A stretch of DNA of 64,000 nucleotides from Dehalococcoidia bacterium (GTDB lineage: Bacteria; Chloroflexota; Dehalococcoidia; Plut-88900): positions 154,546 through 218,545 of the forward strand of contig CBDBLV010000003.1 in the NCBI GenBank assembly GCA_965207225.1. Reading direction: 5' to 3'. The position numbers were made by a program, and so were the translations under genes. A model generated the notes under the pieces. The model was not told the origin of the DNA, did not search any database, and saw only the letters and a list, made by a program, of their open reading frames with translations. Numbering within the stretch: the stretch's first letter is position 1; the number at the start of each line of letters is the position of its first letter. Positions 1 through 64,000 of the stretch are shown piece after piece.

Positions 1-648
1 GGTGACCGTTGCGAAGACCGTGTTGTCGGAGGCAAAGTCGGGGGAGAACACGACGTGAGAGGCGGCTGGGGCCTCGCTCTGAAATCCGCTGTTGACGTTG
101 GCCCAGCTAGAACCCCGGTCACCGCTCCGGTACAGACCCCCAGACAGCGCCGCAATGGCGATACCATCTGAGCCAAAGGTGGGGGACGCGGCCAGGTGCT
201 TTACGCCGCGATTTGCAGGGAGGCCTTCGCTGGCCTCTTCCCATGTCGAGGCCCCGTCCCGGGACACGAATATCCCCTGCGGGGTCCCCGCAAAGACCAC
301 GTTATTGTCCCCCTCAATCGAGACCGGTGCCAGCACGTCAACGTTCACCGCCCCCAGCCCCGTGTTCACCTGCTCCCAGGACCCGCCCGCATTCTCCGAC
401 CTGAACACCCCGATGGGGGTGTAGTTGTACAGGGTTGAGTCTTCAGTCCAGCGCGGAGAGATGACTAGCCCCTGGAAACCGGGTAAATCCTCCAGGTTGG
501 TCGACGGTGTCTCCCTATAGTCCCGGGGAGCGGTCCAGGGGGCCAGGGCGCCGCCCACATAGAGAATTACTATCAGGATCAGCGCCCCGAAAGCCACCTT
601 CTTGCGCCGGAGTCGCGCCCAGGCCTGCGCCCAGGGTCCGCCCCGCAT
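1..648 (-). CDS. BNR/Asp-box repeat (Ycf48/sialidase-like beta-propeller) protein with N-terminal membrane anchor; C-terminal part runs off the left edge
   Basis: Own translation of the minus strand from ATG at 648: MRGGPWAQAWARLRRKKVAFGALILIVILYVGG (hydrophobic anchor), then three Asp-box motifs (SENAGGSWEQV, SRDGASTWEEA, SGDRGSSWANV). The frame is open to position 1. It is absent from the ORF track because there is no stop in the window. Confidence 0.6.
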   Translation of the reverse strand, partial: MRGGPWAQAWARLRRKKVAFGALILIVILYVGGALAPWTAPRDYRETPSTNLEDLPGFQGLVISPRWTEDSTLYNYTPIGVFRSENAGGSWEQVNTGLGAVNVDVLAPVSIEGDNNVVFAGTPQGIFVSRDGASTWEEASEGLPANRGVKHLAASPTFGSDGIAIAALSGGLYRSGDRGSSWANVNSGFQSEAPAASHVVFSPDFASDNTVFATVT

Positions 649-721
649 CTGCGCATCGTCGGAAGAGTCCCGTCGGCCCCTCCGGAAGAGACCCCACACC
701 CGACCCAGCACCTGTAGAAGG

Positions 722-1651
722 CTAGTCATACTTGATCCTCGGGTCCAGGAACGCGTAGAGGACGTCGACGAGGAGGTTGGCCAAAACGAAGGAAACGGAT
801 ATCAACAGAACAAGCGCCATGATTACCGGAAAGTCCCGATTGAATATCGAATCAACAGCCAGCCTTCCTATCCCCGGGATCCCGTAAAGTTGCTCCGTAA
901 TAAACGCCCCCGTCACCAGGTCTCCAAGCGAAAGCCCGACAACCGTGACTATGGGAATGATGGAGTTACGTGCAATGTGCCGGCGACGCACCGTCCACTC
1001 TTTCAGCCCCTTGGCCCGAGCCGTGCGGATGTAGTCCTGGCCCAGGACGTCCAGCGTGCTCGCCCTCATCAGCCGGGTTAGGACCGCTATGCCCGGCACC
1101 CCCATCACCAGGGCCGGCATCAGGATCCGCATATCGAAAAAGCCCCCCCACCCCCCGCTGGGAAGGACGTCCAGCCAGACCACGAATATCAGCGCCAGGA
1201 TAGGCGCGGTCACCAGCACGGGAATCGATACAAAAAAGAGCGTGGTCGCCACTATTACGGGGTCGACCCACCTCCCCTGGTTCAGCGCTGCAATGAGCCC
1301 TAGCGGCACCCCTCCCATCACCGAGACTATCATCGCCGCCAGCCCCAACTGCGCCGACACCCAAATCTTGCCCGCGATCAGGCTGGACACCCGCTCTCCG
1401 CGGAAGGTGAAGCTCTCGCCCAGGTCTCCCTGTACCGCATTCCAAACGTACCTGCCGTACTGCACGAAGAACGGGTCGTCCAGGCCGCGTTGCTCCTTGA
1501 TTCGGGCAATGACTTCCGGGTCTCGGTGCTGGCCCGCCAGGACCGACACCGGGTCCCCCGGCCCGTAGGTGCCCAGCGCGAACGTGACGAAGGAAACTAC
1601 AAGTAATACAACGGGCACCCAAAGCATCCTTCGAAGGATGTAGGCCTTCAT
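722..1651 (-). CDS. ABC transporter permease, peptide/nickel (DppB/OppB) family
   Basis: 309-aa multi-TM ORF with an MKAYILRRMLW..FALGTYGPGDPV N-terminus and the YIRTARAKGL signature region typical of DppB/OppB permeases. Confidence 0.9.
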   Translation of the reverse strand: MKAYILRRMLWVPVVLLVVSFVTFALGTYGPGDPVSVLAGQHRDPEVIARIKEQRGLDDPFFVQYGRYVWNAVQGDLGESFTFRGERVSSLIAGKIWVSAQLGLAAMIVSVMGGVPLGLIAALNQGRWVDPVIVATTLFFVSIPVLVTAPILALIFVVWLDVLPSGGWGGFFDMRILMPALVMGVPGIAVLTRLMRASTLDVLGQDYIRTARAKGLKEWTVRRRHIARNSIIPIVTVVGLSLGDLVTGAFITEQLYGIPGIGRLAVDSIFNRDFPVIMALVLLISVSFVLANLLVDVLYAFLDPRIKYD

Positions 1652-1723
1652 CTACGCCTCCGGTAGTTGGATAGTGCCCTCCTACCGAACACCGAATAAC
1701 CGATGTCTACCTTAGATGAGATC

Positions 1724-2131
1724 TTAGACCTCGCGCCAACCCGAGCCTCTCGCGAGGTCTAGAGCGTACTGCTTCTGCTTTTCCCTATCATTAGCAACAC
1801 TGGCGGGTAGAACAATGTCCGCGTGATAGGGGTTCTCATCGCCAATGGGGGAAGCAACTACTGTACGGCCTTTTTTACTGACTGCTTCGGCCGTTACGGT
1901 CGCCCATCCGCAAAACTCACCTTCCCGGTTTGCAGCCCGCCTCCGGGCTATTGCAATGGCTTCATCTGGTGGAGCAACACTCAATCTATCGACCGAAATG
2001 CTCGTCTGTCCTATCGGGGGTAGAAAAACACTGTAAGGCACACGACCTTTGCTCGCCCGCCTGGCTGCTCTTGCTGAATAGATGCCCCGACCCAACTCTT
2101 CCCACTCGGCAACAATGTCAGGGACTGGCAT
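1724..2131 (-). CDS. hypothetical protein (135 aa), second gene of an unknown two-gene module
   Basis: ATG ORF starting 5 nt after the stop of 2137-2544. Basic protein with GWATVTAE and ENPYHADIVLP segments. I recognise no family. Confidence 0.5.
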   Translation of the reverse strand: MPVPDIVAEWEELGRGIYSARAARRASKGRVPYSVFLPPIGQTSISVDRLSVAPPDEAIAIARRRAANREGEFCGWATVTAEAVSKKGRTVVASPIGDENPYHADIVLPASVANDREKQKQYALDLARGSGWREV

Positions 2132-2136
2132 ATAAG

Positions 2137-2544
2137 CTAGCCGGGCGCCTGCTCCAGAGAGTAAAACTCTTTAACCAGGGATTCGTCCGGGAGATCTTCG
2201 GTTGACGGGTACCTGCGGATGCGTTGCTCGTCATTAATGTGTACCAGGCAGAGGACCTCGCCCGCAGGCTCGCACAGGACCAACACCGCAGACCCTCGGT
2301 CATTTCGTGCATCGATAGCGACTTCGCCATCTGGGTTAGGATACACCTCAAAGCGATGAGGCCAGACAACGTAAAGTTTTCTCAAGAGCTGCTCGGACCT
2401 ATCAAGCAATTCCTGGTCGGGTATGGGGAACCCGTCCTCCCGAGCCTCTTCACACGCGTCCGCAAGGTCCGCTAGCGCATCCGCGAGGTCCTGTGGAGTG
2501 CCGTTGGAATCTTCCCCTACGTTCTGTATTGTACGCTCGCGCAT
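2137..2544 (-). CDS. hypothetical acidic protein (135 aa), first gene of an unknown two-gene module
   Basis: ATG preceded by GGAG 5 nt upstream. Acidic helical N-terminus (DLADALADLADACEEARED) and a beta-rich C-terminal half. I recognise no family. Confidence 0.5.
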   Translation of the reverse strand: MRERTIQNVGEDSNGTPQDLADALADLADACEEAREDGFPIPDQELLDRSEQLLRKLYVVWPHRFEVYPNPDGEVAIDARNDRGSAVLVLCEPAGEVLCLVHINDEQRIRRYPSTEDLPDESLVKEFYSLEQAPG

Positions 2545-2625
2545 GACGTCTCCAGCGCTGTAGCCCGACCCCTTCAGGAATCGGACTACAGCTTACCACA
2601 CGCCCCCGATTCAACCTTGTCGCGC

Positions 2626-4416
2626 CTACTCCGACTCTATGTGTATAAACCTCAGCTTCGATATCGGAAGCGGCGAGAGCACGTAGCCCTTGATGTGCGG
2701 CTTTATCAGCACGTACCGGTCACCTTCGTACCAGCGGGGGATCCAGGGCACGTCGCTGACTATCAGCTGCTCGGCTTCCTGGTAGAGCGCTATCCGGGTC
2801 TCGACGTCCTTCTCCGTCCGCGCCTGCTCTAGCAAACCGTCCACCTGTGAGTTGGAGTAGCCCGTATGGTTGTTGGCGCTCTCCGAATGGAACAGGATGT
2901 CCAGGAAGTTCTGCGGGTCCGGGTAGTCCGCCACCCACCCGAGGGTGAACATCTGGTACCGACGCCTGTCAACGTCGTTCAGGAACGTCGCAAACTCCGA
3001 CTGCTGCACCTCCACGTTTACCCCCAGCAGCTCCTGCCACACGGCCAGGATGACCTCCGTGTCGAGACCCACCGCCCCTCCGCCCCCCGGCACCGACAGA
3101 ATAATGGTCGGCAGTTCGGCCGCGGCCAGCCTCGAGGCCTCTGCGAGCGCAATCAGCCGGCTCTCGTCGTCCGTTGCTGCATCAGCCTGGGCAACGAAGC
3201 CCGCTACCTCGGGGATCGCCCGACCATAGCTCGAATCCGCCAGCGACCTCATGGCCGTCTCGATATCGTATCGAAGTCCCAGTAGGTTCTGGTTGTGGCC
3301 CGGGAACCCCGGCGGCAGGATGCCGTAAGCCGGCACCACCAGGTTCGAGAGCACGGCCTCCGCTATCAACTCCTTGTTGATGGCCAGAGCCAGTGCCTGC
3401 CGCACCTTTGGATCGTCGAATGGCGCCATCTGGGTGTTGAATCCGAAATAGCTGACGCTGTAGTCCGGCGGCGCGATCTGGAGGTCCCGGTTGATGGGCT
3501 CGGTCGGGTCCAGGACTCGGTCGATGTCCGCAAGCCCCACGCCCGTGAAATCTATCTCATCGTTCTCGTACATCGTCATCCCGACTCCCCCGCTCAGGAT
3601 CAGGTTGACGGCGTTCAGGTGGGCCGGCTCCCGGTAGTAGAGGTCGTTCCTCTCCAGCCGGATCCTCTCCCCAATCTCCCATTCCGTCAGCCGGAACGGG
3701 CCCGTGGCGTTGGGTCTCGACGTCCAGTCGGCCCCCGACTCCACATTCTCCTGGTCAACCACGAATGCCGTCGGATACGTGAGCTTGGCCAGGAAATAAG
3801 GCTTCGGAGCATCGATGGTGATTTCCAGGGTGTAGTCGTCCAGCACCCGTATGCCGGTTACATTGTCGGCGGCGCCCCTCAGCTTCGCCGAAGCCCCGAC
3901 TATGTCGTTCAAATAGAGGTCCGCAACCGTCGACTCCGTCCTCGGGTCCAGGGCCCGCTCCATGGAGTACTTGAAGTCGTGGGCCGTAACGTCCTTGCCG
4001 TCGTGGAACTTGACATCCTGTCGGAGATAGAACGTGAAAGTCCGTTCGTCGTTGCTGATGTCCCACCTCTCGGCGATGTCCGGGACGATATTGAGGTCCG
4101 GATCAATGGTCACTAGACCGCTGAACACCTCTATCACGACAAAAGCGGAACTGGTGTCCGAGGTCAGGGCAGGGTCGAGGGTCGGTGGATCTGAAAACAG
4201 ACGCGTAAATTCGCCCCCCGACCCCGTGGAAGCGGAGTCGGTGGATTCCGCCGGAGCTTCGGATGGGGTGGTGGGGACTGGGGTGGGGGTCGGCTGGAGG
4301 GTGGGGCCCTCGTCACCGCCTCCGCAAGCGACTGCTACCAGCAGGGCAACAAGTGCAAGGGCCAGTGTTAACAATATGGTATTTCGACGCATTACTCTCC
4401 TCATCACGTCAAGCAC
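2626..4416 (-). CDS. ABC transporter substrate-binding lipoprotein, family 5 (DppA/OppA-like peptide/nickel binding)
   Basis: 596 aa. Signal peptide with lipobox LLVAVAC-GGG, a Thr/Pro linker, then the typical SBP_bac_5 core (FTRLFSDPPTLDPA, WDISNDERTFTFYLRQDVKFHDG). Confidence 0.9.
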   Translation of the reverse strand: MLDVMRRVMRRNTILLTLALALVALLVAVACGGGDEGPTLQPTPTPVPTTPSEAPAESTDSASTGSGGEFTRLFSDPPTLDPALTSDTSSAFVVIEVFSGLVTIDPDLNIVPDIAERWDISNDERTFTFYLRQDVKFHDGKDVTAHDFKYSMERALDPRTESTVADLYLNDIVGASAKLRGAADNVTGIRVLDDYTLEITIDAPKPYFLAKLTYPTAFVVDQENVESGADWTSRPNATGPFRLTEWEIGERIRLERNDLYYREPAHLNAVNLILSGGVGMTMYENDEIDFTGVGLADIDRVLDPTEPINRDLQIAPPDYSVSYFGFNTQMAPFDDPKVRQALALAINKELIAEAVLSNLVVPAYGILPPGFPGHNQNLLGLRYDIETAMRSLADSSYGRAIPEVAGFVAQADAATDDESRLIALAEASRLAAAELPTIILSVPGGGGAVGLDTEVILAVWQELLGVNVEVQQSEFATFLNDVDRRRYQMFTLGWVADYPDPQNFLDILFHSESANNHTGYSNSQVDGLLEQARTEKDVETRIALYQEAEQLIVSDVPWIPRWYEGDRYVLIKPHIKGYVLSPLPISKLRFIHIESE

Positions 4417-4576
4417 GAGACTGGGGGTCCCGCTGTTTGGCTATAGTAGCCACAAGGATATTCGGTATCAAGGTTAGTGGCTTCAAGTAAATAAACGCAC
4501 AACGCCAGGGAAAGTTACCTCGACTGTAGAGGTAGAACGAACCCCCTTAACCACCCTACCCCCCGACCCCCCTCCC

Positions 4577-4782
4577 ATTCCGATGCCCCGCGAGGAATCT
4601 AACGCGCCAGCCCACCAAGCACCCCCATCATCCCCGCCCACCCTATGCCGTCATTCCTGCGGAGGCAGGAATCCATCCCTCCTGAATAATCACCTCCAAC
4701 TCCGCAACTCACCCCACCCCCGACTCCACACATTCCCACTCCGAGACCCCGCGAGGAATCTAAGGCGTCTCTGCCACTAAGC
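4577..4782. repeat. REP-like hairpin repeat cluster (family 1: GTCATTCC..GGAATCC and CCCCGCGAGGAATCTAA units)
   Basis: attccgatgccccgcgaggaatctaa (4577-4602), gtcattcctgcggaggcaggaatccatccctcc (4650-4682) and ccccgcgaggaatctaag (about 4748). Related copies occur at 7753, 7858, 12625, 13447, 13672, 49163, 50637 and 62102. Confidence 0.7.
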
Positions 4783-4785
4783 GCT

Positions 4786-5136
4786 CTAGTCCAAGATCAG
4801 AGCTATGATCTGAACGATGACACTCGCGAAGGCAAGCACACCCGTGATCGTGGCTATGGATACTGCGAACCAGTTTTTCTTAAGCCAGACTCTCTTAGGA
4901 TATTTGAGCTGCTCTAAATAATTAAGCCCTTTAAGAGTTGTACGGGCATTGTCTGGGTCTACATATCCTGCGCGGCTCAAGAGATAGAAGGCATACTCAT
5001 GCTGGAATCGCACAAAGGCCTTGAAATGCACCTCTGTCGCAGCGTCCAGAACCTTTATCATCTCCTCTTTAAGCTGGTTATTTATACCGCTCACCCGCAA
5101 CATTCTCCACTCAATTTTCTGGCCAATGTGAATCAA
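4786..5136 (-). CDS. hypothetical tail-anchored membrane protein (105-116 aa)
   Basis: Low-GC ORF on the same strand as, and directly after, 5111-5536. It ends in one hydrophobic helix (WFAVSIATITGVLAFASVIVQIIALIL). The start is ambiguous: TTG at 5136 or ATG at 5103. Confidence 0.45.
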   Translation of the reverse strand: MIHIGQKIEWRMLRVSGINNQLKEEMIKVLDAATEVHFKAFVRFQHEYAFYLLSRAGYVDPDNARTTLKGLNYLEQLKYPKRVWLKKNWFAVSIATITGVLAFASVIVQIIALILD

Positions 5137-5536
5137 GATTTTGAACTACCGCGCGAAAACCCTCTAACGCGTCGTTTTTCTTGGAAGACTCCTCAGCAGA
5201 GTCATTCCTGGCTTCACCTATTTCAGTATCTTGAAATATTGACACAAGGAATAATGTGGTCTCAGCCTCGCGAAGTTTAGGTAGCACGAAACTCCTAACC
5301 CCTGCACCTGTAACCTTATCTAAAGTTTGCAGAGAGTAAGTCAAGGCCATCATCAATGCCGTGACTTGCCCATCCAAATACCCTATACGGTCCAAGTTAT
5401 CGGCCGTTGACTTAACCAGCATTTTATTTGTTTCTATGAGTTTCCTTATGACTTCCTCAGTATCAGATAATGCTACCTTGTTTTCCAAAGTCATCTTCTT
5501 GGTTTCTAGTAGCTCTAGACGGTCATTCATATCCAT
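5111..5536 (-). CDS. hypothetical helical/coiled-coil protein (141 aa)
   Basis: ATG at 5536 preceded by AAGGAG 5 nt upstream, only 15 nt after the MTase-HNH stop. Low GC, with heptad-like charged/hydrophobic pattern. I recognise no family. Confidence 0.5.
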   Translation of the reverse strand: MDMNDRLELLETKKMTLENKVALSDTEEVIRKLIETNKMLVKSTADNLDRIGYLDGQVTALMMALTYSLQTLDKVTGAGVRSFVLPKLREAETTLFLVSIFQDTEIGEARNDSAEESSKKNDALEGFRAVVQNLDSHWPEN

Positions 5537-5551
5537 GATTTCTCCTTATTC

Positions 5552-6934
5552 CTAGCCCCCCAACCTCGCCACCAGATAAGCCATATCCCGATCCCCCTTG
5601 ATCCGGTTGCAATTCGGGCACAATAGCTGCAGATTGTCCGGGTGGTCCGACCCCCCACGACTCCTCGGCACCACGTGGTCCACCTCCATGATCCTGAACA
5701 GAAACTCCACCTTGCACCCCGCACACCTCCCCTCCTGCCGACCAAACAGCACGTGCTTCTGCTTCCGATACGGTATCGGCGCATCGATATCCGTCCGACG
5801 CGGGATGTCCGTCCGGGCCGTCACCAGCCGTTCATGGAACAGGTCTCCCATGAACTCCCGCAGCCGCATGTTCACCAATTCGACAGCCTTCTCTGAGATA
5901 TCGATCCCCACCCACTTCCTCCCCAGCTTCTCCGCCGCTACGCAAGCCGTCGCACACCCGCAAAACGGGTCCAGCACCACATCCCCCTCATTCGACGATG
6001 CTGAGATGATACGCTCCAACAGGGCGAGCGGCTTCTGGGTAGGGTAGCCTGTTCGCTCTTTTGCGTGGGGTTGGACAGGCCTTATATCTGTCCACTGATC
6101 TTGTAGAGGGACTCCGGGCATTTCATCGAGATACCGTTTGTATTGAGGCACAGCACCTGGTTTAGTTTGGACTATGCGGCCCTCCTTAATGAGTTGTGCC
6201 ATCCGTTCTTCACTGTATCGCCAATATCTGGTAACTCCCATTACCTCATATATGGGGTTGCCCTTTGCGGCCCCACCTGGCCCCGTTAAATCCCCTAACC
6301 GATATCTTCTGCCAGTTTCAGGCTCTACGTGACGATAGAAACGGTCTACATAGTCCTCGTCGTATTCGGTATAGAGTGGGTTCCACGTCCAGTTATTGCC
6401 ATTAGAGTAGAAGAGCAGCGAGTCGCGTATGCGTCCGTGTTGTCGTCGGCCTTGCTTGGTGTCACTGTGGGCACTACTCCGTTTCCAAGATATGTCACTC
6501 AGGAAGTTCCTCATCCCAAATATCGAATCCATCAACAACTTCAGGTAGTGCCCCGCTGTAGGGTCGCAGTGCAGGTATATCGACCCCGTACCTTTCAACA
6601 CCCGGCGCATCTCCAGCAGCCGCACCGCCATCATGCACAGGTAGGACTGCATCCCCTTTCCGTGCGTCAGCCTCGCCGTCTCTATCACCTTGTACATCGC
6701 CGGCTGCTCATCCGCTATCAGCCCCATCCACGCCGTGTCCAGGTCCGACAGCGTCCACGTGTCCTTGAACGCCGCCCCCGCCGCCCGCGACCCGACCGGC
6801 GCAGCATAGTTCCGGTTCGAATTGAACGGCGGATCGAGATATATCAAATCCACCGACTCGGAGTTCAACCCCCTCAAAATATCGAGGTTGTCCCCCGTCC
6901 AGATCGTCTTGTCCACAAAATTCGCTTCAGCCAT
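5552..6934 (-). CDS. beta-class N6-adenine/N4-cytosine DNA methyltransferase fused to a C-terminal HNH endonuclease domain
   Basis: Motif IV DPPFNSNRNY near the N-terminus, SIYLHCD, and motif I VVLDPFCGCATACVAAEKLGRKWVGIDI near residue 325 (order IV then I means beta class). C-terminal HNH finger: CAGC..EVDHVVPRSRGGSDHPDNLQLLCPNCN. Confidence 0.85.
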   Translation of the reverse strand: MAEANFVDKTIWTGDNLDILRGLNSESVDLIYLDPPFNSNRNYAAPVGSRAAGAAFKDTWTLSDLDTAWMGLIADEQPAMYKVIETARLTHGKGMQSYLCMMAVRLLEMRRVLKGTGSIYLHCDPTAGHYLKLLMDSIFGMRNFLSDISWKRSSAHSDTKQGRRQHGRIRDSLLFYSNGNNWTWNPLYTEYDEDYVDRFYRHVEPETGRRYRLGDLTGPGGAAKGNPIYEVMGVTRYWRYSEERMAQLIKEGRIVQTKPGAVPQYKRYLDEMPGVPLQDQWTDIRPVQPHAKERTGYPTQKPLALLERIISASSNEGDVVLDPFCGCATACVAAEKLGRKWVGIDISEKAVELVNMRLREFMGDLFHERLVTARTDIPRRTDIDAPIPYRKQKHVLFGRQEGRCAGCKVEFLFRIMEVDHVVPRSRGGSDHPDNLQLLCPNCNRIKGDRDMAYLVARLGG

Positions 6935-7096
6935 GCCGTCCAGTTTACTGAAACAAGGCTATACCCTCAAAGCCCCTACCTCCCATCTTCCCCACCCCCG
7001 ACCTGGAATCCATCCCTCCCTTCAAGAAATCAAAGTAATCCCTTAATCCCATAAATCACAGTTCAGACATTCCCCAAAAAAGCCGCACATTTGCTC

Positions 7097-7125
7097 TTGA
7101 CACACCTGTCCGATCGTACTATCAT
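7097..7125 (+). promoter_or_regulatory. near-consensus sigma70-type promoter (TTGACA-17-TATCAT) with no ORF behind it
   Basis: TTGACA at 7097-7102, a 17-nt spacer, TATCAT at 7120-7125. AAAGGAGG lies at 7161-7168 but no ATG/GTG/TTG follows within 15 nt. Confidence 0.4.
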
Positions 7126-7354
7126 ATCCTGCGTTCGATCGAACACTAACTCACATCATCAAAGGAGGAACCAAAAACCCAGGGAAGCCCCGAGACCCGA
7201 CCGAGGACTCAACGCCCTAGCCCATCCCAAGACCTCTCCCCTCTCTTGCAGGGGCGACCGGCCAATCGCCCCCCTCGCGAGACAGGCAGGTTGCGGCACA
7301 AGCGAACAGCGCCATCTCCTCACCACAGGCCCCGTGCCCCTTCCCTGACACCCA

Positions 7355-7659
7355 GGCGATGGAAAGACGTTCTGGCCTAAGCTGTTCCCGTTAGGCCTAA
7401 CCCCGCATTAGCGGGCCCAGGCCTTGCCCCAGGCGCGTTGGTGGCGCGCCAAGTGGGCCGGCGCCGATATGGCGTCCGGCGGCAGTAACCTTTCGTTCCT
7501 GCTCACCACAGGAGCAGGTATGGCCGTGACCCAATTAAACACGGCTGATAGCATTTCATTCCTTCGGCCCCTGGGCCGGTGCGCCTCCCCTGGGCGCATG
7601 TCTAAAATCTGCCCGAATGGGAACAGGGGCACAGCCTCCGGCCAGCGTCTTCCATCGCC
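7355..7659. repeat. hairpin-dense element bounded by terminal inverted repeats (core GGCGATGGAAG); candidate MITE or structured RNA, copy 1
   Basis: GGCGATGGAAAGACG..CTGGCC (7355-7377) pairs with GGCCAGCGTCTTCCATCGCC (7640-7659). The interior contains at least 6 local GC-rich hairpins. Copy 2 is at 12782-13137. Confidence 0.4.
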
Positions 7660-7752
7660 GACCCAGAACCCAGTAGCCAGAACAAAATGAATACCCAACC
7701 CCCACAAACCAACAACCCAAAATCCCTCACCACCATTCCCGCTCTTTATATC

Positions 7753-7892
7753 GTCATTCCCGAGGAAAGCCTGCCCCCGAGAAGTCGGGGGGGAATCCAT
7801 CCCTCCGAAACAATCACCCACAACCCCGCAGTTCACCCCATCCCCTCCCTTCCTTATCCGTCATTCCGGCCCCCGAGCCGGAATCCATCCCC
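7753..7892. repeat. REP-like hairpins, family 1 (two copies)
   Basis: gtcattcccgaggaaagcctgcccccgagaagtcgggggggaatccatccctcc (7753-7806) and ccgtcattccggcccccgagccggaatccatcccc (7858-7892). Confidence 0.7.
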
Positions 7893-7975
7893 GGTGCATG
7901 GGGTGAGGGTTCCGCCCTCCCGTTCCTTAAACAATCAAAGCCGTGCCTGAAACTGCAAAACAATCAAAGACCCGC

Positions 7976-8075
7976 CACGCGAAATCCCCAGAAATCCCTT
8001 CAGGCGTCATTCAATCAAAACAGCTACGAGTTCAATCAATGTTCAATCAAACTCAATCATATTCAATCCACCTTC
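7976..8075 (+). promoter_or_regulatory. about 90-bp promoter-proximal element with phased TCAATCA heptads, copy A (upstream of the DUF35 gene)
   Basis: cacgcgaaatccccagaaatccc..ttcaatcaaaacagctacgagttcaatcaatgttcaatcaaactcaatcatattcaatccaccttcaatca. It is nearly identical to the reverse complement of 12325-12413. Confidence 0.5.
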
Positions 8076-8116
8076 AATCATCTTTCCCGGTGGCAGGTCG
8101 GGCCCGTTCCCTCACG

Positions 8117-8146
8117 TTGACACCCGACACGGCGGAGCGATAGCAT
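8117..8146 (+). promoter_or_regulatory. putative sigma70-type promoter of the DUF35/thiolase operon (TTGACA-18-TAGCAT)
   Basis: TTGACA at 8117-8122, TAGCAT at 8141-8146. GGAGG lies just upstream of the GTG start at 8182. Confidence 0.45.
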
Positions 8147-8181
8147 AGGCTCCTACTCGATCCCCACCCACACCCACGGAG

Positions 8182-8598
8182 GTGGCCCCATTGGCGGATA
8201 CTAATCGACCCCTGCCCACACCTACCCCCGAGACCAAGCCCTACTGGGACGCCCTCAGGGAGCACAAGCTCCTCATCCAGCGCTGCAAGGACTGCGACAA
8301 GGCCTATTTCTACCCTCGTCCCTTCTGCCCCACCTACCTCTGCAAGGACGTCGAGTGGTTCGAGGCCAGCGGTAAGGGCACCCTTTACTCCTTCGTCATC
8401 AACCACAGGCCGGCCCCTGGCTTCGGCCCCGACCCCTACGTCATCGCCGTCGTCGAGCTTGAAGAGGGCCCCAGGATGATGACCAACCTGGTAGGCATCG
8501 ATCCCGACCCCGACAAGATCCACTGCGACATGCCCGTCGTGATCGAATACCTGGACGTCACCGACGAGGTGACCCTCCCCCAGTTCCGGCCCGCATGA
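8182..8598 (+). CDS. DUF35 OB-fold / zinc-ribbon protein (acyl-CoA-associated partner of thiolase-like enzymes)
   Basis: KPYWDALREHKLLIQRCKDCDKAYFYPRPFCP zinc ribbon followed by an OB-fold segment (GTLYSFVINH). It is immediately followed by a thiolase-like gene, which is the canonical pairing. Confidence 0.85.
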   Translation: MAPLADTNRPLPTPTPETKPYWDALREHKLLIQRCKDCDKAYFYPRPFCPTYLCKDVEWFEASGKGTLYSFVINHRPAPGFGPDPYVIAVVELEEGPRMMTNLVGIDPDPDKIHCDMPVVIEYLDVTDEVTLPQFRPA

Positions 8599-8625
8599 GC
8601 CCATTGACGCAACAAGGAGACTGAC

Positions 8626-9795
8626 ATGGCCCCGAAAGATTTACGCGGAAAGATCGCCATAGTCGGAGCTTCAGAGTCCGACGAGATGGGCAAGCTCCCC
8701 GATAAGTCCGTCCTCACCCTCCACTCCGAGGCCATCCGCAACGCCCTCGACGATGCCGGCCTCTCCCCCTCCGATGTCGACGGCCTCTTCGTCGCCGGCG
8801 GCTCCACCGAGACCTCCGTCAACGACCTGGTCGAATACCTGGGCATCGTGCCCCGGTACGTGGACAGCACGATAGTCGGGGGGTGCTCCTTCATCATGCA
8901 TGTGGAGCACGCCATGCTGGCCCTGTCTGCGGGTGTAATCAACACCGCCGTCATAAGCCACGGCGAGAGCGGCCGGTCGAGGGTCGGGCTGCCCGGCTTC
9001 GCCGATGAGAGCGCAACCCACAACGGCCAGTTCGAAGACCCCTTCGGCACCTTCGGCCCAACCACCACCTTCTCGATTCCCGTGACCCGGCACATGCACA
9101 AGTACGGCACAACCCGGGAGCAGCTGGCCGAGGTGTCGGTGGCGACCCGGAAGTGGGCGATGATGCACCCCATGGCCCGCATGAAAGACCCCATCACCAT
9201 CCAGGACGTGATGGAGGCCCGAATGATCTGCTGGCCCTTCACCCTCCTGATGTGCTGCCTCGTCACCGACGCCGGGGGCTCCATCGTCCTCACTACCGCC
9301 GACCGGGCCAAGGACCTGAAGCACAGGCCGGTCTATGTGCTCGGCACCGGCGAGGCCGTCTCCCACGAGCGGGTAAGCAGCATGAGGGACATGACCACAT
9401 CCGACTGTGCCCGGAAGTCGGGGCAGGCGGCGTTCGAGATGGCCGGCGTGAAGCACTCGGACATCGACGTGGCGGAGCTCTACGACGCCTTCTCCTTCAC
9501 CCCGATGCTGGCGCTGGAGGACCTGGGGTTTGTCGGGCCTGGGGAGAGCGGGCCCTTCGTTGAGGGGCAAAGGACCGCGCCCGGCGGCGAGTTTCCGATG
9601 AACACCAACGGCGGAGGCTTGTCCTACACGCACTCGGGGATGTACGGGATGTTCACGCTGATCGAGCTCACCCGACAGCTCCGCGGCGACCAGGGCGAGC
9701 GCCAGGTCAAGGACGCCAAGATCGGCATAGCCCACGGGCCGGGCGGCATGTTCGCCGCCGCCAGCACCCTCATCGCCGGCAACGAAATCCCGTAA
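8626..9795 (+). CDS. thiolase-like protein (SCP-x / non-specific lipid-transfer type acetyl-CoA acyltransferase family)
   Basis: 389 aa. N-terminus IAIVGASESDEMGK and C-terminus NTNGGGLSYTHSGMYG..HGPGG typical of DUF35-associated thiolases. Confidence 0.85.
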   Translation: MAPKDLRGKIAIVGASESDEMGKLPDKSVLTLHSEAIRNALDDAGLSPSDVDGLFVAGGSTETSVNDLVEYLGIVPRYVDSTIVGGCSFIMHVEHAMLALSAGVINTAVISHGESGRSRVGLPGFADESATHNGQFEDPFGTFGPTTTFSIPVTRHMHKYGTTREQLAEVSVATRKWAMMHPMARMKDPITIQDVMEARMICWPFTLLMCCLVTDAGGSIVLTTADRAKDLKHRPVYVLGTGEAVSHERVSSMRDMTTSDCARKSGQAAFEMAGVKHSDIDVAELYDAFSFTPMLALEDLGFVGPGESGPFVEGQRTAPGGEFPMNTNGGGLSYTHSGMYGMFTLIELTRQLRGDQGERQVKDAKIGIAHGPGGMFAAASTLIAGNEIP

Positions 9796-9807
9796 CGGAG
9801 GTTCTGC

Positions 9808-10506
9808 CTAAGGCGGCGTGACCAGGGCTATCACGCGCTCCCCAATCGGCTGGACGGGCCGGTTGTTGGGCCCTCCAGTCAGGCCGAGCAAGGCATCCAT
9901 CTGAGCTTTGGATACAGTCATCGACTGGCGTAGGACATACCAGTCCACGGGCTCATCGCAGGGCGGGGTGGTTTTGGAGCCATCGTAGCGGTAGTAGGAG
10001 AGGTCTGGGGGTAGGGTGGCGAGGAGGGGAATGCGAGCATCCGAAGACTCACCCAGGGGTGGAGCAGCGTCGAGAATTGACTGCGCTACCGGATTAGCGT
10101 CTCCAAGCTCGAACAGCACGCCCACCACTGCAAGGTTCTCTGAGGAGTCGGCGTGGACTAGGTGAAGCTCGGCGGCGAAGCTCCGGCCATCAACGAGGTG
10201 CTCCGACGGCGAGTGGAAGTGGGCCGACTCCAGGTGAAAGTTCCTCCCCCGGAGCTCCGACACATTCCCTGGCCCGAATTCAGCCCTCACCTGCCTGCCG
10301 TCATTGTGGAGCGTGGCGTCCGCCTCTCTGAAGGCAAACGAGATAGCCTCAAGCTCCCCCGACTCATAGCCCGTGATGTCGATGGGGGACTGCTGCTTGC
10401 CGTTGGCGCAGGCGGAGAAGTCGGGGGAGAGGGAGGCCCAGTTCTCGGGGCCCCCAGGGCCTGAGTAGGCCCAGTCAACGAGGGTGTCTTGACTGCAAGC
10501 TGCCAC
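9808..10506 (-). CDS. alpha-class carbonic anhydrase (as annotated it lacks its signal peptide; see finding on the in-frame TAG)
   Basis: WAYSGPGGPENW, QQSPIDI, HFHSPSEHLVDG..AELHLVH (zinc histidines) and YRYDGSKTTPPCDEPVDWYVL are all alpha-CA hallmarks. Confidence 0.85.
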   Translation of the reverse strand: MAACSQDTLVDWAYSGPGGPENWASLSPDFSACANGKQQSPIDITGYESGELEAISFAFREADATLHNDGRQVRAEFGPGNVSELRGRNFHLESAHFHSPSEHLVDGRSFAAELHLVHADSSENLAVVGVLFELGDANPVAQSILDAAPPLGESSDARIPLLATLPPDLSYYRYDGSKTTPPCDEPVDWYVLRQSMTVSKAQMDALLGLTGGPNNRPVQPIGERVIALVTPP

Positions 10507-10627
10507 GATAGCCTATAGCGAAACTACCAGGGCGACTGAGCATTTGGGCATGCCAGTGGGCACTCTATAATGCCGACCCGAAGCCGACACACTAGAGCGC
10601 CCACCGTATAAAGCCCTGCGTGATCGC

Positions 10628-11038
10628 CTAGCAGGGGTACATGGTCCTGGGATCGTCGACGAAGGCGTGGTCCTCGTGGCCTTCGGGGGTGGCGGTCAGG
10701 ACGGTGACACCCTTCTCGGAGCGGAGCCTGTGCCACGTGCCCTGGGGCATAACGAACAGGTCGCCAGGGCCGAAGTGGACGGTCTGATTCTCTCCGTTGA
10801 CCAGCATGGTGATGTCAACTTCGCCGGAGACTACATGGACGATCTCGTCACCCTGGGAGTGACGCTCCCATCCGGCGTCGCCGTCGAAGGTGCCGAGATT
10901 GATGGCCGCATGGCGGAAGTCGCCGCGGCCGAGGATTTCGAAGCCTGCGACTACCACGTCTTCAGGGGTGTCGGGGCCCCGGTCGGCTATGGGGGTCAGG
11001 TTCTCTATGGCCTTGTGTACGTTGTGAATCTCTACCAT
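10628..11038 (-). CDS. cupin-domain protein
   Basis: 136 aa with a cupin_2-like core (HSQGDEIVHVVSGEVDI ... GDLFVMPQGTWHR). Confidence 0.75.
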   Translation of the reverse strand: MVEIHNVHKAIENLTPIADRGPDTPEDVVVAGFEILGRGDFRHAAINLGTFDGDAGWERHSQGDEIVHVVSGEVDITMLVNGENQTVHFGPGDLFVMPQGTWHRLRSEKGVTVLTATPEGHEDHAFVDDPRTMYPC

Positions 11039-11089
11039 CTTTCGGTCCTTTCCGTTGTGCTTCTGTACCCGAGTTCACCGGTTACGAAC

Positions 11090-11128
11090 ATTATAAATGC
11101 AATCTATTGCTGTTGCAAGTACTTGCAA
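11090..11128 (-). promoter_or_regulatory. promoter (TTGCAA-17-TATAAT) overlapped by a perfect 16-bp palindrome TTGCAAGTACTTGCAA, upstream of the cupin gene
   Basis: On the minus strand the -10 TATAAT is at 11095-11090 and the -35 TTGCAA at 11118-11113. The palindrome spans 11113-11128. Confidence 0.5.
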
Positions 11129-11163
11129 TAAGGCTTTTCCTGCCCTGCTTTACTCTTTGATTG

Positions 11164-12273
11164 TTAAAGGCCGTATAGCTCCACAGCCGTGTCGCCGAGG
11201 ACTTTCCAGCGGTCTTCCTGGGAGAGGGGTTCGAGGATGTCGGTGAGAAGCCGGACGGGTTCGGCGACGGAGTCGGTGTGGGGGTAGTCGGCGGCCCACA
11301 TGAACTTGTCTACGCCGATGAAGTCCATGGTCTCGGGGACCATCTCTTCGCTGGGTTCGAAGGAGATCCAGCACTGGCGCTTGAAGTACTCGGTGGGTTT
11401 CATGGACAGCGAGGTCGCGTAGGTGAATATCTCGGTGTACTCGTCCATCCGGTCCAGCCAGTAGGGGAGCCACCCCGACCCCGCCTCCAGCACCACCAGC
11501 CGGAAGTCCGGGAACCTTTCGAAAACCGCTCCCTGGAACAGGGTGGTCAGCCCGATAATCACCTCCAGCCCGAGGGTCACAAAGCCCCACCAGGCGATGT
11601 TGGGGCTGGTGTCGGGATACATGTCATAGCCGAGGTGCCGGGGGTATCCCATGACGTGGAGGGCAAGGGGCATACGGGCCTCCGACGCCCGGGCCCAAAG
11701 CAGATCGTAGTAGGGGTCGCCGTAGGGGATGCCATTGATGGGCCGGCCGCTGAGCATCCCGCCCCGGGCCCCCAGCCCCGCCGCCCGCTCCAGTTCCGCC
11801 GCGCCTTCTTCGACATCGGATGCGACGACGTGGGCCACGGGGACCAGCCTGTCCGAGTGGGGCCGGCAGAGGTCTGTAATCCAGGTGTTGTAGGCCCGGG
11901 CGTGGGCGGCTGCGAGCTTATAGTCCTCGAACTCGGGCTCCCACTGGATGCCGAGGGTTGGGTAGAGGAGGGTGATGTCTATGCCTTCGTTGTCGAGGAG
12001 CTGGACGCGGTCGAGGCCGTTGGCTGCACCAAGGGACGAGGTCACCCGGTCCTCGAAGGCCTGGCCTCCGGGGAGCCGGGGGCTGCCCATCCAGCCGTTG
12101 CGGAGCATGAACTGTCGGGCGGGCTTGCCATCGACGATCATGACTTCGCGGCCGTTCTCGTCGGTTCCCCAGCGTATGGCCCGGTCCCTGAGCTCGGGCT
12201 CCAGGCCCTCATGCCAGATGGACATGGGCTCAAGAACATGGCTATCCGCGTCGACGATGGGGTGCTGTTTCAT
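11164..12273 (-). CDS. amidohydrolase-2 family (ACMSD-like metal-dependent hydrolase/decarboxylase)
   Basis: Start chosen at MKQHPIVDADSHVLEP (ATG 12273, GGAGG upstream). C-terminal WAADYPHTD. The longer track ORF to 12741 only adds REP-derived sequence. Confidence 0.85.
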   Translation of the reverse strand: MKQHPIVDADSHVLEPMSIWHEGLEPELRDRAIRWGTDENGREVMIVDGKPARQFMLRNGWMGSPRLPGGQAFEDRVTSSLGAANGLDRVQLLDNEGIDITLLYPTLGIQWEPEFEDYKLAAAHARAYNTWITDLCRPHSDRLVPVAHVVASDVEEGAAELERAAGLGARGGMLSGRPINGIPYGDPYYDLLWARASEARMPLALHVMGYPRHLGYDMYPDTSPNIAWWGFVTLGLEVIIGLTTLFQGAVFERFPDFRLVVLEAGSGWLPYWLDRMDEYTEIFTYATSLSMKPTEYFKRQCWISFEPSEEMVPETMDFIGVDKFMWAADYPHTDSVAEPVRLLTDILEPLSQEDRWKVLGDTAVELYGL

Positions 12274-12324
12274 GGTCGGGGACCTCCTCCCTAGGGAGGG
12301 ATTATACATGGGGTGGCTGTGGGG

Positions 12325-12413
12325 ATTTTGATTGAATGTTGATTGAACATTGATTGAACTCGTAGCTGGTTTGATTGAACGACGCCTAGAGGGGTTTCTG
12401 GGGATTTCGCGTG
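12325..12413 (-). promoter_or_regulatory. about 90-bp promoter-proximal element with phased TCAATCA heptads, copy B (upstream of the amidohydrolase gene)
   Basis: The reverse complement reads cacgcgaaatccccagaaacccc..ttcaatcaaaccagctacgagttcaatcaatgttcaatcaacattcaatca. A TATAAT (12306-12301, minus) follows, without a good -35. Confidence 0.5.
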
Positions 12414-12414
12414 T

Positions 12415-13752
12415 CACAGGGGGGAGGGCGACCCGCCGGTCGCCCCTACGGAGAGGGGATACCCCCAGCCCCACAGGGGAACCCTCTCCCCCTTGGTCCC
12501 CCTCTCCCTTAGGGCCTTTAAGGGAGAGGGGGAGAGAAAAACAGAGGGAGCCGTTGGCGCGCCTGCGCCAACGGCTCCCTCTAGTTTCATTACTGGGGAG
12601 AGGGAACAGGACACCACCCCAGATTCCTCGCAGGGCATCGGAATGACAGTGTGAGGGGCGTTGGTTGGTGGTTGCAGCACTGCGCCGTTCCGCTCTTGAG
12701 ACCCTTCGACTACGCTCAGGGCGAGCGGAACCCCCACCCATAGGTTCCCGATCGGGGTCGGGAATGACGGGAAGGGGGTGTAGGCGATGGAAGGACCATG
12801 ACCAGGGCGCAGGGGCCGGGGGGCCAAGCTGCGCCAGACCCGCAAGTCGGCAGGGCGAGAGGGAGTATCCCCTTGCGGCCTGTCCGTATGCGGGAAGCGC
12901 TCCATCATTCGGAGGGATGGGAGCGCAGACTCTTTACCGTCTCTGGGTGAATGGGAATCTCCGAGAGGAGAGACAGCGGAGTAGTCCCGGGGCGCGATGC
13001 CCTCGGGGGACCCGACAAAGTCGGGGTAGAGCCCCTCGCACATGGCGGGAGCTAGACGCCCTGATGAGGGGGCGCAGCCGCGGGGTAGACCTGGAAGACA
13101 GGTGTGCCGCGGAGAGTCGATGGACCTTCCATCGCCTGGAGGAAAGGGTGAGGGGAGGAGGCGCGTGTCGTAGGCCGGGCGGTCGCGCAGCGCCCGGGTG
13201 CGACGTGAGTTGATCAGGCTGGTGCGGCTCATAAACTCCTTATTCCTTTCCTGTGTGATGGGCTCCGAGGTACGAGGTCGGTGGCCCTGGGGAGTAGTAT
13301 AGCACGGGGGTTCAGGTAGAGCAAATGTGCAGGTTTGGGGGGGATGCCCCTCAACCCCACAGGGGAGCCCTCACTCCCTTGATCCCCTTCTCCTTTAAGG
13401 CCTATAAGGGAGAGGGGGAGGGAGGTAAAGGGCATGAGTGGGCAAATCCTAGATTCCTCGCGGGGCATCGGAATGACAGTGCAATGCGTGGGTTGGTAGA
13501 AGGCAGACGTGACAGGTTGGAGGGATGTGGGCCACCCCTCGCTCATACTTCGAGTAACCTCAGCATGAGCGGTCCCGCGCCGGGGAGGGCGACCACATAA
13601 GTTCATCCCTACAGTGGATTGTGACCCCGGCGGCCCCGCACCTGGGGAAGGGAATCACCCACCCCACCACCCCGGGATTCCCGAGTAGTCGGGGATGACG
13701 AAGTGCAAAGGATGGATTCCGGGTCGGGAGCGGGATAACAGAGTAGGGAGGG
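12415..13752. repeat. 1.3-kb mosaic of REP-like repeats (families 1-4) with no credible gene
   Basis: Family 3 at 12421-12451, family 4 at 12500-12532 and 13384-13418, family 1 at 12625-12650, 12740-12775, 13447-13480 and 13672-13705. Family 2 is at 13540-13572, with a variant at 12697-12735. Confidence 0.75.
12782..13137. repeat. TIR-bounded hairpin-dense element (core GGCGATGGAAG), copy 2
   Basis: AGGCGATGGAAGGACC (12782-12797) against GGACCTTCCATCGCCT (13122-13137), matching 15/16 as an inverted repeat. Confidence 0.4.
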
Positions 13753-14748
13753 TTATGTGGGAAGGACGGTGACTTTGATGGCGCCGGTGGACTTGTCGAG
13801 GGCAGTGTCGAAGGCTCGGGTGATATCGGTGAGGGGGAACTGGTGGGTCTGCATGAAGGCGACTTCGGAGGAGTAGCGGGCGAGGGAGTCTATGGTGGAG
13901 GCGAACTCCCGACCATGCACACCCACGCCGTACATACTGGAGCCGACTATGTCCACCTCCTTCGCCACGAGCATCAGCCCGTCGACCTGAGAGTTGGCGG
14001 TGAAGATGCCCAGGATGACGATGCGGGCCTCGGGCTGGGCAGCTTTTATGGCATCGTTGATGGTATCCGCGGCACCCCCGACGGTTTCGATGACGACGTC
14101 GGGCTGGCGGTCCCGGGCCCAGTCCTCCCACTCGGTCTCGCTGAGGGGTGTCAGGCCGAGCCTCCGGGCGGCGTCGAACTGCTGGGGATGCCGGGCGGTG
14201 ATGGCGACCTCGGCGGCGCGGTCCCGGGCGAGGAGGCCGGCGAAGAGGCCGATGGTCCCCGCCCCAAGAACCAATACCCGGCTTTCGATCTTCAATCGTC
14301 CCAAAGCGACGCCCCGGTAGGAGCAGGCCATGGGCTCGACGAGGGAAGCCAAGAGCGGGGGGAGGGAGTCGGGGACAGGGTGGACGGTGTGGGCGGGGAC
14401 ATCGATAAACTCGGCGAGGCCGCCGGGCTCGTCGATACCGATGAACTTCATGTCGGGGCAGATGTTGGTGGCGCCAGCCGCGCAGTAGTGGCAATCCAGG
14501 CAGGCGTCCAGGGGCTCGATGGCGTATAGAGAGTCGGGGAGACCTGCGCCGCCGTCGATTATGGTGCCGACAATCTCGTGGCCCATGACGAGGTTGTTGT
14601 GCCTGGTACTGCGGCCTGCGTAGACGTGGAGGTCGGAGCCGCAGATGCCGCAGGCGGTGACGGAAACCCGGACGCGGCCCGGGGCAAGGGGGCCGGGGTC
14701 GACGTCTTCGATGACCATGCCCTGGGAAGTCCACATTGAGCGCAGCAT
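13753..14748 (-). CDS. zinc-dependent alcohol/polyol dehydrogenase (MDR family, threonine/sorbitol dehydrogenase-like)
   Basis: Start at MLRSMW (ATG 14748, GGAGG 7 nt upstream). ACGICGSDLHVY..GHEIVG catalytic-zinc motif, a structural-zinc Cys cluster (CLDCHYCAAGATNIC) and VLVLGAGTIGL Rossmann motif. Confidence 0.85.
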   Translation of the reverse strand: MLRSMWTSQGMVIEDVDPGPLAPGRVRVSVTACGICGSDLHVYAGRSTRHNNLVMGHEIVGTIIDGGAGLPDSLYAIEPLDACLDCHYCAAGATNICPDMKFIGIDEPGGLAEFIDVPAHTVHPVPDSLPPLLASLVEPMACSYRGVALGRLKIESRVLVLGAGTIGLFAGLLARDRAAEVAITARHPQQFDAARRLGLTPLSETEWEDWARDRQPDVVIETVGGAADTINDAIKAAQPEARIVILGIFTANSQVDGLMLVAKEVDIVGSSMYGVGVHGREFASTIDSLARYSSEVAFMQTHQFPLTDITRAFDTALDKSTGAIKVTVLPT

Positions 14749-14865
14749 ATGCTTGCCTCCGGGGGTGATGGGGGGAAGTTTACATGGGCCACGGGGGCCC
14801 GTCCACGAGGTGGGTGAGCTTTGGGGAGCGGCAGAGGCGACGTATAGACAATGCGGCGCCACCCC

Positions 14866-14897
14866 CGCTCATACTTCGAGAGCCTCAGCACGAGCGG
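14866..14897. repeat. REP-like hairpin, family 2 (CGCTCATACTTCGAG..CCTCAGCACGAGCGG)
   Basis: Copies in the same orientation at 13540-13572, 14866-14897, 36052-36083 and 50528-50559. Confidence 0.7.
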
Positions 14898-14951
14898 CCC
14901 CACCACCTGCAGGACAAGTTATGACGGATCCCCTCAAGGAATAGGGGCTGC

Positions 14952-15698
14952 TTAGAGCGCAGCCAGGGCTTCGGGCAGCTCTGAGAGGGTTGCTACACAG
15001 GCGTCGGGGGTAACGGGAACGTGGTCCCAGCCTGCGCCGCCGATGAGGACGGCTTTCATACCAACGCGCTGGGCGCCGAGGATGTCGGTCTCCGGTCTGT
15101 CGCCCACGTGGGCCGACTCCCGGGCCTCGGCCCCGATGGCATCCAGGGTGTCCAGGAACAGGCTGGGGGCAGGCTTGGCGATGCGCTCCTCGTCGGAGAA
15201 GGTGAGGTGCAGGAGGTACCGGGCTATGCCAATGTCGGCGAGGAATTTGCGGGCCAGGCTCCCGGGTGTAGTGCCGGAGTTGCAGATCAGGCCGATCCTG
15301 TAGCCTTCGTCGGTGAGTGTTGAAAGGGTCTCGAGAACGCCGGGCATCAGGGCGGGGGGGTGCTCCAGGAAGGCATTCAGGTGCCTCTCGGAGACGCGCT
15401 CCTTGCCTTCAGGGTCAAGGGAGGTGGACAGGCCCGGGTGTATGGAGTCCAGGAAGTCGTCCAGCTGAGTTTCGAAGTCGGTATCGAGGCCACGGGTGCG
15501 GACGGTCTCGAACTTCTGCTGGGAGTCCCAGTAGACCTCGGCGACGTGCTCCCTGGTACATCGCACGCCGCACTCGGAGAGGATCCTGGTGGTCGCATCG
15601 ATGCGTTTTTTCGCCCTGACCATGCCGTTCCCCGGGACGTCTCTTATCAGCGTGTTCCACAGGTCAAAGGTGATGCCCTGTATTGAGTCGTTTCTCAT
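14952..15698 (-). CDS. HAD-superfamily hydrolase
   Basis: Motif I ITFDLWNTL near the N-terminus (start taken at MRNDS, ATG 15698), CNSGT (motif II) and HVGDRPETDILGA (motif IV). Confidence 0.75.
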   Translation of the reverse strand: MRNDSIQGITFDLWNTLIRDVPGNGMVRAKKRIDATTRILSECGVRCTREHVAEVYWDSQQKFETVRTRGLDTDFETQLDDFLDSIHPGLSTSLDPEGKERVSERHLNAFLEHPPALMPGVLETLSTLTDEGYRIGLICNSGTTPGSLARKFLADIGIARYLLHLTFSDEERIAKPAPSLFLDTLDAIGAEARESAHVGDRPETDILGAQRVGMKAVLIGGAGWDHVPVTPDACVATLSELPEALAAL

Positions 15699-15779
15699 TT
15701 CCGCATTCCGAAGGTCTTTGCTTGCCGTTATGCTGAATTGTGCTTTCAAATGAATCAGGGGCGGGTGATTTCCCGCCCC

Positions 15780-16292
15780 TTAGAATTCGATGACGGTTGT
15801 TATGGGATAGCCCTTGATGCGGTCTCTGCCTCCCAAGTCGGTGAGCTCCACCAAGAACGCGAGCCCGGCCACCACCCCGCCCAGCTCCTCCACCAGCTTC
15901 ACTGTGGCCTCAGCTGTGCCGCCAGTGGCCAGCAGGTCGTCTACGACCAGGACTCGCTCTCCGTTGGACAGCGCGTCCCGGTGCAGCTCCATTGCGTTGG
16001 AGCCGTACTCCAAGTCGTAGCTGACCTTGACCGCCTCTCGGGGCAGCTTGCCCTCTTTCCTGACCGGAAGGAGGGGCTTGCCTAGTTCCAGGGCGAGGGG
16101 GGCAGCGATGAGGAAGCCCCGGGCGTCGATGGCGGCAAAGGAGTCGATGTGGTCATCGACGATGCCCCGCTTGATGAGGTCCAGGGCGTGACGGAAGGCG
16201 GGCGGGGACTGGAGGAGGGGTGTGATGTCTCTGAACAGGATGCCGGGCTTGGGGAAGTCGGGGACGTTGGCTATGTAGTCTTTGAGGTCCAT
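15780..16292 (-). CDS. apt: adenine phosphoribosyltransferase
   Basis: MDLKDYIANVPDFPKPGILFRDITPLL and the PRPP-binding VLVVDDLLATGGT motif. Start taken at MDLKDY (ATG 16292). Confidence 0.9.
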   Translation of the reverse strand: MDLKDYIANVPDFPKPGILFRDITPLLQSPPAFRHALDLIKRGIVDDHIDSFAAIDARGFLIAAPLALELGKPLLPVRKEGKLPREAVKVSYDLEYGSNAMELHRDALSNGERVLVVDDLLATGGTAEATVKLVEELGGVVAGLAFLVELTDLGGRDRIKGYPITTVIEF

Positions 16293-16432
16293 TTGGGATG
16301 GTCTCTGGATAAATTCGTAATGCGCAATAACTTTAACGGATTTGAGTAGGGCAATCAAAGGTCGGGGGTAGGGGGGGACAGAACCTCCATAAATGCAGTG
16401 CAGGTGAACCGCGATGCTGTCATAATACGTTC

Positions 16433-16669
16433 ATGTCTGTGACGATAACCATAGGGAACGTTCCCGAAGAGGTGCGCGACAAATTGAAGCAGCTTGCCGC
16501 AGAGCAAGGACTGTCTTTGCAGAAGTTCCTGCTGAGAGAGCTTCAGCAAATCGCGTCCCGTACATCCAATGCCGAATGGGTCAGGAACGTGGAAAGAATA
16601 AAGCGAGCCCAAGGCACTAAGATACCGATATCCGCAATCCTAGAAGCGAAGGATGCGGACAAAAGATGA
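16433..16669 (+). CDS. ribbon-helix-helix antitoxin (FitA/VapB-like), no cognate toxin gene
   Basis: MSVTITIGNVPEEVRDKLKQLAAEQGLSLQKFLLRELQQIA is an RHH fold pattern. The C-terminal ILEAKDADKR tail is typical of VapB partners of PIN toxins. Only 71 nt remain before the next gene. Confidence 0.7.
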   Translation: MSVTITIGNVPEEVRDKLKQLAAEQGLSLQKFLLRELQQIASRTSNAEWVRNVERIKRAQGTKIPISAILEAKDADKR

Positions 16670-16676
16670 CACGGGT

Positions 16677-16706
16677 TACATCGCCCAAACCACGACCGCT
16701 ATAATC
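16677..16706 (+). promoter_or_regulatory. putative promoter (TTACAT-18-TATAAT) ahead of the first LLM gene
   Basis: TTACAT at 16677-16682 and TATAAT at 16701-16706, 35 nt before ATG 16741. Confidence 0.35.
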
Positions 16707-16740
16707 CCCCCACACCACCCCCTATCCGAGAGGCCTTCCT

Positions 16741-17691
16741 ATGACCAGCAAGCCCCGTATGAAGTTCGGCGTGTCCCTGGGACAGGAGCGCGTTACGTGG
16801 CCCGAGATCGAGGAAGCGGCGCTTCTCGTGGAGGAGCTGGGCTTTGACTCTCTCTGGTCTCACGACCACCTGATACCCTCCGATCCCAGGCGAAACGAGG
16901 GGCCGTGCCTCGAAGCGTGGGCGATTCTCGGGGCGCTTGCGAGGATGACGAAGAGCGTGACCATCGGGCCGATGGTAGCGGGGAACACGTACCGCAACCC
17001 GGTGCTTCTAGCCAAGTCGGCCACTACCGTGGACATCATAAGCGGGGGTCGGCTGATATTCGGGATCGGGGCGGGGTGGTTCGAGATGGAGCACACGGCC
17101 TACGATTTTCCCTTCTATACGGTCGGGGAGAGGATTCGCAGGCTGGACGAGGCCGTCGAGCTCATCAAGAAACTCTGGACCAACGACGGTCCCGTGGACT
17201 TTGCAGGCAAGTACTACAACCTGAGGAGCGCACCCTTCGACCCCCGGCCGATCCAGCAGCCCCATCCCCCTATCCTTATAGCCGGCGGCGGAGAGAAGCG
17301 TACGCTGCGGGTCACGGCAAAGTGGGGGGACATGATGAATATCAACGGCCACGCTCAGATTGCGGCCCATAAATACCGGGTACTGGAAGAACACTGCCAG
17401 GCTGTCGGGAGGGACCCCGCCGAGATAGTTAAGACCGCCAACGGGGCCTTTGTGCCCCCCGAGAAGATGGACGACTGGAACCGCTGGATGGACCATCTCG
17501 CCGAGACCATGCCCGATCAAAGGAAATCACGGGGTGAGGGCGGGGTGGTGGGAGACATGGATGCGATCAGGGACTGGGTGAGGGGTCACGTGGAGGTCGG
17601 CACCCAGCAGGTAATCTTCACCATGCGCTCTCCGTACCCCCTGGAGTCGCTGAGGACATTTGCGAAGAAAGTGATGCCGGAATTCAGATAG
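16741..17691 (+). CDS. LLM-class (luciferase-like) flavin/F420-dependent oxidoreductase, paralogue 1
   Basis: MKFGVSLG..GFDSLWSHDHL..GRLIFGIGAGW..PHPPILIAGGGEKRTL pattern of the bacterial luciferase-like TIM-barrel family. Confidence 0.85.
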   Translation: MTSKPRMKFGVSLGQERVTWPEIEEAALLVEELGFDSLWSHDHLIPSDPRRNEGPCLEAWAILGALARMTKSVTIGPMVAGNTYRNPVLLAKSATTVDIISGGRLIFGIGAGWFEMEHTAYDFPFYTVGERIRRLDEAVELIKKLWTNDGPVDFAGKYYNLRSAPFDPRPIQQPHPPILIAGGGEKRTLRVTAKWGDMMNINGHAQIAAHKYRVLEEHCQAVGRDPAEIVKTANGAFVPPEKMDDWNRWMDHLAETMPDQRKSRGEGGVVGDMDAIRDWVRGHVEVGTQQVIFTMRSPYPLESLRTFAKKVMPEFR

Positions 17692-17701
17692 GAGAAGCGA
17701 C

Positions 17702-18865
17702 ATGGCAGCGCCAAGGGACATTCCCTTCCCCATAGAGGAGTACAGGGCCCGACTCTCGGGCGTCCAGGAGCGGATGCGCTCCCGGGACATTGATCTTCTG
17801 CTGGCGTACACGCCGGAGAACATCAACTACCTGACCGGCTACAACACCACGGGATATTATGTCTACCAGTGCCTGATGGTGCCCGCCGACCGGGACCCGA
17901 TCATGGTGACCCGGGAACTGGAGAAGGATAACGTCACCATGGGCACGTGGCTCGAGGACTACCGCATCTTCGGGGACTCCGAGGACCCAGTGGCAACAAC
18001 CTGCGACGCCATCAAAGAGTTCGGGTATGCGGAGAAGCGGATCGGCTTTGAGTCCACGTCCTGGTTCCTGCAGCTGCGGGACTACCAGCAGACCGTGTCC
18101 CTCCTCCCGGATGCCGAGGTCAAGGATGGCGGCAACATCGTAGAGGAAAGCCGGGTCATCAAGTCGCCTCGGGAAATTGCGTGCATAAGGGAGGCCGCGC
18201 GGATAGTTGCCAAGGGGATGCAATCGGGGATTGACGCTTCGAGGCCGGGGGTCACCGACAACTACGTGGCCGGAGAGCTTACCCGCACCCTCTACGCCGA
18301 GGGCAGCATCTACTTTGCGGGGCAGCCATACGTGGCTTCCGGTAAGCGGACGGGGCGGGGCCACATCACCTTCGCCAACGTCATGCTGGAGCCCGGCGAT
18401 CCCGTGTTTTTCGAGATCTCCGCCAACGTCAACCGGTACAGCGCCTCCCTTATGCGCACCATATCCCTCGGCCCACCCGACGACATGGTGAAGAGCCTCG
18501 CCGAAGCCTCCATCGCAGGCCTTACGGCCGCCGTTGAAAATATGGGCCCAGGCATGACCTCCCATGACGCCGACGCATTCTGCCGTGACGCCATTACCAA
18601 GGCCGGGCACGGAGAGCTCTTCAATCACCGCACTGGCTATTCCATAGGGGTCGGGTATCCGCCGGGGTGGGGCGAGGGTCACATCATGGACATCAAACCC
18701 GGGGACCAACGGGTGCTCAAACCCGGCATGACCTTCCACCTCACACCCGCGATCATTGTCCCCGGGGTAGCCGGGCCCGGTTTCAGCGAGACTATCTTGA
18801 TCACCGATGACGGTGCGGAGGTCCTCACCAGTTTCCCCAGGGAGTTCCTTGTCAAAGAGGTCTAA
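17702..18865 (+). CDS. M24-family hydrolase (creatinase/prolidase-like) with non-canonical metal-ligand positions
   Basis: Creatinase_N-like N-terminal domain (RDIDLLLAYTPENINYLTGY) plus a pita-bread C-terminal domain (IKSPREIACIREAARI ... GMTFHLTPA ... SETILITDDG). Confidence 0.8.
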   Translation: MAAPRDIPFPIEEYRARLSGVQERMRSRDIDLLLAYTPENINYLTGYNTTGYYVYQCLMVPADRDPIMVTRELEKDNVTMGTWLEDYRIFGDSEDPVATTCDAIKEFGYAEKRIGFESTSWFLQLRDYQQTVSLLPDAEVKDGGNIVEESRVIKSPREIACIREAARIVAKGMQSGIDASRPGVTDNYVAGELTRTLYAEGSIYFAGQPYVASGKRTGRGHITFANVMLEPGDPVFFEISANVNRYSASLMRTISLGPPDDMVKSLAEASIAGLTAAVENMGPGMTSHDADAFCRDAITKAGHGELFNHRTGYSIGVGYPPGWGEGHIMDIKPGDQRVLKPGMTFHLTPAIIVPGVAGPGFSETILITDDGAEVLTSFPREFLVKEV

Positions 18866-18895
18866 CCCCATCCCCGATACAGGGACTCCGACACC

Positions 18896-19846
18896 ATGAT
18901 ATCCAATCGACGTATGGAGTTCGGGGGGATGGTCAGCGCGGCAAACGTCTCCTGGCCCGAGTTCCGCAGCATGTGCGAGACAGTCGAGGCCGTGGGCTTC
19001 GACCACCTGTGGGTCGCAGACCTCCTGACTCCCTCGGAAGCTGACTGGTCGGACGGGCTCGTTCACGAATGCTGGAGCCTTTTGTCTGCCGCAGCTTCGT
19101 TTACGGACCGCATCCGCATCGGGCCCCTGGTCGTATCCAACACCTACCGACACCCGGTTGTATCGGCCAAGATCGCCGCCACTGTGGACATCATGAGCGA
19201 GGGCAGGCTGACCTACGGGGTCGGGGCGGGGTGGGCTCAAGAAGAGCACCGTTCCTACGGCATACCCTTCCAGCCCATCGGGGAACGCGTGGCCCGAGTC
19301 GAAGAAGCCATACAGCTGACCAAGCTCCTATGGCAGTCTCCCGACCCCGTAACGTTCCACGGACGCTACTACACCCTGGAAAACGCTCCGTTCAACCCCA
19401 AGCCCGTGCAGAAGCCTCACCCGCCCATCATGATCGCAGGCGGAGGGGAGAAGCTGACCCTCCGCGCCGTGGCCCGACACGCAGATGAGATGAACGTATA
19501 CGGCAGCCCCGAGGAGGTTGCCCACAAGTTCGACGTTCTGCGGAAACACTGTAAGAACGAAGGCCGCGACTTCGATGAAATCAAGAAGACGGTGCTGGTG
19601 CAGATGGTGCCCCCGGAGCGACAGAAAGAATGGGACGAATTCCTGGCGAAAATTGCCGCCGAAGAACCCGAGCCGCTCAATCGGGGCCAGAGCCAGGCTA
19701 TGACCGGAGACGTGGACGACTGGAAGGAGTGGGTGCAGGCAAGGGCTGAGGTGGGCGTCGACCAGGTGATAATCAACCTCTTTGCGCCCTATCTGCATGA
19801 TGCGGTGGAACGCTTTGCTAAAGAGGTGATTCCGACTTTCCAGTAG
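18896..19846 (+). CDS. LLM-class oxidoreductase, paralogue 2
   Basis: Clear paralogue of 16741-17691 (same length, GRLTYGVGAGW, PHPPIMIAGGGEKLTL). Confidence 0.85.
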   Translation: MISNRRMEFGGMVSAANVSWPEFRSMCETVEAVGFDHLWVADLLTPSEADWSDGLVHECWSLLSAAASFTDRIRIGPLVVSNTYRHPVVSAKIAATVDIMSEGRLTYGVGAGWAQEEHRSYGIPFQPIGERVARVEEAIQLTKLLWQSPDPVTFHGRYYTLENAPFNPKPVQKPHPPIMIAGGGEKLTLRAVARHADEMNVYGSPEEVAHKFDVLRKHCKNEGRDFDEIKKTVLVQMVPPERQKEWDEFLAKIAAEEPEPLNRGQSQAMTGDVDDWKEWVQARAEVGVDQVIINLFAPYLHDAVERFAKEVIPTFQ

Positions 19847-19864
19847 AATGGGCTTCCTGCCTAC

Positions 19865-19890
19865 GAGGGCGACCGGCGGGTCGCCCCTAC
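19865..19890. repeat. REP-like hairpin, family 3 (GGGCGACC-N-GG(T/G)CGCCCCTAC)
   Basis: gagggcgaccggcgggtcgcccctac. Related copies at 12421-12451 and 50572-50604, with a degenerate one near 7253. Confidence 0.7.
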
Positions 19891-19921
19891 AAGTCCAGAA
19901 GGGATTCGGAGGAAACGACAC

Positions 19922-20851
19922 ATGACAAAGGTGAAGTTCGGGCCCATCTACACCCGCATCGAAGACCTGATGGGCCCCGTGGAGCTGGCGGAGAAATCCG
20001 AGTCCTGGGGCTACGATTCCTTCTGGGTCCCCGATTACATCCTCAAGCCCCGCCTCGACGCCCTAATCATCCTTGCCGCCGCGGCCCAGCGCACCTCCAC
20101 GATAGAGCTGGGCACCGCCGTCATGGTGCTTCCCTACAAAGACCCCCTTGTCCTCTCCAAGTCGGCGCTTTCGGTGGACGTGCTTTCCAATGGGCGGCTG
20201 TTACTGGGGGTGGGGATCGGGGCCAACCCCCGGGAGTTTGATGTCCTAGGATTGGATATCAAGTACAGAGGTCGGGTCTCCGACGAACGGCTGGACATCA
20301 TGTCCCGCATCCTGAACGGCGAGACTGTAACTCACCACGGCCGCTTCCACTCCTTCGAGGACGTTGCCATAGGCCCGCCGTCAGTGAGCCAGCCCCGGAT
20401 CCCGATATGGCTCGGGGCCCATTGCGGGGGCGGCTGGGCCGAGGGAGCGTTACGGCGCACGGGCCGGTACGGCGACGGGTTCATCCCGACCGAGGCCAGT
20501 ATCGAGCAGTACAAGGACGCCATGGACCGCATCTCCCGCCATGCGGAGGAGGCGGGCCGAGACCCGACCCAGATCGAATGGGGCATCTTCATCTTCATCA
20601 TCATGGAAGACTCCCGTGAGTACGCTGAGCGGAAGGGTTATGCGGAGCTGGCTGACAGGCTGGACCGGGACTACCCGCTGGTGCACGGTCGGGCGGCGGC
20701 TGCGGGGACCGTCGACGAGTGCATAGAGGCTATCCAGGCTTACGTGGACATCGGGGTCACGCACTTCATCCTGGACTCGGCATCCCCAGCAGAGGAGATT
20801 GTCGAGCAGTACGAACGGGCGGCAAAGGAGATAGTGCCCCACTTCCGCTAG
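19922..20851 (+). CDS. LLM-class oxidoreductase, paralogue 3
   Basis: KFGPIY..GYDSFWVPDY..GRLLLGVGIG..IPIWLG pattern. Same subgroup as 23232 and 26067. Confidence 0.85.
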   Translation: MTKVKFGPIYTRIEDLMGPVELAEKSESWGYDSFWVPDYILKPRLDALIILAAAAQRTSTIELGTAVMVLPYKDPLVLSKSALSVDVLSNGRLLLGVGIGANPREFDVLGLDIKYRGRVSDERLDIMSRILNGETVTHHGRFHSFEDVAIGPPSVSQPRIPIWLGAHCGGGWAEGALRRTGRYGDGFIPTEASIEQYKDAMDRISRHAEEAGRDPTQIEWGIFIFIIMEDSREYAERKGYAELADRLDRDYPLVHGRAAAAGTVDECIEAIQAYVDIGVTHFILDSASPAEEIVEQYERAAKEIVPHFR

Positions 20852-20898
20852 GCCTACAGAGGTCGCGCATTGCGGAATTCCCCAGGAGCCTGGGAGGA

Positions 20899-21834
20899 TC
20901 AGGCCGAGGGCTTGATCCCCCTCACCAAAGGCAAAACTTCCTGGGCGAACCGCTCATACTGCTCCATCATCCGTTCAGGCATGATCCCCGCGTTCATCAC
21001 GAAGTGCGTGACCCCAGCATCCACGTACTCCTGGATCCCTTCCGCACAGTCATCCGCCCGACCCGACACGTTCGCCTCCCCACGCACCGCCTTCGTATGA
21101 CTCCTCCGACGGTTCGATTCCGCCTCCAGCGTTTCCCATGCCCTCTCGGCATCGTCGTCCAAGCAGAACCAGAGCACGGTGCCGAACTCGATGGCGTCGG
21201 GGTCCCGTCTCGCGCCCCGGGCGTAAACCTTCACCTTTTCCCGCACCGACTTGTATTCTGATGCGGGGACCAGGGTTGGAACGAAACCATCCGCCATTCT
21301 GCCAGCCCTCACGATTGTTGACTCTACCAACCCGTTCTTCCACAGCGGGCCCGTCCAGATCGGGGGGTGTGGCTTCTGTGCGGTCTCCGGCCCGACATCT
21401 ACTCCGTCGAATTGGTGGTACTTCCCCTTATGAGAGACCTTCTCCCCGGACAGGAGCTTCCGCAACAGCATGAGCTTTTCATCCGCCATCTTCCCGCGTT
21501 CATGGATGTCGAGGCCCAGGGCGTCGAACTCTCTCTTGTTGCTCCCCACCCCCAGCCCCAGGATGAGACGACCGTTGGTCAGTGCATCCACCGTCGCCGC
21601 CGCTTTGGCCAACAGCAGCGGATGCCTGTACGGGAGCACCATCACCGCGGTCCCGAGCAGAATGCGCTGCGTCCTCTGGGAGGCAGCAGCCAGAAGGGGC
21701 AAGGGGTCGGGGGAGTCTCCCAGGGCGAAGTCGGTCGTCCAGAAGGAATCGAAGCCTGAGGCCTCGGCGCGGACGGCCATGTCCACGGCCTCGGTCGGGT
21801 CGTTTATGTGGGAGTGCATTATCCCGAATTTCAT
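20899..21834 (-). CDS. LLM-class oxidoreductase, paralogue 4
   Basis: Start taken at MKFGIMHSH (ATG 21834). GFDSFWTTD, GRLILGLGVG, KPHPPIWTG. Confidence 0.85.
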   Translation of the reverse strand: MKFGIMHSHINDPTEAVDMAVRAEASGFDSFWTTDFALGDSPDPLPLLAAASQRTQRILLGTAVMVLPYRHPLLLAKAAATVDALTNGRLILGLGVGSNKREFDALGLDIHERGKMADEKLMLLRKLLSGEKVSHKGKYHQFDGVDVGPETAQKPHPPIWTGPLWKNGLVESTIVRAGRMADGFVPTLVPASEYKSVREKVKVYARGARRDPDAIEFGTVLWFCLDDDAERAWETLEAESNRRRSHTKAVRGEANVSGRADDCAEGIQEYVDAGVTHFVMNAGIMPERMMEQYERFAQEVLPLVRGIKPSA

Positions 21835-21934
21835 GTCAGCAGTGTCCCGTCCCAAAGAAAGATAAAGGGTTGGCATCGAATGCCAACCCTTTACTTCTTA
21901 TCAGCAAATCTAAGCTATTTTCGGTCCTCTACCC

Positions 21935-23098
21935 CTACAGGTTCGCCACGAATTTTCGTATGCCCTCGACACCCTTCTCCAGGTTCTCCATGCTTGTGGC
22001 GAAGGATATCCGTACGAACCCTTCGCCGTACGCCCCGAAGGAGATGCCCGGGAGCACCGCCACCCCGTTTTCGTAGAGCAGCCGGTCGCCGAACTCCTGC
22101 GCCGAAAGCCCCAGGTCAGACACATTCGGGAACAGGTAGAAGGCGCCCTCGGGCTTGAAGCAGCGAATGCCGTCGATCTCGTTCAGGGCGTCGCAGGTCA
22201 TGTCTCTGCGCCGTCGGAACTCGGCCACCATTGCCTGGGGCTCTTCCTTTGACCCCTCCAGGGCCGCAATCCCCGCCTTCTGCACAAAGGGGGCCGTACA
22301 GGAGACGCTGTTAACCATCAGCTTGGAAATATGGGGCACCAACTCCGAGGGGAACACCCCGTACCCGAGCCTCCAGCCCGTCATGGCATAGGTCTTGGAA
22401 AAACCGTCCAGTATTACGGAGTGTTCCAGCATCCCGGGCAGCTGGGCGATGCTGGTGTGGGTGCTGTCGTAGACGATGTCCCTGTACATCTCGTCGGAGA
22501 GGACCAGGATGTCGTTCTCCCTGGCCATTTCGGCGACGGCCTCCAGGTCCTCCCTGTCCATCATCCCTCCCGTCGGGTTGTGGGGAGAGTTGAGGATGAT
22601 CAGCCGGGTGCGGGAAGTTATAGAGCGCCTCACCTCGTCGAGGTCGGGCTTGAAGCCTTCCTCTTCATACAGCCGCATGGGTACGGGCGTCGCCCCCGAG
22701 AATTTGATCATCGACTCATATATCGGGAACCCGGGGTTCGGGTATATGACCTCGTCGCCCTCTTCGACCAGAGCAGTGAGGAGGAAGTACATAATCGGCT
22801 TGGCGCCGGGAGTGACGATAATAGAGTCGGGGGAAACGTCGATGCCGCGGGTCTCGGATGTGTGTTTCGCCACCGCCGCCCGGACGTCGGGGAGGCCGGC
22901 GGCGGGGCCGTAGTGAGTGAAGCCTCCGTCGAGAGCGTCCTTGGCTGCTCCGATGATGTGGTCCGGCGTATCAAAGTCGGGTTCGCCCAGCTCCAGGTGC
23001 ACGACATCGACACCTGTGGCGGCCAGCGCATTGGCCTTGACCAGGACCTCGAACGCGGTCTCTGTGCCCAGGTTGCTCATTCTCGAGGCCAGTTTCAT
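21935..23098 (-). CDS. pyridoxal-phosphate-dependent aminotransferase, class I/II (aspartate/aromatic type)
   Basis: 387 aa. [22 protein letters not shown] and the [14 protein letters not shown] lysine motif. Confidence 0.9.
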
Positions 23099-23231
23099 TT
23101 TCGGTGCTCCTCCCGGGACGCAATTGCCAGAAATTACAGGCGGTAATTATATCACGGCCACGGTTACATCCATTCGGGCTTTCAGCTAGAATGAACCCCG
23201 ACTCCCTACAGTACCCGAAGAGGTTTGCGCC

Positions 23232-24176
23232 ATGCCCAAAGTCGAATTCGGCCCCCTTTACACCACCATGGAGAAATACATCGGCCCGGTGGAGTTCGCC
23301 GAAAAGGCCGAAGCCTGGGGCTACGACTACTACTGGGTGCCCGACTACGTCACGCTTAGCCCGATGGACGCCTTTGTTCTGCTGTCGGCGGTGGGACAGA
23401 GGACCACGTCCATCAAGTTGGGTACCGCTGTTGTGGTCGTGCCGTTCAGGACGCCCTTCCAGCTGGCGAAGGCCTCGGCGACGGTGGACGTGTTGTCGGG
23501 AGGGCGGTTCACCCTGGGGGTGGGGATTGGGGGGGCCGTGCCCCGAGACTTTGATGTCGCCCAGGTCGACATGCGAAAGCGCGGGCGCATCTCCAACGAG
23601 ACCCTCCACATTACGCGACGCCTCCTCACCGAAGAGAACGTCAGCCACCGCGGCCATTACTATTCATTCGACGACCTTACAATCGAGCCAAGGCCCGTCA
23701 GCGACACTGGCATCCCCATCTGGATCGGCTCAATCTGCAACAATGGCTTCCCCCAGGGCGTCGTGGACCGGGCTGCACGCTATGGCGACGGCTTCTACCC
23801 CACCGACACCCCAATCGAAGAGTTCAAGAAGGTCCAGGAGCGCATCCGGTCCAAGGCGAAGGAGATGGGTCGGGACCCGGACTCCATCCAGTGGGGGCTG
23901 CTGGCCTGGACTTGTGGTGGTGGTTCCAAGGAGGAGGCTCGGCAGACGGCGAGCCGTGAGATAAGCAAGCGGCTGGAGTCGGAGTGGGACGTCCAGGCGG
24001 AGAATGGCTACATCCTGGGCACCCCCGAGGAGATGGCCGAGACCCTGCAGGGCTACGTCGATATCGGGGTCACCAATTTCGTCGTGGACCCGGCCTGTGC
24101 CCCCGAGGACATGCTCGAAATGTTCGAGGTCTTCGCGAAAGAGGTGGTGCCTCACTTCAGGGGCGAAGACAGCTGA
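23232..24176 (+). CDS. LLM-class oxidoreductase, paralogue 5
   Basis: MPKVEFGPLY..GYDYYWVPDYV..GRFTLGVGIG. Its stop overlaps the next start (TGATG at 24174-24178). Confidence 0.85.
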   Translation: MPKVEFGPLYTTMEKYIGPVEFAEKAEAWGYDYYWVPDYVTLSPMDAFVLLSAVGQRTTSIKLGTAVVVVPFRTPFQLAKASATVDVLSGGRFTLGVGIGGAVPRDFDVAQVDMRKRGRISNETLHITRRLLTEENVSHRGHYYSFDDLTIEPRPVSDTGIPIWIGSICNNGFPQGVVDRAARYGDGFYPTDTPIEEFKKVQERIRSKAKEMGRDPDSIQWGLLAWTCGGGSKEEARQTASREISKRLESEWDVQAENGYILGTPEEMAETLQGYVDIGVTNFVVDPACAPEDMLEMFEVFAKEVVPHFRGEDS

Positions 24177-25126
24177 TGAGCGAATTGGGATTCGGGGTCA
24201 CCCTGTTCGACGCGAATGAACGGCCAGTCATCAAGCAGGGTGTCGATGCCGAGGCCTGGAACTACTCCATCTTCTGGGCCCCCGAGTTCCTAGGTATCCC
24301 CACCCTGGAGCCCTTTCCCGTCCTCTCAGCAGTAGCACAGCACACAACCAGCATCAGGCTCGGCACCGGAATAGCGGGGCTGTCCGTCCGCAGCCCCGTC
24401 CAGATGGCCAAGGCCGCCGTCACCACGGACATCCTTTCCAACGGTCGGTTTGTCCTGGGGCTGGGGTTGGGGGGCCTTATTCCCAAAGACCTGGAGGTGG
24501 AGAACGTACCCAGCCTGGGGGAACGAGGCCGCATCTCCAACGAACGGCTCGAAATCCTTTACCGTCTCTTCACAGAGCGCACCATCTCCCATTCCGGCGA
24601 CTACTACAACTTCAAGGACTACACGTTTGGGCCGGGGCCCGTGCAGAAGCCACGCATACCAATCTGGCTCGGGGCACGGTACACGGGCAAGATCGCCGAT
24701 GCCGCCATGAAGCGGGCCGGGACCTACGCCGACGTGTTCATCTTCCCCGCCGATACCCCCACAACCTACTATCCCTACGCCAAGGACAAGGTCCGGGCCT
24801 ACGCGGAGGCGGCGGGTCGGGACCCGGAGGCCATAGGGTTCGCCAGCACGATGTGGACGTGCCTAGGATCAACTCGGGAGCGGGCCATAGATGTGGCGAA
24901 CCGTATAATCCCGGAGATGCTCAGCGTGCCCTGGAAGGTGCCAGACAACGCCTGTTACGGAATGGGTACGCCTGAAGACTGCATCGCGACGGCGGAGGAA
25001 TTCAAAGACCTGGGAGTCTCCCACATCATCATGAACCCCTGCTGTGATTACGAAGAGGTCACAGCTCAGACCGAGCGGTTCGGGCGTGAGGTAGTCCCGC
25101 ACTTCCAGACTAAAGGCGCTAGATGA
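24176..25126 (+). CDS. LLM-class oxidoreductase, paralogue 6
   Basis: Start taken at MSELGFGVTLF (ATG 24176). The 23984 start in the track only adds out-of-family sequence that overlaps paralogue 5. Confidence 0.85.
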   Translation: MSELGFGVTLFDANERPVIKQGVDAEAWNYSIFWAPEFLGIPTLEPFPVLSAVAQHTTSIRLGTGIAGLSVRSPVQMAKAAVTTDILSNGRFVLGLGLGGLIPKDLEVENVPSLGERGRISNERLEILYRLFTERTISHSGDYYNFKDYTFGPGPVQKPRIPIWLGARYTGKIADAAMKRAGTYADVFIFPADTPTTYYPYAKDKVRAYAEAAGRDPEAIGFASTMWTCLGSTRERAIDVANRIIPEMLSVPWKVPDNACYGMGTPEDCIATAEEFKDLGVSHIIMNPCCDYEEVTAQTERFGREVVPHFQTKGAR

Positions 25127-26067
25127 GCCCAATGCAATTCGGCGTAACCCATACGAGGTCCGAGGAACGGACTGCTGTCCAGCAGGGTGTCGATGCCGAG
25201 AATTGGGGGTTCTCCATATTCTGGGCCCCGGAGTTCCTCGCCATCCCCACACTGGAGCCCTTCGCCGTTCTTTCCGCGGTAGCACAGCACACCGCCTCCA
25301 TCAGGTTAGGCACCGGGGTGGCAGGGCTGGCCCTCAGAAGCCCCTTCCAGCTGGCCAAGGCCGCCATCACCACCGACATTCTTTCCAACGGACGGTTGGT
25401 GCTGGGGCTCGGTCTCGGAGGCGTGCATCCCAAGGACCTGGAAGTCGAGGGCATACCGAACCTGCGGGAGCGGGGCCGCATCTCCGACGAACGTCTCGAA
25501 ATCCTCTACCGGCTTTTCACTGAGAAGAACGTCTCCCACTCCGACGAGTACTACCAGTTCGAGGACTTCACCCTCACCCCCGACCCCGTGCAGAAACCCC
25601 ACGTGCCCATCTGGGTCGGGGCACGGTGGTCGGGCAAGATCTTCGACGCCGCCCTGAAGCGCGCCGGGACCTACGCCGATGTCTTCATCTTCCCCGCCGA
25701 CACCCCAACGGACTACTACCCGGGCGCCAAGGAGAAAATCAGCAAGTACGCCGAAGCTGCAGGCCGGGACCCGGGCGATATCCGTTACGCCTCGACTATC
25801 TGGACATGCCTCGCCTCATCGCGGGAAGAAGCAAAGGCCATTGCCAACCGTGAGATTACCCGTTCGCTGCAAGTCCCCTGGGTGGTCCCCGACAACGCCT
25901 GCTACGGGCTCGGCACGCCGGAGGACTGCATAGCCACCGTGGAGGAATTCGCAGACCTCGGCGTATCCCACCTACTCCTGGCGCCCTGCTGTGAACCCGC
26001 AGAAACCACGGCACAGACCGAGCAGTTCGGCCGCGAAGTCGTATCCCATTTCAAAGGTGTTGAGTAA
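25123..26067 (+). CDS. LLM-class oxidoreductase, paralogue 7 (close duplicate of paralogue 6)
   Basis: Roughly three-quarters identical to 24176-25126 by eye (SIFWAPEFL.IPTLEPF.VLSAVAQHT.SIRLGTG). ATGA overlap at 25123-25126. Confidence 0.85.
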   Translation: MSPMQFGVTHTRSEERTAVQQGVDAENWGFSIFWAPEFLAIPTLEPFAVLSAVAQHTASIRLGTGVAGLALRSPFQLAKAAITTDILSNGRLVLGLGLGGVHPKDLEVEGIPNLRERGRISDERLEILYRLFTEKNVSHSDEYYQFEDFTLTPDPVQKPHVPIWVGARWSGKIFDAALKRAGTYADVFIFPADTPTDYYPGAKEKISKYAEAAGRDPGDIRYASTIWTCLASSREEAKAIANREITRSLQVPWVVPDNACYGLGTPEDCIATVEEFADLGVSHLLLAPCCEPAETTAQTEQFGREVVSHFKGVE

Positions 26068-26996
26068 TGAGCAAACTGCAGTTCGGACCCCTCTTTTTCC
26101 CCACCGAAGAAGGCCCCGAGGCCCTGGAACTCGCCAAAATGGCCGACGATCTCGGCTACGACTACTTCTGGGTGCCTGACTACGTGACCCTCCCTTATTT
26201 GGACGCCTTCGTGCTCCTGGCTGCCGCGGCCCGGGAGACCAAGAATGTGAGACTTGGGACAGCGGTGACCCTGGCCCCGTTCCGGTCGCCCTTCCAGATG
26301 TTCAAGGATGCGGCCTCGGTTGACGTGCTTTCGGACGGGAGGCTGACGCTGGGCGTGGGTATCGGCGCAGTGGCCCGAGACTTTGAGATCGCCCAGGTCG
26401 ACTTCCGTAAGCGGGGCCGCATCTCTGACGAGTACATCGACATCACCCGACGTCTTCTCGCCGAGGAGCACGTGGACTACGACGGCGAGTTTTACAGCTT
26501 CCGCGACCTGACCATGGGCCCCAGGCCCGTGCAGAAGCCCGTCCCCATCTGGATTGGCGCGAATGGCCAGAACGGCTTTCCCCCGGGCGTGCTGCGCAGG
26601 GCCGGACGGCTGGGCGACGGCTTTTTCCCCACAGAGACTCCGGTCAAGACCTTCACGGAGGCCCAAGCCAGCATCCAGGAGCACGCCGAGGCCGTGGGTC
26701 GGGACCCCGACGCCATCGGCTGGGGACTGCTCACCTGGAGCGCCCTGGCCGACAACCGGGAAGAGGGGGTCAGGACAGCTGAAAGGGAGATCGGGGCCCG
26801 GCTGAACAAGGTACACACGGTGAACCCGGATGCCGGGTACGCCGTCGGGCGGCCGGAGGACATGATCGAGACCATCGAGTCCTTCGCCGAAATTGGCGTG
26901 ACCAACTTTGTCATAGACCCTGGCTGCCACCCCCGCGACATCCGCACCCTTGTCGAGACCTTCGCCAAAGAGGTCATGCCCCATTTCCGCGACTAG
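26067..26996 (+). CDS. LLM-class oxidoreductase, paralogue 8
   Basis: Same subgroup as paralogue 5 (GYDYFWVPDYVTLPYLDAFVLL, GRLTLGVGIG). TAATG overlap at 26065-26069. Confidence 0.85.
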   Translation: MSKLQFGPLFFPTEEGPEALELAKMADDLGYDYFWVPDYVTLPYLDAFVLLAAAARETKNVRLGTAVTLAPFRSPFQMFKDAASVDVLSDGRLTLGVGIGAVARDFEIAQVDFRKRGRISDEYIDITRRLLAEEHVDYDGEFYSFRDLTMGPRPVQKPVPIWIGANGQNGFPPGVLRRAGRLGDGFFPTETPVKTFTEAQASIQEHAEAVGRDPDAIGWGLLTWSALADNREEGVRTAEREIGARLNKVHTVNPDAGYAVGRPEDMIETIESFAEIGVTNFVIDPGCHPRDIRTLVETFAKEVMPHFRD

Positions 26997-27025
26997 GCCG
27001 ATGATTCGAGCCAAAGGAGACTGAC

Positions 27026-27919
27026 ATGGCCCTGAAAATAGGCATCCACGCTGGTCCGCAGGACTGCTCCTACGAAGACCTGAAACGGCTGTGGCACATG
27101 GCCGACTCCTCGGGGTTTTACTGGGTCTCGGTCTGGGACCACTTCTACGAGACCCCGGTTATCGACGGCAAGGGCCCCTGCTTCGAGGCCGTGTCCATCA
27201 TGACCGCCCTGGCTGCAGAGACCAAGAACGTACGGGTAGGGTGCCTGGTATTCTGCGTCGGGACCCGGAACCCGGGCTTGCTGGCTAAAGCTGCAGTCAC
27301 TATCGACCACGTCAGCAACGGGCGGCTGGAGCTGGGCATCGGGTACGGGCCCTGGGGTCCGGAATACGTTGCCTACGGGCTCGACCTACCCACCATGAAG
27401 ACCCAGATGGACATCCTAGAGGAATCTGCGCAGATCACCCGCTCCATGCTCCACAACGGGACAACCAGTTTCCAAGGTAAGCACTTCCAGATCGAGAACG
27501 CCCACGTATACCCCCGACCCGTCCAGGACCCCCCGAGGCTCTGGATAGCGGGCATAGGTGAAAGGCGCATTCTGCCGATGGTCGCTCGCTACGCCGACGG
27601 CTGGAACGCCACATACATCCCCGACGCCGCCTTCAAGTCCAAGAACGAACTCTTGAACAGGCTTTGCGAAGAAGGGGGTCGGGACCCGGCGGAGATCGCC
27701 CGTACCTGCAACGTCGGCTTCTACATGGGCGCCGACCAGAAGGCCGCTGAGCGAAAGCGTCGGGAGTTCGAGGAGAAGTGGGGTAGGGGGGAGGCGGGAC
27801 CCGACGACGCGAAATACGACAAGGACCGGGACTACCTCTCGGAATTCGAACAGGGGATGATCTTCGGCACTGCCCAGAACGCCATAGAGCGGCTCGGCCC
27901 AAATCCACCGCCTAATTGA
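27026..27919 (+). pseudogene. LLM-class oxidoreductase, paralogue 9, 3' end interrupted by an IS insertion (the reading frame now ends inside the IS left end)
   Basis: LLM pattern (GFYWVSVWDHF, GRLELGIGYG). After codon 290 (27893-27895) the frame runs into the IS inverted repeat and stops at 27917-27919. The missing C-terminus is found at 29790-29898. Confidence 0.8.
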
Positions 27920-29785
27920 ATGAGAATACCTCGTTGGAGTCGGCTGCAAAGCTGACTAAGATGGTAAGTGACAATCCCAAACCATCACCAACGAGGTGCA
28001 GTTATTATGCAACATGGAGTCCTACCGTTCCAGTACAGGGCAGAGAACCGCATCGGGGGCATGACGGCGCTATCGGGGTTGGCAGTCTACCTGGAGATGG
28101 CCGAGGCAATCGGCCTTGGCGAGTCGATCAGACGCCACGTGAGGGTCAGAGAGGGAGGCCAGGGTTGGACGGACCGTCAGATGGTCACCTCACTGACGCT
28201 GTTGAACCTGGCGGGCGGCGAAGGGGTGGACGACCTTCGCGTGCTGGAGGCGGACGAGGGCCTTGGCCGGATGTTGGGAAGGGTGGAGACCCACCGGCAG
28301 CGAGCTTCGGAGCGCAGGGCGGTGCGCAACCGGTGGCGGCGTGACCGACACCGCTATGTGCCGTCTCCATCGGCGGTGTTCCGGTATCTGAGCCAGTTCC
28401 ACGACGCATCCCAGGAGGAGGCGAGGCAGCCTCATACGGCGTTCATACCCCAGGCCAACGACGCGCTGGACGGACTTGGGAAGGTCAACGCCGAGATGGT
28501 GGGCTTTGTCCAGGGCCACGTCGGGCATAGGCAGGCGACACTGGATATGGACGCGACGCTGGTCGAGACTCACAAGCAGGAGGCGCTCTACTGCTACAAG
28601 GGATTCAAAGCCTATCAGCCGCTAACGACATACTGGGCCGAGGCGGACCTGGTCGTCCACTCGGAGTTCAGAGACGGCAACGTTCCTGCGGGATTTGAGC
28701 AGCTACGAGTGTTGCGAGACGCGTTGGAGTGCGTACCCGAGGGAGTGGAGCGGGTGATGCTGCGGTCCGACACGGCAGGCTACCAGAACGATCTTCTGGA
28801 GTACTGCGCCGAGGGGAGAGACGAACGGTTCGGAGTGATCGAGTTCGCGATTGGGGTACGCGTCACGGACGAGTTCAAGCATGAGGCGGCGCTGGTGGAA
28901 GAGAGCGAGTGGCGTCAGTTGCCCCGGATGATGGGGGAGTTCGAGGTGGAGACGGGGCAGGAGTGGGCCGAGGTGGGCTTCATGTCCAGTCGATTAGGTC
29001 GCTACAAGGAGGGTCCCGCCTACCGTTTCATAGCCGTCAGAGAACCTCTGAGGCGACCGCCGCTACCGGGCATGGAGAGTGAGTTTGAGCTGTCGGTTCC
29101 GGTCATGCAGATGCCGAACCACGGCTGGTACAAGATCAGCGGGATAGTGACGAACCGGGAGCTTCCGGGAGACGAGGTTGTGCGGTGGTACCGTGAGAGA
29201 TGCGGGAAAGGCGAGGAGGTCCATAGTGTGCTGAAGGAGGACCTGGCGGGCGGGAGACTGCCGTCGGGACAGTTCGGAGCCAACGCAGCGTGGTGGGCGA
29301 TAACGGTGCTGGCGTTCAACCTGAACTCGGCGGTCAAGCAGTTGGCGCTGGGTGATGAGTGGGTGACCAAGCGGCTCAAGGCGGTGCGCTTCGCTCTGAT
29401 CGACCTTGCCGGTCGAGTGGTCTACCATGCCAGGAAGCTGCTGATCCGACTGGCGCGAGGTCATCCATCGTTCCCGCTGCTGGTCGGGGCACACCGGAGA
29501 ATAGCGGCGCTGGCTCACGGCCCTCCCTGAATCTGAGACGGTCCGCGCCACAGCCTATCGGTCAAGCGACGTGGATAACCGTCGTAGGGACGCTGCGTCC
29601 TCCTACGAGGCCAAACGGCTCAAAATCGACGCAAAACATCGTAAAGCAGCACCCCAAGACCCTCATACGTCCACCATCGGCCCCGCCAAACCACTGCTAA
29701 CCCTGTCAGTAGCCAATCGACGCCCCCACCGGCCCAACCGAAAGGTCAGAAAATCAGATTCCTACCTTTAGGCGGTGGATTTGGG
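27898..29785 (+). mobile_element. IS1380-family insertion sequence (1888 bp)
   Basis: Perfect 18-bp terminal inverted repeats: cccaaatccaccgcctaa at 27898-27915 and ttaggcggtggatttggg at 29768-29785. 4-bp direct target duplication TCGG (27894-27897 and 29786-29789). One transposase ORF. Confidence 0.85.
27968..29530 (+). CDS. IS1380-family DDE transposase
   Basis: N-terminal ..MTALSGLAVYLEMAEAIGL..LLNLAGGEGVDDLRVLEADEGL and TLDMDATLVETHKQEALYCYKGFKAYQPL are typical of IS1380/IS4-related transposases. The true start may be MQHGVLPF at 28007. Confidence 0.75.
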   Translation: MTIPNHHQRGAVIMQHGVLPFQYRAENRIGGMTALSGLAVYLEMAEAIGLGESIRRHVRVREGGQGWTDRQMVTSLTLLNLAGGEGVDDLRVLEADEGLGRMLGRVETHRQRASERRAVRNRWRRDRHRYVPSPSAVFRYLSQFHDASQEEARQPHTAFIPQANDALDGLGKVNAEMVGFVQGHVGHRQATLDMDATLVETHKQEALYCYKGFKAYQPLTTYWAEADLVVHSEFRDGNVPAGFEQLRVLRDALECVPEGVERVMLRSDTAGYQNDLLEYCAEGRDERFGVIEFAIGVRVTDEFKHEAALVEESEWRQLPRMMGEFEVETGQEWAEVGFMSSRLGRYKEGPAYRFIAVREPLRRPPLPGMESEFELSVPVMQMPNHGWYKISGIVTNRELPGDEVVRWYRERCGKGEEVHSVLKEDLAGGRLPSGQFGANAAWWAITVLAFNLNSAVKQLALGDEWVTKRLKAVRFALIDLAGRVVYHARKLLIRLARGHPSFPLLVGAHRRIAALAHGPP

Positions 29786-29898
29786 TCGGGAGCCTGCAGG
29801 AGTCGGGGGCGGACCAGGTCAACATCTCCGTCCGCGCCCCCTTCGACTGGGAGGGGCTGCAGGCTTTTACGGAGGAGGTCATTCCGGCGTTCAAATAG
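29786..29898 (+). pseudogene. displaced 3' fragment of LLM paralogue 9
   Basis: Joining 27897 to 29790 restores ..AIERLGSLQESGADQVNISVRAPFDWEGLQAFTEEVIPAFK-stop, a typical LLM C-terminus. The reconstructed gene is 981 nt. Confidence 0.8.
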
Positions 29899-29926
29899 CC
29901 GCACCTACCCATAGGCACGGTCCAAC

Positions 29927-31267
29927 TTACTCCCCCGTCACCCGATCAACAAACTCCTTAGCCAGCCCGAGATACGAGTCCGGGTCCAGCAGGCCGTCTA
30001 TCTCCGCCTCCGATAGGACGCTGGTAACCCTTTCATCCTCCATCAGCAGTTCTTTGAGCCACCGACCTTCCTCGAACGCCTTTTGCGCCGCCTCGTAGAC
30101 CACATCGTGGGCCGTGAACCGGCCCAGGGTTTCTGCCAACCCGATCATCACCGCCTCGGACATTATCAGTCCTCGGCTGTGGTCCAGGTTCCGGCGCATG
30201 GCCTCGGGCTTCACCTGCAGGTTCTCGAATATCCCGATGGACAGGTTGAGTAAGCCCGCGCTCAAGATGCACCCTTCCGATACGAAGTGCCATTCGCTGT
30301 GCCACACTGCCGAGTCCCGCTCGTCCTCATGCTCCAGCCCCTCCAGCGCCGCCCCGGCCAGCGCTCGGATGGTCCGGGCCACGGCGATCACCTGCTCAGA
30401 CCAGGTCGGGTTTCGCTTCTGGGGCATCGTGCTGCTCCCGACCTGCCCCGCCCCGAACTTCTCCTCAAGCTCGCCCATTTCAGTCCGCTGCATCAGCACT
30501 ACTTCGTGGGTCATCTTGGCCAGACTGCCCGCAATCATCGAAAGCACCGTGATGAACTCAACAAGGTTGTCCCGGGCCGAGTGCCACGTAATGACCGGGT
30601 TCCCGAGCCCCAGGTCCTCCATCAGGGCGTCCCGCACCTCCGAGGCCCTGTCACCCAACGACGAGAGCGTTCCAGCTCCTCCGCTGAACTGCCCTACCAA
30701 AAGCCTGGGCTCGCACTGCTCCATCCGCTCGATGTGTCGGCCCATCTCCGCCGCCCACACCGCCACCTTGTAACCGAAGGTGATCGGCAATGCCTGCTGC
30801 CCATGCGTCCTACCCGCCATCAGAGTCCCCCGGTGCTCCTTTGCCAGGTCGATGAGCGTCTGGTGCACTCGCCGCAGGTCCCGGGTCAGGATCGACAGGG
30901 CCTGCCTCAGCTGCAGCACCATCCCCGTGTCCATGATGTCCTGCGTCGTCGCGCCCCAGTGGATGTACTCCCCCGAGTCCCCCGGACAGTGCCGTTCCAG
31001 CTCCTCGATGACCGGTACGATCGGGTGCCGGGTCACGTCCATGTCCCGCTTGATCGCTTCGATGCTCATTTCGTCGGCGTTGCAGTGGACGACTATGGCA
31101 TCGGCGGCTTCCTGTGGGACTACGCCCAGGCGACCTTCGACTCGGGCCAGGGCTGCTTCCACATCGAGCCAGCTCTGCAGCTGGTTCCGCTCCTCGAAAA
31201 CGGCCCGCATCTCGTCGGTGCCGAACAGGTCCTTGAAAAACGCCGAGTCCAGGGGTGTCGATCCCAT
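29927..31267 (-). CDS. fumarate-lyase superfamily enzyme (adenylosuccinate lyase / 3-carboxy-cis,cis-muconate cycloisomerase-like)
   Basis: Start at MGSTPLDSAFF (ATG 31267). Contains the superfamily signature GSSTMPQKRNP. Confidence 0.85.
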   Translation of the reverse strand: MGSTPLDSAFFKDLFGTDEMRAVFEERNQLQSWLDVEAALARVEGRLGVVPQEAADAIVVHCNADEMSIEAIKRDMDVTRHPIVPVIEELERHCPGDSGEYIHWGATTQDIMDTGMVLQLRQALSILTRDLRRVHQTLIDLAKEHRGTLMAGRTHGQQALPITFGYKVAVWAAEMGRHIERMEQCEPRLLVGQFSGGAGTLSSLGDRASEVRDALMEDLGLGNPVITWHSARDNLVEFITVLSMIAGSLAKMTHEVVLMQRTEMGELEEKFGAGQVGSSTMPQKRNPTWSEQVIAVARTIRALAGAALEGLEHEDERDSAVWHSEWHFVSEGCILSAGLLNLSIGIFENLQVKPEAMRRNLDHSRGLIMSEAVMIGLAETLGRFTAHDVVYEAAQKAFEEGRWLKELLMEDERVTSVLSEAEIDGLLDPDSYLGLAKEFVDRVTGE

Positions 31268-31444
31268 GTGTGATGTTCCTTTCGGGAGTTGAAGATACTC
31301 GCGACAAACAAGCCTAATGCTCGCTGTCGGGTATGGCAACAAATCATAATTCTTTTCCATTTGCCTAAACGCCAAGTGATCAACCCTGCATTCTAGTCAT
31401 GTATAATGATGTATCCCAAATGGGGACCTAATGCATAGGGGTGT

Positions 31445-31711
31445 GTGATGGCGAAGACTGCAATGGTTCGTGCGCGGGTAGAGCCGGAATTGAAGCGCCA
31501 GGCCGAAGAACTATTTTCGGAGCTTGGACTATCAGCAACGGAGGCAATTACGCTCTTCTACAAGCAGGTCGCAATACATCGCGGCTTACCTTTCTCTGTG
31601 CGAATTCCCAATAAAAAGACCATGGAGGCCATGAGACAAGCTGAGAATCGAGAAGACCTCCTCGAATATTCCAGTATCGAAGACTTCAGGGAAGACCTCG
31701 AGCGCGCATAA
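31445..31711 (+). CDS. dinJ: type II antitoxin, RelB/DinJ family
   Basis: VRARVEPELKRQAEELFSELGLSATEAITLFYKQVAIHRGLPF is a DinJ-type RHH antitoxin. The toxin gene is directly adjacent. Confidence 0.85.
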   Translation: MMAKTAMVRARVEPELKRQAEELFSELGLSATEAITLFYKQVAIHRGLPFSVRIPNKKTMEAMRQAENREDLLEYSSIEDFREDLERA

Positions 31712-31978
31712 ATGCGGCTCCGCACAACCAGGCAGTTTAGGAGAGATGCAGGTAGGGCGAAGAGACGTGGCAAGTCACTCGACAAACTCTGCGCAGTAGT
31801 AGAACTGTTATTGTCGGGCGAGCCCCTCCCTGAAAGATACCGACCTCACCGCTTGTCAGGTCAGTGGTCTCACTATTGGGAATGCCACATCGAACCCGAT
31901 TGGCTTCTGGTTTGGAGCCGAGAGAATGGTGACTTGATCCTGATACGCACCGGTACGCACTCAGACCTTTTCAATTGA
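31712..31978 (+). CDS. yafQ: type II toxin, YafQ family (RelE/ParE superfamily mRNA interferase)
   Basis: RQFRRDAGRAKRRGKSLDKL..HRLSGQWSHYWECHIEPDWLLVW..LILIRTGTHSDLF matches the YafQ pattern. Confidence 0.85.
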   Translation: MRLRTTRQFRRDAGRAKRRGKSLDKLCAVVELLLSGEPLPERYRPHRLSGQWSHYWECHIEPDWLLVWSRENGDLILIRTGTHSDLFN

Positions 31979-32040
31979 CCAGTTCCTATACCCACCCCGC
32001 GCTATAATGTCCCCACCCCACCCCGAGGAGGAACCCCGAC

Positions 32041-32442
32041 ATGGAGAAGGAAGTAGTCAATTCACCGAAGATAGGCAAGGCTTTTTCGAGCACCACCTGT
32101 CACGCTACCAAGGCCGGCGGATTCCTGTTCATAACGGGACAGGTCGCCAACCCGCCGGATGTCGGCGGCGACCCCCACTCCACCCCCGAGATGGGCACCA
32201 TAGAGCAGCAGGCCACCCAGGTCATGGAGAACCTCAAGGCCATACTTGAGGAGGCCGGCACTAACTTCGACAACGTGATCAAGCGCAACGTCTACCTCAC
32301 CCACATCAACGATTTCGACCCCGTCTACAAGGTCATGGAGAACTATCTCTCCTCGCCGATGGCCAGCACGGGCGTCCTCGCAGGGCTGATTCCCCCCAGC
32401 GCCCGACTCGAAATCGAGCTCATCGCCGTCATCCCAGACTAA
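32041..32442 (+). CDS. RidA/YjgF/TdcF family reactive-intermediate deaminase
   Basis: 133 aa. GFLFITGQVA, NVIKRNVYLT and a RLEIELIAV C-terminus. Confidence 0.85.
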   Translation: MEKEVVNSPKIGKAFSSTTCHATKAGGFLFITGQVANPPDVGGDPHSTPEMGTIEQQATQVMENLKAILEEAGTNFDNVIKRNVYLTHINDFDPVYKVMENYLSSPMASTGVLAGLIPPSARLEIELIAVIPD

Positions 32443-32470
32443 TCCCGCCCAACATTAGGAGAATCTCCCC

Positions 32471-32896
32471 ATGTTCATCCGCCTCCACCACGTCGGACTC
32501 CTGGTCAAGGACCTCAACGAGACCAGGCGCCTCTACTGCGACCACTACGGCCTTAGACCGGGCCGGGAGTTCGATCTGGTTGAAGAAGACGTTCGCATTC
32601 TCAACATACCTATCGGTGACAGCATGATTGAGGTCAACCAGGTAATCAATCACGACAGCGGCGTGGGACGCTACCTGGAGAAGAACGGCGACGGCTTGCA
32701 CCACATCTGCCTGGAGTCCGACAACCTGGACGCCGACTTGGCGATGCTCAAGCCACTGGGCTACGACCTCATCAAGCCTATAGGGTCAAACGACTACGGC
32801 TTTCGGGTCGGGTGGATACACCCGAAGCAGGCGCAGGGCGTCCTGATCGAGCTCTGGGAGAATCCCAAGGGCAAGCCCGACATCTCCCGCTCCTAG
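32471..32896 (+). CDS. VOC-family protein (glyoxalase/methylmalonyl-CoA epimerase-like)
   Basis: LHHVGLLVKDL, GDGLHHICLESDNLD and GVLIELWE are paired beta-alpha-beta-beta-beta module hallmarks. Confidence 0.8.
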   Translation: MFIRLHHVGLLVKDLNETRRLYCDHYGLRPGREFDLVEEDVRILNIPIGDSMIEVNQVINHDSGVGRYLEKNGDGLHHICLESDNLDADLAMLKPLGYDLIKPIGSNDYGFRVGWIHPKQAQGVLIELWENPKGKPDISRS

Positions 32897-32958
32897 CCTT
32901 CTTCCTGTCCTACCCAGCCCCCGTCTTTCCCATGAAATCGGGAGTCCGGAGAGAGCCC

Positions 32959-34194
32959 CTAGTCCTGGGGACGTCGGTCCCATTCGGAGGAGAGGAAGAG
33001 GGCGCCGACGCTGAGGGTCAGACCAGCCATGCCTACTATGGTGAGGGCGAGGCGTCGGTCATCAGTGAGTTCGTGGAGGACGCCTGCCACTACGGGGCCG
33101 CCCATGGCACCGATCATCAAGGCCGACCTCAGAAATCCCATGGCCACGGCGATTTCCCGGGTGCGTATGCCTTTCAGCTGGAAGGGTATGGTGAAAATCA
33201 CGGGGAAAAAGGTGAAGCTCAGGCCATGGAGCAGGGAGATGATCACCAGCAGGGGGAAAGAGCCGGAATAGAGCAGGGCAATTGTCGTCACGGATATCAA
33301 GATTCCGCCCATGCGCAGGGCCGTCCTGCGCCTTCCGGTCTTGTTGATCAGAAGGTTGATTCCCAGGCCCGACGGCCCGGCAACCATCCCGCCGATCGCC
33401 CAGATTAGGGCGGAGGTCTGTATGTCGATGCCATAGGTGTCCTTCATGTGGCTGGGCCAGAAGGTGAGGTAGGAAGCGAATGTCATCTCCACACCCACTA
33501 ACCCGAAGGCCAGGAGCCACAGCTCCTTGTAGCGCAAGGTCCTCCTGATGGATACCGGCTCCTTGATTTCGCTTTCGGTCTCTGCGTCGGGTAGGGGGCG
33601 CTCTCTCCCGACCAGCACCCAGACTACGGCAATTGCGATAGTGACGAAGCCAAGCACTTGCATAGTCCTGCGCCAATCTCCGTCCAGGGCCTTCAGGATT
33701 ACCGGCACCAGCATGAAGAATGCCGCCCCGATGCCCCAGAGAAGCTCAATGGACGCGTTGGCAATCAGGATCTGTCGGGGCTTGATCCACATCCTGAGGA
33801 GGAGGGTGCGGGCGGGCTCCCTGATGGTTATGGACAGCCCGTATAGCGCCCTGGCGAGGAGCAGGAAGCCGTAGACCGGGGCCCAGGCCTGCATGAAGAT
33901 GACCAGTATGGCGCCGACAATGGAGGCCAGCGTGACCCACTTAGGAGAAAAGCGGGAAAGCCACAGGCCAAAGGGTATGGACAGCAGCAGGATGGTGAAT
34001 TGCGGCGCAGCCCCGAGAAGCCCTTCAAGTATGGGGGTTAGGCTGAGTTCCTCGCGCATGCTGGGCAGGAAGAGCCCGAGGGTCTCCATGACCAGGTATC
34101 CCCACATGTGGATGGCCATCCAGGTGAGGATGACGACCCAACCGTAGGTGGGGCTGCTGCCGGTGTTGGATGCTTGCTGGACTGCCTGCGCCAT
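32959..34194 (-). CDS. MFS transporter (tandem paralogue 1)
   Basis: 411 aa, about 12 predicted TM segments. About three-quarters identical by eye to 34279-35511 over the N-terminal half. Confidence 0.85.
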   Translation of the reverse strand: MAQAVQQASNTGSSPTYGWVVILTWMAIHMWGYLVMETLGLFLPSMREELSLTPILEGLLGAAPQFTILLLSIPFGLWLSRFSPKWVTLASIVGAILVIFMQAWAPVYGFLLLARALYGLSITIREPARTLLLRMWIKPRQILIANASIELLWGIGAAFFMLVPVILKALDGDWRRTMQVLGFVTIAIAVVWVLVGRERPLPDAETESEIKEPVSIRRTLRYKELWLLAFGLVGVEMTFASYLTFWPSHMKDTYGIDIQTSALIWAIGGMVAGPSGLGINLLINKTGRRRTALRMGGILISVTTIALLYSGSFPLLVIISLLHGLSFTFFPVIFTIPFQLKGIRTREIAVAMGFLRSALMIGAMGGPVVAGVLHELTDDRRLALTIVGMAGLTLSVGALFLSSEWDRRPQD

Positions 34195-34278
34195 AATGCG
34201 GGCAATCCTATCACCAAAAGGGACGGAGGCAACGTCCTGGAGGTATGGGAAACGAATCGATGGAGGATCGAGGACAGC

Positions 34279-35511
34279 CTAGTCGGCGTTGCGGTCCCAC
34301 TCGGCCGACAGGAACAGGGCGCCGAGGGTCAACAGGACGCCCGCCAGCCCGGTTATGGTGAGGGCGAGCCTCTGGTCTCCCGATGCCTCGTGGAGCAGCC
34401 CCGCCACCACGGGCCCCGACACCGAACCCACCATCATTGCCGCATTGAGAAAACCTGCTGCGGTGGCGATCTCCCGGGTGCGAATACCCTTCAGCTGGAA
34501 GGGTATGGTCATCACCACGGGGAAGAAGGTGACACTCAGGCCGTTCAACAGCGAAAGGACTACCAGCACGGGAAAGGACCCGGAGTAGAGCAGGGCAACG
34601 GTGGTGGCCGAGACGAATATCCCGCCCACCCGCAGCGCTGTCCTTCGCTTGCCGGTCCTGTTCACCAGCAGGCTGATGCCGAGCGCGGCGGGTCCGGCAA
34701 CCATCCCCGCAATGGCCCACAGCAGGGCGGTAGTCTTAATCGGGATGTCGTACCTGTCGAGCATGAGGCTGGGCCAGAAGGTGCCAAAGGATGAAAATGT
34801 AAGCTCGATCCCCAGGACCCCCAAGGCCAGTAGCCAGAGTTCGGGATAACGCAGGGCGCTCCGAACGGAAACTGGACCCCTGGCCTCGGCCTCCTTGTCG
34901 GCGGGGGGCATCGGCCTCTCCCTGCCGACCAGCAGCCAGAGGAGCGCAAAACCGATGGTTGCGTACCCGAAGACCTGCATCGTCCTTCGCCAGTCACCGT
35001 CCAGGGCCTCCAGGACGAGGGGAACAACGATGAAGAAAGCCGAGCCCACGCCCCATAGCAACTCGACGGAGGCGTTGGCAATGAGTATCCGTCGGGGAGA
35101 TATCCACATCCTGATTAGCAGGGTCTGGGCCGGCTCCCGAGCGACTATGGTCAGGCCATACAGGAATCGGGCAACCAGCACGAGTGCGTAAACGGGCGCC
35201 CACGCCTGGAAGAAGATCACGGCTATGGCGCCGACTATCGAAGCGAGGGTGAGGAGCCTGGGAGAGAAGCGGGACAGGTAGAGGCCGAAGGGGACCGACA
35301 GGACGAGGATTGTGAGCTGGGGCGCCGCTCCGAGGAGCCCTTCGCGCACGGGGGTGAGGGCCAGCTCGCCCCTCATGCTGGGAAGGAACAGTCCCAGGGT
35401 CTCCATGACCAGGAACCCCCACATGTGGACCAGCATCCAGGTGAGGATGACGACCCAACCGTAGGCGGGGCTACTTCCTATTCGGGAAACTCCACCGAGC
35501 GCACGTAACAT
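34279..35511 (-). CDS. MFS transporter (tandem paralogue 2)
   Basis: 410 aa, collinear with 32959-34194 (GSSP.YGWVVILTWM..HMWG.LVMETLGLFLPSMR). Confidence 0.85.
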   Translation of the reverse strand: MLRALGGVSRIGSSPAYGWVVILTWMLVHMWGFLVMETLGLFLPSMRGELALTPVREGLLGAAPQLTILVLSVPFGLYLSRFSPRLLTLASIVGAIAVIFFQAWAPVYALVLVARFLYGLTIVAREPAQTLLIRMWISPRRILIANASVELLWGVGSAFFIVVPLVLEALDGDWRRTMQVFGYATIGFALLWLLVGRERPMPPADKEAEARGPVSVRSALRYPELWLLALGVLGIELTFSSFGTFWPSLMLDRYDIPIKTTALLWAIAGMVAGPAALGISLLVNRTGKRRTALRVGGIFVSATTVALLYSGSFPVLVVLSLLNGLSVTFFPVVMTIPFQLKGIRTREIATAAGFLNAAMMVGSVSGPVVAGLLHEASGDQRLALTITGLAGVLLTLGALFLSAEWDRNAD

Positions 35512-35567
35512 GGCGGGCGCAATCCTAGCACCCTTTTAGGCGAGGATGCGGCCCTAATCACTAAGGG

Positions 35568-35608
35568 AGAAAAAGAACCCCGGGAATGCTCAGCAGGTTC
35601 CCGGGGTT
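35568..35608 (-). terminator. rho-independent terminator after the HigA-like gene
   Basis: Perfect 11-bp stem AACCCCGGGAA / TTCCCGGGGTT (35576-35586 and 35598-35608), followed on the minus strand by TTCTTTTTCTCCC. Confidence 0.6.
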
Positions 35609-35632
35609 GGGTGACGATGGCGTGAGGAGAGG

Positions 35633-35953
35633 CTAATCCGTAGAGGAGTGATCGTTAAGCGGGCCAATCTCATCGATTAAGGCGAGAGGACATCCTAGCT
35701 CAAGCGCCAGCCGGTATCGGCCCTCAAGCCCAACCCAAACATGGGCAGGGATCCCCAGAACCTTCTCAAGCTGCACAGCCGTCCTTGGGGTAAGTGCCCT
35801 TTTGCCCAGTACAATTTCGTTGATGACGTGAAGGGGTCGCTTCATCTCGGATGCTAGACGGCGCTGGCTCATTCCGCGTGCTTCAAGCTCATCCCTGATC
35901 ATCAGGCCTGGAGGCATGGCGATTGTCGGTCTTCCCAGAGAACTAACTGGCAA
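35633..35953 (-). CDS. higA: HigA-family antitoxin (XRE-type HTH), no adjacent HigB
   Basis: PPGLMIRDELEARGMSQRRLASEMKRPLHVINEIVLGKRALTPRTAVQLEKVLGIPAHVW is the HigA/VapI pattern. TTG start at 35953 with AGGAGAGG upstream. Confidence 0.75.
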   Translation of the reverse strand: MPVSSLGRPTIAMPPGLMIRDELEARGMSQRRLASEMKRPLHVINEIVLGKRALTPRTAVQLEKVLGIPAHVWVGLEGRYRLALELGCPLALIDEIGPLNDHSSTD

Positions 35954-36051
35954 TGCACCTCTCCTCGAATATGAATATTTAGCTTTGGAAACGACTAATG
36001 CGCGTCAATGCAGATACCTTACACTGAATGCCCAAATGCGCTGCCGCCTCC

Positions 36052-36083
36052 CCGCTCATACTTTGAGGGCCTCAGCACGAGCG
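36052..36083. repeat. REP-like hairpin, family 2
   Basis: cgctcatactttgagggcctcagcacgagcgg. Confidence 0.7.
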
Positions 36084-36142
36084 GCCCCACATCCCCACCT
36101 GAGTCTATGTAGGCACCATTCTTGGTGAAGAGTTGGAAGGGC

Positions 36143-37429
36143 CTACCGGCCGTTACGCGCCCACTGCCGGACCATTGAGGGGTCTGGCTCTTGCTTGAGG
36201 CAGCCCCGAGCACCGCCGAGACGCTGGAAGTCCCGGGATCGCTTTGCCAGGTTACGGCGGAAGAGTATCAGGCCCCGGTCCAACAGCCCGAGCTTCTGCG
36301 GCCGCTCCAGGTTGATGTGCTCGTTCTTGAAGACTATCAGGTCTTCCTTTTCGTTGATGGCTATGACCCGAGCGGGCTTGTTCCAGAAGTAGTACCAGAC
36401 GTCCATCCACAGCTTGCCGAAGACGGTCCTCGGGGTCTTGCAGATGGTGAACGTCCAGACCCGGGTGTTCTCCTCGTCGACTGGTACACCCCAGCGCAGG
36501 TGCACCAGGCTCCCGATGCAGACCCTGATCTTCGTGGGCAGTTGGAGGTTGTGGTTGTAGGTGGCCCACGCCTTTTCGCCCGTGGCCGTGGCTATCATGC
36601 CGGCGTTTGGAGTCTTGGGTGCCGGGAGCTTGCGCCACCAAGTCTTGCGGGGCCACTTCCCCAGGCCCGGGTACTCCGCATGCCCGAACTTGGCCTCCGC
36701 GGTTTTGACCCAGATGTTGTCCTCTCCCTCGGATACTATCTCCGTGCCGCCGGTGGAAACCGACTTGGGCCGCCAGAAGGGGAACCGCCAGTCCACGAAG
36801 CGCCAAAAGTTGAGGCCCCGGTGCAGGTAGAACTCATGGTAGTCGATGCCCTGGTTCATGGGCTCGGTCCAGTTTGTTTCCCACATCTTGACCCTGGTGT
36901 ACTTGCGGCCCGTGAGCGTGGAGTCGGAGAACTCGTAGGGGAGGTCTTCTTCGAAGGGAACAGGGTCGGTCTCTCCCATCCACACGAGGACTATGCCGTT
37001 CCACTCGGCGGTGGGGTAGACCCGGGTGCGCATCTTGCCGACCAGCGGGGAGTCCGTGCTCTCTATCAGTCCGGCGACGCAGTTGCCCGACTCGTCAAAC
37101 GTATAGCCGTGGTAAGGACAAGTGACCGTGCCCTCGAACTCGCAGAAACCCCGGGAGAGCCGGGCCCCGCGGTGAGGGCACCACTCGTTAAGCGCGACGA
37201 CGTTGCCCTTCTTGCCCCGGAACAGCACCAGCTCCTCCCCGAGCATCTTGATGTTCTTCGGCTTCCGCCCGACCTCCTTCGACCAGACGCACGGGTACCA
37301 GTACTCCCGGAACCCGACCTTCGGCACGTAGTCGAACGGGCCAATCTGCGTAGCGCCGTAGGCCTCGTCCTGGACATCCGGTCTTTGGGTTGTAAGAGTT
37401 TCGATATCCCTCTTGGTCGTGACTACCAT
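36143..37429 (-). CDS. Rieske [2Fe-2S] non-heme-iron oxygenase, alpha-subunit-like
   Basis: Rieske motif CPHRGARLS..x..CPYHGYTF in the N-terminal domain, with a roughly 280-aa catalytic domain following. Confidence 0.85.
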   Translation of the reverse strand: MVVTTKRDIETLTTQRPDVQDEAYGATQIGPFDYVPKVGFREYWYPCVWSKEVGRKPKNIKMLGEELVLFRGKKGNVVALNEWCPHRGARLSRGFCEFEGTVTCPYHGYTFDESGNCVAGLIESTDSPLVGKMRTRVYPTAEWNGIVLVWMGETDPVPFEEDLPYEFSDSTLTGRKYTRVKMWETNWTEPMNQGIDYHEFYLHRGLNFWRFVDWRFPFWRPKSVSTGGTEIVSEGEDNIWVKTAEAKFGHAEYPGLGKWPRKTWWRKLPAPKTPNAGMIATATGEKAWATYNHNLQLPTKIRVCIGSLVHLRWGVPVDEENTRVWTFTICKTPRTVFGKLWMDVWYYFWNKPARVIAINEKEDLIVFKNEHINLERPQKLGLLDRGLILFRRNLAKRSRDFQRLGGARGCLKQEPDPSMVRQWARNGR

Positions 37430-37567
37430 AGCGCCTCACCCCTCGCTGACGGTCTAACAGGGAACCGCTTATGGGGCTGATTCTACCAGACGTGCGGTCG
37501 AGCAACAAAAGAAGGTGTGGAGGTTTCATTTTGTGTCGGGGCGGGATACCCTACGCCCGGAGGATTT

Positions 37568-38368
37568 ATGCCTGTACTGAGCAAGAGCCGTGAGGGTCGT
37601 AAAGAGATAATCGGCGTCGTGCACCTGCTGCCGCTCCCCGGGAGTCCCGGCTGGAAGGGAGACCTTGACGTTGTCGTGGAGCACGCCTTAAGGGACACCG
37701 AGGCCCTCGCCCGCGGCGGCATCGACGCCGTGATATTCGAGAACTTCGGCGACGTTCCTTTCCTGCGCGGGCCCCTGCCTCCCGAGACCATCGCAGCCAT
37801 GGCAGTGGTGATCGAGGGTGTGGCCAACAACGTCGAAGTTCCCTTCGGGGTGAACGTCCTGCGCAACGACCCCATCGCTGCCCTCGGCCTGGCCTATGCA
37901 ACAGGTGGCGAGTTCATAAGGGTCAATGTTCACACCGGCGTAATGGTCACCGACCAGGGGATCATCGAGGGTCGGGCCGAGGATACAGTGAGGAGAAGAA
38001 CTGCACTGTCAGCACCCGTCAAGCTCCTCGCAGATGTCCTGGTGAAGCACGCCGTGCCCCTGGGAGAACAGGACATCCGGGACGCTGCAAAAGCCGCTGT
38101 TTACAGGGGAATGGCCAATGCGCTGATAGTGACGGGGCCTTTTACGGGGAAAGAGGCCGACCTATCGGACGTAAAGGCGGTGAAGGAGTCGGTGCCGGAA
38201 GGCACTCCGGTGCTGGTCGGGAGCGGAATCACCGAGGCCAATATCGGGAGCTACCTGGAGTGGGCAGACGGGGTGATTGTGGGGACAAGCCTGAAGAGGG
38301 CTAGCGTGGTATCCAATCCGGTCGATGTGGAGAGGGTGGTGAGGCTCGTGTCGGCGGGGCGGGGCTAG
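37568..38368 (+). CDS. BtpA/SgcQ family protein
   Basis: Start at MPVLSKS (ATG 37568, GGAGG upstream). IIGVVHLLPLPGSPGW..GGIDAVIFENFGDVPF is typical of the BtpA family. Confidence 0.8.
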   Translation: MPVLSKSREGRKEIIGVVHLLPLPGSPGWKGDLDVVVEHALRDTEALARGGIDAVIFENFGDVPFLRGPLPPETIAAMAVVIEGVANNVEVPFGVNVLRNDPIAALGLAYATGGEFIRVNVHTGVMVTDQGIIEGRAEDTVRRRTALSAPVKLLADVLVKHAVPLGEQDIRDAAKAAVYRGMANALIVTGPFTGKEADLSDVKAVKESVPEGTPVLVGSGITEANIGSYLEWADGVIVGTSLKRASVVSNPVDVERVVRLVSAGRG

Positions 38369-38438
38369 GCAAAGGAAAAGCCCCGAGGCGCTTCAGCCTT
38401 ACGGCAGTCCCGGTGGACAACCCGGGAACCTCGGGGCT
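38369..38438 (-). terminator. branched GC-rich stem followed by a U-tract (minus-strand intrinsic terminator-like structure)
   Basis: Outer 10-bp stem AGCCCCGAGG/CCTCGGGGCT (38379-38388 and 38429-38438). It encloses TCCCGG..CCGGGA and GCC-GTAA-GGC hairpins. The minus strand continues TTTTCCTTTG. Confidence 0.45.
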
Positions 38439-38497
38439 CGGTGCCTGTGCGGATTCCGTAAACGGAACCCATCGGGCACAACATCGTGTCAAACCGT

Positions 38498-38542
38498 TTA
38501 CGTTACAGACACCTCACCAGTCCGTTTATCATCTATTTCCAA
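38498..38542 (-). other. candidate 14-codon micro-ORF (MEIDDKRTGEVSVT) behind a 15-nt perfect anti-16S-tail Shine-Dalgarno
   Basis: The minus strand reads AGAAAGGAGGTGATC (38559-38545), then 2 nt (AA) and TTG at 38542, so the GGAGG core lies 7 nt upstream. TAA at 38500-38498. Confidence 0.25.
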
Positions 38543-38695
38543 TTGATCACCTCCTTTCTTGATGTACTTCCAATATAAGGCCATTGTGGTGAATCGCGCA
38601 ATACCGGACTTGCACAAGCCGATGTGTATTGCTGAATGGGTGGGGCGGGTCTATCATGTCGAGCAAAATTTTTCGAGCCGGGGAAGGGGCGCAAC

Positions 38696-39949
38696 ATGGA
38701 CTCGGCAAACGGAGAAGCGGGATGTACCTCAGGGCCCTTGAAGGGAATTCGGGTCATCGAGCTGGCCGTATGGCACAACGGCGGCGCTGCCGGCTACATG
38801 CTCGGAGACCTGGGTGCCGACGTCATCAAGATTGAGCAGCCCCGAGTCGGAGACCCGAGCCGGGGCGTCACCCAGGCCTTCGGCCACAACCTCGAACTGC
38901 CCGGGGGTCGGACCCTGTGGTTCGAGATGGTGAACCGGGGCAAAAGGGCCATGACTCTCGACCTCAAGAGCCCTAAAGGCAAAGAGGTCATGCACAAGCT
39001 CATCGCCGAGGCCGACGTCTTCTTCACCAACTACACCTCGGACGTCGTCGAACGTCTGGGTGCCGACTACGAGACCCTCTCCGCCATCAATCCCCGGCTC
39101 GTCTGGGCCATAAACACCGCCTACGGCACCCGGGGCCCGCTGGCCAACAAGCACGGCTACGACTCATCCATCCAGGCCCACACCGGCTATGCCTATCGCA
39201 TGGGCAACGCCGAGGGCGGGGACCCCATAATCGTCGGGGGCGGCACCTTCGACCAGTTGGGCGCAACGATGCTGGTCTACGGCATCATGGCCGCGCTGAT
39301 AGCCAGGGAGAAGCAGGGCGTCGGGCAGGCGGTGGAAGCCTCGATGCTGGGCAGCTCCGTACACCTGCAGCACGACAACTTCCACATGTACCTCTGGAAG
39401 AACGATTCGACCTTCGGAACATCCCCACGGGCTTCACTGGACCCCTTCGTAAACTGGTACAGGTGCGCTGACGGCAAATGGATCATGCTCAACGAGCCCC
39501 ATCCCGAGAGGGTCTGGGAAGCGTTCTGCTCCACCATGGGGCTGGACAGGTATGTGGACGACCCCCGCTTCGACACCCTCGCCGTAAGGCTGGAAAACGC
39601 GGCGGCCTTCAGGGACATCCTGATCGAGACCTTCGGGTCTAGACCCAGGCAAACGTGGACCGACCTGTTCACCAAAAGGAAGGTACGGTTCGTCTACACC
39701 CTGGTGAATACGGTGGCCGAGTCCGCCGCCGACCCCCAGGTCCTTGCCAACGAGTACGTGGTCGAGACCCAGCACCCGACAATGGGCGCCACCAGGACCA
39801 CGGGCCTGCCGATCAAGTTCTCCAGGACACCGGCGGAGGTCGGGCATGCGGCCCCCGAGTTCGGCCAGCACACGGAAGAGGTCTTGACCGAGGTGTGCGG
39901 GTATGGCTGGGAAGAGGTCGTCGAGCTGCGGGAGTCGGGCGTGGTCTAG
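38696..39949 (+). CDS. CaiB/BaiF family (class III) CoA-transferase
   Basis: Start at MDSANG (ATG 38696). GPLKGIRVIELAVWHNGGAAGYMLGDLGADVIKIEQP is the canonical family N-terminus. Confidence 0.85.
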   Translation: MDSANGEAGCTSGPLKGIRVIELAVWHNGGAAGYMLGDLGADVIKIEQPRVGDPSRGVTQAFGHNLELPGGRTLWFEMVNRGKRAMTLDLKSPKGKEVMHKLIAEADVFFTNYTSDVVERLGADYETLSAINPRLVWAINTAYGTRGPLANKHGYDSSIQAHTGYAYRMGNAEGGDPIIVGGGTFDQLGATMLVYGIMAALIAREKQGVGQAVEASMLGSSVHLQHDNFHMYLWKNDSTFGTSPRASLDPFVNWYRCADGKWIMLNEPHPERVWEAFCSTMGLDRYVDDPRFDTLAVRLENAAAFRDILIETFGSRPRQTWTDLFTKRKVRFVYTLVNTVAESAADPQVLANEYVVETQHPTMGATRTTGLPIKFSRTPAEVGHAAPEFGQHTEEVLTEVCGYGWEEVVELRESGVV

Positions 39950-39961
39950 CCTGCGCTTATA

Positions 39962-41242
39962 ATGGCTGCCAGTACTATGGCAGCCATATCCCGGGAAACC
40001 TCCCACCAGCGTCCCCCCGCCGAGGATCCGATACCGCCGTACCGATGGGCGGTCATAGGGGCCATGTCATCGGGCATTGCCACCTCCATGGCGATGCTCT
40101 TTTTCATCGGTCTCCTTCTCCCCGACATCTCCGAGGAGATGGGCCTGTCCCCAACACAGCAGGGTCTGGTGGGGTCCTCCGCATTGCTGGTGAACCTGGT
40201 GCTTGTTATGCCGATAAACAGCCTGATGTCCAGGTTCAGGCCCCGTCGCATGCTCACCTTTGCCCTGCTGGTAGTCGCCGGGTCGGTGTTCATCCAAGCC
40301 CGGGCCCCGGTATTCGGGGTGCTGATTCTGGGCAGGGTTGTCCTGGCCCTCGGGACCATGTTCACCCAGGCCCCGAGAGTCCTGCTCATCCAGCAGTGGT
40401 CCAACCGTCGCCAGATGGCCATGACCAACGGCATCCTGGTGGGAAGCGTTGACATGATGTTCGGTGCGGTGTCATTTATGACGCCGTTCATCGTCCAGTG
40501 GTCAGGAGGGTGGAGGCGGGCGCTGGATACGTGGGGTTTTGTGTGCATTGCTCTGATGCTGGTGTGGTTCGTAGTGGGTCGGGAGCGGGGGGCGGAGGAG
40601 CAGAGGGCCCGGGTGAAGGAGCAGGAGGGCACGCCCCTGAAGACCGTCCTGAAGTACCGGGAGCTTTGGTATGCCAGCATAGGCCTCTTCGGAGTGGTGC
40701 TGGCGGAGATGGCCTTCAGCGTGTTCTGGCCGACCTTCGCAGAGACCCAGCTGAACCTGTCGGCTACGATGGTCGGGGTGGCGGTCGGGATTTCGGCCAT
40801 AGCCGCCGCCCCGAGCTCCATCGGCATCAACGCCGTGGCCTTCTTCAACCGCAACAGACCCCTTGTCCTGGCTACCTGCGGGATCGCCAAGTTCATCCTC
40901 ATCCTGCTGTTGCTCTACACCGAGCCCGCAGCCCTCGTAATCCTCCTGACGACGCTCAAGGGCATCTTCTCTGCCTTCTTCGCCGTGCTGATGGGCATGG
41001 TATTCTACCTGCCCAACATCAAACCCAGGGAGGTCGCCGTCGGGCAGGCGTTCCTGAGGTTGTCCATATCCACCGGCGCAGCCCTGGGGCCGATGATGGT
41101 GGGGTTCGTCCAGGAAGCGACGGGAGACCTGCGTCAGGCGCTGTTGTATACGGCCTTTGCACCGCTGGCCCTCGTCCTGACCTCGGCGCTGTTGTGGAAG
41201 CCGGGTCGGGCCTCCGGCCTCGAGCCCCGGGCCACGACCTAG
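39962..41242 (+). CDS. MFS transporter (third, more distant paralogue of 32959/34279)
   Basis: 426 aa, about 12 TM. Shares the LLPDISEEMGLSP / GGWRRALDTWGF blocks with the tandem pair. Confidence 0.85.
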   Translation: MAASTMAAISRETSHQRPPAEDPIPPYRWAVIGAMSSGIATSMAMLFFIGLLLPDISEEMGLSPTQQGLVGSSALLVNLVLVMPINSLMSRFRPRRMLTFALLVVAGSVFIQARAPVFGVLILGRVVLALGTMFTQAPRVLLIQQWSNRRQMAMTNGILVGSVDMMFGAVSFMTPFIVQWSGGWRRALDTWGFVCIALMLVWFVVGRERGAEEQRARVKEQEGTPLKTVLKYRELWYASIGLFGVVLAEMAFSVFWPTFAETQLNLSATMVGVAVGISAIAAAPSSIGINAVAFFNRNRPLVLATCGIAKFILILLLLYTEPAALVILLTTLKGIFSAFFAVLMGMVFYLPNIKPREVAVGQAFLRLSISTGAALGPMMVGFVQEATGDLRQALLYTAFAPLALVLTSALLWKPGRASGLEPRATT

Positions 41243-41324
41243 AGGAACGATGCGTAAGCCATAACTCTGACATCGTCATCATCCCCGTCCCCGTCCATGC
41301 TTAAGCGCCCCCGCCGTATTGAGG

Positions 41325-42896
41325 CTAGCCGGAGTCTGTCACCCGCTCTCCATGAAAGCTGCCCATCCCCGGCATGGTTACCGTCACCCGCTCGCTGCGT
41401 CCCGCGTCGGGCTGGAACTCCAGGACCGCTGGCCATTCCAACCAGACGAAGCTCCCGTCCTCAGTCTCCCGGACCTCCGACAGGTAGGGCGGAAACAGCT
41501 CGCCGCTCAAATCTTCTTCCCCGTTGGAGTAGAGCTTGTCTCCCCGGCGGATGATGTCCAGGGCGGGGTGCTGACCGAGAAACCCGACTATCGAATACCG
41601 ACCCACATGATTGTCGAACCGGGAGGGGTCAGGCACAGCGAATTCCCTAGACATTGACGGCGGAAGCGCCACCTCCGCTATGGAGACGGTGCGGTGGAAT
41701 ATCAGGCAGTCCCAGGCAAGTCCCGGCGCCTGGGGGGTATAGCGAAGATTGTGACGTGTCATCCGCTCGGTGTTCAGCCAGTCCGCCACGGGCCCTGAGT
41801 CCGGCGCCCCACGCAGGTCCAGGAAGAAGCAGTCCGGCCCGACCTGGTCATAGGCGAAGGCGTTGGAGTCGGGTATCGGGTCTTCGCCCTTGACGGAGTA
41901 GGTGCAGGAAACGCCGATGTACAGCAGCTTTTCCCTGCCTATACGATTTGCAGCGTAGGAACCCATGGAGGTCCCTTTCTGGATTCGCACCGGGTACAGC
42001 TGCAGGTGGCTGTTGTGGGCCCCGACAACCATCCGGGCCCCGGGGCCTTCACGTTTCAGGATCCATTCCAGGGAACAGGCCATGGAGACGTCGCGGGTAT
42101 TCCAGAAGGCCCGGAACCCGTCGTCGGAATCGAGGTCCCCGGTCTGGGCCAGGGTCAGGAACAGGTCGCGTAAGATCTCTGCACTCCTCAACGCCCATTC
42201 GTAGTCGTCCTGTGAACTGGCCTCGATGTAAGCCAGCCTGCGTTGTTCGATCAGGTTCACAACCAGGGTCGATTCCGCGATGAGCCTGCGCCAGGTTTCT
42301 TCTTCAACGTCGCCCCGATTGTCAAAATTGATGCCTCGGACCGGCCCTCCAAAAATAGTCTCCACTTGGTCGGCAAGACCGTCATCCACCTTGCGGCCAA
42401 ATTCCACCACCGCATTGAAAGCGTGCCGTGCATGGAACCAATTCCCGGAGCCGTCCATCCCGTAGAAGCGCAGTTCCCGGTCACGGTCGGGGTTGGCGTT
42501 GTAGTCCCTCATCCACTGGATAAGCTCCTGGAGCTCCGCCCATATCCCCCAGGCATTGGTCACCGAGTTGACCACCGTATCCCAGTCGACATCCGCCCCA
42601 GCCACGTATTCGTGGATTGCACGGCTTTCAACCAGCCCCGACTCCAGCACGAAAGTGTTGAATCCGTGCTCTTCGACAAGGTACTTGAACACACGCGCAC
42701 GGATGCGGTTCCATTCGTGCAGGTAGTGGGCGTTCTCGCCGATTGCTACGATGCGGGCGTCCCCGACCACCTCCCCCAGGAACCCCAGATCGTCATAGTT
42801 CTCATCATGCCGGGGAATGGAGAGGGGAATGGCCTCGCCCCGCGCCCAGGCTATGAAGGGTCCTGCGTCGACCGCCGTGTTCTTTTCATCGGCCAT
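41325..42896 (-). CDS. erythromycin-esterase (EreA/ChaN-like) family protein
   Basis: Start at MADEKNT (ATG 42896, GGAGG upstream). ARIVAIGENAHYLHEWNRIRARVFKYLVEEHGFNTFVLESG is the family hallmark. Confidence 0.8.
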   Translation of the reverse strand: MADEKNTAVDAGPFIAWARGEAIPLSIPRHDENYDDLGFLGEVVGDARIVAIGENAHYLHEWNRIRARVFKYLVEEHGFNTFVLESGLVESRAIHEYVAGADVDWDTVVNSVTNAWGIWAELQELIQWMRDYNANPDRDRELRFYGMDGSGNWFHARHAFNAVVEFGRKVDDGLADQVETIFGGPVRGINFDNRGDVEEETWRRLIAESTLVVNLIEQRRLAYIEASSQDDYEWALRSAEILRDLFLTLAQTGDLDSDDGFRAFWNTRDVSMACSLEWILKREGPGARMVVGAHNSHLQLYPVRIQKGTSMGSYAANRIGREKLLYIGVSCTYSVKGEDPIPDSNAFAYDQVGPDCFFLDLRGAPDSGPVADWLNTERMTRHNLRYTPQAPGLAWDCLIFHRTVSIAEVALPPSMSREFAVPDPSRFDNHVGRYSIVGFLGQHPALDIIRRGDKLYSNGEEDLSGELFPPYLSEVRETEDGSFVWLEWPAVLEFQPDAGRSERVTVTMPGMGSFHGERVTDSG

Positions 42897-43025
42897 AATC
42901 GGGTGTCCTCCTTCGATGTTATCCGAGAGTATACGGGTTAACGATAATCCCAGGTTATCGGAAGCTCCATTGGGGTAAAGTACGTTGAGCCGCGACTCCC
43001 GGGCCATAACGCAGGGATAAGGTGC

Positions 43026-43670
43026 ATGAGCAGACAGACAGGAGACCCCTTCCGCCCCGAGTACTTCAGGAGAGAGGACGAAAGGCCCGACGTACTCTTC
43101 TACGCCGAACCCCGCCTTGTAGTCCACATAGACGCACACGCCATCCGGGCCATAGGGGACTACCTGTCAGAGACCCTGCCCTCCGGGGGCGTGATACTGG
43201 ACCTGATGAGCAGCTGGAGGTCCCACTTGCCGGAGGACCAGGCGAGAGGGAAGGTGGTCGGGCTTGGGCTCAACGGCGTTGAGATGAACGAAAACCCCCA
43301 ATTGGACGACGCCGTAGTCCACGACCTTAACGCCAGTCCTGCCTTGCCCTTTCGAGATGCGACCTTTGATGCTGCAATTCTGACGGTGTCGGTGCAGTAC
43401 CTGACCAGGCCCGAACAGGTATTCGCAGAGGTGGCGAGGGTCCTGAAGCCCGGGGCCCGGTTCCACGTAATCTATTCCAACCGCATGTTCCCAACCAAGG
43501 CAACCGCCATCTGGAAAGCGCTCTCGGACGGGGACAGGGCGAAACTAATCGGGGCATATTTCCGGCGGTCGGGGAGATGGGACGAACCCAAGGCACGGGA
43601 CATCACCCCGAGAACCGGGGCCTACAATGACCCGGTGTACGTGGTTTCGGCAGCGTCAATTGACAAGTGA
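43026..43670 (+). CDS. class I SAM-dependent methyltransferase
   Basis: VILDLMSSW (motif I-like), FDAAILTVSVQYL and VLKPGARFHV. Confidence 0.7.
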   Translation: MSRQTGDPFRPEYFRREDERPDVLFYAEPRLVVHIDAHAIRAIGDYLSETLPSGGVILDLMSSWRSHLPEDQARGKVVGLGLNGVEMNENPQLDDAVVHDLNASPALPFRDATFDAAILTVSVQYLTRPEQVFAEVARVLKPGARFHVIYSNRMFPTKATAIWKALSDGDRAKLIGAYFRRSGRWDEPKARDITPRTGAYNDPVYVVSAASIDK

Positions 43671-43694
43671 CAATGGCGACTTTACATTCTTGAT

Positions 43695-43985
43695 GTGATC
43701 CATTCTTTCAGACACAGCGGGCTCAGCGCATTCTTCAGTAAAGTGGAGAAGCAACAGGTCTATACTGAGCATGCCAAAAGGCTAAGACGCGTCTTGACAA
43801 TGCTCAACAGCAGTACGTCCATGGAGAGTCTGAATTTTCCAGGACTTCGGATTCGCCGGCTTTCGGGAAAGAAGAATGGTCATTACGCTGTGTTGGTGTG
43901 GGACAATTGGTGGATTACCTTTCGCTTTAAAGACGGAAACTTATACGATGTCGACTACAGGACTTTCACTGTGGAGGCGATGTGA
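43695..43985 (+). CDS. higB: HigB-like toxin (plasmid-maintenance killer, RelE superfamily)
   Basis: MIHSFRHSGLSAFF..LRIRRLSGKKNGHYAVLVWDNWWITFRFKDGNLYDVDY. 4-nt overlap (ATGA-type) with the following HigA. Confidence 0.8.
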   Translation: MIHSFRHSGLSAFFSKVEKQQVYTEHAKRLRRVLTMLNSSTSMESLNFPGLRIRRLSGKKNGHYAVLVWDNWWITFRFKDGNLYDVDYRTFTVEAM

Positions 43986-44302
43986 TGCCGATGGCCGACC
44001 CCTGTCATCCCGGCGAGATAATTAGACACGAATGCCTGGCGCCATTGGACCTGCACGTTAAAGGGGCGGCCAGGGAGTTGGGCGTAAGTCGGCAGGCGTT
44101 TTCGAACCTGCTCAACGCCAGGGCCGGGGTGTCGACGAGCATGGCTTTCAGATTGTCCAGGGTGTTCGGCTCTACGCCCGAGACGTGGCTCGCCATGCAG
44201 ACGGCATACGACCTCTGGCAGGCGCGAGAACGGGCAAAAGAGACCAAGCCCGATGATTTACCGGGCCCGGCGCTGCCTAGCCGGACCCCGACTCCTCCGT
44301 GA
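43982..44302 (+). CDS. higA: HigA antitoxin (XRE HTH)
   Basis: HPGEIIRHECLAPLDLHVKGAARELGVSRQAFSNLLNARAGVSTSMAFRLSRVFGSTPETWLAMQ. The 3' end overlaps the convergent TlpA gene by 26 nt. Confidence 0.8.
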   Translation: MMPMADPCHPGEIIRHECLAPLDLHVKGAARELGVSRQAFSNLLNARAGVSTSMAFRLSRVFGSTPETWLAMQTAYDLWQARERAKETKPDDLPGPALPSRTPTPP

Positions 44303-44948
44303 TCCCCACACTCCCCAGGGCCGCAATAATCTCTTCCCGGCTCAGAAATGCCCCGAACTTGATGTGCCGGATCACACCCTGCTCATCCAGGATGAACGTC
44401 CACGGAAGACCCGGCACCTGGTAGGAGTTCGCGACCTCGCGGCGGGTGTCGAGGACCGTGGGCATCGTCAAGCCTAGCAGCTCCTTGTATCCCTTTACCC
44501 TCTCCGCGGACTCCCGGACGTCCACCGCCAGCACCACCAGTTCATCACCCAGCGACTGGTGGACGCTCTCTATCTCCGGCATCTCGAAGCGGCAGGGCCC
44601 GCACCAGACCGCGAAGAAGTTGATGAAAACGGGCTTCCCCCGGTAGTCGCTGAGAACAATGACCTCGCCCTCTTCCGTCTCAAGCCGGAAGTCCGGCGCA
44701 AGGGTCCCGACTTCCGCGCCTATGGGAAGGTCGTCGGGATTGGGTGTCTCCTTGATGCCCAACCTCAGCGCCGACTCCGGCGTCGGGGTGGCGGTGGGGA
44801 TGGGAAGGGAGGTGGGTGTAGGTCTGACGGTTGGCTCGGCAGTAGGCTCGGGGGTGGGGGTGTCCGCGGGGCTGGAACACGCTACCGCGATGAGCAGGGT
44901 GAGGGCCAGGAGGAGAAGCAGTAGTCGTATGCACCTTTTGCCGTTCAT
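44277..44948 (-). CDS. TlpA/ResA-like thiol-disulfide oxidoreductase lipoprotein
   Basis: Lipobox LLIAVAC-SS, Pro/Thr linker and thioredoxin-fold active site FFAVWCGPCRFE. Confidence 0.85.
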   Translation of the reverse strand: MNGKRCIRLLLLLLALTLLIAVACSSPADTPTPEPTAEPTVRPTPTSLPIPTATPTPESALRLGIKETPNPDDLPIGAEVGTLAPDFRLETEEGEVIVLSDYRGKPVFINFFAVWCGPCRFEMPEIESVHQSLGDELVVLAVDVRESAERVKGYKELLGLTMPTVLDTRREVANSYQVPGLPWTFILDEQGVIRHIKFGAFLSREEIIAALGSVGITEESGSG

Positions 44949-45019
44949 GGTATGAGGGGTATTATAGCCCTTGACCCGAACAGAGTCCCCGAGTTACTCG
45001 CCACACAGATATTTCCACA

Positions 45020-46393
45020 ATGACGGCAACCGTAATCAAGAACACGACAATCGTGACTGGAGGCCCGGGCAGGACCGTCCTTCACGACTCTGCGATTGGG
45101 ATTGAGGATGGAAGAATCGCCGCCTTGGGCTCTTCCGATGAAGTCATCGCCCGGCTCCCGAACGCCGAGGTGATCGACGGCCGGCGAAAGGCCGTGTTCC
45201 CGGGCCTGGTGAACGCCCACACCCACCTCCTGAAGACCATCAACAAGGGCATCCTGGAAGACACGGGGTTCCCCACCACCCTCCGCTTCCCCGAAGACAC
45301 CCGGGGCCTGATGGGCAAGGAGGAGGATAACATCTTCGCCGTGCTGGGGATTATCGAATCGATACGCAGCGGGGCGACCTGTGTCCTGGAGATCGAGCGG
45401 GACATCGCCAACTACGCCGACTCCCTCGCCGCCACCGGCATGAGGATGGTCCTCGCGGAATACGTCGAGGACGTGGACATGGACCTGGCCCGACAGAGCC
45501 GCTACGAGTTCATCCCAGCCAAGGCCGACGAGGGAATGCGCAAGAGCGTCGACCTCATCGAGGCCTGGCACGGCAAGGCCGAGGGCCGGGTCACGTGCAT
45601 GACCTCCCCCTCCACCCCCGAGTACTGCTCGCCCGAGCTGCTGCAGGAGAATCGTCAGGTGTCGGACAGGTACGACATCGGGATGACCGTCCACCTCAGC
45701 GAAAGCTACGACGAGGTACAGGCGGTGATGCGGACAAGGGGTGTCAGGCCCACCCAGTACCTCTACGTCAACGGCGCCCTGGGCCCGAGGGTCGTGGCGG
45801 CCCACTGCCGGTACCTGGACCAGTCGGAAATCGCCCTTGCCGGACAGACCCGCACCAACGTCTCCTTCAACCCGGCCATCGCCGCCCGGCGAGGCGCAGC
45901 AGCCCCGGCCACGGAGCTGGATGCGGCGGGATGCAACATGGGCATGGGCTCCGACAACATGGACGAAAACATGCTCCACGTAATGCGCACCGGCCTCTTC
46001 GCCGAGCGCGTGCGCCGCCACACGCCCATGTCGCCCCAGCCCGAGCAGATGCTGGAGTGGGCCACTATCGGCAGCGCCCGGGCCCTGGGCTTGGGGGACG
46101 AGGTTGGAAGCCTGGAGGTCGGCAAGAAGGCCGACCTCTTTATGATAGACACCATGCGGCCCCATCTCGTGCCCAACCACCGCATAGTGTCGGCCTTCAT
46201 CCACAACGGCCAGGCCGACGACATAGAAGCCGTGATGGTGGACGGGAATTGGTTGATGAGGGATGGGAAGCTCTTGACCATCGACGAGGAGGACGTCGTG
46301 GCCCGGGCCGAGGAGATGGGCCAGGCAGTCTGGCGCCGGCTCCTCGATCGAAATCCCTCGGTCCACTTCCCCTTTGCGCTTCCCCCTCGGTAG
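45020..46393 (+). CDS. amidohydrolase-1 family (chlorohydrolase / nucleoside-deaminase-like, MtaD/SsnA/AtzA group)
   Basis: GLVNAHTHL, VHLSES, AAHCRY and GMGSDN are metal-ligand motifs of the TRZ/ATZ-type amidohydrolases. Confidence 0.8.
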   Translation: MTATVIKNTTIVTGGPGRTVLHDSAIGIEDGRIAALGSSDEVIARLPNAEVIDGRRKAVFPGLVNAHTHLLKTINKGILEDTGFPTTLRFPEDTRGLMGKEEDNIFAVLGIIESIRSGATCVLEIERDIANYADSLAATGMRMVLAEYVEDVDMDLARQSRYEFIPAKADEGMRKSVDLIEAWHGKAEGRVTCMTSPSTPEYCSPELLQENRQVSDRYDIGMTVHLSESYDEVQAVMRTRGVRPTQYLYVNGALGPRVVAAHCRYLDQSEIALAGQTRTNVSFNPAIAARRGAAAPATELDAAGCNMGMGSDNMDENMLHVMRTGLFAERVRRHTPMSPQPEQMLEWATIGSARALGLGDEVGSLEVGKKADLFMIDTMRPHLVPNHRIVSAFIHNGQADDIEAVMVDGNWLMRDGKLLTIDEEDVVARAEEMGQAVWRRLLDRNPSVHFPFALPPR

Positions 46394-46467
46394 CGCCATC
46401 GGCCCCGTCCTGATAATATCCCTCGGGCCCCATTCGCGAGAGTTCCACCACGTCAAGGAGGACTGAT

Positions 46468-46671
46468 ATGCCTATAGTGAGAGTCGAGATGCTGCCCGGC
46501 AGGAGCGAAGCGCAGAAGTCCGACCTCGTGAAGGCCATGACCGACGCCATGGTCAACATCGCCGGCACCCCCTCGGCTGAGTCCGTCCACGTCATCATCA
46601 CCGAGACCGCGGGCGAAAACTGGGCCATGGGCGGCGAGATGCTGGCCGAGAGGATGAAGGCCCGGTCCTAG
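46468..46671 (+). CDS. 4-oxalocrotonate tautomerase family enzyme
   Basis: 67 aa starting MPIVRVEM (catalytic Pro1), with a beta-alpha-beta pattern. Confidence 0.85.
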   Translation: MPIVRVEMLPGRSEAQKSDLVKAMTDAMVNIAGTPSAESVHVIITETAGENWAMGGEMLAERMKARS

Positions 46672-46765
46672 GGCGCATCCCTCCCTTCAGGCAAGCCTTT
46701 CCTTCAAGTCGTGCGCCGGGCGCACGATTTGAGGACTCTTTGTCCGGAAAGCAAGGTGGACGACC

Positions 46766-47740
46766 ATGGCTGACATGAGCAGGTTCAGCGCGTACATTTA
46801 CGGTTGGGGCGCGACACCCCCGACCCTCGACTCCCTGACCGACGTGGTTCAGCAGCTCGACCGGCTGGGGTTCTACTCCGCCGGGTTCCCGTACCACATG
46901 ACCCTGCCCCACGCCCCCATGTTCGACCGCTTCAGCAGCCACCACCTCTTCGACCCCCTCGCCCTGCTCCCGGCCCTGTTCGCAGTCACGAAGAATCTGC
47001 GACTCGGCATTCACTCCCTCATCCTGCCCGTGCTCCCGCCCTACTTCTGGGCCAAGAACCTTTCGACCATCGACGTGATCTCGGGAGGTCGGCTGATACC
47101 TGGGATGTGCATGGGCTGGTCGCCCGGCGACTTCCACATGGCCGGGGCGGATGAGCACCACCGGCGCAGGGCCCGGGTCACCGACGAGCAGATGGAGCTG
47201 ATCACCCGGCTCTGGACCGAGGACGGCGTGACGCACAACGGCCGGTACTACCAGCTCGAAAACGTCACCCTTGACCCGAAGCCCGCCCAGAAACCCTACC
47301 CGCCCATCTGGTACGGCGGCGGCCTGCCCTCCATACCCAGGGCGGCGAAGTACGCCACCCACATCCTGCCCGCTCCCATGCCCGTCGAAGAGATCAGGGA
47401 GCAGTGGGTCCCGGCAATCGAGGCCGAGAACGAGCGGACGGGCGCATCCCTTAAGATCAGCCTGATGAACTTCGTCGCCATAGTAGACGACGAAAGCAAG
47501 GTGGAGACCGAGATCGTCCCCCAGCTGCGGCAGTGCATACGCCTGACGGCGTCGGGGGTGCAGCCGGAGGACATGACCATCGTCGGCTCCCCGGAATCGT
47601 GTGCAGAGAGGGTCAGGGTGTTCCTCGACGCGGGCGTGGACCACCTACTCCTGGACTTCAGCTACCGGGGCTCGGCCTCCCGGGAGCACCAGCGCGAACA
47701 GATACAGCGCTTCGCCGAAGAGGTAGCGCCCCTGGTTTAG
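46766..47740 (+). CDS. LLM-class oxidoreductase, paralogue 10
   Basis: GFYSAGFPYHM, GRLIPGMCMGW and KPYPPIWYGG. More divergent than paralogues 1-9. Confidence 0.8.
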   Translation: MADMSRFSAYIYGWGATPPTLDSLTDVVQQLDRLGFYSAGFPYHMTLPHAPMFDRFSSHHLFDPLALLPALFAVTKNLRLGIHSLILPVLPPYFWAKNLSTIDVISGGRLIPGMCMGWSPGDFHMAGADEHHRRRARVTDEQMELITRLWTEDGVTHNGRYYQLENVTLDPKPAQKPYPPIWYGGGLPSIPRAAKYATHILPAPMPVEEIREQWVPAIEAENERTGASLKISLMNFVAIVDDESKVETEIVPQLRQCIRLTASGVQPEDMTIVGSPESCAERVRVFLDAGVDHLLLDFSYRGSASREHQREQIQRFAEEVAPLV

Positions 47741-47789
47741 CGCGAGATTGTCCTGAAAGAACCCTTCTTCCTTCCCCCAGTACCGAACT

Positions 47790-47837
47790 AGAGGCCGACG
47801 TGTGTCCAGAGCAAGCACGTCGGCCTCTGTTCTTCTC
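47790..47837 (+). terminator. rho-independent terminator after LLM paralogue 10
   Basis: 13-bp stem AGAGGCCGACGTG / CACGTCGGCCTCT followed by GTTCTTCTC. Confidence 0.6.
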
Positions 47838-47873
47838 TCCCCCTCTCCCTTAATGGCCCTAAGGGAGAGGGGG
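47837..47873. repeat. REP-like hairpin, family 4 (CTCTCCCTTA..TAAGGGAGAG)
   Basis: ctccccctctcccttaatggccctaagggagaggggg. Related copies at 12500-12532, 13384-13418 and 62144-62163. Confidence 0.7.
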
Positions 47874-47941
47874 ACCAAGGCGATGAGGCTTCCCCCGGGG
47901 GCTCGGGGGCAAACTCCCCCAAAACTGCCCCCTTTGCCCTA

Positions 47942-47969
47942 TTGACAAATATGCTATAAGTTCTATACT
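47942..47969 (+). promoter_or_regulatory. near-consensus promoter (TTGACA-16-TATACT) for 47984-49111
   Basis: TTGACA at 47942-47947 and TATACT at 47964-47969. ATG is 14 nt after the -10, so the 5' leader is very short, and no SD is present. Confidence 0.45.
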
Positions 47970-47983
47970 AACGTTCAGACCGA

Positions 47984-49111
47984 ATGTCTACACCCAAACT
48001 TCACAACAAACCATTGTCAATAGACCATCGCCCTTCCAATGGGGCGTCCGCTCAAGAGGCGGCTGATCTCCCCCCGGGGCCCGACCTGTCCCCGGATGCC
48101 CGCGGTCCTGCGCCGCGGAAGAACCCCCGAGGCCCGGCGTCCCCCGACGCGATCCTCACGACCTCGGATGCCTGCGGCAACCTACCGCAGAAGAAGACCC
48201 GCACCCCCGCTCCTGTACGTCAGGAGCGCAGTCGACGCGGAAGACCGTACCCGCAAAACCGCGATGGGTCCGGTAATGCCGGCTTAGCCGAAGGCTCGTT
48301 GCCGCGTCTGGCCCCCGAGGGCCGGGGCTTCGAGCAGGAGATTACTCTCCTGCGTTCCATGATCAACCGCCTCTTGAGCAGGCGCCCCCTGGACCACACC
48401 TACATCTCCCGCTACATGCGGCTCCTCATCCAGGCCCAGTCCGCCCAGTCCAGGGCCCCCAAGGAGCTCACCGACGAGCAGGAAGTCGACTCCCTCATCA
48501 AGAAGCTCTTCTACAAGAGGGTCGAGGACAGCCAACTCTCCTTCTTCGACCTCCTGCCCATACGCACCGCCAGGCCCGGCGAGAAGTGGTGGCCGTGGAG
48601 ACAGCTGATGTCCGTGGAAGAACGACGCCGGGACGGCCTCATCGGCCCTGAAGACCGCTGGCCCCGAGAAGTGGACGAATACCTCGATGAAAAGGCAGCC
48701 CATGAAGCTGAAATGGCGGCCTTTAGAGCAGAGACGTGGAGAGACATGGAAGCGGTCCTTGACGGCATGTTCGCCCGTGACCCCGTCCTCAGCAACCTCC
48801 ATGACCCGGACGAAGAATCCGCTAACCCCGACGACGATGACTATGACCCCGATGACCCGGACCCCTCCCCTTCCGACCCCGATTACGAAGACACAGATGA
48901 CGAACTCCCACCCGACTTGACCGTAATCCCCGCGGATGTGGGAACCCCGAACTGCGAAGAAATGGGTCCAATCCCATCCCCTGTAGGGGTGCCCCTCGTG
49001 GGTACCCTGGACGCTGCCCACGCCGATACCGGCCGGTCGCCCGGTTGGGCCGACCACGCTCCGCCCCCCAACCCCAAACCCCGCATCGCCAGAGGCCGCC
49101 CCCCGCCCTGA
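47984..49111 (+). CDS. hypothetical protein (375 aa) with disordered Pro/Arg-rich N-terminus and Asp/Pro-rich C-terminus
   Basis: Single long ORF behind a strong promoter. The central roughly 150 aa look globular/helical (EQEITLLRSMINRLLSRRPLDHTYISRYMRLLIQ..). I recognise no family, and the last roughly 40 codons overlap REP-like sequence. Confidence 0.4.
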   Translation: MSTPKLHNKPLSIDHRPSNGASAQEAADLPPGPDLSPDARGPAPRKNPRGPASPDAILTTSDACGNLPQKKTRTPAPVRQERSRRGRPYPQNRDGSGNAGLAEGSLPRLAPEGRGFEQEITLLRSMINRLLSRRPLDHTYISRYMRLLIQAQSAQSRAPKELTDEQEVDSLIKKLFYKRVEDSQLSFFDLLPIRTARPGEKWWPWRQLMSVEERRRDGLIGPEDRWPREVDEYLDEKAAHEAEMAAFRAETWRDMEAVLDGMFARDPVLSNLHDPDEESANPDDDDYDPDDPDPSPSDPDYEDTDDELPPDLTVIPADVGTPNCEEMGPIPSPVGVPLVGTLDAAHADTGRSPGWADHAPPPNPKPRIARGRPPP

Positions 49112-49162
49112 GCGAAATAACCCGCGCCCAAAACACAATAACGGGCATTGCCCCACCCTCAT

Positions 49163-49189
49163 GTCATTCCGAACGGCAGTGAGGAATCC
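49163..49189. repeat. REP-like hairpin, family 1
   Basis: gtcattccgaacggcagtgaggaatcc. Confidence 0.65.
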
Positions 49190-49339
49190 GGGGAAGTGGG
49201 GTGCAGGTCTGGCAATGCACCTGGACGTTCACCATCACTCCTCCCTCGTAGGGATGACCGCGCCCTCTCCCCCTGAACCCCCGCAACGGCCCCTGCGATA
49301 TAATCGCCCCAGGGAAGGCGCACCATCGGAGGGAACGGC

Positions 49340-50467
49340 ATGGCGGACTACAGGGTAATTTCATCGGACAATCACATCGTCGAGCCTCCGGACCTGTGGG
49401 AGAAGAGGATGGAACCGGAGTTCAGGGACCAGGCCCCGGCCATGCGAGAAACGGAGATGGGCCCCTTCTGGTTCGTTGAAGACCGGCCTACCTTCAACAT
49501 CACCAGCATGGCCAGCCAGGCCGGGAGGCGGTTCGAGGACGCCGATTCGCTGCAGACCGTCGACTCCTGGGAGAACGCCAGGCTCGGGGCTTACATCCCG
49601 GAGGAGGCCATCAAGGACATGAACCTGGACGGGATAGACGTCGGGGTCGTCTACCCCAGCCTTACCATCTTCCTGTACGCCTTCGTCGAAGGAAGCGACC
49701 TGCTCTCGGCCATCCTCAGAGCCTACAACAACTTCGCCGCCGAGTACTGCCAGGCCGTCCCCCGTCGCCTCAAGGGCGTCGCAACCATTAACATCGACGA
49801 CGTGTCGGACGGCGTCGCCGAACTGGAACGCTGTGCGAAGATGGGCTTCGTCGGAGCGGCCATCCCCGAATACATGTCCGCCCGACCCTACTTCGACGAG
49901 GCCAACGAGCCCCTGTGGGCCGCGGCCCAGGACCTGGACATGCCCCTCGGCCTTCACATCTCCACGGCCAGGGTCAAGGCCGGCCGGGGGTGGGACCGGG
50001 AGCTTGACGCCTTCGGCTTTGCCAACCTTATGCTGGACAATGCAGACTTCTGGGTCCGGGTCTCCCTGACCGAGATGATCCTCAGCGGCGTTTTCGAACG
50101 CTACCCGAAGCTGAAGGTCGGGGTCGCCGAGCACGAGCTGAACTGGGTGCCCTACTGGATGGAGCGCATGGACTACAGCTACAACGAGCGGGCGGCAGGA
50201 CGGGCGGGGTTCAGGCTGAAGAACGACATGGTCCCCAGCGACGTCTTCCACTCGAACTGCTTCGTCGACTTCCAGGAGGACGCCCTCGGCATCACCCACC
50301 GCGACATCATAGGCGTGGACAACATCCTCTGGGGCTCCGACTACCCCCACACCGAGGGCACCTTCCCCAAGTCCCGGGAGTTCATCGAGACCACCCTGGT
50401 CAACTGCACGCAGGAGGAGAAGGAGAAGATCGTGGCGGGCAACGCCGCCCGTATCTACAACCTCTAG
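49340..50467 (+). CDS. amidohydrolase-2 family (ACMSD-like) enzyme
   Basis: MADYRVISSDNHIVEPPDLW and LWGSDYPHTEG. Paralogous in type to 11164-12273. Confidence 0.85.
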   Translation: MADYRVISSDNHIVEPPDLWEKRMEPEFRDQAPAMRETEMGPFWFVEDRPTFNITSMASQAGRRFEDADSLQTVDSWENARLGAYIPEEAIKDMNLDGIDVGVVYPSLTIFLYAFVEGSDLLSAILRAYNNFAAEYCQAVPRRLKGVATINIDDVSDGVAELERCAKMGFVGAAIPEYMSARPYFDEANEPLWAAAQDLDMPLGLHISTARVKAGRGWDRELDAFGFANLMLDNADFWVRVSLTEMILSGVFERYPKLKVGVAEHELNWVPYWMERMDYSYNERAAGRAGFRLKNDMVPSDVFHSNCFVDFQEDALGITHRDIIGVDNILWGSDYPHTEGTFPKSREFIETTLVNCTQEEKEKIVAGNAARIYNL

Positions 50468-50527
50468 GAAGCCCTAAACTGTTTGTAGATGGCATCTGAC
50501 GCATACCCAGATTAGATGCGTCCGCCC

Positions 50528-50663
50528 CTGCTCATACTTCGAGGGCTCAGCATGAGCGGCCTCACGCCTCCGGGGAGGGCGACCAGCCGGTCGCCCCTAC
50601 GGGGAAGGAGGGCCCTTCCACACCACCCCGCGGAATGGATTCCCGATCGGAGTCGGGAATGAC
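50528..50663. repeat. REP-like composite (family 2, then 3, then 1)
   Basis: ctgctcatacttcgagggctcagcatgagcgg (50528-50559), ggggagggcgaccagccggtcgcccctacgggg (50572-50604) and ggattcccgatcggagtcgggaatgac (50637-50663). Confidence 0.7.
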
Positions 50664-50676
50664 GATGGGAGGCGTA

Positions 50677-51822
50677 CTACCGGGTGGCTTCTTCGATGTC
50701 GCTCATCGAAAGCTCGATGCCGAAGCCCGGCGCGTCCGAAGGCACCAGCATTCCGTCCCTGGGGAAGGCCATTCCGGGGTTGGTGCGGTAGCCGTCGTGC
50801 ATCGGCTCACCGGGAGCGGTGATGATAAGGAACTCGGCCCACGTGCACACGGACATGCCGAAGGCCAGGTGCTGGCCGTAGGAGTCTCCACCCGCAAGGT
50901 GGGGCATGACCTGGATTCCGGCGGCCTCCGCCACGTTGCATATCTTCACCGCGGCAGTCATGCCTCCCACGTAGCAGATGTCGGGCTGCATGATGTCGAC
51001 TAGGTGCCCGGCGGCTGCGGCGGAGAAGGGCGCAAGCATGTACCACCTCTCACCCGAGGCCAGGGTCTGCCACGGGAGTCTCTGCCGCACCGAACGGTAC
51101 CCCTCCAGGTCTTCCGGCAGCAGGTAGTCCTCCATCCACTTCAGGCGGTAGGGGCGCAGCCGCTCGGCGAGCCGGACGATGAAGTCCTGGTCTGAGCTTA
51201 TGGCGTAGCAGTCGAGCATTAGCTCCCGGTCGGGGCCGAGGGACTCGCGCGCTGAGGCGACCATCTCCTCGGTCTCGCCGATGATGGTGGGGGCATGGGT
51301 GTCGGTGGCGGACAGGCCGAGCTTCGCCGCCCCGAACCCGAGCTCCTTGATCCATTCGATATCGAAGCCGGTGGCGTAGCAGAAGAGGGCTTCCCTGGTC
51401 GGACCCCCGAGCAGTTCGTAGACGGGCTTGCCCAGCAGCTTGGCCTTCAGGTCCCACAGGGCGAGGTCCACGGCGCTGATGGCGTACCCAGCGAGGCCTG
51501 CTGCGCTGTAGTGGACTGAGGAGTCGACCATCAGGGTCCAGAGCTTCTCGGTGGCCATGCAGTTCTCGCCGGTCAGGAAGCCGGCGTAGTGGTCGTTGAT
51601 AATGGACGCGACGGGTCCGGCATTGCTGGTCATGCCCAGGCCCCAGGTGCCGTCCTCGGCAGTGACCACGCAGGCGACGTGGCCCCAGGTCGGAAACCGG
51701 GGGGGAGACCAGACGGAACCTCGGTCGAAGATCTCGCCATACCAGTCTGCCTTGGGTGTCTCGGGGCCGCGGAGGACCCTGTCGTTGGTAATGGGGGCCG
51801 CGTGGACGGACTTGATTTTCAT
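50677..51822 (-). CDS. enolase-superfamily enzyme (mandelate racemase / muconate-lactonizing / acid-sugar dehydratase family)
   Basis: 381 aa. MKIKSV.. capping domain plus a barrel domain (DLALWDLKAKLLGKPVYELLGG, LMLDCY, WMEDYL). Confidence 0.85.
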   Translation of the reverse strand: MKIKSVHAAPITNDRVLRGPETPKADWYGEIFDRGSVWSPPRFPTWGHVACVVTAEDGTWGLGMTSNAGPVASIINDHYAGFLTGENCMATEKLWTLMVDSSVHYSAAGLAGYAISAVDLALWDLKAKLLGKPVYELLGGPTREALFCYATGFDIEWIKELGFGAAKLGLSATDTHAPTIIGETEEMVASARESLGPDRELMLDCYAISSDQDFIVRLAERLRPYRLKWMEDYLLPEDLEGYRSVRQRLPWQTLASGERWYMLAPFSAAAAGHLVDIMQPDICYVGGMTAAVKICNVAEAAGIQVMPHLAGGDSYGQHLAFGMSVCTWAEFLIITAPGEPMHDGYRTNPGMAFPRDGMLVPSDAPGFGIELSMSDIEEATR

Positions 51823-51930
51823 GGGTAGGTCGTCCTTTCGTGGGCGGCAATTGCCGTGGTCCTATTGTAAGGGCGCGAAGGAATGGAGACCACAAGGGTC
51901 ACCGTCCCAGGACAAGGGACAGGCTGGAGC

Positions 51931-53136
51931 TTAAAGAAGGAGGCTGGAGGGTCTTTCCAGGTAGCCCTTGATCTCGTTGACGAACTGGGCGGCCTCGGCG
52001 CCGTTTACCACGCGGTGGTCGGCGGAGATGGTGCACTGCATGATGTCGGCGACGGTTATCTGTCCGTCCCGCACCACGGGTTGGCTCGTGACGCTCCCGA
52101 CTGCGATGCTCGCGCTCTGCCGCGGGTTAATGATGGCTATGAAGCTGTCAACCTGGAACATGCCGAGGTTGCTGATGGCGACTGTGGCCTCGGTGTACTC
52201 CTCGGGCTTGAGGACTCCGTTGCGGGCGCGGGTGCTGAGGTCTCGACTGGCCACCGAGATCTCCTTCAGCGTCTTGCTCCCACAGTCCAGGATGGCAGGT
52301 GCTATGAGGCCGTCCTCCAGGGCTATGGCCACGCCGATGTTGATGGCCGGGCCGGGCTGGATAGCGCCGTCCGAGTAGTGGGAGTTGAAGGCGGGGAACC
52401 TGGCAAGCGCCAGCGCCGAGGCCTTGATTATCAGGTCGTTGACGGTGAGGCGGGCCTCGCCGGTCCATAGCTCGTTGAGCTCTTCCCGCAATGCCATGGC
52501 TTTTGTCATGTCTATGCTGGCAGTCACGTAGAAGTGGGGCATTTCCTGCTTGCTCTGGGTCATGCGCCGGGCGATGGTCTGGCGCATCCGGGAGAGCTCG
52601 ACGACCTCACCTGCAGCCGTGGGTGCGGGGGCCGGAGCAGGGCTGGACGCTTCGGCCGCGGCCAGGACATCCTCCTTGGTAATCCGGCCCTTAGGTCCGG
52701 TGCCCGTGACCGTGGACAGATCGACACCCTTCTCATCGGCGATGCGTCGGGCCAGGGGGGACACCAGGACGCGGTCACCCTTGGGTGCAGCAGCAGGAGG
52801 AGCTTCCGCTGCAGGAGGCGCCGGGTCTGGTTTGGAGGATTCGACTGCGGTCGGGGGTGGGGAGGGGGAGGTTGTGTCCAGGTCGGCGATCTCCTCGTCT
52901 GCGGCGCCGATTATGCCTATGACCTGGCCTACGGGGACGGTGATGCCCTCAGTGACGACGATGCGGCGCAGGAGGCCGGAAGCGAAGGACTCCACTTCAA
53001 CGGTGGCCTTGTCGGTTTCCACCTCAACTATGGGCTCGCCCCTGTCAACGTGATCGCCCTCGGCCTTCAGCCAACGAACGACTGTGCCCTCCTCCATGTC
53101 GAAGCCCATCTGGGGCATTATCACGTCAGTGGCCAA
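51931..53136 (-). CDS. dihydrolipoamide acyltransferase (E2) of a 2-oxoacid dehydrogenase complex
   Basis: Lipoyl domain (VEVETDKATVEVES), Ala/Pro linker, subunit-binding domain (VSPLARRIADEKGVDL) and catalytic DHRVVNGA. Confidence 0.9.
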   Translation of the reverse strand: MATDVIMPQMGFDMEEGTVVRWLKAEGDHVDRGEPIVEVETDKATVEVESFASGLLRRIVVTEGITVPVGQVIGIIGAADEEIADLDTTSPSPPPTAVESSKPDPAPPAAEAPPAAAPKGDRVLVSPLARRIADEKGVDLSTVTGTGPKGRITKEDVLAAAEASSPAPAPAPTAAGEVVELSRMRQTIARRMTQSKQEMPHFYVTASIDMTKAMALREELNELWTGEARLTVNDLIIKASALALARFPAFNSHYSDGAIQPGPAINIGVAIALEDGLIAPAILDCGSKTLKEISVASRDLSTRARNGVLKPEEYTEATVAISNLGMFQVDSFIAIINPRQSASIAVGSVTSQPVVRDGQITVADIMQCTISADHRVVNGAEAAQFVNEIKGYLERPSSLLL

Positions 53137-53192
53137 GGGTCTGCCTCCTTTGAAATAGCTGCAAGTGCGACGATATGGAATGGACTGTGTGG

Positions 53193-54167
53193 CTAGAAAA
53201 GGCGGTGAACAGCCTCAATGACCCGGTCTTCGTCCGGCATAACGGCCTGTTCCAAGGGTCGGGCGTAGGGCATGGGGACATCCAAGGATGCTACCCGCTG
53301 GACGGGGGCATCCAGGTATTCAAGGGCGTTCTCCATGATCCGCGCCGATACCTCTGCGCCTATGCCCATGGGCTTCCAGCCCTCCTCCACGACAACTGCC
53401 CGGCTGGTCTTTTGGACTGACTGGACTATGGTCTCGGTGTCCATGGGGCGGAGGCAACGGAGGTCTACTACCTCGGCCTCAATGCCCTCATGGGACAGCC
53501 TTTCCGCAGCCTTGAGAGAGACGTGTGTCATGCGGGAATAGGTGATGATGGTGACGTTGTCGCCTGTTCGCTTCACGTCGGCCTTGCCGAAGGGGATTGT
53601 GAAGTCGGGGTCGTCGTTGACTTCACCCTTGGCCCCGTAGAGGAGGGAGTGTTCGATGAACATCACGGTGTTGGGGTCCCGGTAGGCGGTCCTGAAGAGG
53701 CCCATGGCGTCGGAGGGGGTGGAGGGAGCGACGACAAAGAGGCCCGGGACGTGAGCATACCATCCCTCCAGGCTCTGGGAGTGAGAGGCGGCAAGCTGGT
53801 TGCCGCCACCGCTGACCGTTCGGATGACCAGGGGCACGGTGACCTGACCGCCGGACATGTAGTGGAGCTTGGCGGCGCTGTTGACAATCTGGTCTATGGC
53901 CAGAAGGCTGAAGTTGATGGTCATCAGCTCGACGATGGGTCGGGCGCCGCCCATGGCTGCGCCTATGCCCGCCCCAACGATCACCGACTCTGATATGGGC
54001 GTGTCTTTGATGCGCTCGGGGCCGTACTTGTCGAGGAAGCCGCGGGTCACGGCGTAGGCGCCTTCGTAGGTGCCGATGTCCTCGCCCATCATGAAGGCGC
54101 GTGGATCGGAGTCGAGGGTCTCCTTCAAGACTCGACTGATGGCCTTTCTGTAGGTGATGGATGCCAT
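53193..54167 (-). CDS. 2-oxoacid dehydrogenase E1 component, beta subunit
   Basis: FMMGEDIGTYEGAYAVTRGFLDKYGPERIKDTPISE and a transketolase-C-like C-terminus. Confidence 0.9.
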   Translation of the reverse strand: MASITYRKAISRVLKETLDSDPRAFMMGEDIGTYEGAYAVTRGFLDKYGPERIKDTPISESVIVGAGIGAAMGGARPIVELMTINFSLLAIDQIVNSAAKLHYMSGGQVTVPLVIRTVSGGGNQLAASHSQSLEGWYAHVPGLFVVAPSTPSDAMGLFRTAYRDPNTVMFIEHSLLYGAKGEVNDDPDFTIPFGKADVKRTGDNVTIITYSRMTHVSLKAAERLSHEGIEAEVVDLRCLRPMDTETIVQSVQKTSRAVVVEEGWKPMGIGAEVSARIMENALEYLDAPVQRVASLDVPMPYARPLEQAVMPDEDRVIEAVHRLF

Positions 54168-54175
54168 ACCTTGAA

Positions 54176-55156
54176 CTATGCGTAAACGTCGTCGTAGATG
54201 GCTTCGTGGGGCAGGACCGGGCTGGACTCGGCGAAGTCGACCGCATCGTTGATAATCTCTTCGACTTCGGCCTCGATGGCCTGCATCTCGGCTTCATCCA
54301 GCAAACCGAGCTCTTCCATGTGGCGCTTCATACGGATGATAGGGCCCTTGTTGCGCCACTCCTCTTCCTCGGTCTTCTTGCGGTAGACCATGGGGTCGGC
54401 CATGGAGTGGCCACGGAAGCGGTAGGTCATGGCCTCGATGAAGGTCGGGCCCTGGCCTTTGCGGGCCCGGTCCACTGCTTCCCTAGTGGCGTCCATAACT
54501 TCGAATACGTCCATGCCGTCTATCTTGCCGGGCGTGTTCATGCCGTAGACAGGGGCGAAGCGGAAGATGTCGGTTCCGGCGAAGGTGTCCTGTATAGGCG
54601 ACCCCATACCGTAGCCGTTGTTCTCGCAGAGGAAGACTACTGGAAGGTTCCAGAGGGCGGCCAGGTTGAGGGATTCGTGGAACTCACCTTCGTTGACGGC
54701 GCCATCGCCGAAGAAGCAGAGGGTCACGCTGTCATTGCCCAGGTGTTGGGCCGCTAGCCCGAGGCCCGCGGCGATGGGCATCATGCCCCCGACAATGGCG
54801 TAGCCCCCGAGGAATCCCAGTTCGGCGTTGAAGAGGTGCATTGAGCCGCCCTTGCCCTTACTGGTACCCCCGGACCGGCCAAAGAGCTCGGCCATGACCC
54901 GGCGGGGCTCCATGCCCCGGGCAAGGGCATGTCCATGTTCGCGGTAGTGGCTGACTATGTAGTCCTGGGGTTGCAGGGTGGAGATGGAGCCAACGGCGAT
55001 AGCTTCTTCTCCAATGTAGAGATGCAGAAAGCCGCCGATTTTGCCTCTCATGTACATCTCGGCGGCCTTTTCCTCGAACCTGCGGATGAGCAGCATCTGC
55101 CGGAGGAGGTCCGTATACTGCCATTTTTCCATGATGGGTTTGCTGAGTACTTTCAT
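54176..55156 (-). CDS. 2-oxoacid dehydrogenase E1 component, alpha subunit (TPP-binding)
   Basis: Start at MKVLSKP (ATG 55156, GGAGG upstream). IRRFEEKAAEMYMRGKIGGFLHLYIGEEA and the GDGAVNEGEFHESLN TPP motif. Confidence 0.9.
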   Translation of the reverse strand: MKVLSKPIMEKWQYTDLLRQMLLIRRFEEKAAEMYMRGKIGGFLHLYIGEEAIAVGSISTLQPQDYIVSHYREHGHALARGMEPRRVMAELFGRSGGTSKGKGGSMHLFNAELGFLGGYAIVGGMMPIAAGLGLAAQHLGNDSVTLCFFGDGAVNEGEFHESLNLAALWNLPVVFLCENNGYGMGSPIQDTFAGTDIFRFAPVYGMNTPGKIDGMDVFEVMDATREAVDRARKGQGPTFIEAMTYRFRGHSMADPMVYRKKTEEEEWRNKGPIIRMKRHMEELGLLDEAEMQAIEAEVEEIINDAVDFAESSPVLPHEAIYDDVYA

Positions 55157-55175
55157 GGCCTCCTCCCGTGAACCT

Positions 55176-56561
55176 CTACATGTGGACTGCCTGGCCCATG
55201 GCGGCCAGTGCGGCTTCCTTGAGGGCTTCGGACAGGGTGGGGTGGGGGTGTATTGCCAGGCCGACATCCTCGATGGTGGCGTCAAGGGCCTGGGCCACTG
55301 AGACCTCTCCCAGCAACTCGGTAACCTCGGGCCCGATCATGTGAGCGCCCAGGATCTCTCCGTATTCCGCGCCGGCAACGACCTTGACAAATCCTTCCCT
55401 GTCCCCGTGTCCGAGGGCCTTGCCGCTGGCCATGAACGGAAACTTGCCAATCTTTACTTCCATGCCGCGTTCGCGGGCCTGGGCCTCAGTGAGACCTACG
55501 CTGGCAACCTGGGGCTGGCAGTAGGTGGCCCTGGGTATGTTCTCGGCAACCAGTCGGATGGTGGGTAGGCCGGCGATGGTCTCGACGGCGATGTGGCCCT
55601 GGGCGAAGGCGGTGTGGGCCAGGAGGGGGGCGCCGGTGACGTCGCCGACGGCGTAGACATTGGCAAGGTTAGTGTGCATCACGTCGTCTGTGGCTATGAA
55701 GCCGTTCCGCATCTCGATACCCAGAGAATCCAGTCCAGTGCCCTCAACATTCCCTTCAAGGCCCACGGCCACCAGCACCTTGTCGCAGTGCACTTCAGTG
55801 GTGTCGTCACCTTTGGAGACGGTCAGGGTCGCTATGCCGTTGGTGAATTCGGAAGCTTCGACACGGGCGCCGGTCATGACGTTGATGGCCTGCTTATGGA
55901 AGGACTTTTCCAGGACCTGGCTGATCTCCGGGTCCTCGTTGGGAAGGAGGTGAGGAAGAAGCTCGATTACTGTGACTTCACAGCCGTATGTGGACCAAAG
56001 ATAGGCGAACTCGACGCCCGCGGCCCCACCGCCGACTATAGCTACGCGGTCGGGCAGATCCTTCAGGGCAAGGGCTTCCCTGGTGGTGATTATGCGTTCA
56101 CCGTCGACGGGAAGGGAGGGGATGCCTTTGTTGAGGGCGCCGGTGGCGACGATGATATTGTCCGCCTCGATCTCTTCCTTGCCATCGATTGAGACCCGCC
56201 CGGGCCCCGGGATGGAGGCATGGCCGGGAAGCACCTCAATGCCGTAGCGCTTCATCAACGATTTAAGCCCGCCGACAAGCCTCTTTACCACTTGCCGGCT
56301 GCGGTCGACGGCCTTGCCGTAGTCCACGGTGAGCTTATCGAAAGAGAATCCGAACTCGTTGGCCCTGTGCATCAGGGACAGGACCTCGGCGTTGCGGAGA
56401 AGGGCCTTGCTGGGAATGCAGCCCCAGTTGAGGCAGAGCCCCCCAAGCTCCTCCTCTTCCACTATAACGACACTCATGCCAAGCTGGGCGGCACGGATGG
56501 CGGCCACGTAGCCCCCCGGGCCTCCACCGATAATTGCTATGTCGTAACTGGCCATGTCCAC
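55176..56561 (-). CDS. lpdA: dihydrolipoyl dehydrogenase (E3)
   Basis: YDIAIIGGGPGGYVAA and the redox-active GGLCLNWGCIPSK, with a C-terminal HPHPTLSE dimerisation motif. Confidence 0.9.
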   Translation of the reverse strand: MDMASYDIAIIGGGPGGYVAAIRAAQLGMSVVIVEEEELGGLCLNWGCIPSKALLRNAEVLSLMHRANEFGFSFDKLTVDYGKAVDRSRQVVKRLVGGLKSLMKRYGIEVLPGHASIPGPGRVSIDGKEEIEADNIIVATGALNKGIPSLPVDGERIITTREALALKDLPDRVAIVGGGAAGVEFAYLWSTYGCEVTVIELLPHLLPNEDPEISQVLEKSFHKQAINVMTGARVEASEFTNGIATLTVSKGDDTTEVHCDKVLVAVGLEGNVEGTGLDSLGIEMRNGFIATDDVMHTNLANVYAVGDVTGAPLLAHTAFAQGHIAVETIAGLPTIRLVAENIPRATYCQPQVASVGLTEAQARERGMEVKIGKFPFMASGKALGHGDREGFVKVVAGAEYGEILGAHMIGPEVTELLGEVSVAQALDATIEDVGLAIHPHPTLSEALKEAALAAMGQAVHM

Positions 56562-56571
56562 AGGATACTAC

Positions 56572-57450
56572 CTAGACCTGCTCGTGGGCGTGGTATGAGC
56601 TACGCACCAGGGGCCCAGATTCCACATGACGGAACCTCATCCTCTGGCCCTCTTCCTTCAATTTGGAGAATTCTTCGGGGGTGTAGTAGCGGCTGATGGG
56701 GAGGTGAGATTCGGAGGGTCGGAGGTACTGGCCTATGGTCAGAATGTCGCAGCCGACATCTCGGAGGTCACGCATGGTGTGAATCACTTCCTCCACCTCC
56801 TCCCCGACACCCAGCATGATGCCGGATTTGGTCAGCTTGTCCGGTGATTTGGCTTTGGCCCTCTCCAGTAACTGTAAAGACCTTTCGTAAGTGGCCCGAG
56901 AGCGAACGACTTTCTGGAGCCGGGCGACGGTCTCGATGTTGTGGTTTAGGATGTCGGGCTCGGCGGCCAGCACGGTGTCCAGGCTGGATTCGGAGCCGCC
57001 AAAGTCCGGTATGAGAACCTCGATGCGGGTGTCGGGGTTGCGGTCACGGGTCCTGGAAATGGTCTGTGCGAAGGCGGATGCCCCGCCATCGGGGAGGTCG
57101 TCCCGGGCCACTGATGTTATGACCACGTGGGAGAGGCGCATCTTCTCGACGGCCCGGGCCACGCGCTCGGGTTCCAGGGGGTCGTTCCAGGTGGGCTTGC
57201 CGGAGGTGACGGCGCAGAAGCGGCAGGCCCGGGTGCAGACATCGCCCAGGATCATGAAAGTGGCTGTACGGTTCTGCCAGCATTCGAAGATGTTGGGGCA
57301 GTTGGCCTCTTCGCAGACCGTGTTCAGGGACATTTTGCGCATCAGGGACTTCAGCTCCATGTAGTTGGGGCCGGTCTTGAGGCGCACCTTCAGCCACGGG
57401 GGACGGCGGGAGGGTGGGGAAGGTTTTGTGGGGGTTGCTGTGGGTCCCAT
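56572..57450 (-). CDS. lipA: lipoyl synthase (radical SAM)
   Basis: [21 protein letters not shown] and the radical-SAM CTRACRFC cluster. The start is uncertain (ATG 57450 preferred; ATG 57504 is possible). Confidence 0.85.
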
Positions 57451-57694
57451 ATCCAAAAGGTCTCGGTGCCAATTCCCTAAGGGACACGCATGCACATTAT
57501 ACACCGTCGTCGTTAGGAGAATTGAGAAGCCTGATTGCTATGCAATGGCACGAGTACAGGGATGGACGCAGGTTCTGGGCCGGGCCAGAGGAGGATGTCT
57601 ACTATTAAGACTTTGAATCTATTATTGAGATTCTTTCGCAATAATTGACGCTTTGTCACACTAAACTTGTTGAATCGAAAACGGCGTATTATTC

Positions 57695-57723
57695 TTGACA
57701 ATAAGCGCGCACAGCTTTAGCAT
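57695..57723 (+). promoter_or_regulatory. near-consensus promoter (TTGACA-17-TAGCAT) of the zinc ABC operon
   Basis: TTGACA at 57695-57700 and TAGCAT at 57718-57723, inside an AT-rich 200-bp intergenic tract. Confidence 0.5.
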
Positions 57724-57773
57724 GGCTAGCTGTCCTTAGGCCCAACGCAAGACTTCTTTGCCAAACAAACAGC

Positions 57774-57786
57774 GAGATTTTATCTC
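57774..57786. promoter_or_regulatory. inverted repeat GAGAT-TTT-ATCTC in the znuA leader (candidate metalloregulator operator)
   Basis: Located 18 nt upstream of ATG 57805. A related ATGAGAT-TTTGT-ATCTCAT lies at 61267-61285 and GAATCT-N7-AGATTC at 57615-57633. Confidence 0.35.
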
Positions 57787-57804
57787 AATAGTGGGGTTCA
57801 CACT

Positions 57805-59436
57805 ATGACATTCAACACCTTTAGAGGTCGTTTGCCGATGGCGTTGCTAGCACTCATGCTGGTCGGCCTGCTGGCATTTGCCGGAATAGCGGGATGCTCG
57901 GGTGAAGAAGATGTGGTGGAAGAAGTAGAGCAAACCACCGAAGTAGTTGAGGGTGAAGAAGAGGTGGAACAGGCCACCGAAGCAGCTGAGGGTGAAGAAG
58001 AGGTAGTGGAAGAGGTGGAACAGGCCACCGAAGCAGCTGAGGGTGAAGAAGAGGCAGAGGAGGTGGAGGAGGCGGATAAGATAAAGGTTGTTACTACCAC
58101 CAATTTTGTGGCTGATTGGGTCGAAAACGTGGGCGGCAACCGGGTGGAAGTGTTCAGCCTGGTCCCGACCGGCGCCGACCCCCACGGGTTCCAGCCCGGG
58201 GCGAGAGACGTTGCGAGGGTTGCGGATGCCGACCTGGTATTCAGCGTAGGGCTGGGGCTGGAAGACTCCTGGCTAAATGACCTGCTCCAAAACGCAGCCC
58301 GGGACCCCTCCCGCATTGTAGCGCTGACGGATTCGATAGAGCCGATAGAGTTTGGTGAAACCCACAGGGAAGACGTGGAACTGATCGCGGCCATCGAGGA
58401 AATCGTCCATGAAGTTGAAGAAGGCCATTTAAGCGCTGCTGATGCCATCGAGGAGATAGAGCACCTCCTGGCTGCCAAGGAAGAGGGCCACGACGACCAT
58501 GACCACGACGAGGAAGAGGGCCACGACGACCATGACCACGACGAGGAAGATGACCACGACGACCACGACCACGATGAGGAAGATGACCACGACGACCATG
58601 ACCACGATGAGGAAGATGACCACGACGACCATGACCACGATGAGGAAGATGACCACGACGACCATGACCACGATGAGGAAGATGACCACGACGACCATGA
58701 CCACGATGAGGAAGATGACCACGACGACCATGACCACGATGAGGAAGATGACCACGACGACCATGACCATGGAGGGGAAAGTGTTGCCGCAAAGGTCCAG
58801 GCCATAATCGACCAGGTGGAAAGCGGCGCTATGTCCTTCGGCGAGGCCATTGAGGAGATCGACCACCTGGTGCATGATGAGGAGGATGCCCACGCGGGAC
58901 ACGGGCACGGCGTAGAAGACCCACACTTCTGGTTCGACCCACTACGGGTGAAGCTGGCAGTGGACTACATAGCTGAGCAGTTGTCAGTGCTGGACCCGGC
59001 CGGGGCCAACGGTTACTGGTCCAATGCGACAGCCTACAAGGCTCAACTGGATGAGCTGGACGCATGGACGCAAGAGCAGGTCAGTGCGGTGCCTGAGTCC
59101 AACCGATTCCTATTGACCTCCCACGACAGCCTCGGATACTTCGCCGACAGGTATGGCTTCGAGGTGATTGGAGTCATACTCGGAATCACCACGGAGGTAG
59201 AGCCTTCGGCGGAGCACCTGGTTGAACTCGTGCATACTATCGAGAGATACAATGTGCCGGCGGTGTTCGGCGAGACTACGGTCAGTGAACGGCTGGCCGC
59301 TGCGCTCGCTGGGGAGACGGGCGCCGAGTTGGTTAAGCTGTACTCGGGCTCGCTGGGCGCGGAAGGAAGCGGCGCGGAAACCTACATAGGCATGTTCAGG
59401 GCCAACGTGGAGAGCATAGTCGGCGCACTGAGGTAG
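57805..59436 (+). CDS. znuA: metal (zinc-type) ABC transporter substrate-binding lipoprotein, ZnuA/TroA family, with a hyper-expanded His/Asp/Glu loop
   Basis: Lipobox IAGC-SG. ZnuA core (KVVTTTNFVADWV, DPHGFQP, DPHFWFDP, SHDSLGYFADRYG). The His-rich loop sits at the canonical position just before DPHFWFDP. Confidence 0.85.
   Translation: MTFNTFRGRLPMALLALMLVGLLAFAGIAGCSGEEDVVEEVEQTTEVVEGEEEVEQATEAAEGEEEVVEEVEQATEAAEGEEEAEEVEEADKIKVVTTTNFVADWVENVGGNRVEVFSLVPTGADPHGFQPGARDVARVADADLVFSVGLGLEDSWLNDLLQNAARDPSRIVALTDSIEPIEFGETHREDVELIAAIEEIVHEVEEGHLSAADAIEEIEHLLAAKEEGHDDHDHDEEEGHDDHDHDEEDDHDDHDHDEEDDHDDHDHDEEDDHDDHDHDEEDDHDDHDHDEEDDHDDHDHDEEDDHDDHDHDEEDDHDDHDHGGESVAAKVQAIIDQVESGAMSFGEAIEEIDHLVHDEEDAHAGHGHGVEDPHFWFDPLRVKLAVDYIAEQLSVLDPAGANGYWSNATAYKAQLDELDAWTQEQVSAVPESNRFLLTSHDSLGYFADRYGFEVIGVILGITTEVEPSAEHLVELVHTIERYNVPAVFGETTVSERLAAALAGETGAELVKLYSGSLGAEGSGAETYIGMFRANVESIVGALR
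58486..58770 (+). repeat. in-frame 33-bp tandem repeat, about 8.6 copies, encoding (G/D)HDDHDHDEE(E/D)
   Basis: Units start at 58486, 58519, 58552 and so on. The five units from 58585 to 58749 are identical at the DNA level. Confidence 0.9.
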
Positions 59437-59471
59437 GGGCCTTCAAAAGGGCGTAGATACCGGAACCCGAG

Positions 59472-60239
59472 ATGATAAAGACAGTTTCCAGTCCCGGTAT
59501 AAGCGTCGATGACATCACCGTAGTTCGCGGCGGTCATACGGCGCTGACGGACGTTACCTTTTCGGTAGGGCCAGCTACTCTCTTGGGAGTGGTAGGCCCT
59601 AACGGAGCAGGTAAGAGCACCTTGCTGGAGGCTATTGTTGGCCTATTGCCCCTGGACAAGGGCTCGGTCCAACTTCATGGCTCTGCCGCCGAAAAGGGAG
59701 GGATAGCCTACGTTCCGCAAAGGGACAGGATAAACTGGGCCTTTCCGGCCACGGTGCACGACGTTGTGATGATGGGGAGGTGCTGCAACCTGGGATGGTT
59801 TCGACAGCCCGGTAGGTATGACCGGGAGTTGGTCTGCGAATGCCTGGAGCGGGTTGACATGTGGGACAGGCGCAGTTCGCCAATCACCGAGTTGTCGGGA
59901 GGGCAGCGCCAGAGGGTATTCATAGGTCGGGCGCTAGCGCAGGAGGCCAGTGTAATCCTGCTGGACGAGGCATTCAGCGGCGTGGATGCCGGGGCCCAGG
60001 AAGACATCATCGAAGTACTTCAGGTTCTCCGGGACGAGGGCCGGGTAGCGGTGGTGGTAACCCACGACCTGACCAACCTTGCCCAGCGCTTCGACGAGAT
60101 ACTCTGCATTAACCATCACCTCTGCGCCAAGGGCCCTCCTGAAGAAGCCTTCACTCCTGAAGTCATGACGGAGCTCTACGGGTCTCACGGCGTTGAGTTC
60201 GCCCCCGATCACTACGAGCCGACCCTCAGCGGACGGTAG
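59472..60239 (+). CDS. znuC: metal ABC transporter ATP-binding protein
   Basis: Walker A GPNGAGKST, signature LSGGQRQRV and Walker B ILLDEAFSGVD. Confidence 0.9.
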   Translation: MIKTVSSPGISVDDITVVRGGHTALTDVTFSVGPATLLGVVGPNGAGKSTLLEAIVGLLPLDKGSVQLHGSAAEKGGIAYVPQRDRINWAFPATVHDVVMMGRCCNLGWFRQPGRYDRELVCECLERVDMWDRRSSPITELSGGQRQRVFIGRALAQEASVILLDEAFSGVDAGAQEDIIEVLQVLRDEGRVAVVVTHDLTNLAQRFDEILCINHHLCAKGPPEEAFTPEVMTELYGSHGVEFAPDHYEPTLSGR

Positions 60240-61057
60240 TGGACTACATATCCGATCCCTTCCAGTACAGCTTCATGGTGCGGGCGCTTATCGTGTCGGT
60301 GCTGGTGGGGGTGATGTGCCCGATACTGGGGGCATACGTGATCACCAGGGGTCGGGCCTTCATGGGCGACGCCCTGGCCCACTCCGTGCTGCCGGCCATG
60401 ATAGCGGCCTTCATGCTGGGTTTCAGCCCCTTCTTCGCCGCGGTGCCGGCAGCAGTCCTGATAGCCATACTAATGGGGAGCATCAGTCGGCGCACGGGCA
60501 TCAGCGAAGACACCTCGATTGGCATCATATTTGCGGGTATGTTCGCTCTCGGGCTGGTGATGCTGTCCACGGCGACAAATATCAACATTGATATAGAGGA
60601 CCTGTTGCTTGGGCAGGTGCTGGGGGTTTCGCAGACTGATGTCTACGTGTCCCTGGGGCTGACGGCTCTGGTGCTGGCGGGACTATATGCCTTCCATCGA
60701 CAGCTGATCTATACGACGTTCGACCTAGTGGGGGCGGCTGTTGTCGGGATCAAGACCAGGATAATTGAATACGTGCTGCTGGCCCTTTTGGGCCTGGTGA
60801 TAGTGATCGGGATCCAGGCGGCGGGTATCGTGCTGGTTATGGCTATGCTCATAACTCCTGCCGCTGCGGCCTACCTGATAGCCAAGAGGTTCGTGGGGGT
60901 GATGGTGTTGGGGGCAGTGATTGGGGCTGCATCGGCAGTCACGGGCCTTTACCTCTCTTACTATGTGGACCTACCCTCGGGGCCGGCGATGGCACTGGTG
61001 GCGACGGGGGTCTTTGCAGTGACGGCTGTGGGGAAGCGGAGATTCGCGACCAGGTAG
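60239..61057 (+). CDS. znuB: metal ABC transporter permease (ABC-3 family)
   Basis: 272 aa, 8-9 TM, FMVRALIVSVLVG..AYVITRGRAFMGDALAH is typical of ZnuB/TroCD permeases. The GTG start overlaps the znuC stop by 1 nt. Confidence 0.85.
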   Translation: MDYISDPFQYSFMVRALIVSVLVGVMCPILGAYVITRGRAFMGDALAHSVLPAMIAAFMLGFSPFFAAVPAAVLIAILMGSISRRTGISEDTSIGIIFAGMFALGLVMLSTATNINIDIEDLLLGQVLGVSQTDVYVSLGLTALVLAGLYAFHRQLIYTTFDLVGAAVVGIKTRIIEYVLLALLGLVIVIGIQAAGIVLVMAMLITPAAAAYLIAKRFVGVMVLGAVIGAASAVTGLYLSYYVDLPSGPAMALVATGVFAVTAVGKRRFATR

Positions 61058-61266
61058 TCTGGCGGTCCCGCTCCACGAATGTCCGAAGAGTCCTTCCAAC
61101 CCCGTTCAAGACGGCTGTGCCTATTCCCCGTTTAGTGAATGTGACGGGCCCCTGAAGTTAAGGCACTAGCAGTGCTTTTCCAACGAGGATTCGGGCGCTC
61201 CGTAAATTGGTTTTGATGTCCTATTGCATTTAATGAGACATATATGACATACTTACTGAGACACGT

Positions 61267-61285
61267 ATGAGATTTTGTATCTCAT
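61267..61285. promoter_or_regulatory. perfect inverted repeat ATGAGAT-TTTGT-ATCTCAT upstream of the His/Cys-rich gene
   Basis: It lies just downstream of a possible TTGCAT-18-CATACT promoter (61225-61254). Direct TGAGAC half-sites occur at 61234 and 61257. Confidence 0.4.
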
Positions 61286-61354
61286 AGCTTCAGCCGGGCC
61301 CCCGGACAGTCCGGGGGTTGGCATGCTGGAGAAAAAGCTCAGGAGGCAAATACT

Positions 61355-61576
61355 ATGGCAAACGCCCATGACTCTCATGAGTGCGACGCTCATGAGCACC
61401 ACGGTGACGAGCCCGGGCACATCCACGACGCTCACGAGTGCGACGGGCACGAGCACCACGCCGAGGACCACGGCCACGACTCGCATGAGTGCGACACGCA
61501 CGAGCACCATGGCGACGAAGCCGGGCACGTACATGACCCGCACGAGTGCGACGGACACGAGCACCACGGACACTAG
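61355..61576 (+). CDS. small (73 aa) His/Cys-rich repeat protein, candidate metal-binding protein or metallochaperone
   Basis: AGGAGG lies 8 nt upstream of the ATG. There are four HECDxHEHH motifs separated by His/Asp/Glu linkers, and a strong terminator follows. Confidence 0.65.
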   Translation: MANAHDSHECDAHEHHGDEPGHIHDAHECDGHEHHAEDHGHDSHECDTHEHHGDEAGHVHDPHECDGHEHHGH

Positions 61577-61597
61577 ACCGAAATATCCAGAAAATCG

Positions 61598-61660
61598 GCC
61601 AAGGTCGCTGGACCTTGGCAAGGAAAAGCGCCGACCTCTTTGGGTCGGCGCTTTTGCGTT
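61598..61660. terminator. double hairpin, bidirectional terminator between convergent genes
   Basis: GCCAAGGTC-GCTG-GACCTTGGC (61598-61619), then AAAGCGCCGACC-TCTTTG-GGTCGGCGCTTT (61625-61654) flanked by A-rich and T-rich tracts. Confidence 0.65.
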
Positions 61661-61696
61661 CACTGCGTTTAGAGGCCCGCTGCTAAGGATGGTGTG

Positions 61697-61999
61697 TTAG
61701 ATGGGGAACCACTTCCTTCTAACGTTGCCGAAGCGAGACCGGGACACGAGGTGGTCTTCCTTGCATCCCAGTACGGATTCCTCTGCCTGTATCGTAGCGT
61801 GGGTGATACCGAAGTTGTCATGGGCGAGGTCCTTGATGCTCCTCAAGAGCTCATCCCTGTCTCCTGGGTAGTTGGGATTTATGAGCACATGGGCGGTGAA
61901 GGCGACCATTCCGGGGGTGATTGTCCAGACGTGAACGTCGTGGATGAAGGTAACGCATGGGATGTCCTCGGCGTCCCAGGGCTGGGGATGTGACTCCAC
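61697..61999 (-). pseudogene. C-terminal remnant of a cation-diffusion-facilitator (CzcD/ZitB-type) exporter
   Basis: Only the cytoplasmic domain is present (IHDVHVWTITPGMVAFTAHVLI..FGITHATIQAEE). The roughly 200-aa transmembrane domain is missing and its place is taken by REP sequence. Confidence 0.65.
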
Positions 62000-62046
62000 C
62001 GCTGCCTAGATCTGGAAATATCGTCGGAAGTACGGGTCCGTCAATT

Positions 62047-62163
62047 CTTGAGACCCTTCGACCCAGTTCAGGGCGAGCGAAATGCCCCGCCCCCAAGGGA
62101 TGGATTCCCGATCGGAGTCGGGAATAACGTTTATGCAAAGGTCTCCTTTAAGGGAGAAGGGGA
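62047..62163. repeat. REP-like composite (family 2 variant, family 1, family 4)
   Basis: cttgagacccttcgacccagttcagggcgagcg (62047-62079), ggattcccgatcggagtcgggaataac (62102-62128) and ctcctttaagggagaagggg (62144-62163). Confidence 0.7.
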
Positions 62164-62350
62164 AGAATAAACAGAGAGATGCACCTGCACCAAGACACAA
62201 GTGCATCTCTCCGATTTGTTACTGGAGGAGGACCAGGGGCCCTGATTGCAATATCATTGTTTCAATTTATGGCCTAGTTTGGTACAATCAAAAACCGTGA
62301 GCAAAAAAAGCTCGAAATGGGTGCCTGATAGGAGAGGAGTGATTTTAGTC

Positions 62351-63469
62351 ATGAGATATAAAGGCTTATTTGGGATGCTTGTACTCGGCGTCCTCCTGGC
62401 CGTGGTTGTCGCTTGCGGCGGTGGGCTTTCGGAGGAGGACGTGGAGACCCGGGCGCAGGAGTTGGCTGACCAGATGGCTGCCGAGATGGCCACGGGCGAA
62501 AGGCTGGCCGCCATACAGGAACGGGGCGTAGTAATATGCGCCAGCAGGAACGACGTACCGGGCTACGGATCCCTTGACGCAGCCGGCAACAACGTCGGAT
62601 TCGACATAGACCTGTGCCGGGCGGTTGCTACCGCGGTGCTCGGGGACCCGAACGCCATTGAGATCCGGCTGATCACGGCGGCGGAACGAGGCCCGACGAT
62701 CCAGTCAGGCGAAGTGGACCTGCTGGTAAGGACCGTGACTTGGACCACCTCCCGAGACGCAAGCTGGGGCAACTACGTGCAGACCATGTTCTACGACGGA
62801 CAGGGTTTCATGGTCCCCAACTCTCTGGGCATTTCCAGCGCCCTGGAGCTAAAGGACGCCACGGTCTGCGTAACCCAGGGAACTACGACAGAACTGAACC
62901 TCCAGGACTTCTCCAACCAGAACAACCTGAACATCACTCCGCTGACATTCGAGGACACGGACGCCGTGGTCGCTGCTTATGAGAACGAGCAGTGCGACTC
63001 CTTCACCAATGACAACTCCCAGCTGGCCGCGCTGGGCACTGCGCTTTCGGACCGGAGCGCCCACACGATTCTTCCGGACACGATATCGGAAGAGCCCCTG
63101 GGGCCTGTTGTTCCTCATGGGGACGACCAGTGGTTCGACATCGTGAAGACGGTCATGGGCATCCTGATCTACTCGGAGGCCTACGGGGTTGACTCGGGCA
63201 GCGTGCCCACATCGAGCACCGGAGACACCAAGGTTGACAGGCTGTTCGGCCTAGAGGGCTCCTTTGGACAGGACGCTCTTGGCCTGGACCAGACTGTTGC
63301 GCAGGACGTAATCAAGGCCGTTGGAAACTACGGCGAGATCTACGACCGCAACCTGGGCCCCGACGGGATCAACCTCCCCCGGGAAGGCGGACGGAACGCA
63401 CTGTGGTCCAACGCCCCGTGCACCGACTGCCCGAAGGGCGGCCAGATATACGCAGCGCCTCTGCGTTAA
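62351..63469 (+). CDS. amino-acid ABC transporter substrate-binding lipoprotein (family 3, AapJ/BztA-like general amino-acid type)
   Basis: Start at MRYKGLFGMLVLGVLLAVVVAC-GGG (ATG 62351, GGAGAGGAG upstream). GVVICASRNDVPGYG, FDIDLCRAVA and LVRTVTWTTSRD. Confidence 0.85.
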   Translation: MRYKGLFGMLVLGVLLAVVVACGGGLSEEDVETRAQELADQMAAEMATGERLAAIQERGVVICASRNDVPGYGSLDAAGNNVGFDIDLCRAVATAVLGDPNAIEIRLITAAERGPTIQSGEVDLLVRTVTWTTSRDASWGNYVQTMFYDGQGFMVPNSLGISSALELKDATVCVTQGTTTELNLQDFSNQNNLNITPLTFEDTDAVVAAYENEQCDSFTNDNSQLAALGTALSDRSAHTILPDTISEEPLGPVVPHGDDQWFDIVKTVMGILIYSEAYGVDSGSVPTSSTGDTKVDRLFGLEGSFGQDALGLDQTVAQDVIKAVGNYGEIYDRNLGPDGINLPREGGRNALWSNAPCTDCPKGGQIYAAPLR

Positions 63470-63602
63470 GATTTGAGCGCCATAGCGTAAAAGCAAACAT
63501 GAAGGGTGGCCGACGGATGTGGGCCGCCCCTCAGCTTTTTGTCAAAAACGGGCAAAAGTCTTGCCGATGTAATAGAATCAGCCTGTTACTGGACTGGCTA
63601 CA

Positions 63603-64000
63603 TTGCGCAACGCCATTACATCTCGACTCAACAGCCTGACCTACAAGGGCATACCGGTTTGGCGTCATGCCCAGGTAATCCAGTGGACGGCACAGATAGT
63701 CTCCGGGGTGGTGGTGGTTGCACTGGTTGCCTGGTTCTTCACCAATATCGGTAATGCGATAAGCGACCGGGACATCCCGTTCGGGTTCAGCTTTCTGAGC
63801 CGGGAGTACCAGACGCCCATAGGACAGCATTTCCTGCCCTACGAATCGTCCGATTCATTCCTTTACGCCCTGGTTGTGGGCGCGACGAATACGATCTTCG
63901 TATCGGTCATCGGGGTAATCCTGGCGACGGCGCTGGGGATATTCATCGGGGTATCCCGGTTGTCGGGGAACTGGCTGGTCTCGAAGATCGCCTTGGTATA
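63603..64000 (+). CDS. amino-acid ABC transporter permease (AapQ/BztB-like), N-terminal part; runs off the right edge
   Basis: Own translation in the frame with codon starts divisible by 3: ..QWTAQIVSGVVVVALVAWFFTNIGNAISDRDIPFGFSFLSREYQTPIG..ATNTIFVSVIGVILATALGIFIGVSRLSGNWLV. The start is uncertain (TTG 63603; the frame opens at 63576). Confidence 0.65.
   Translation, partial: MRNAITSRLNSLTYKGIPVWRHAQVIQWTAQIVSGVVVVALVAWFFTNIGNAISDRDIPFGFSFLSREYQTPIGQHFLPYESSDSFLYALVVGATNTIFVSVIGVILATALGIFIGVSRLSGNWLVSKIALV

Follow-up and report, generated by a model that had tools for sequence, protein, structure and literature searches.

The window, that is, the whole 64-kb stretch of DNA analysed here, contains a compact group of three genes on the minus strand, which lies between a gene for an SBP_bac_5 protein on one side and genes for ChsH2-like and thiolase-like proteins on the other. 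These neighbours agree with the housekeeping-type flanks described in an earlier note on this DNA. The features of the locus are as follows.

4573-4606 and 4734-4767, plus strand: two copies of a second REP-like unit (core CCCCGCGAGGAATCTAA at 4586-4602 and 4747-4763)
4650-4678, plus strand: REP-like hairpin GTCATTCC-loop-GGAATCCATCC, immediately past ORF3
4786-5103, minus strand: ORF3, 105-aa tail-anchored protein with a possible winged-helix-like N-terminal domain and a conserved C-terminal membrane helix
5111-5536, minus strand: ORF2, 141-aa helical protein (homologues, ribosome-binding site, structure model)
[quoted passage not shown]
5552-5794, minus strand: linker and HNH (beta-beta-alpha-metal) domain of ORF1 with a CxxC...CxxC zinc site, residues 381-460
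6035-6514, minus strand: target-recognition region of ORF1, residues 141-300, variable and of low GC
7097-7125, plus strand: sigma-70-type promoter-like site TTGACA-17-TATCAT, scoring 11/12 in the window
7133-7377, no strand assigned: conserved non-coding element of about 245 nt upstream of the methylase-nuclease gene (nhmmer E 1e-49)
7753-7802 and 7860-7890, plus strand: two more GTCATTCC...GGAATCCATCC REP-like hairpins, in the upstream tract

The three minus-strand ORFs of the earlier note were confirmed, the start of ORF3 aside, as were the 15-nt gap between ORF1 and ORF2 and the AAGGAG within it (5547-5542), 5 nt before the ATG of ORF2 at 5536. The third ORF had been given as 116 aa; the gene is real, but the public gene call (P0121) has 105 aa and its homologues have 102-107 aa, and judging from these the start is most likely ATG 5103 (105 aa), not TTG 5136 (116 aa). 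With this start, ORF3 follows the stop codon of ORF2 after a gap of 7 nt. The length of ORF2 is in itself weak evidence of coding, because 141 or more consecutive codons without a stop turn up in 1.9% of shuffles of its AT-rich stretch; it is the homologues found by sequence comparison that settle the status of ORF2 and ORF3 as true coding genes.

The cassette had also been described as low in GC. This holds for ORF2 (42.3%) and ORF3 (46.9%), which are the lowest-GC 420-nt stretches of the window (mean 60.9%), but not for ORF1, which has 56.8% GC overall and is low only in its central target-recognition region (51% GC, GC3 0.51); the HNH region and the catalytic cores are host-like, with a GC3 of about 0.8. 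Likewise, the flanking tracts do carry REP-like hairpins, as had been noticed, but the upstream tract also holds the conserved element, which is not a REP. The window has three GTCATTCC...GGAATCCATCC hairpins against 0 expected in its 64 kb, all of them beside the cassette, and a near-identical one lies behind the ORF3 homologue of locus L110. The second REP-like unit has a third window copy at 13449, and units similar to it follow the cargo genes of five related loci (L001-L003, L107 and L108). An interpretation of the hairpins as target-site duplications was discarded, since related loci and other parts of the window have these units too.

Domains and motifs of the fusion protein

Residues 28-355 of ORF1 match N6_N4_Mtase (Pfam PF01555; E 3.8e-40, 138.6 bits against a cut-off of 26.7) and residues 404-449 match HNH (Pfam PF01844; E 5.8e-14, 52.4 bits against a cut-off of 21.4), which bears out the earlier reading of a beta-class methylase joined to an HNH domain. 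Motif IV (DPPF, around residue 34) comes before motif I (FCGCA, around residue 324, within VLDPFCGCA at about 320-328); the former being N-terminal and the latter C-terminal of the recognition region, the order is that of the beta class. The DPPF motif favours N6-adenine as the predicted target of methylation, N4-cytosine being also possible. Motif I, which binds AdoMet, usually reads FxGxG; ORF1 has an alanine in place of the second glycine, and its relative at locus L084 has FCGCG. In alignment columns of the target-recognition region, identity to the window protein is 0.40-0.55, against 0.8-0.9 in the cores. In the HNH domain, the catalytic D-H...N...N residues and the CxxC...CxxC zinc site are both present and conserved: in a set of 78 family members with 55-90% identity, 94-95% have the identical residue at each of C404, C407, D419, H420, N434, C439, C442, N443 and K446.

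The nearest solved structures are those of CcrM, a Type III Mod subunit and MboIIA for the methylase part, and of a group II intron maturase, Cas9 and McrA for the HNH part. CcrM is the best sequence match among solved structures (E 5.6e-16), and the CcrM equivalog model scores 81 bits with ORF1 against a cut-off of 830. Only the MTase_II and MTase_III models of PADLOC match ORF1, the latter with an E value of 3.6e-39, and the Type III Mod structure 6k0w aligns with residues 9-338. ORF1 differs from Type III restriction-modification (RM) systems in that its nuclease is fused to the methylase and belongs to the HNH family.

Spread and mobility of the ORF1 family

More than 8000 homologues of ORF1 were retrieved, and the best 120 have the methylase and HNH architecture. 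At least 577 places in species-representative (reference) genomes carry the family, mostly in Dehalococcoidia, the hosts belonging to Chloroflexota, Acidobacteriota, Proteobacteria and Binatia. Several genomes have more than one copy, and transposase and integrase genes are often next door. No insertion site or flank is common to the ORF1-family loci, and none of the loci fetched for comparison is syntenic with the flanks of the window. Judging from these comparisons, the family is horizontally mobile and widespread.

The neighbour genes vary freely: 110 ORFs adjacent to family members fall into 96 Pfam families, with at most three occurrences each. These ORFs include neither a recurring partner nuclease (Uma2 occurs twice, DUF559 once) nor the conserved separate restriction endonuclease gene of a classical Type II pair. 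A Res helicase-nuclease gene was found neither in the window cassette nor among the families recurring beside ORF1 relatives, one SNF2-related neighbour being present among the 110. Because no neighbour is conserved, the ORF1 enzyme would need no partner protein. Where loci share at least 93% identity in the N-terminal core (76-98% in the C-terminal core), identity in the target-recognition region drops to 33-87%, and such divergence between near-identical cores points to selection for new specificities.

These patterns bear on the possibility that ORF1 is an orphan methyltransferase whose HNH domain helps the gene to spread or takes part in DNA transactions (homing-like nicking, recombination) rather than in defence. 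The many copies and insertion contexts, often near transposase or integrase genes, would fit, as would the relatives with 91-92% identity that occupy another genomic context than the window and the mosaic exchange of recognition regions and cargo. The closest phage and plasmid relatives are moreover orphan methylases: methylases from phages and viral contigs (e.g. Streptomyces phage Dwayne) are 46-58% identical to residues 11-368 of ORF1, and among the matches listed the phage, plasmid and IMG/VR relatives are methylase-only, with alignments that end at residue ~360-399 and lack the HNH domain. As the methylase works as an orphan in phages and plasmids, the HNH domain of ORF1 could serve another purpose. 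Against this stand the lack of a conserved insertion site or flank, the diversification of recognition regions on a constant backbone, which is a signature of RM specificity arms races, and an HNH domain that has no DNA-recognition module of its own besides the methylase; we consider the orphan alternative unlikely. A phage-packaging role for the HNH domain was also rejected, since viral relatives among the matches listed do not have it.

Two rare small genes

The public protein collection searched does not contain the exact sequence of ORF2, and a word-indexed protein search gave zero matches, ORF2 itself included. Only an exhaustive HMMER search brought up the homologue P0128 of locus L084 (45% identity, E 2.7e-19); together with a partial homologue in L110 (45% identity, E 2e-18), this makes two relatives for the family. 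At L084, the homologue sits after a methylase-Mrr_cat fusion with a divergent core. L110 is a 774-bp contig bearing the small-gene pair, in which the ORF2 homologue immediately precedes the ORF3 homologue, and which ends before any upstream gene. The structure model of ORF2 is helical and of low confidence (pLDDT 56).

The ORF3 family comprises seven database matches (the window's own gene call and six homologues) and two members in fetched loci, and its C-terminal membrane helix is highly conserved. The model of ORF3 (pLDDT 69) consists of helices at 9-23 and 30-45, a short hairpin, a helix at 57-67 and a long helix at 69-104. Its N-terminal domain may be winged-helix-like, the matches that suggest this being below statistical significance: the DUF2513 profile reaches E 0.0076 in one of nine family members, hhalign aligns ORF3 weakly with DUF2513 (E 0.027, probability 1.8%), and a PDB profile search gives a weak match to the transcriptional regulator 2m8g (E 0.043). 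Foldseek with the ORF3 model returned nothing at E <= 0.001. ORF2 matched no PADLOC model and ORF3 only NsnC, not significantly (E 0.012), so that the check proposed in the earlier note linked neither protein to a modelled defence system; searches of PADLOC-DB 2.0, NCBIfam, PHROGs and Pfam with both proteins gave no significant match. The ORF3 family is absent from JGI metagenome contigs, and IMG/VR holds no relative of it.

In six loci, namely the window and L001, L002, L003, L015 and L109, members of the ORF3 family come directly after a methylase-HNH gene, at a distance of 2-35 nt in the last five. In L002 and L109 they persist beside broken or internally deleted methylase-HNH genes, which argues against tight functional dependence. 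Their identity to the window protein is 29-59% by alignment (61% for the closest by BLASTP), against 81-98% for the adjacent methylase cores.

Such divergence and persistence would be expected if ORF2 and ORF3 were an independent two-gene module (toxin-antitoxin, abortive-infection or superinfection-exclusion) with no tie to ORF1, in which a small membrane effector is encoded and the pair is carried in a recombination-prone slot. Unrelated low-GC genes do occupy this slot elsewhere, and many of them seem to encode small membrane proteins, although this enrichment is an impression, ORF calling being noisy in high-GC DNA. Yet no homologue with visible context is found away from a methylase-nuclease gene. 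The link of ORF3 to methylase-HNH genes could be inherited history within one sub-clade, but shared ancestry at a single locus hardly explains the ORF2 relative behind the Mrr_cat fusion of L084. An independent module thus appears to us rather unlikely.

A fast-changing slot behind the fusion gene

All three genes were seen together only in this window, and of the 80 loci from reference genomes 78 have neither small gene. The relatives nearest to ORF1 (L004, L107 and L108, 90-92% identical) have unrelated genes in the downstream slot. For instance, L107 and L108 are syntenic, and their sole difference is the slot directly behind the fusion gene. Whatever their family, the slot genes checked in the window's sub-lineage are all of low GC (39-51% against 59-61% for the locus); the slot gene of the more distant locus L006 has 58% GC.

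The earlier note had proposed that the three genes form a multi-component immunity system. An obligate system of ORF1 with the 141-aa and 105-aa proteins would account for the operon-like packing with its 15-nt and 7-nt gaps and canonical ribosome-binding site, for the presence of the 105-aa family beside or near a methylase-HNH gene wherever neighbouring DNA is visible, and for that of the 141-aa family behind a methylase-nuclease fusion in the window and L084 and beside the 105-aa homologue in L110. However, the full trio was seen only in the window (L110 being too short upstream to tell), relatives with 90-92% identity have other slot genes, the 105-aa family occurs without the 141-aa family in L001, L003 and L015 and the reverse is seen in L084, and the small proteins lack any PADLOC, NCBIfam or PHROG match. 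We regard an obligate three-component system as very unlikely: ORF2 and ORF3 are rare small genes in a fast-changing cargo slot and not parts of a fixed system. The earlier interpretation is thus partly supported. The small genes do recur beside methylase-nuclease fusions, but not as a fixed trio; and of the two outcomes that the note had named as speaking against it, free variation of the neighbours was observed, whereas the small ORFs do have homologues and synteny.

A conserved element upstream of the fusion gene

The element of about 245 nt was found in nine loci (the window, L107, L108, L005, L075, L017, L021, L002 and L084). All nine copies, that of the Mrr_cat variant L084 included, precede the fusion gene and are oriented alike with respect to it, at measured distances of about 230 to about 930 nt from the gene start. 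The window copy has a 60-nt lineage-specific insertion, and such insertions form self-contained hairpins. Indels of 1-2 nt within conserved stretches argue against coding, so that the element is probably non-coding; a small protein gene in the upstream tract was ruled out on the same grounds, tblastx revealing nothing conserved and no start codon following the AAGGAGG that is conserved 29-36 nt past the predicted promoter in all nine loci. This promoter reads into the element, away from the methylase gene; its hexamers are kept in the nine loci (9-12 of 12 matches) and its spacer sequence varies. The element is a candidate small or regulatory RNA by these sequence features. It has no Rfam match (HEARO included), its covariation is weak, and it was not found in JGI metagenome contigs.

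An RNA made from the element might regulate the expression of ORF1, as an antisense or leader RNA, or, at the extreme, be a guide-like cofactor, as omega RNA is for IscB. The constant position and orientation, the retention of the promoter hexamers beside varying spacers and the self-contained hairpins are consistent with such a partnership, and the HNH region of ORF1 resembles the HNH domains of IscB and Cas9. On the other hand, some 90% of methylase-HNH loci do not have the element, the promoter is directed away from the gene so that the RNA would not overlap it, covariation is weak, Rfam has no matching family, and ORF1 has its own recognition region but no RuvC or RNA-binding domain; an RNA partner of ORF1 therefore seems quite improbable. 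In particular, an IscB-like, RNA-guided reading was rejected, given that RuvC is missing, that the IscB model matches the HNH region only and scores 43 bits, far under its cut-off of 175, and that most loci are devoid of the element.

Discussion

Taken as a whole, the sequence comparisons suggest that ORF1 is probably a one-protein restriction-modification enzyme. Like the Type IIC/IIG enzymes MmeI, Eco57I and BtgZI, it unites methyltransferase and endonuclease domains, presumably directed by a single recognition module, in one polypeptide. Both activities reside in the same chain in Type IIC enzymes, and MmeI works without a separate methylase (PMC4081073); ORF1, whose family has no conserved partner gene, is similar to MmeI in doing without a separate partner. 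In the majority of known Type IIC enzymes, the nuclease is N-terminal and of the PD-(D/E)XK type and the methylase is gamma-class, and BtgZI, in which the methylase is N-terminal and the nuclease C-terminal, has an alpha-class methylase and a PD-(D/Q)XK nuclease (PMC4081073). ORF1 departs from the Type IIC definition of that review in having a beta-class methylase, located N-terminally, and an HNH nuclease, located C-terminally; the review contains no characterised Type IIC enzyme with a beta-class methylase or an HNH domain (PMC4081073).

The explanation that we favour, and hold to be somewhat better than an even prospect, is that ORF1 is an autonomous, mobile, single-chain Type IIC-like RM-type enzyme of a new architecture, and that ORF2 and ORF3 are a separable accessory pair. 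By homology, the beta-class core and the swappable recognition region would bind and methylate a short motif in DNA. The HNH domain, tethered to them and stabilised by zinc, would nick or cut DNA near unmethylated sites, as the analogy with Type IIC and IIS enzymes suggests, two ORF1 molecules being presumably needed for a double-strand cut. In the sub-lineage of the window, the enzyme would belong to a three-part cassette made of the ~245-nt element, driven by its promoter and transcribed away from the fusion gene, the methylase-nuclease gene itself and, directly downstream, a hypervariable slot with different low-GC small genes in different genomes. The ORF2-ORF3 pair in the window's slot would be co-transcribed and may work with methylase-nuclease fusions as an optional modulator, sensor or effector, perhaps at the membrane, the point of entry of foreign DNA, and not as an obligatory subunit.

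A broader hypothesis joins RNA, enzyme and plug-in slot into one modular platform for defence, so far undescribed, in Dehalococcoidia and the bacteria that live with them. A divergently transcribed RNA of about 245 nt would then accompany a single-chain beta-methylase-nuclease of which the nuclease (HNH or Mrr) and the recognition region can be exchanged. Low-GC plug-ins, the ORF2-ORF3 pair among them, would be recruited into a hypervariable slot resembling an integron and would act with the enzyme, e.g. by coupling restriction to a membrane or sensing step. Such a joint platform strikes us as improbable.

If the fusion protein cuts and methylates as predicted, the combination of a beta-class methylase with a C-terminal HNH domain would represent a new single-chain RM architecture. 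If so, its thousands of natural variants, with recognition regions shuffled on a nearly constant scaffold, would constitute a ready-made specificity library for enzymology and biotechnology, and in uncultured Chloroflexota they would make up a large share of the defence repertoire that has so far gone uncounted. The putative divergent RNA element and the fast-exchanged, low-GC slot would offer a tractable case for studying how accessory genes are acquired and swapped in defence loci. As for the three-gene system first proposed, it is not a conserved unit, and the original claim is corrected accordingly.

The small winged-helix proteins of the DUF2513 family, which belong to mobile elements, deserve a final comparison. 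The N-terminal domain of ORF3 aligns with them, below significance, in the same register, with a helix-helix-wing-helix model, but ORF3 has a conserved C-terminal membrane helix, which DUF2513 proteins do not. In L005, the slot downstream of the fusion gene is occupied by a genuine DUF2513 gene (E 3.4e-10).

Gene content and composition of the locus

The best-supported reading of the locus is that ORF1, a methylase-HNH fusion, encodes a mobile single-chain enzyme of restriction-modification type that is self-sufficient, all of its activities being inferred; for the two small ORFs behind it (ORF2 and ORF3), the best reading is that of an optional accessory pair occupying a cargo slot. The three ORFs described in the earlier note are indeed tightly packed on the minus strand:

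5552-6934 (-): ORF1, methylase-HNH fusion, 460 aa
5111-5536 (-): ORF2, 141 aa
4786-5136 (-): ORF3 as originally listed, 116 aa

One flank of this cassette is an SBP_bac_5 solute-binding protein gene and the other consists of genes for a ChsH2-like and a thiolase-like protein. The proposed beta-class methylase-HNH fusion was confirmed by Pfam matches to N6_N4_Mtase (E 3.8e-40, residues 28-355) and HNH (E 5.8e-14, residues 404-449), and by the order of the methylase motifs, DPPF preceding FCGCA. ORF2 starts 15 nt after the ORF1 stop codon, behind an AAGGAG (5547-5542), again as reported. ORF3 is probably 105 and not 116 aa long: its true start is most likely the ATG at 5103, since its public gene call (P0121) has 105 aa and the homologues measure 102-107 aa, and the gap to the ORF2 stop codon is then 7 nt. 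The low GC content attributed to the cassette holds for ORF2 (42.3%) and ORF3 (46.9%), the lowest-GC stretches across the whole 64 kb (60.9% GC), but not for ORF1 as a whole (56.8%); only its recognition region (residues 141-300) is low (51%), with a GC3 of 0.51 vs ~0.8 for the methylase cores and HNH domain.

The methylase-HNH family

The methylase-HNH family is large and uncharacterised. A protein search returned more than 8000 ORF1 homologues, and the best 120 of these matches (75-92% identity) share the methylase-HNH architecture; scanning one genome per species located the gene at a minimum of 577 places. The hosts are mostly MAGs of Dehalococcoidia and other Chloroflexota, with further members in Acidobacteriota, Alpha- and Deltaproteobacteria and Binatia, and several genomes carry 2 or 3 copies, CBDFLQ01 and OZ240210 being examples. 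Some of the record names (RHO, COS and IRC bins) resemble those of sponge-microbiome MAGs. The 9.2-Mb genome OZ240210.1 (Candidatus Marinacidobacterales) has three copies (loci L034, L035 and L036). An identical 234-aa ORF lies upstream of each, with an IS1595-type transposase close by; in this genome, the gene thus seems to belong to a larger mobile unit that is itself repeated.

Conservation along the protein is uneven. Among 78 full-length members, per-column identity is 0.8-0.9 in the cores and only 0.40-0.55 in residues 141-300. Each of the HNH residues C404, C407, D419, H420, N434, C439, C442, N443 and K446 is unchanged in 94-95% of these members, so purifying selection acts on the nuclease. 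The eleven closest loci by core identity share at least 93% identity with the window in the N-terminal core and only 33-87% in the recognition region. Specificity modules have been exchanged on a constant scaffold, as is typical of restriction-modification arms races. The phage, plasmid and IMG/VR relatives among the matches listed cover the methylase only (residues ~11-368, up to ~399), and the HNH domain is absent from every one of them.

By the predicted mechanism, the methylase and recognition region of ORF1 would find and protect a motif, while the tethered HNH domain would cut near unprotected sites. Such a mode is like that of the Type IIC/IIG combined enzymes, for instance MmeI, which works without a separate methylase, and BtgZI, whose methylase is N-terminal and whose nuclease is C-terminal (PMC4081073). 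In the typical Type IIC architecture, the methylase is gamma-class and a PD-(D/E)XK nuclease occupies the N-terminus. ORF1 does not fit this architecture and thus falls outside any characterised family; its own is new for a combined enzyme. A full-text literature search retrieved no paper naming a methylase-HNH fusion.

A variable cargo slot behind the fusion gene

Clustering every ORF located up to 3.5 kb from the gene at 80 loci revealed no universal partner. As many as 96 Pfam families are represented among the 110 largest adjacent ORFs, each occurring three times at most; examples are housekeeping enzymes, IS1595 and IS110 transposases, integrases, PaREP1, Uma2 and DUF559. Some small groups do recur: DUF7662 overlaps the methylase-HNH start in four loci, PaREP1 is found upstream in three, and a two-helix membrane protein is encoded downstream in L017 and L075. 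Other sub-lineages have their own recurrent same-strand upstream partners, namely DUF7662 small proteins and (HEPN-like) PaREP1, whose ORFs end 9-27 nt ahead of the matched start of the methylase gene:

First group: L011 5738-5992; L012 1622-1876; L027 5465-5989; L065 5720-5989
Second group: L007 5567-5980; L022 5582-5974; L062 5354-5980

Relatives 91-92% identical to ORF1 sit in L107 and L108. These two loci are syntenic, though not to the window, and have different contents in the stretch from the methylase-HNH gene to the next gene they have in common:

L107 8433-10414: 83-aa ORF, rve transposase, DUF2283, 148-aa ORF
L108 8415-10123: 349-aa membrane/pentapeptide protein, 117-aa ORF

The same position, just after the methylase-HNH stop codon, is also hypervariable in L004, L005, L007, L017 and L075. 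The genes that fill it in the window's sub-lineage are unrelated, among them those for DUF2513, a zinc-ribbon protein, a two-helix membrane protein, an 83-aa helical protein and a pentapeptide protein, and REP-like units usually follow them. All the slot genes checked in the window's sub-lineage, whatever their family, have 39-51% GC vs 59-61% for the locus, the exception being outside this sub-lineage, in the more distant L006 (58% GC). This variable, low-GC content identifies a hypervariable, horizontally supplied cargo slot behind the methylase-HNH gene.

The ORF2-ORF3 pair

A search of 5.8 billion proteins with ORF3 gave seven matches, of which one is the gene call of the window itself and six are homologues, and two additional homologues were found in the fetched loci. 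The co-occurrence of the small ORFs with methylase-HNH genes that the earlier note wished to see checked is real for ORF3 where upstream DNA is visible (2-35 nt after the gene in L001, L002, L003, L015 and L109), but the family is present in only 2 of the 80 reference-genome loci. The preceding methylase-HNH gene is broken in L002 and is an internally deleted remnant in L109 (1-336), where its first 53 aa continue in frame into its last 35 aa and an intact ORF3 homologue follows 2 nt later. In L055, the homologue precedes the methylase-HNH gene by 1.3 kb, and fragments of integrase and transposase genes separate the two. The best-conserved part of the family is the C-terminal membrane helix (WLKKNWFAVSIAAIT...VIVQI). 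A structure model of moderate confidence (pLDDT 69) has a long helix behind a small helix-helix-hairpin-helix domain; matches below significance hint that the N-terminal domain may be winged-helix and DUF2513-like.

The exact ORF2 sequence was not found in the public protein collection, and an exhaustive HMMER search recovered one relative, P0128 (45% identity, E 2.7e-19), the only full-length homologue. On its contig (L084, assembly coverage 3x), P0128 is encoded 590 nt downstream of a frameshifted gene (3193-4859) in which a methylase of the same family is fused to Mrr_cat (PD-(D/E)XK-type) and not to HNH. This fusion, accompanied by an ORF2 homologue and by the upstream element described below, implies that the nuclease module is exchangeable. 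The closest ORF3 homologue (61% identity) lies on a 774-bp contig (L110), directly behind a partial ORF homologous to ORF2 (45% identity, E 2e-18) whose stop codon adjoins the next start codon; the ORF2-ORF3 pair is thus conserved in a second locus.

The recurrence of ORF2 and ORF3 with methylase-nuclease fusions, across nuclease types, argues for a functional relation, and the earlier note had gone further in proposing a novel three-gene immunity system. An obligate system of this kind does not hold as stated, and the interpretation in the earlier note is borne out in part. All three genes were seen together only in the window (L110 ends before any upstream gene would show) and the neighbours vary freely; the pair is missing from most family members, the closest ORF1 relatives carry unrelated genes in its place, ORF3 persists beside dead methylase-HNH genes and the association is concentrated in one sub-clade. 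We thus retain the reading of an optional accessory pair.

A conserved non-coding element upstream of the fusion gene

Besides the cargo slot, the locus has an RNA-like conserved element that the earlier note did not predict. Nine loci, the Mrr variant L084 among them, have it upstream of the fusion gene:

Window 7133-7377: element, ~245 nt, including a 60-nt insertion
Window 7097-7377: element with promoter
Window 7097-7125 (strand opposite the methylase gene): sigma-70-type promoter TTGACA-17-TATCAT
Elements in other loci: L107 6075-6269; L108 6261-6471; L005 5591-5794; L075 5466-5667; L017 5069-5270; L021 5395-5624; L002 4133-4309; L084 2636-2829

Its orientation is constant and its distance to the fusion-gene start ranges from ~230 to ~930 nt. 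It is single-copy in the 64-kb window, has a sharp distal boundary and is non-coding, as judged from 1-2-nt indels. No Rfam match was obtained and no copy was found in JGI metagenome contigs. The promoter is kept in all nine copies (9-12 of 12 matches, with varying spacers), and 29-36 nt past it lies a conserved AAGGAGG that is not followed by a start codon. These two features point to a candidate divergently transcribed non-coding RNA; the structures predicted for either strand have little covariation support.

On the methylase strand (window 6935-6975, -), the ORF1 start codon has no preceding Shine-Dalgarno sequence and a promoter-like TTGAGG-17-TAAACT ends 7 nt ahead of the ATG, which suggests a leaderless mRNA. 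Conservation of this site in relatives stops after ~13 nt.

Other features of the window

An ~85-nt repeat with a TTGATTGA motif array is present at 7976-8059 and 12329-12413; the two copies are inverted, 92% identical and each intergenic, and could represent an operator array or another repeat family. An Rfam match to Ms_IGR-5, an actinobacterial small RNA, at 38372-38565 (-) (55 bits vs a gathering threshold of 45, E 1.6e-9) would not be expected in a host belonging to the Chloroflexota. Additional patches of low GC (under 50% across 420 nt, vs a mean of 61%) at ~31250-31720 and ~57400-58020, and weaker ones at ~43650 and ~61950-62420, may mark other horizontally acquired inserts.

Follow-up and report, generated by a model that had tools for sequence, protein, structure and literature searches.

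The window analysed here, a 64,000-nucleotide stretch of a 4.03-Mb Dehalococcoidia MAG, probably carries an array of nine genes for luciferase-like (LLM) oxidoreductases, ancient in origin and inherited vertically, whose products depend for the most part on F420. From their subfamily membership, most array copies look like cofactor-F420 hydride transferases and not like oxygen-inserting monooxygenases. The nine genes lie within 11 kb, and LLM10 lies 19 kb away. The ninth gene has just been inactivated in this genome by an active IS1380-family element. SAR202-type bacteria are already known for an expansion of this enzyme family, of which the locus is a dense case.

The array, its genome and its neighbouring genes

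Ten LLM open reading frames had been called from the sequence alone, and each of them matched PF00296 (Bac_luciferase) with 137-199 bits and E-values of 1e-40 to 1e-59, where the gathering score is 27.9 (Table 1). The same sequence-only reading had proposed at least three sequence subgroups, and the pairwise identities indeed give groups A, B and C. Group A joins LLM1 and LLM2 (45%) with LLM9 (about 30%). Group B is formed by LLM3, 4, 5 and 8 at 36-55%, together with LLM6 and LLM7, which are 72% identical to each other. LLM10 makes up group C by itself, with less than 30% identity to every other paralogue. LLM4 has its conserved start at 21834 (MKFGIMHSH), not at 21876, and this start is kept in 8 of 8 relatives; the protein shares 67% identity with an unlinked paralogue at C5:1072971.

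Table 1 Features of the array and its surroundings; scores are in bits, with curated cut-offs in brackets.
Feature	Position	Strand	Description
LLM1	16741..17691	+	316 aa, group A; PF00296 163; TIGR03560 257 (231)
M24 hydrolase	17702..18865	+	PF00557 and PF01321 (Creatinase_N); ectoine-hydrolase (DoeA)-like
LLM2	18896..19846	+	316 aa, group A; TIGR03560 248 (231), TIGR03619 170 (167)
LLM3	19922..20851	+	309 aa, group B; TIGR03619 188 (167)
LLM4	20899..21834	-	311 aa, group B; TIGR03619 189
Intrinsic terminator hairpin	21864..21892	-	downstream of the aminotransferase gene; 13-bp stem followed by T-rich tail
Class I/II PLP aminotransferase	21935..23098	-	PF00155 247; Asp-aminotransferase-like
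LLM5	23232..24176	+	314 aa, group B; TIGR03619 174 (167)
LLM6	24176..25126	+	316 aa, group B; PF00296 148; TIGR03619 140, under cut-off
LLM7	25123..26067	+	314 aa, group B; under F420 subfamily cut-offs
LLM8	26067..26996	+	309 aa, group B; TIGR03619 198
LLM9 5' part	27026..27897	+	group A; TIGR03560 212 (231); IS-interrupted
IS1380-family IS	27898..29785	+	1,888 bp; NF033539 227 (180); PF13701
IS1380-family transposase	27968..29530		inside the IS
LLM9 3' remnant	29786..29898	+	aligns to 3' end of intact L010 orthologue
Fumarate-lyase superfamily enzyme	29927..31375	-	PF00206 and PF10397; adenylosuccinate-lyase-like; convergent on array
4-oxalocrotonate-tautomerase-like ORF	46468..46671	+	67 aa, Pro-1, begins MPIVRVEMLPGR; just upstream of LLM10
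LLM10	46766..47740	+	324 aa, group C; PF00296 138; TIGR03619 138 (167)

About 99 LLM genes were counted in the whole MAG. At least 95 were found in each of 8 relatives, versus 3-4 in two distant Dehalococcoidia. A SAR202-type paralogue expansion, as anticipated from the sequence, is thus in line with PMC5395668 and PMC6946804, which describe up to 114 copies of the COG2141/'FMNO' family per SAR202 genome. The proposed setting in the class Dehalococcoidia and among SAR202-type Chloroflexota also agrees with the data. The close relatives are Dehalococcoidia MAGs. The SAR202-104R probe site matches the 16S gene at all but one position, by which SAR202 membership is only indicated. The locus, described earlier as a concentrated example, is the densest LLM cluster of the whole genome. 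Its clustering exceeds chance even for an LLM-rich genome: 9 starts fall in 11.2 kb and 10 starts in 31 kb, whereas 5,000 random placements of 99 genes in the genome never gave more than 6 and 8, respectively.

The genes said to be interleaved with the LLMs or to lie nearby are all present, and the truly interleaved ones are the M24 hydrolase and the aminotransferase only. The M24 hydrolase scored 333 bits with NF038259 (DoeA_2), under the 575 cut-off, and is 87-99% identical in 8 relatives; its homologues in other phyla have none of the neighbouring genes in common with it. The aminotransferase stayed under the cut-off of every NCBIfam equivalog and has a dN/dS of 0.01-0.03. The description of the context as ring-cleavage-type overstated generic family matches. 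The fumarate-lyase superfamily enzyme passes the purB model TIGR00928 (369 bits, cut-off 326) and fails pcaB (317 bits, under 356); the XcbD-like model likewise stayed under its cut-off (499 bits, under 600). Its adjacency to the array is kept in L006. Pfam matches support RidA, VOC, Rieske, a family III CoA-transferase, Amidohydro_2, an enolase-superfamily gene and three MFS transporters, while the 4-oxalocrotonate-tautomerase-like call was made by sequence inspection (Pro-1), not by HMM.

The gene layout points to at least three transcription units. The first would comprise LLM1, the M24 gene, LLM2 and LLM3. The second would begin with the aminotransferase gene and its own terminator and continue with LLM4. 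This terminator recurs behind the aminotransferase stop in L006, L008, L009, L010 and L012, and where its stem differs, the pairing is preserved. The third would be a translationally coupled run from LLM5 to LLM9. LLM5 is the first gene of this tightly packed run, with a promoter-like site at 23163-23192, and stop/start overlaps of 1-4 nt occur at LLM5/6, LLM6/7 and LLM7/8; the LLM6 start shares 1 nt with the LLM5 stop, and an ATGA overlap joins the LLM6 stop to the LLM7 start.

Conservation of the array and disruption of LLM9

The order and orientation of the nine genes are unchanged in 8 related Dehalococcoidia genomes (species-level relatives). Purifying selection is strong on every copy, with dN/dS of 0.02-0.18 at dS up to more than 1; for LLM1, compared with 8 orthologues, dN/dS is 0.04-0.10. 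In the tree, LLM3-8 fall within one 8-member clade, and LLM1 and LLM2 are sisters that LLM9 joins in one 7-member clade. From this tree, the array would be an old, vertically inherited set of TIM-barrel oxidoreductase genes that grew by ancient local duplication in two subfamilies, one TIGR03560-like (LLM1, 2 and 9) and one TIGR03619-like (LLM3-8), each copy presumably being retained afterwards by purifying selection. On one metagenome contig, LLM7 is split in two.

The split of the ninth gene by an insertion sequence, noticed earlier, was verified. The element has perfect 18-bp terminal inverted repeats (CCCAAATCCACCGCCTAA) and has duplicated the 4-bp target TCGG (27894-27897 and 29786-29789), so that the first 4 nt of the LLM9 remnant are the target-site duplicate. 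When the flanks are joined, a 326-aa frame results, of the same length as in relatives, whose orthologues are intact. Eight copies of the element, 100% identical, are present in the genome. The element is absent in 8 of 8 relatives and in two contigs from the same sample.

It is very improbable that the paralogues lack distinct functions, whether as largely redundant or decaying remains of past duplications or as an artefact of the assembly. The disrupted LLM9, the split LLM7 contig and a MAG contamination estimate of 8.3% would fit such an account, but conservation and selection largely refute it, since all nine genes are intact and syntenic in the 8 relatives under the constraint given above, and the IS insertion is recent and private to this genome. 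The paralogues are not collapsed repeats either, because they are only 21-72% identical.

Cofactor and chemistry of the encoded enzymes

The cut-off of an F420 LLM subfamily, TIGR03560 or TIGR03619, was passed by six of the ten proteins (LLM1, 2, 3, 4, 5 and 8). LLM6, LLM7 and LLM9 fell under the cut-off, LLM9 because it is truncated, yet all three are nested in clades with passing genes. Genome-wide, 25 genes passed TIGR03619 and 4 passed TIGR03560, and none did in the FMN-LLM-bearing control genomes of E. coli and B. subtilis. F420 biosynthesis genes, marked earlier for checking elsewhere in the genome, were found: CofC, CofD, CofE, CofG, CofH and the NADPH:F420 reductase Fno are all encoded, above curated cut-offs, and the pathway is complete. 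Fno also passes the npdG model (206 bits versus 150), and its gene adjoins cofE on another contig, outside the array. Two FDOR-A proteins are also present. Among 60 Dehalococcoidia genomes, cofE and TIGR03619-passing LLMs occurred together in 24, cofE only in 1, the LLMs only in 4 (each less than 90% complete) and neither in 31 (Fisher p = 1.3e-11).

The sequence-only reading had treated FMN versus F420 as undecidable by sequence inspection alone. The question is largely answerable, and the caution holds for LLM10, whose cofactor appears ambiguous; the best solved relatives of LLM10 are the FMN enzymes SfnG and MsuD. Comparison with solved structures gave E-values of about 1e-20 and TM of 0.75-0.85 for F420 and FMN enzymes alike, and such a match of fold and sequence cannot separate the two. 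The AF2 model of LLM8 is a TIM barrel (pLDDT 89.5) with Mer bound to F420 (8qpl) as its best Foldseek match (TM 0.82). Of the Fgd/Adf 'DH' motif, LLM1 retains the His; Ser and Trp stand where Fgd and Adf have the catalytic Trp and Glu, so LLM1 does not belong to a known type of dehydrogenase. Not one of the paralogues groups with a characterised enzyme, and none attains the cut-off of a characterised family. To our knowledge, Rv1855c, Rv2161c and other TIGR03560/TIGR03619 members have no demonstrated substrate.

The earlier framing as flavin-dependent monooxygenases fits these data poorly. F420 can carry only hydride and is unable to activate O2 (PMC8498797). Given the six proteins that pass F420 subfamily cut-offs, the F420 pathway and the cofE co-occurrence, at least nine of the ten proteins are unlikely to insert oxygen, and 'monooxygenase' is probably a wrong description of the chemistry of this array. 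It is unlikely, then, that the enzymes are FMN-dependent two-component monooxygenases (type II Baeyer-Villiger/alkanal-monooxygenase-like 'FMNOs') that oxygenate recalcitrant alicyclic compounds, the role originally proposed for SAR202 (PMC5395668, PMC6946804). The family does include such enzymes, FMN enzymes match fold and sequence equally well, and the genome has one Flavin_Reduct gene, its only one. LLM10 and some 37 longer LLMs elsewhere in the genome, which are not clearly F420-type, would also suit that role. Against it, all ten LLMs scored far below the cut-offs of SsuD, SfnG, RutA, LuxA, NtaA/DmoA, MupA and other FMN-family models, and a scan of the window from about 9.8 to 57.5 kb turned up no flavin reductase.

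HMM membership, phylogeny and co-occurrence suggest that the nine enzymes, or most of them, use the deazaflavin F420, made by CofC, D, E, G and H and reduced with NADPH through Fno. They may transfer hydride independently of O2, either reducing C=O, C=N or activated C=C bonds or working in the reverse direction as dehydrogenases, and each paralogue would handle a different member or step of a set of small organic substrates. The co-inherited DoeA-like M24 hydrolase and aminotransferase, with the neighbouring adenylosuccinate-lyase-like enzyme and RidA, weakly suggest nitrogen-containing compounds as substrates.

It is quite improbable that the array belongs to a secondary-metabolite cluster whose F420H2-dependent LLM reductases modify a product derived from an amino acid. 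The LmbY-type reductases of actinomycete pathways would be comparable. F420-type LLMs do act in antibiotic biosynthesis (PMC8498797), and the array has an aminotransferase, an M24 hydrolase and MFS exporters in its vicinity. However, the same scan (about 9.8-57.5 kb) showed no PKS, NRPS, RiPP precursor or other core biosynthetic gene, nine paralogous reductases in one pathway would lack precedent, and the genome's many LLM genes are scattered among catabolic-type genes.

Comparison with known systems

The array of probable F420-type LLMs belongs to a COG2141/'FMNO' expansion of the SAR202 type, being of the same family, class and scale as described by Landry et al. 2017 (PMC5395668) and Saw et al. 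2020 (PMC6946804), and for sponge SAR202 by Bayer et al. 2018 (PMC6306507). Deeply diverged paralogues are shared with it, as are the companion family III CoA-transferases, enolase superfamily, Rieske oxygenases and MFS transporters. These papers treat the enzymes as oxygen-inserting monooxygenases, whereas here F420 subfamilies, the F420 pathway and Fno occur in the same genome; Saw et al. (PMC6946804) already place many SAR202 copies in an 'F420-dependent' branch. The accessible parts of the three papers mention no array of nine genes in fixed, syntenic order. No link of SAR202 LLMs to F420 biosynthesis genes was found in the open literature searched.

The array LLMs share the TIM-barrel fold with Mer (8qpl, 1z69), Adf (1rhc), Fgd1 (3b4y, 5lxe) and fHMAD (9fp4). 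LLM1 matches fHMAD, Adf and Fgd with E-values of 1e-16 to 1e-20 and retains the His of their active sites, but identity to characterised F420 LLM enzymes is only 20-26%, and all of the equivalog HMMs are far below cut-off. The subfamilies TIGR03560 (Rv1855c) and TIGR03619 (Rv2161c) were reportedly defined by Selengut and Haft in 2010 through phylogenetic profiling in Actinobacteria. The present genes resemble them in the six passing members and in co-occurrence with F420 biosynthesis genes, and differ in that LLM6, LLM7, truncated LLM9 and LLM10 are under cut-off and in that the host belongs to Chloroflexota, with 25 TIGR03619 members in one 4-Mb genome.

In the picrate pathway of Rhodococcus and Nocardioides, the LLM-family F420 hydride transferases NpdC and NpdI act with the NADPH:F420 reductase NpdG. 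The present locus differs in lacking nitroaromatic genes, in having fno outside the array and in holding nine paralogues rather than two. It may resemble that pathway in bringing together several catabolic F420-type LLM hydride transferases that are fed by an NpdG/Fno-type reductase.

The luciferase-like array and its conservation

All ten luciferase-like (LLM) oxidoreductase paralogues proposed by the sequence-only reading, LLM1 to LLM9 in the array and LLM10 apart from it, matched PF00296 Bac_luciferase with 137-199 bits (gathering threshold 27.9). Pairwise identities gave three subgroups, in agreement with the minimum of three proposed. Group A contains LLM1 and LLM2 (45% identity) and also LLM9, which shares about 30% with each of these two. 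Group B contains LLM3, LLM4, LLM5 and LLM8 (36-55%), together with the pair LLM6 and LLM7, which are 72% identical to each other. Group C is LLM10 alone, with less than 30% identity to every other LLM of the ten. LLM4 begins at 21834, its conserved start, and not at 21876. The nine array gene starts lie within 11.2 kb, a density that stands out even in this LLM-rich genome: when the genes were placed at random 5,000 times, no such span held more than 6 starts.

The window corresponds to C3:154546-218545 of a five-contig, 4.03-Mb assembly. About 99 LLM genes were found in this genome by a Pfam scan, and our own HMM agreed. A search with the M24 hydrolase protein of the array identified eight related Dehalococcoidia MAGs of 2.9-3.7 Mb, with M24 proteins 87-99% identical. 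The nine LLM genes were present in identical order and orientation in all eight relatives, and nucleotide synteny extended from about 14960 to exactly 27897. At least 95 LLM matches were counted in each of the eight relatives and 3-4 in two distant Dehalococcoidia. In comparisons with the orthologous arrays of the eight relatives, dN/dS was 0.01-0.18 for all the LLM genes and likewise for the M24 hydrolase and aminotransferase genes; dS ranged from 0.15 to more than 1.

Phylogenetic analysis of 98 LLM sequences within the source genome was performed via FastTree. LLM3 to LLM8 fell into one well-supported clade of eight members, the other two being unlinked genes, one of which is 67% identical to LLM4. 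LLM1 and LLM2 are sisters, the sister of LLM9 is C2:46705 on another contig (55% identity), and LLM10 was placed elsewhere, apart from the array clades. The tree grouping, together with the selection on all copies, indicates that the array arose through old local duplications within two subfamilies and that each copy was kept.

An element of 1,888 bp splits LLM9 after 27897; it has perfect 18-bp terminal inverted repeats and the target duplication TCGG. Members of the IS1380 family are 1.5-2 kb long, with terminal inverted repeats and a 4-5-bp target duplication (ISfinder). The insert agrees with this family in transposase (NF033539, 227 bits against a cut-off of 180), length, inverted repeats and target duplication. 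When the flanks were joined, the 326-aa frame of LLM9 was restored. Eight copies of the element, 100% identical, were found in the genome. The insertion in LLM9 was absent from all eight relatives, and LLM9 is likewise intact, without the element, on two further contigs from the same ENA sample. This indicates a very recent, polymorphic knock-out of LLM9.

Two of the eight copies lie head to tail, 5 bp apart, at C5:461718-463605 and 463611-465498. Separately, on another contig of that sample (L031:1058-2001, ENA ERZ25069412), in which LLM9 is intact, the LLM7 orthologue was called as two ORFs of 177 and 154 aa. The cause is a frameshift allele or else a long-read error, the coverage being about 9x.

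F420 or FMN as the cofactor

The subfamily models point to F420 over FMN as the probable cofactor of the array members. LLM1 (257 bits) and LLM2 (248 bits) passed the F420-dependent model TIGR03560 (curated cut-off 231), and LLM2, LLM3, LLM4, LLM5 and LLM8 passed the F420-dependent model TIGR03619 with 170-198 bits (cut-off 166.9). LLM6 (140 bits), LLM7 (151 bits) and LLM10 (138 bits) scored under the TIGR03619 cut-off, and the truncated LLM9 reached 212 bits with TIGR03560, short of its 231. In the tree, LLM6 and LLM7 nest within the clade of TIGR03619-passing members.

NCBIfam equivalog scores were used in place of a joint phylogeny with characterised enzymes. None of the ten LLMs reached the cut-off of the equivalogs Mer, Fgd, fHMAD, SsuD, SfnG, RutA, LuxA or NtaA/DmoA; the best scores were 40-120 bits, against cut-offs of 276-600. 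The ten genes do not group with one well-characterised enzyme type. A reading of them as monooxygenases that depend on FMN and activate O2 (of the type II BVMO or alkanal monooxygenase type) was not borne out: all ten best match F420-type families and all FMN families were far under cut-off. The two F420 models were also run on 14 control genomes. Haloferax volcanii alone matched (TIGR03560 over cut-off, TIGR03619 under), and E. coli and B. subtilis, which bear FMN-type LLMs, had no match to either model. In the source genome, 25 genes exceeded the TIGR03619 cut-off and 4 exceeded that of TIGR03560.

A complete F420 biosynthesis pathway, which the earlier reading had marked for checking, is present elsewhere in the genome above curated cut-offs: CofD 330 bits (cut-off 257), CofE 270 (181), CofH 527 (374), CofG 458 (213) and CofC 139.5 (105). 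The NADPH:F420 reductase Fno scored 206 bits (cut-off 150), and its gene lies beside cofE. Two FDOR-A genes were also found. In a sample of 60 genomes from across the class, 24 had both cofE and LLMs that pass TIGR03619, 1 had cofE only, 4 had the LLMs only and 31 had neither (Fisher p = 1.3e-11; calculated for TIGR03619). Each of the four LLM-only genomes is less than 90% complete.

The structural model of LLM8, the one member modelled, is a confident (beta/alpha)8 TIM barrel (AF2, pLDDT 89.5), but the fold does not separate F420 from FMN binders. Foldseek against the PDB gave TM scores of 0.75-0.85 to Mer, MsuD, SfnG and 2i7g; the top match was Mer with F420 (8qpl), yet FMN enzymes scored equally. 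A sequence search of solved structures with LLM1, LLM5 and LLM10 gave distant matches (E about 1e-20) in which F420 and FMN enzymes were mixed, so no cofactor or substrate was called from them. The accessible parts of the literature on F420-versus-FMN signature residues gave no simple residue test. LLM1 shares with Fgd and Adf the His of their 'DH' motif, but Ser and Trp stand in place of the catalytic Trp and Glu of those dehydrogenases; LLM1 therefore belongs to no known dehydrogenase type.

Scoring of clade representatives suggests a split of the LLM family across the genome. A TIGR03619 clade takes in about 31 genes; a second clade, of about 30, has best matches that are F420-like, mostly under cut-off; and about 37 longer genes are ambiguous or FMN-like. 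The F420-like clades together hold about 61 of the 98 genes, and 29 genes are over the strict F420 cut-offs. The genome has a single Flavin_Reduct (PF01613) gene. It lies about 5 kb from the LLM pair C4:621098 and C4:622417, one of which belongs to the long FMN-like clade. This arrangement is a candidate for a true two-component monooxygenase.

Neighbouring genes, probable transcription units and possible substrates

The neighbouring genes listed in the sequence-only reading were all found: the M24/Creatinase_N hydrolase, class I aminotransferase, Lyase_1/ADSL_C, RidA, VOC and Rieske proteins, a family III CoA-transferase, three MFS transporters, Amidohydro_2 proteins, an enolase-superfamily gene and a 67-aa 4-OT-like ORF. 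The proposed interleaving with LLM genes holds for the M24 hydrolase and the aminotransferase, but all other named genes lie outside the array. A BtpA protein is also encoded nearby, and a 2-oxoacid dehydrogenase operon follows the enolase-superfamily gene. The ring-cleavage pathway reading was set aside for want of support: the ADSL-like lyase passes the purB model and not pcaB, and the VOC and Rieske matches are generic, with both genes outside the conserved array. Feature coordinates are collected in the table.

Features in the window and on other contigs of the source genome
Feature	Position	Strand	Remark
78-aa ORF, MSVTITIGNVPEEVRDKLKQLAAEQGLSLQKF...	16433-16669	+	Resembles a VapB/FitA-type antitoxin (ribbon-helix-helix) or a small regulator; divergent intergenic region directly upstream of LLM1; segment not conserved in several relatives; no toxin partner seen
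Hairpin terminator of aminotransferase gene	21864-21892		Conserved in relatives; stem changes preserve pairing
IS1380-family element in LLM9	27898-29785		
ADSL-like lyase	29927-31375	-	Convergent on array
RelB/DinJ antitoxin (88 aa, PF04221) and YafQ toxin (88 aa, PF15738, 111 bits)	31445-31978	+	Type II pair, between ADSL-like lyase and RidA
Ms_IGR-5 sRNA (actinobacterial)	38372-38565	-	Rfam 55 bits (gathering 45), full-length model; between BtpA and CoA-transferase gene; unexpected for a Chloroflexota genome
Erythromycin-esterase-family protein, 604 aa, PF05139	41325-43139	-	Among catabolic genes
375-aa ORF	47984-49111	+	Adjoins Amidohydro_2 gene; no Pfam or NCBIfam match
16S rRNA gene	C4:510748-512300		
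Flavin_Reduct gene	C4:615627-616034		

The gene layout suggests three transcription units. The first would be LLM1-M24-LLM2-LLM3. The second would consist of the aminotransferase, ended by its hairpin terminator, and then LLM4. The third would be LLM5-LLM9, a run with stop/start overlaps of 1-4 nt. An Rfam scan gave no riboswitch upstream of the array. Other promoter and terminator predictions occurred at chance-level counts and were set aside; the conserved aminotransferase hairpin alone was retained.

F420 is an obligate two-electron hydride carrier without O2 activation (review PMC8498797). If the F420 assignment from the family models holds, the nine array members would be reductases or dehydrogenases, not monooxygenases, and Fno may supply them with F420H2. 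The M24 hydrolase is DoeA-like (333 bits against a cut-off of 575), and the aminotransferase is an Asp-aminotransferase-like transaminase. Together with the ADSL-like lyase and RidA, they suggest compounds that contain nitrogen. This indication is weak, since the M24 homologues of other phyla (loci L014-L029) have no neighbour genes in common with the array, and the M24 context thus gives no substrate inference.

A joint reading of these results is possible, and we hold it with considerable doubt. In this Dehalococcoidia lineage, possibly in SAR202 more widely, most 'FMNO monooxygenases' would be hydride transferases that need no O2 and use F420H2 supplied by Fno. The nine array genes would act together with the DoeA-like hydrolase and the aminotransferase as a single co-regulated pathway that reduces nitrogen-containing compounds, which perhaps come from a host. 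LLM6 and LLM7, translationally coupled and 72% identical, might pair as a heterodimer of the LuxAB kind.

Comparison with the SAR202 expansion

Both the deep ocean and sponges harbour abundant SAR202-type Chloroflexota, and a widely cited hypothesis on the oxidation of recalcitrant dissolved organic matter builds on the LLM expansion of these bacteria. If a large share of these LLMs use F420, the chemistry to be predicted is reversible hydride transfer instead of O2-dependent insertion of oxygen, and F420-based assays and F420-making expression hosts would be the suitable experiments. If the joint hydride-transferase reading is true, the SAR202 model of a mainly oxygen-inserting attack on recalcitrant matter needs revision. 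The conserved nine-gene array, with each copy under selection, provides a compact, clonable test set for the cofactor question.

The placement of the source genome in the class Dehalococcoidia is well supported, and its membership in SAR202 is likely. Its 16S rRNA gene contains, with one mismatch, the target of the SAR202-104R probe, whose sequence is given in PMC6306507. The gene also seems longer, by about 55-60 nt, than expected from E. coli numbering; the surplus falls in the stretch from the 27F site to the SAR202-104R site, which measures about 177 nt (about 96 expected).

The search of the open literature found no paper tying SAR202 to F420H2, deazaflavin, cofE or fbiC. In the analysis of Saw et al. 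(PMC6946804), many SAR202 copies already sit in an 'F420-dependent' branch. The LLM expansion as a genomic phenomenon is already known; new with this window are the IS-disrupted allele, the class-wide co-occurrence with cofE, the selection analysis and the genome-wide family split. The SAR202 COG2141 or 'FMNO' expansion is described in PMC5395668, and PMC6946804 gives up to 114 COG2141 copies per genome and up to 4% of genes. With about 99 LLM genes in 4.03 Mb, the source genome resembles this expansion, lying within its range of dozens to more than 100 copies.

Follow-up and report, generated by a model that had tools for sequence, protein, structure and literature searches.

A recently expanded 33-bp histidine/aspartate array in the loop of a zinc-type ABC importer lipoprotein of a Dehalococcoidia bacterium: a probable zinc antenna

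The histidine-rich loop of zinc substrate-binding proteins has long been known and its function is disputed, with roles as antenna, chaperone dock or sensor under discussion; the literature is split between an acquisition aid and a sensor (PMC9175090). What does it mean when a tandem repeat fills this loop with histidines, and how exceptional is such a loop? We addressed these questions with a gene from a Dehalococcoidia bacterium, located in a window of 64,000 nucleotides (the whole stretch of DNA that was analysed) of contig CBDBLV010000003.1. The metagenome-type assembly comprises 4.03 Mb in 5 contigs and is 92% complete with 8% contamination. In exact scans, the 33-bp repeat unit and its unique 29-bp flank gave 0 matches in metagenome contigs, the exact 543-aa protein was absent from a collection of 15 billion proteins, and these scans yielded no sequence of the same species from any other source. 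The features of the locus are collected in Table 1.

Table 1. Features of the substrate-binding protein (SBP) gene and its operon; positions are those of the window.
Feature	Position	Strand	Basis
Promoter-like site TTGACA-17-TAGCAT, 5' of SBP gene	57695..57723	+	Consensus scan 10/12, predicted
Palindrome GAGATTTTATCTC, candidate Fur-family (Zur-like) operator	57774..57786	+	31 nt before ATG
SBP gene, 543-aa ZnuA-family substrate-binding lipoprotein	57805..59436, including stop codon	+	ORF, Pfam, PDB matches, AF2 core
Signal peptide and lipobox IAG-Cys31	57805..57897	+	Sequence reading
Acidic Glu-rich tether, residues 32-90	57898..58074	+	TRF, unit layout, AF2
N-terminal lobe with His127 (58183-58185)	58075..58350	+	PDB-chain alignment; pLDDT >90
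Helix hairpin 1 of insertion, residues 185-231	58357..58497	+	AF2 helices 185-205, 211-231, pLDDT 88-97
Nine in-frame 33-bp units, (G/D)HDDHDHDEE(E/D)	58486..58770	+	TRF, in-frame reading
Helix hairpin 2, duplicate of hairpin 1, residues 327-363	58783..58893	+	AF2 helices 327-339, 345-363, pLDDT 82-97
H-A-G-H-G-H-G segment (His363, His366, His368)	58891..58911	+	Alignment; adjoins second ligand on 5' side
C-terminal lobe with His374 (58924-58926), His440 (59122-59124), Gly515 (59347-59349)	58918..59433	+	Alignment to 5hx7, 3mfq
ABC transporter ATPase of SBP operon	59472..60239	+	Pfam ABC_tran
ABC-3 family permease of SBP operon	60239..61057	+	Pfam PF00950, 237 bits

Based on profile, fold and operon, the SBP belongs to the cluster A-I metal substrate-binding proteins. 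Pfam assigned residues 95-540 to ZnuA (PF01297, 202 bits compared to a cut-off of 29, model positions 1-262/263), and sequence matches in the PDB were to MntA, TroA, PsaA, YfeA, AztC and ZnuA. The core of the AF2 model has a pLDDT >90, with a long helix (398-427) between two alpha/beta lobes, and Foldseek gave target-normalised TM-scores of 0.83-0.90 to YfeA, PsaA, TroA, MntC, AztC and ZnuA. The gene is the first in an SBP-ATPase-permease operon. An earlier note, made from the sequence alone, had called the protein ZnuA; at the family level the assignment is borne out, but the named ZnuA equivalog of NCBIfam (NF007091) was not reached, with 42.6 bits against a cut-off of 268. The AztC equivalog (NF040870) gave 221.3 bits with a cut-off of 350 and Deinococcus MntC, the highest NCBIfam score, 244.7 bits with a cut-off of 400, and the SBP stayed under the curated cut-off of every named equivalog. 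Similarly, the top NCBIfam models for the ATPase were of the MntA, AztA and ZnuC types, each under its cut-off, and the best model for the permease was AztB, below the cut-off as well (208.7 bits versus 280). Outside the array the gene is collinear with 120 homologues; Cys31 is invariant in 53 homologues and AF2 places a helix at residues 9-28 of the signal peptide.

The metal ligands were read from a residue-by-residue alignment to 5hx7 and 3mfq as His127, His374 and His440, and these three, together with Gly515, are invariant in 53 homologues. The third ligand is a His (motif TSHDS) where manganese proteins carry Glu, and Gly515 occupies the position of the Asp of Mn-, TroA- and AztC-type proteins, so the His-His-Glu-Asp set of Mn/Fe proteins is not present, Glu being exchanged for His440 and Asp for Gly515. 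According to the published rule, three His indicate zinc and a Glu at the third position Mn/Fe (PMC12183173, PMC9175090). As the third ligand is His and Gly stands for Asp, invariantly in the homologues, the site as aligned counts as a zinc-type three-histidine site, clade-invariant and without a carboxylate fourth ligand, and by analogy the importer would be specific for zinc. Water or a His of the HxxHGHG segment that adjoins the site probably fills the fourth coordination position. All 53 homologues share H363, H366, G367, H368 and G369 of this segment; residues 362-371 are disordered in the AF2 model. Ahead of the second His ligand lies a flexible loop rich in His (residues 183-371, 37 His), a feature that at this site is taken as a hallmark of zinc proteins (PMC9175090, PMC8786288).

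[quoted passage not shown] TRF detected a 33-bp unit in 8.8 copies at 58478-58769 (98% matches, score 535), and periodicity is perfect across 58567-58769. Read in frame from 58486, the units are GHDDHDHDEEE, GHDDHDHDEED, six copies of DHDDHDHDEED, and DHDDHDHGGES. Units 4-8 (58585-58749) share one and the same nucleotide sequence, from which unit 1 departs at 3 bases, unit 2 at 2 and unit 3 at 1; the array with its five identical units is thus as the note had described it, now counted as nine units, and the DNA-level identity supports its claim of a recent expansion. No other tandem repeat with a period of <=60 bp in the 4.03-Mb genome scores as high (535 compared to 357 for the next). Each unit carries one HDDHDH (HxxHxH) triad, giving nine triads and 27 His in an array of 285 bp that is flanked by unique sequence on both sides; the whole loop insertion measures 200 aa with 37 His. 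With an AF2 pLDDT of 38-45 the array is disordered, and the disordered stretch extends over residues 231-324. Phase variation was rejected, since units of 33 bp, a length divisible by three, are not able to switch the gene on and off. Three ORFs that cross the repeat on the minus strand (57798-58850, 58241-58792 and 58429-58926) were also rejected as genes, being low-complexity mirror frames of the array with no family support.

In the AlphaFold model the disordered array lies between four confident helices, arranged as two hairpins. A BLASTP comparison of hairpin 2 with hairpin 1 gave 16/40 identical residues (40%, E 5e-8), and H187, H202, E203, V204, E205 and E217 of hairpin 1 are invariant or nearly so in the clade. 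The duplication within the loop that had been suspected is therefore real as far as the hairpins are concerned. However, the four-helix scaffold is common to the whole Dehalococcoidia clade and, because members without the His array also carry it, it is not a by-product of array expansion. Likewise, not all of the extra sequence that had been described as acidic/His is of this kind, as about 85 of the approximately 180 extra residues in the loop form this folded, clade-conserved scaffold. The scaffold sits at the mouth of the metal site in the model, and both ends of the array emerge from it. In sequence the hairpins look like helix-loop-helix motifs whose loop has Gly as its sixth and Glu as its twelfth residue (HEVEEGHLSAADAIEE). 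An EF-hand pair was nevertheless rejected: Pfam gave no EF-hand family at E<=10, just sub-threshold unrelated matches, and when the four-helix model was searched by itself against the PDB, Foldseek gave no EF-hand with meaningful probability and no structural match of significance (best E 1.1).

A second, Glu-rich repeat claimed behind the lipobox was found as well. Here TRF detected a 51-bp unit in 2.0 copies at 57958-58061 (96% matches), besides an older degenerate copy from about 57901, so that the tether consists of approximately three units EEVEQ(A/T)TE(A/V)(A/V)EGEEE starting right after Cys31 of the lipobox IAGC. The 51-bp repeat doubles the acidic tether, which has an AF2 pLDDT of about 40 and is disordered. 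The tethers of relatives are shorter and acidic, or rich in Pro/Ala/Gln/Thr.

How exceptional the loop is depends on the comparison. The inserts of same-genus orthologues range from 103 aa with 8 His, without a His array, to 160 aa with 14 His, and their segments are rich in Glu but poor in His; the array is an addition that the minimal orthologues, of 399-400 aa, lack. Within the genus the loop is accordingly of extreme length, and the earlier note's claim of exceptional length holds at this level. In the family as a whole this does not hold, since repeat-built loops of equal or greater length are frequent, a finding that the note itself had named as speaking against its claim and that does so in part. 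Tandem arrays rich in His/Asp occur at the loop site in Chloroflexota, Actinomycetota, Pelagibacteraceae, Hoeflea and Halomonas. Ten relatives, all unpublished database sequences (P0029, P0081, P0115, P0022, L012, L013, L017, L063, P0131 and P0152), have tandem units of 21-75 bp with His/Asp/Glu composition at the loop site and a total length that is equal or greater. Because the unit sequences differ, these expansions are independent. Unit identity in the ten reaches at best 91-96% in arrays of comparable length, and in none the 98% observed here. Besides arrays of varied unit type, the site also houses additional helical modules, an AztD-like propeller and further domains. The unbiased estimate of loop length comes from an exhaustive search that started from a minimal member without an array; the phylum-wide Pfam scan lists the best 150 matches, which by construction lack insertions, and among these typical Chloroflexota members span 260-330 residues. 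The array is a striking case of a recurring theme, extreme for its genus, and not a new kind of thing.

The same genome encodes, on another contig, a second SBP paralogue with an AztD-like zinc-chaperone domain within its loop (114 bits). The orthologue of this paralogue in a congener (C-lobe 90% identical, N-terminal alignment from signal peptide to PLEF 71%) has at the position of that domain a (DDHDDHDDE)x15 array, 27-bp x15. This replacement hints that a His/Asp array is functionally equivalent to an AztD-like chaperone domain in the loop.

Upstream of the gene, the palindrome is a candidate operator of a Zur-like repressor, the identity of the regulator being presumptive. The pattern GAGAT-N3-5-ATCTC has 2 occurrences in the window and 11 in the genome, which encodes two Fur-family genes, and orthologues have palindromes of the TGATA-N5-TATCA type at the matching position. 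A gene for a His/Cys-rich microprotein with a similar palindrome lies just downstream. A nearby CDF exporter gene is a fragment only.

We consider it probable that the SBP serves a zinc ABC importer and that its slippage-enlarged array acts as a zinc antenna of weak sites. A disordered acidic/His segment would recently have grown to nine 11-residue units, by replication slippage or by unequal recombination between 33-bp units. Each unit, an HxxHxH triad (a known zinc-binding pattern, PMC9175090) with Asp/Glu flanks, may bind zinc weakly, and the array would form a string of fast-exchanging sites that raises the zinc concentration near the high-affinity site, as an antenna or local buffer, and passes the metal on to the core. 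In ZnuA and AztC the His-rich loop, although far shorter, has been suggested to play the same role; it contains secondary sites for zinc and mediates the transfer of the metal from ZinT or AztD (PMC9175090, PMC7463823, PMC6689063), and the idea of a zinc-storing antenna agrees with published views of this loop (PMC9175090, PMC8786288). Because the unit is 33 bp long, a gain or loss of copies leaves the reading frame intact and would alter capacity alone, and variation in length from strain to strain is expected. We infer antenna function, slippage and length polymorphism alike, the first of these by analogy.

Alternatively, the array may be a neutral product of slippage, a tolerated low-complexity expansion without function that drifts and decays with no effect on transport. 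We regard this as unlikely. Same-genus orthologues lack the His array or have different Glu-rich segments; as the array-free congeners are presumably functional, transport would not require the array, which could be neutral to selection, and as the segments of congeners are Glu-rich and His-poor, His density is under no consistent selection in the clade. The tolerance of the loop site for so many insertions fits as well, and five identical units mark an expansion so recent that no effect of selection can yet show. Yet independent arrays in distant phyla are consistently composed of His with Asp/Glu and not of arbitrary low complexity, the congener array replaces a dedicated zinc-chaperone domain at this very site, and the seed motif is the known zinc-binding pattern. 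It is also improbable, in our view, that the loop is a sensor or brake which, loaded at high zinc, closes over the site or blocks docking of the permease and so throttles uptake. A longer array would then move the set-point. Such a role has been proposed for Synechocystis ZnuA, a regulatory function of the ZnuA loop is among the hypotheses in print (Wei et al. 2007, as cited in PMC9175090 and PMC12183173), and the return of both array ends to the mouth of the site via the scaffold is compatible with it. However, nine weak sites on a disordered chain of 94 residues look like capacity and not like a switch, and the fragmentary CDF exporter gene gives no hint of a niche with zinc excess.

Two further objections, both highly improbable, concern the metal and the copy number. 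Were manganese or iron the substrate, the loop would bind another metal or have a role unrelated to metal. Indeed the top NCBIfam and PDB sequence matches are Mn-type, among them the Deinococcus MntC model (245 bits) and 5hx7, deposited as the manganese-binding lipoprotein MntA; these model matches are all under cut-off, though, and against them stand the invariant exchange of the Mn-defining Glu and Asp and the zinc hallmark of the loop. As to the copy number, tandem arrays are prone to assembly error and the genome is metagenome-type and partly contaminated, so that nine copies, not the existence of the repeat, might reflect an artefact or the consensus of a mixed population. On the other hand, the array is short, in frame and set between unique flanks, the remainder of the gene is collinear with its homologues, and real arrays show the kind of stepwise divergence that is seen in units 1-3 and 9. 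The 5 contigs for 4.03 Mb moreover suggest long reads able to span it.

The antenna reading can be set beside known systems. ZnuA of Synechocystis sp. PCC 6803 (PDB 1PQ4, 2OV1, 2OV3) shares with the SBP the cluster A-I fold (Foldseek TM 0.85-0.89), a three-His zinc site with no protein carboxylate, and a disordered His/acidic loop before the second His, proposed to be a zinc concentrator or an uptake regulator. It differs in that the sequence relation is weak (97 bits), its loop is short, non-repetitive and without helical scaffold, and it is periplasmic, whereas the SBP is tethered by a long acidic linker. In Paracoccus denitrificans AztC/AztD (PDB 5W56, 5W57, 5KZJ, 6XPN), the AztC loop at the site of the array (D-loop) is essential for zinc receipt from AztD (PMC7463823). 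AztC is the second-best NCBIfam model of the SBP, as AztB is the best of the permease, and the paralogue has its AztD-like domain inside the corresponding loop. The fourth ligand of AztC is Asp, in contrast to the clade-invariant Gly515, and its loop has 3 His, compared to 37 in the 200-residue insertion. The operon has no aztD, the genome has no free-standing one, and its sole AztD-like match is inside the paralogous SBP. ZnuA of E. coli and Salmonella, which works with ZinT, is likewise a zinc SBP with a His-rich loop, which has secondary zinc sites and docks the partner chaperone (PMC9175090); its Glu59 ligand is missing in the SBP, its loop is far shorter and, as noted, the equivalog score is low. 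In streptococci, the polyhistidine-triad proteins PhtA/B/D/E, lipoproteins of the cell surface, bind zinc through five to six HxxHxH motifs and deliver it to an SBP (PMC9175090, PMC3842936). Their triads lie within folded domains, whereas the SBP described here contains nine HxxHxH motifs of its own in a disordered repeat of 11-residue units; Pfam detected no Pht domain in it, hence no homology to Pht proteins.

A bolder and, to us, rather doubtful extension is that the four-helix scaffold and its variable His/Asp/Glu array form a modular, built-in zinc chaperone of Chloroflexota-type importers, interchangeable with the AztD propeller and tuned in capacity by in-frame copy number on short evolutionary time-scales, possibly as an adaptation to zinc in marine sponges. 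If this were true, the array would be a contingency locus for metal-capture capacity, and not for on/off switching. Taken singly, the SBP gene is just one case of a common pattern, the one with the most recent expansion. The clade, however, offers a natural allelic series at one site, with no array, a Glu-rich array, nine His triads, extra helical modules or an entire AztD-like domain, and such a series in closely related species would allow direct tests of how loop length and His density affect the capture and transfer of zinc.

Based on analysis with Tandem Repeats Finder (TRF) we found that the gene of the ZnuA-family substrate-binding protein (SBP) contains the best-scoring tandem repeat with a period of up to 60 bp in the 4.03-Mb genome. 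Read in frame from 58486, this array consists of nine 11-codon units in the order GHDDHDHDEEE, GHDDHDHDEED, six times DHDDHDHDEED and finally DHDDHDHGGES. Units 4-8 (58585-58749) have the same DNA sequence, units 1, 2 and 3 deviate from it at 3, 2 and 1 bases, respectively, and the 33-bp periodicity is perfect over 58567-58769. This pattern, homogeneous inside and increasingly divergent toward the ends, is typical of a young array driven by slippage. Another, 51-bp repeat corresponds to approximately three EEVEQ(A/T)TE(A/V)(A/V)EGEEE units immediately after the lipobox. As the TRF result and the unit layout agree, the earlier note had located and described both repeats correctly. Minus-strand ORFs over the repeat region were rejected as low-complexity mirror images of the repeat without family support. 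Elsewhere in the genome, more than 10 loci carry 2-5 copies of a 109-codon repeat (83-94% identity), probably encoding extracellular domains that recur within large surface proteins, and a dispersed family of 60-bp period (about 3.6 copies each, 89-91% identity, common core CGGGGACTCTTCCGCGGCGCAG..GCATCCGC) looks like a REP-like intergenic element.

Features of the importer locus and other loci of the genome (window positions, or positions on contigs C2 to C5 of the same genome)
Feature	Position	Strand	Remarks
Palindrome GAGATTTTATCTC	57774-57786		31 bases 5' of the SBP start codon
SBP gene	57805..59436	+	ORF call, 543 codons
51-bp repeat	57958-58061		2.0 copies, 96% matches
33-bp array	58478-58769		8.8 copies, 98% matches, score 535
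ABC ATPase	59472-60239		3' of the SBP gene
ABC-3 permease	60239-61057		3' of the ABC ATPase
Palindrome GAGATTTTGTATCTC	61269-61283		5' of the microprotein ORF
Microprotein ORF	61355-61576	+	73 codons, His/Cys/Asp/Glu-rich, immediately 3' of the zinc importer operon
Cation-diffusion-facilitator exporter fragment	61697-61999	-	100 codons, ..HDVHVWTITPG..FGITHATIQAEE..
Paralogue of the SBP	C5:1079474-1081900		808-aa ZnuA-family lipoprotein, outside the window
327-bp-period repeats (examples)	C2:14660-16299, C3:40421-41729, C3:101341-106356, C5:1052420-1053731
60-bp-period family	C2:367489-367705, C5:1098951-1099167, C5:1804576-1804793, C5:1273099-1273314, C4:180570-180906

The SBP, one of three ZnuA-family proteins encoded in the genome, makes up a complete cluster A-I metal importer of three genes together with the ABC ATPase and the permease. 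A signal peptide is followed by the lipobox IAG-Cys31, with Cys31 invariant across 53 aligned homologues, and residues 95-540 match the Pfam family ZnuA (PF01297; 202 bits against a cut-off of 29). Alignment to solved structures placed His127 (DPHGFQP) and His374 (DPHFWFDP) at the first two ligand positions, His440 (TSHDS) at the position of the Glu in Mn proteins and Gly515 (YSGSLG) at that of the Asp in Mn-, TroA- and AztC-type proteins, all four residues being invariant in 53/53 aligned homologues. A three-His site without protein carboxylate is also found in Synechocystis ZnuA (PMC9175090, PMC8786288). The SBP scored below the curated cut-off of every named equivalog (Deinococcus MntC 245/400, AztC 221/350 and ZnuA 42.6/268 bits) and on its sequence is assigned no further than to the Pfam family ZnuA and the subgroup of zinc type. 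The segment H363-A-G-H366-G-H368-G, with His and Gly invariant in the 53 homologues, adjoins His374 on the N-terminal side. This short segment, not the long array, is the conserved His-rich element of the clade, and the best candidate for supplying a fourth ligand or the last hand-over site.

In an AlphaFold2 model built on the 53-sequence alignment, the SBP core (pLDDT >90) superposes on YfeA, PsaA, TroA, MntC, AztC and ZnuA with target-normalised TM of 0.83-0.90. Four confident helices are predicted in the insertion (185-205, 211-231, 327-339 and 345-363; block means 82-97), whereas disorder is predicted for the array (231-324), for the N-terminal tether (29-86) and for residues 362-371. The two helix hairpins that flank the array are identical at 16/40 positions (E 5e-8), bearing out the earlier suggestion that the framing segments are duplicated, and the hairpin pair of a minimal relative, folded by itself, again gave four helices. 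The hairpins had no Pfam family and the pair no significant structural neighbour in the PDB (best E 1.1), because of which an EF-hand-like reading was rejected. The four-helix scaffold is clade-specific and seemingly undescribed; a non-exhaustive literature search found no paper on it. In the homologues P0121 (613 aa), P0123 (644 aa) and P0124 (542 aa) the hairpin module (..HEVEDGxIsAEEGLEEIEEL.. / ..EDGQIDAxKAIEEIEHI..) occurs 2-3 times in tandem within the loop, the copies being joined by short His-rich linkers, and therefore behaves as a modular domain open to amplification.

The genome is an assembly from the Dehalococcoidia (Chloroflexota), and its relatives are Dehalococcoidia MAGs, several of the more distant ones recorded as sponge-derived. 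In eight species representatives of the genus, the orthologous insertion has 103-160 residues with 8-14 His, compared to 200 residues with 37 His here; 3/8 species lack any His array and 5/8 have a Glu-rich, His-poor segment. The nine-triad array is thus lineage-specific and stands out as an outlier within the genus. In the 120 best homologues, 150-255 residues separate the first ligand motif from the second (591 in the 861-aa outlier P0089), compared to 247 in the SBP and about 72 in classical members, and several have tandem arrays of their own that are at least as long: P0029 (DEDEDEDHEGHDH x7, spacing 255), P0081 (spacing 250), P0115 (GDDHGHEDE x9), P0022 and P0033. TRF on fetched loci also detected in-frame His/Asp arrays at the same loop site in Caldilineaceae (36 bp x 5.7, 94% matches), Nitriliruptoraceae (27 bp x 9.0 and 21 bp x 9.1), Acidimicrobiales (36 bp x 6.4), Hoeflea (42 bp x 5.5) and Pelagibacteraceae. 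A congener's paralogue array (27 bp x 15.4, 411 bp) exceeds the SBP array in length; in DNA-level perfection (98%) the latter is the best of the arrays surveyed. As the fetched loci were partly retrieved by His/Asp peptide patterns and are therefore biased, an exhaustive HMMER search started from a minimal member without an array served as counter-check. In the 80 of the best 150 cluster representatives with both ligand motifs locatable, the median spacing was 87 residues, reaching at least 245 in 13/80 (16%), with at least 37 His between the motifs in 6/80. The long loops contain pure arrays (P0131, P0152), tandem hairpin modules (P0121, P0123, P0124) or, in others, further folded domains. 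Comparably long loops are thus largely commonplace at the family level, and the hyper-expansion claimed from the first reading holds only within the genus, where the SBP is an outlier. No paper on tandem repeats in the His-rich loop of zinc SBPs was found in the literature search, which was not exhaustive.

The paralogue (loci L082, L084, L110 and L115) retains the 3-His + Asp site, and its His-rich loop holds a domain resembling AztD (114 bits with the AztD model, a score below cut-off) with short (HDD)n runs on both sides. This build is common to its relatives P0089, L010, L011 and others. AztD, a zinc chaperone of the periplasm, hands zinc to AztC via exactly this loop (PMC7463823, PMC6689063); our non-exhaustive literature search returned no description of an AztD domain inside an SBP loop. 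The orthologue L012 of one congener, with an identity of 90% for the C-lobe and 71% for the N-terminal alignment from the signal peptide to PLEF, has no AztD-like domain and carries a (DDHDDHDDE)x15 array at its place. Chaperone domain and His/Asp array thus replace each other at one site in orthologues.

Additionally, the two palindromes in the table, the only ones of the type GAGAT-(T-rich)-ATCTC in the window, are a candidate shared Zur-like operator. The whole 4-Mb genome has only 11, the remaining nine lying in G+C-rich, coding-looking sequence. Orthologues have TGATA-N5-TATCA-type palindromes at equal distance from the start codon, which resemble Fur-family 7-1-7 boxes. Two Fur-family proteins are encoded in the genome, and control by a Zur-like repressor is plausible. 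The microprotein ORF has four HECDxHEHH-type repeats, a good AGGAGG ribosome-binding site and a 3' hairpin at ~61625-61660. The exporter fragment looks like a C-terminal cytoplasmic domain alone, the membrane domain being absent upstream.

We propose that the disordered acidic tether, doubled by the 51-bp repeat, would keep the lipid-anchored SBP off the membrane, and that the scaffold would return both ends of the 94-residue disordered chain to the entrance of the metal site. This chain would present nine HxxHxH triads with carboxylates alongside. The same motif characterises the streptococcal Pht zinc proteins, and AztD has a related one, DHDHDHE, with weak zinc binding (PMC9175090, PMC7463823). 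Weak array sites would gather zinc and pass it on to the invariant HxxHGHG segment and the three-His site, and slippage would alter the copy number in 11-residue steps, always keeping the reading frame. A transporter specific for Mn/Fe would be the rival on the metal side; Mn/Fe proteins have Glu at the third ligand position, and three His ligands with His at the third are typical of zinc proteins (PMC12183173, PMC9175090).

For the array itself, less likely rivals are a neutral expansion and a brake under zinc excess. The swap of domain and array is the best evidence here, albeit circumstantial, that the arrays take part in zinc capture and hand-over and are not pure junk. An incorrect copy number in the assembly was also considered, and no same-species sequence was found in other sequence collections. 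We regard the array as real; within a pattern that recurs, it is the member with the most recent and the strongest expansion. The single SBP gene is of moderate to low interest; the comparative series at the loop site is of higher interest.
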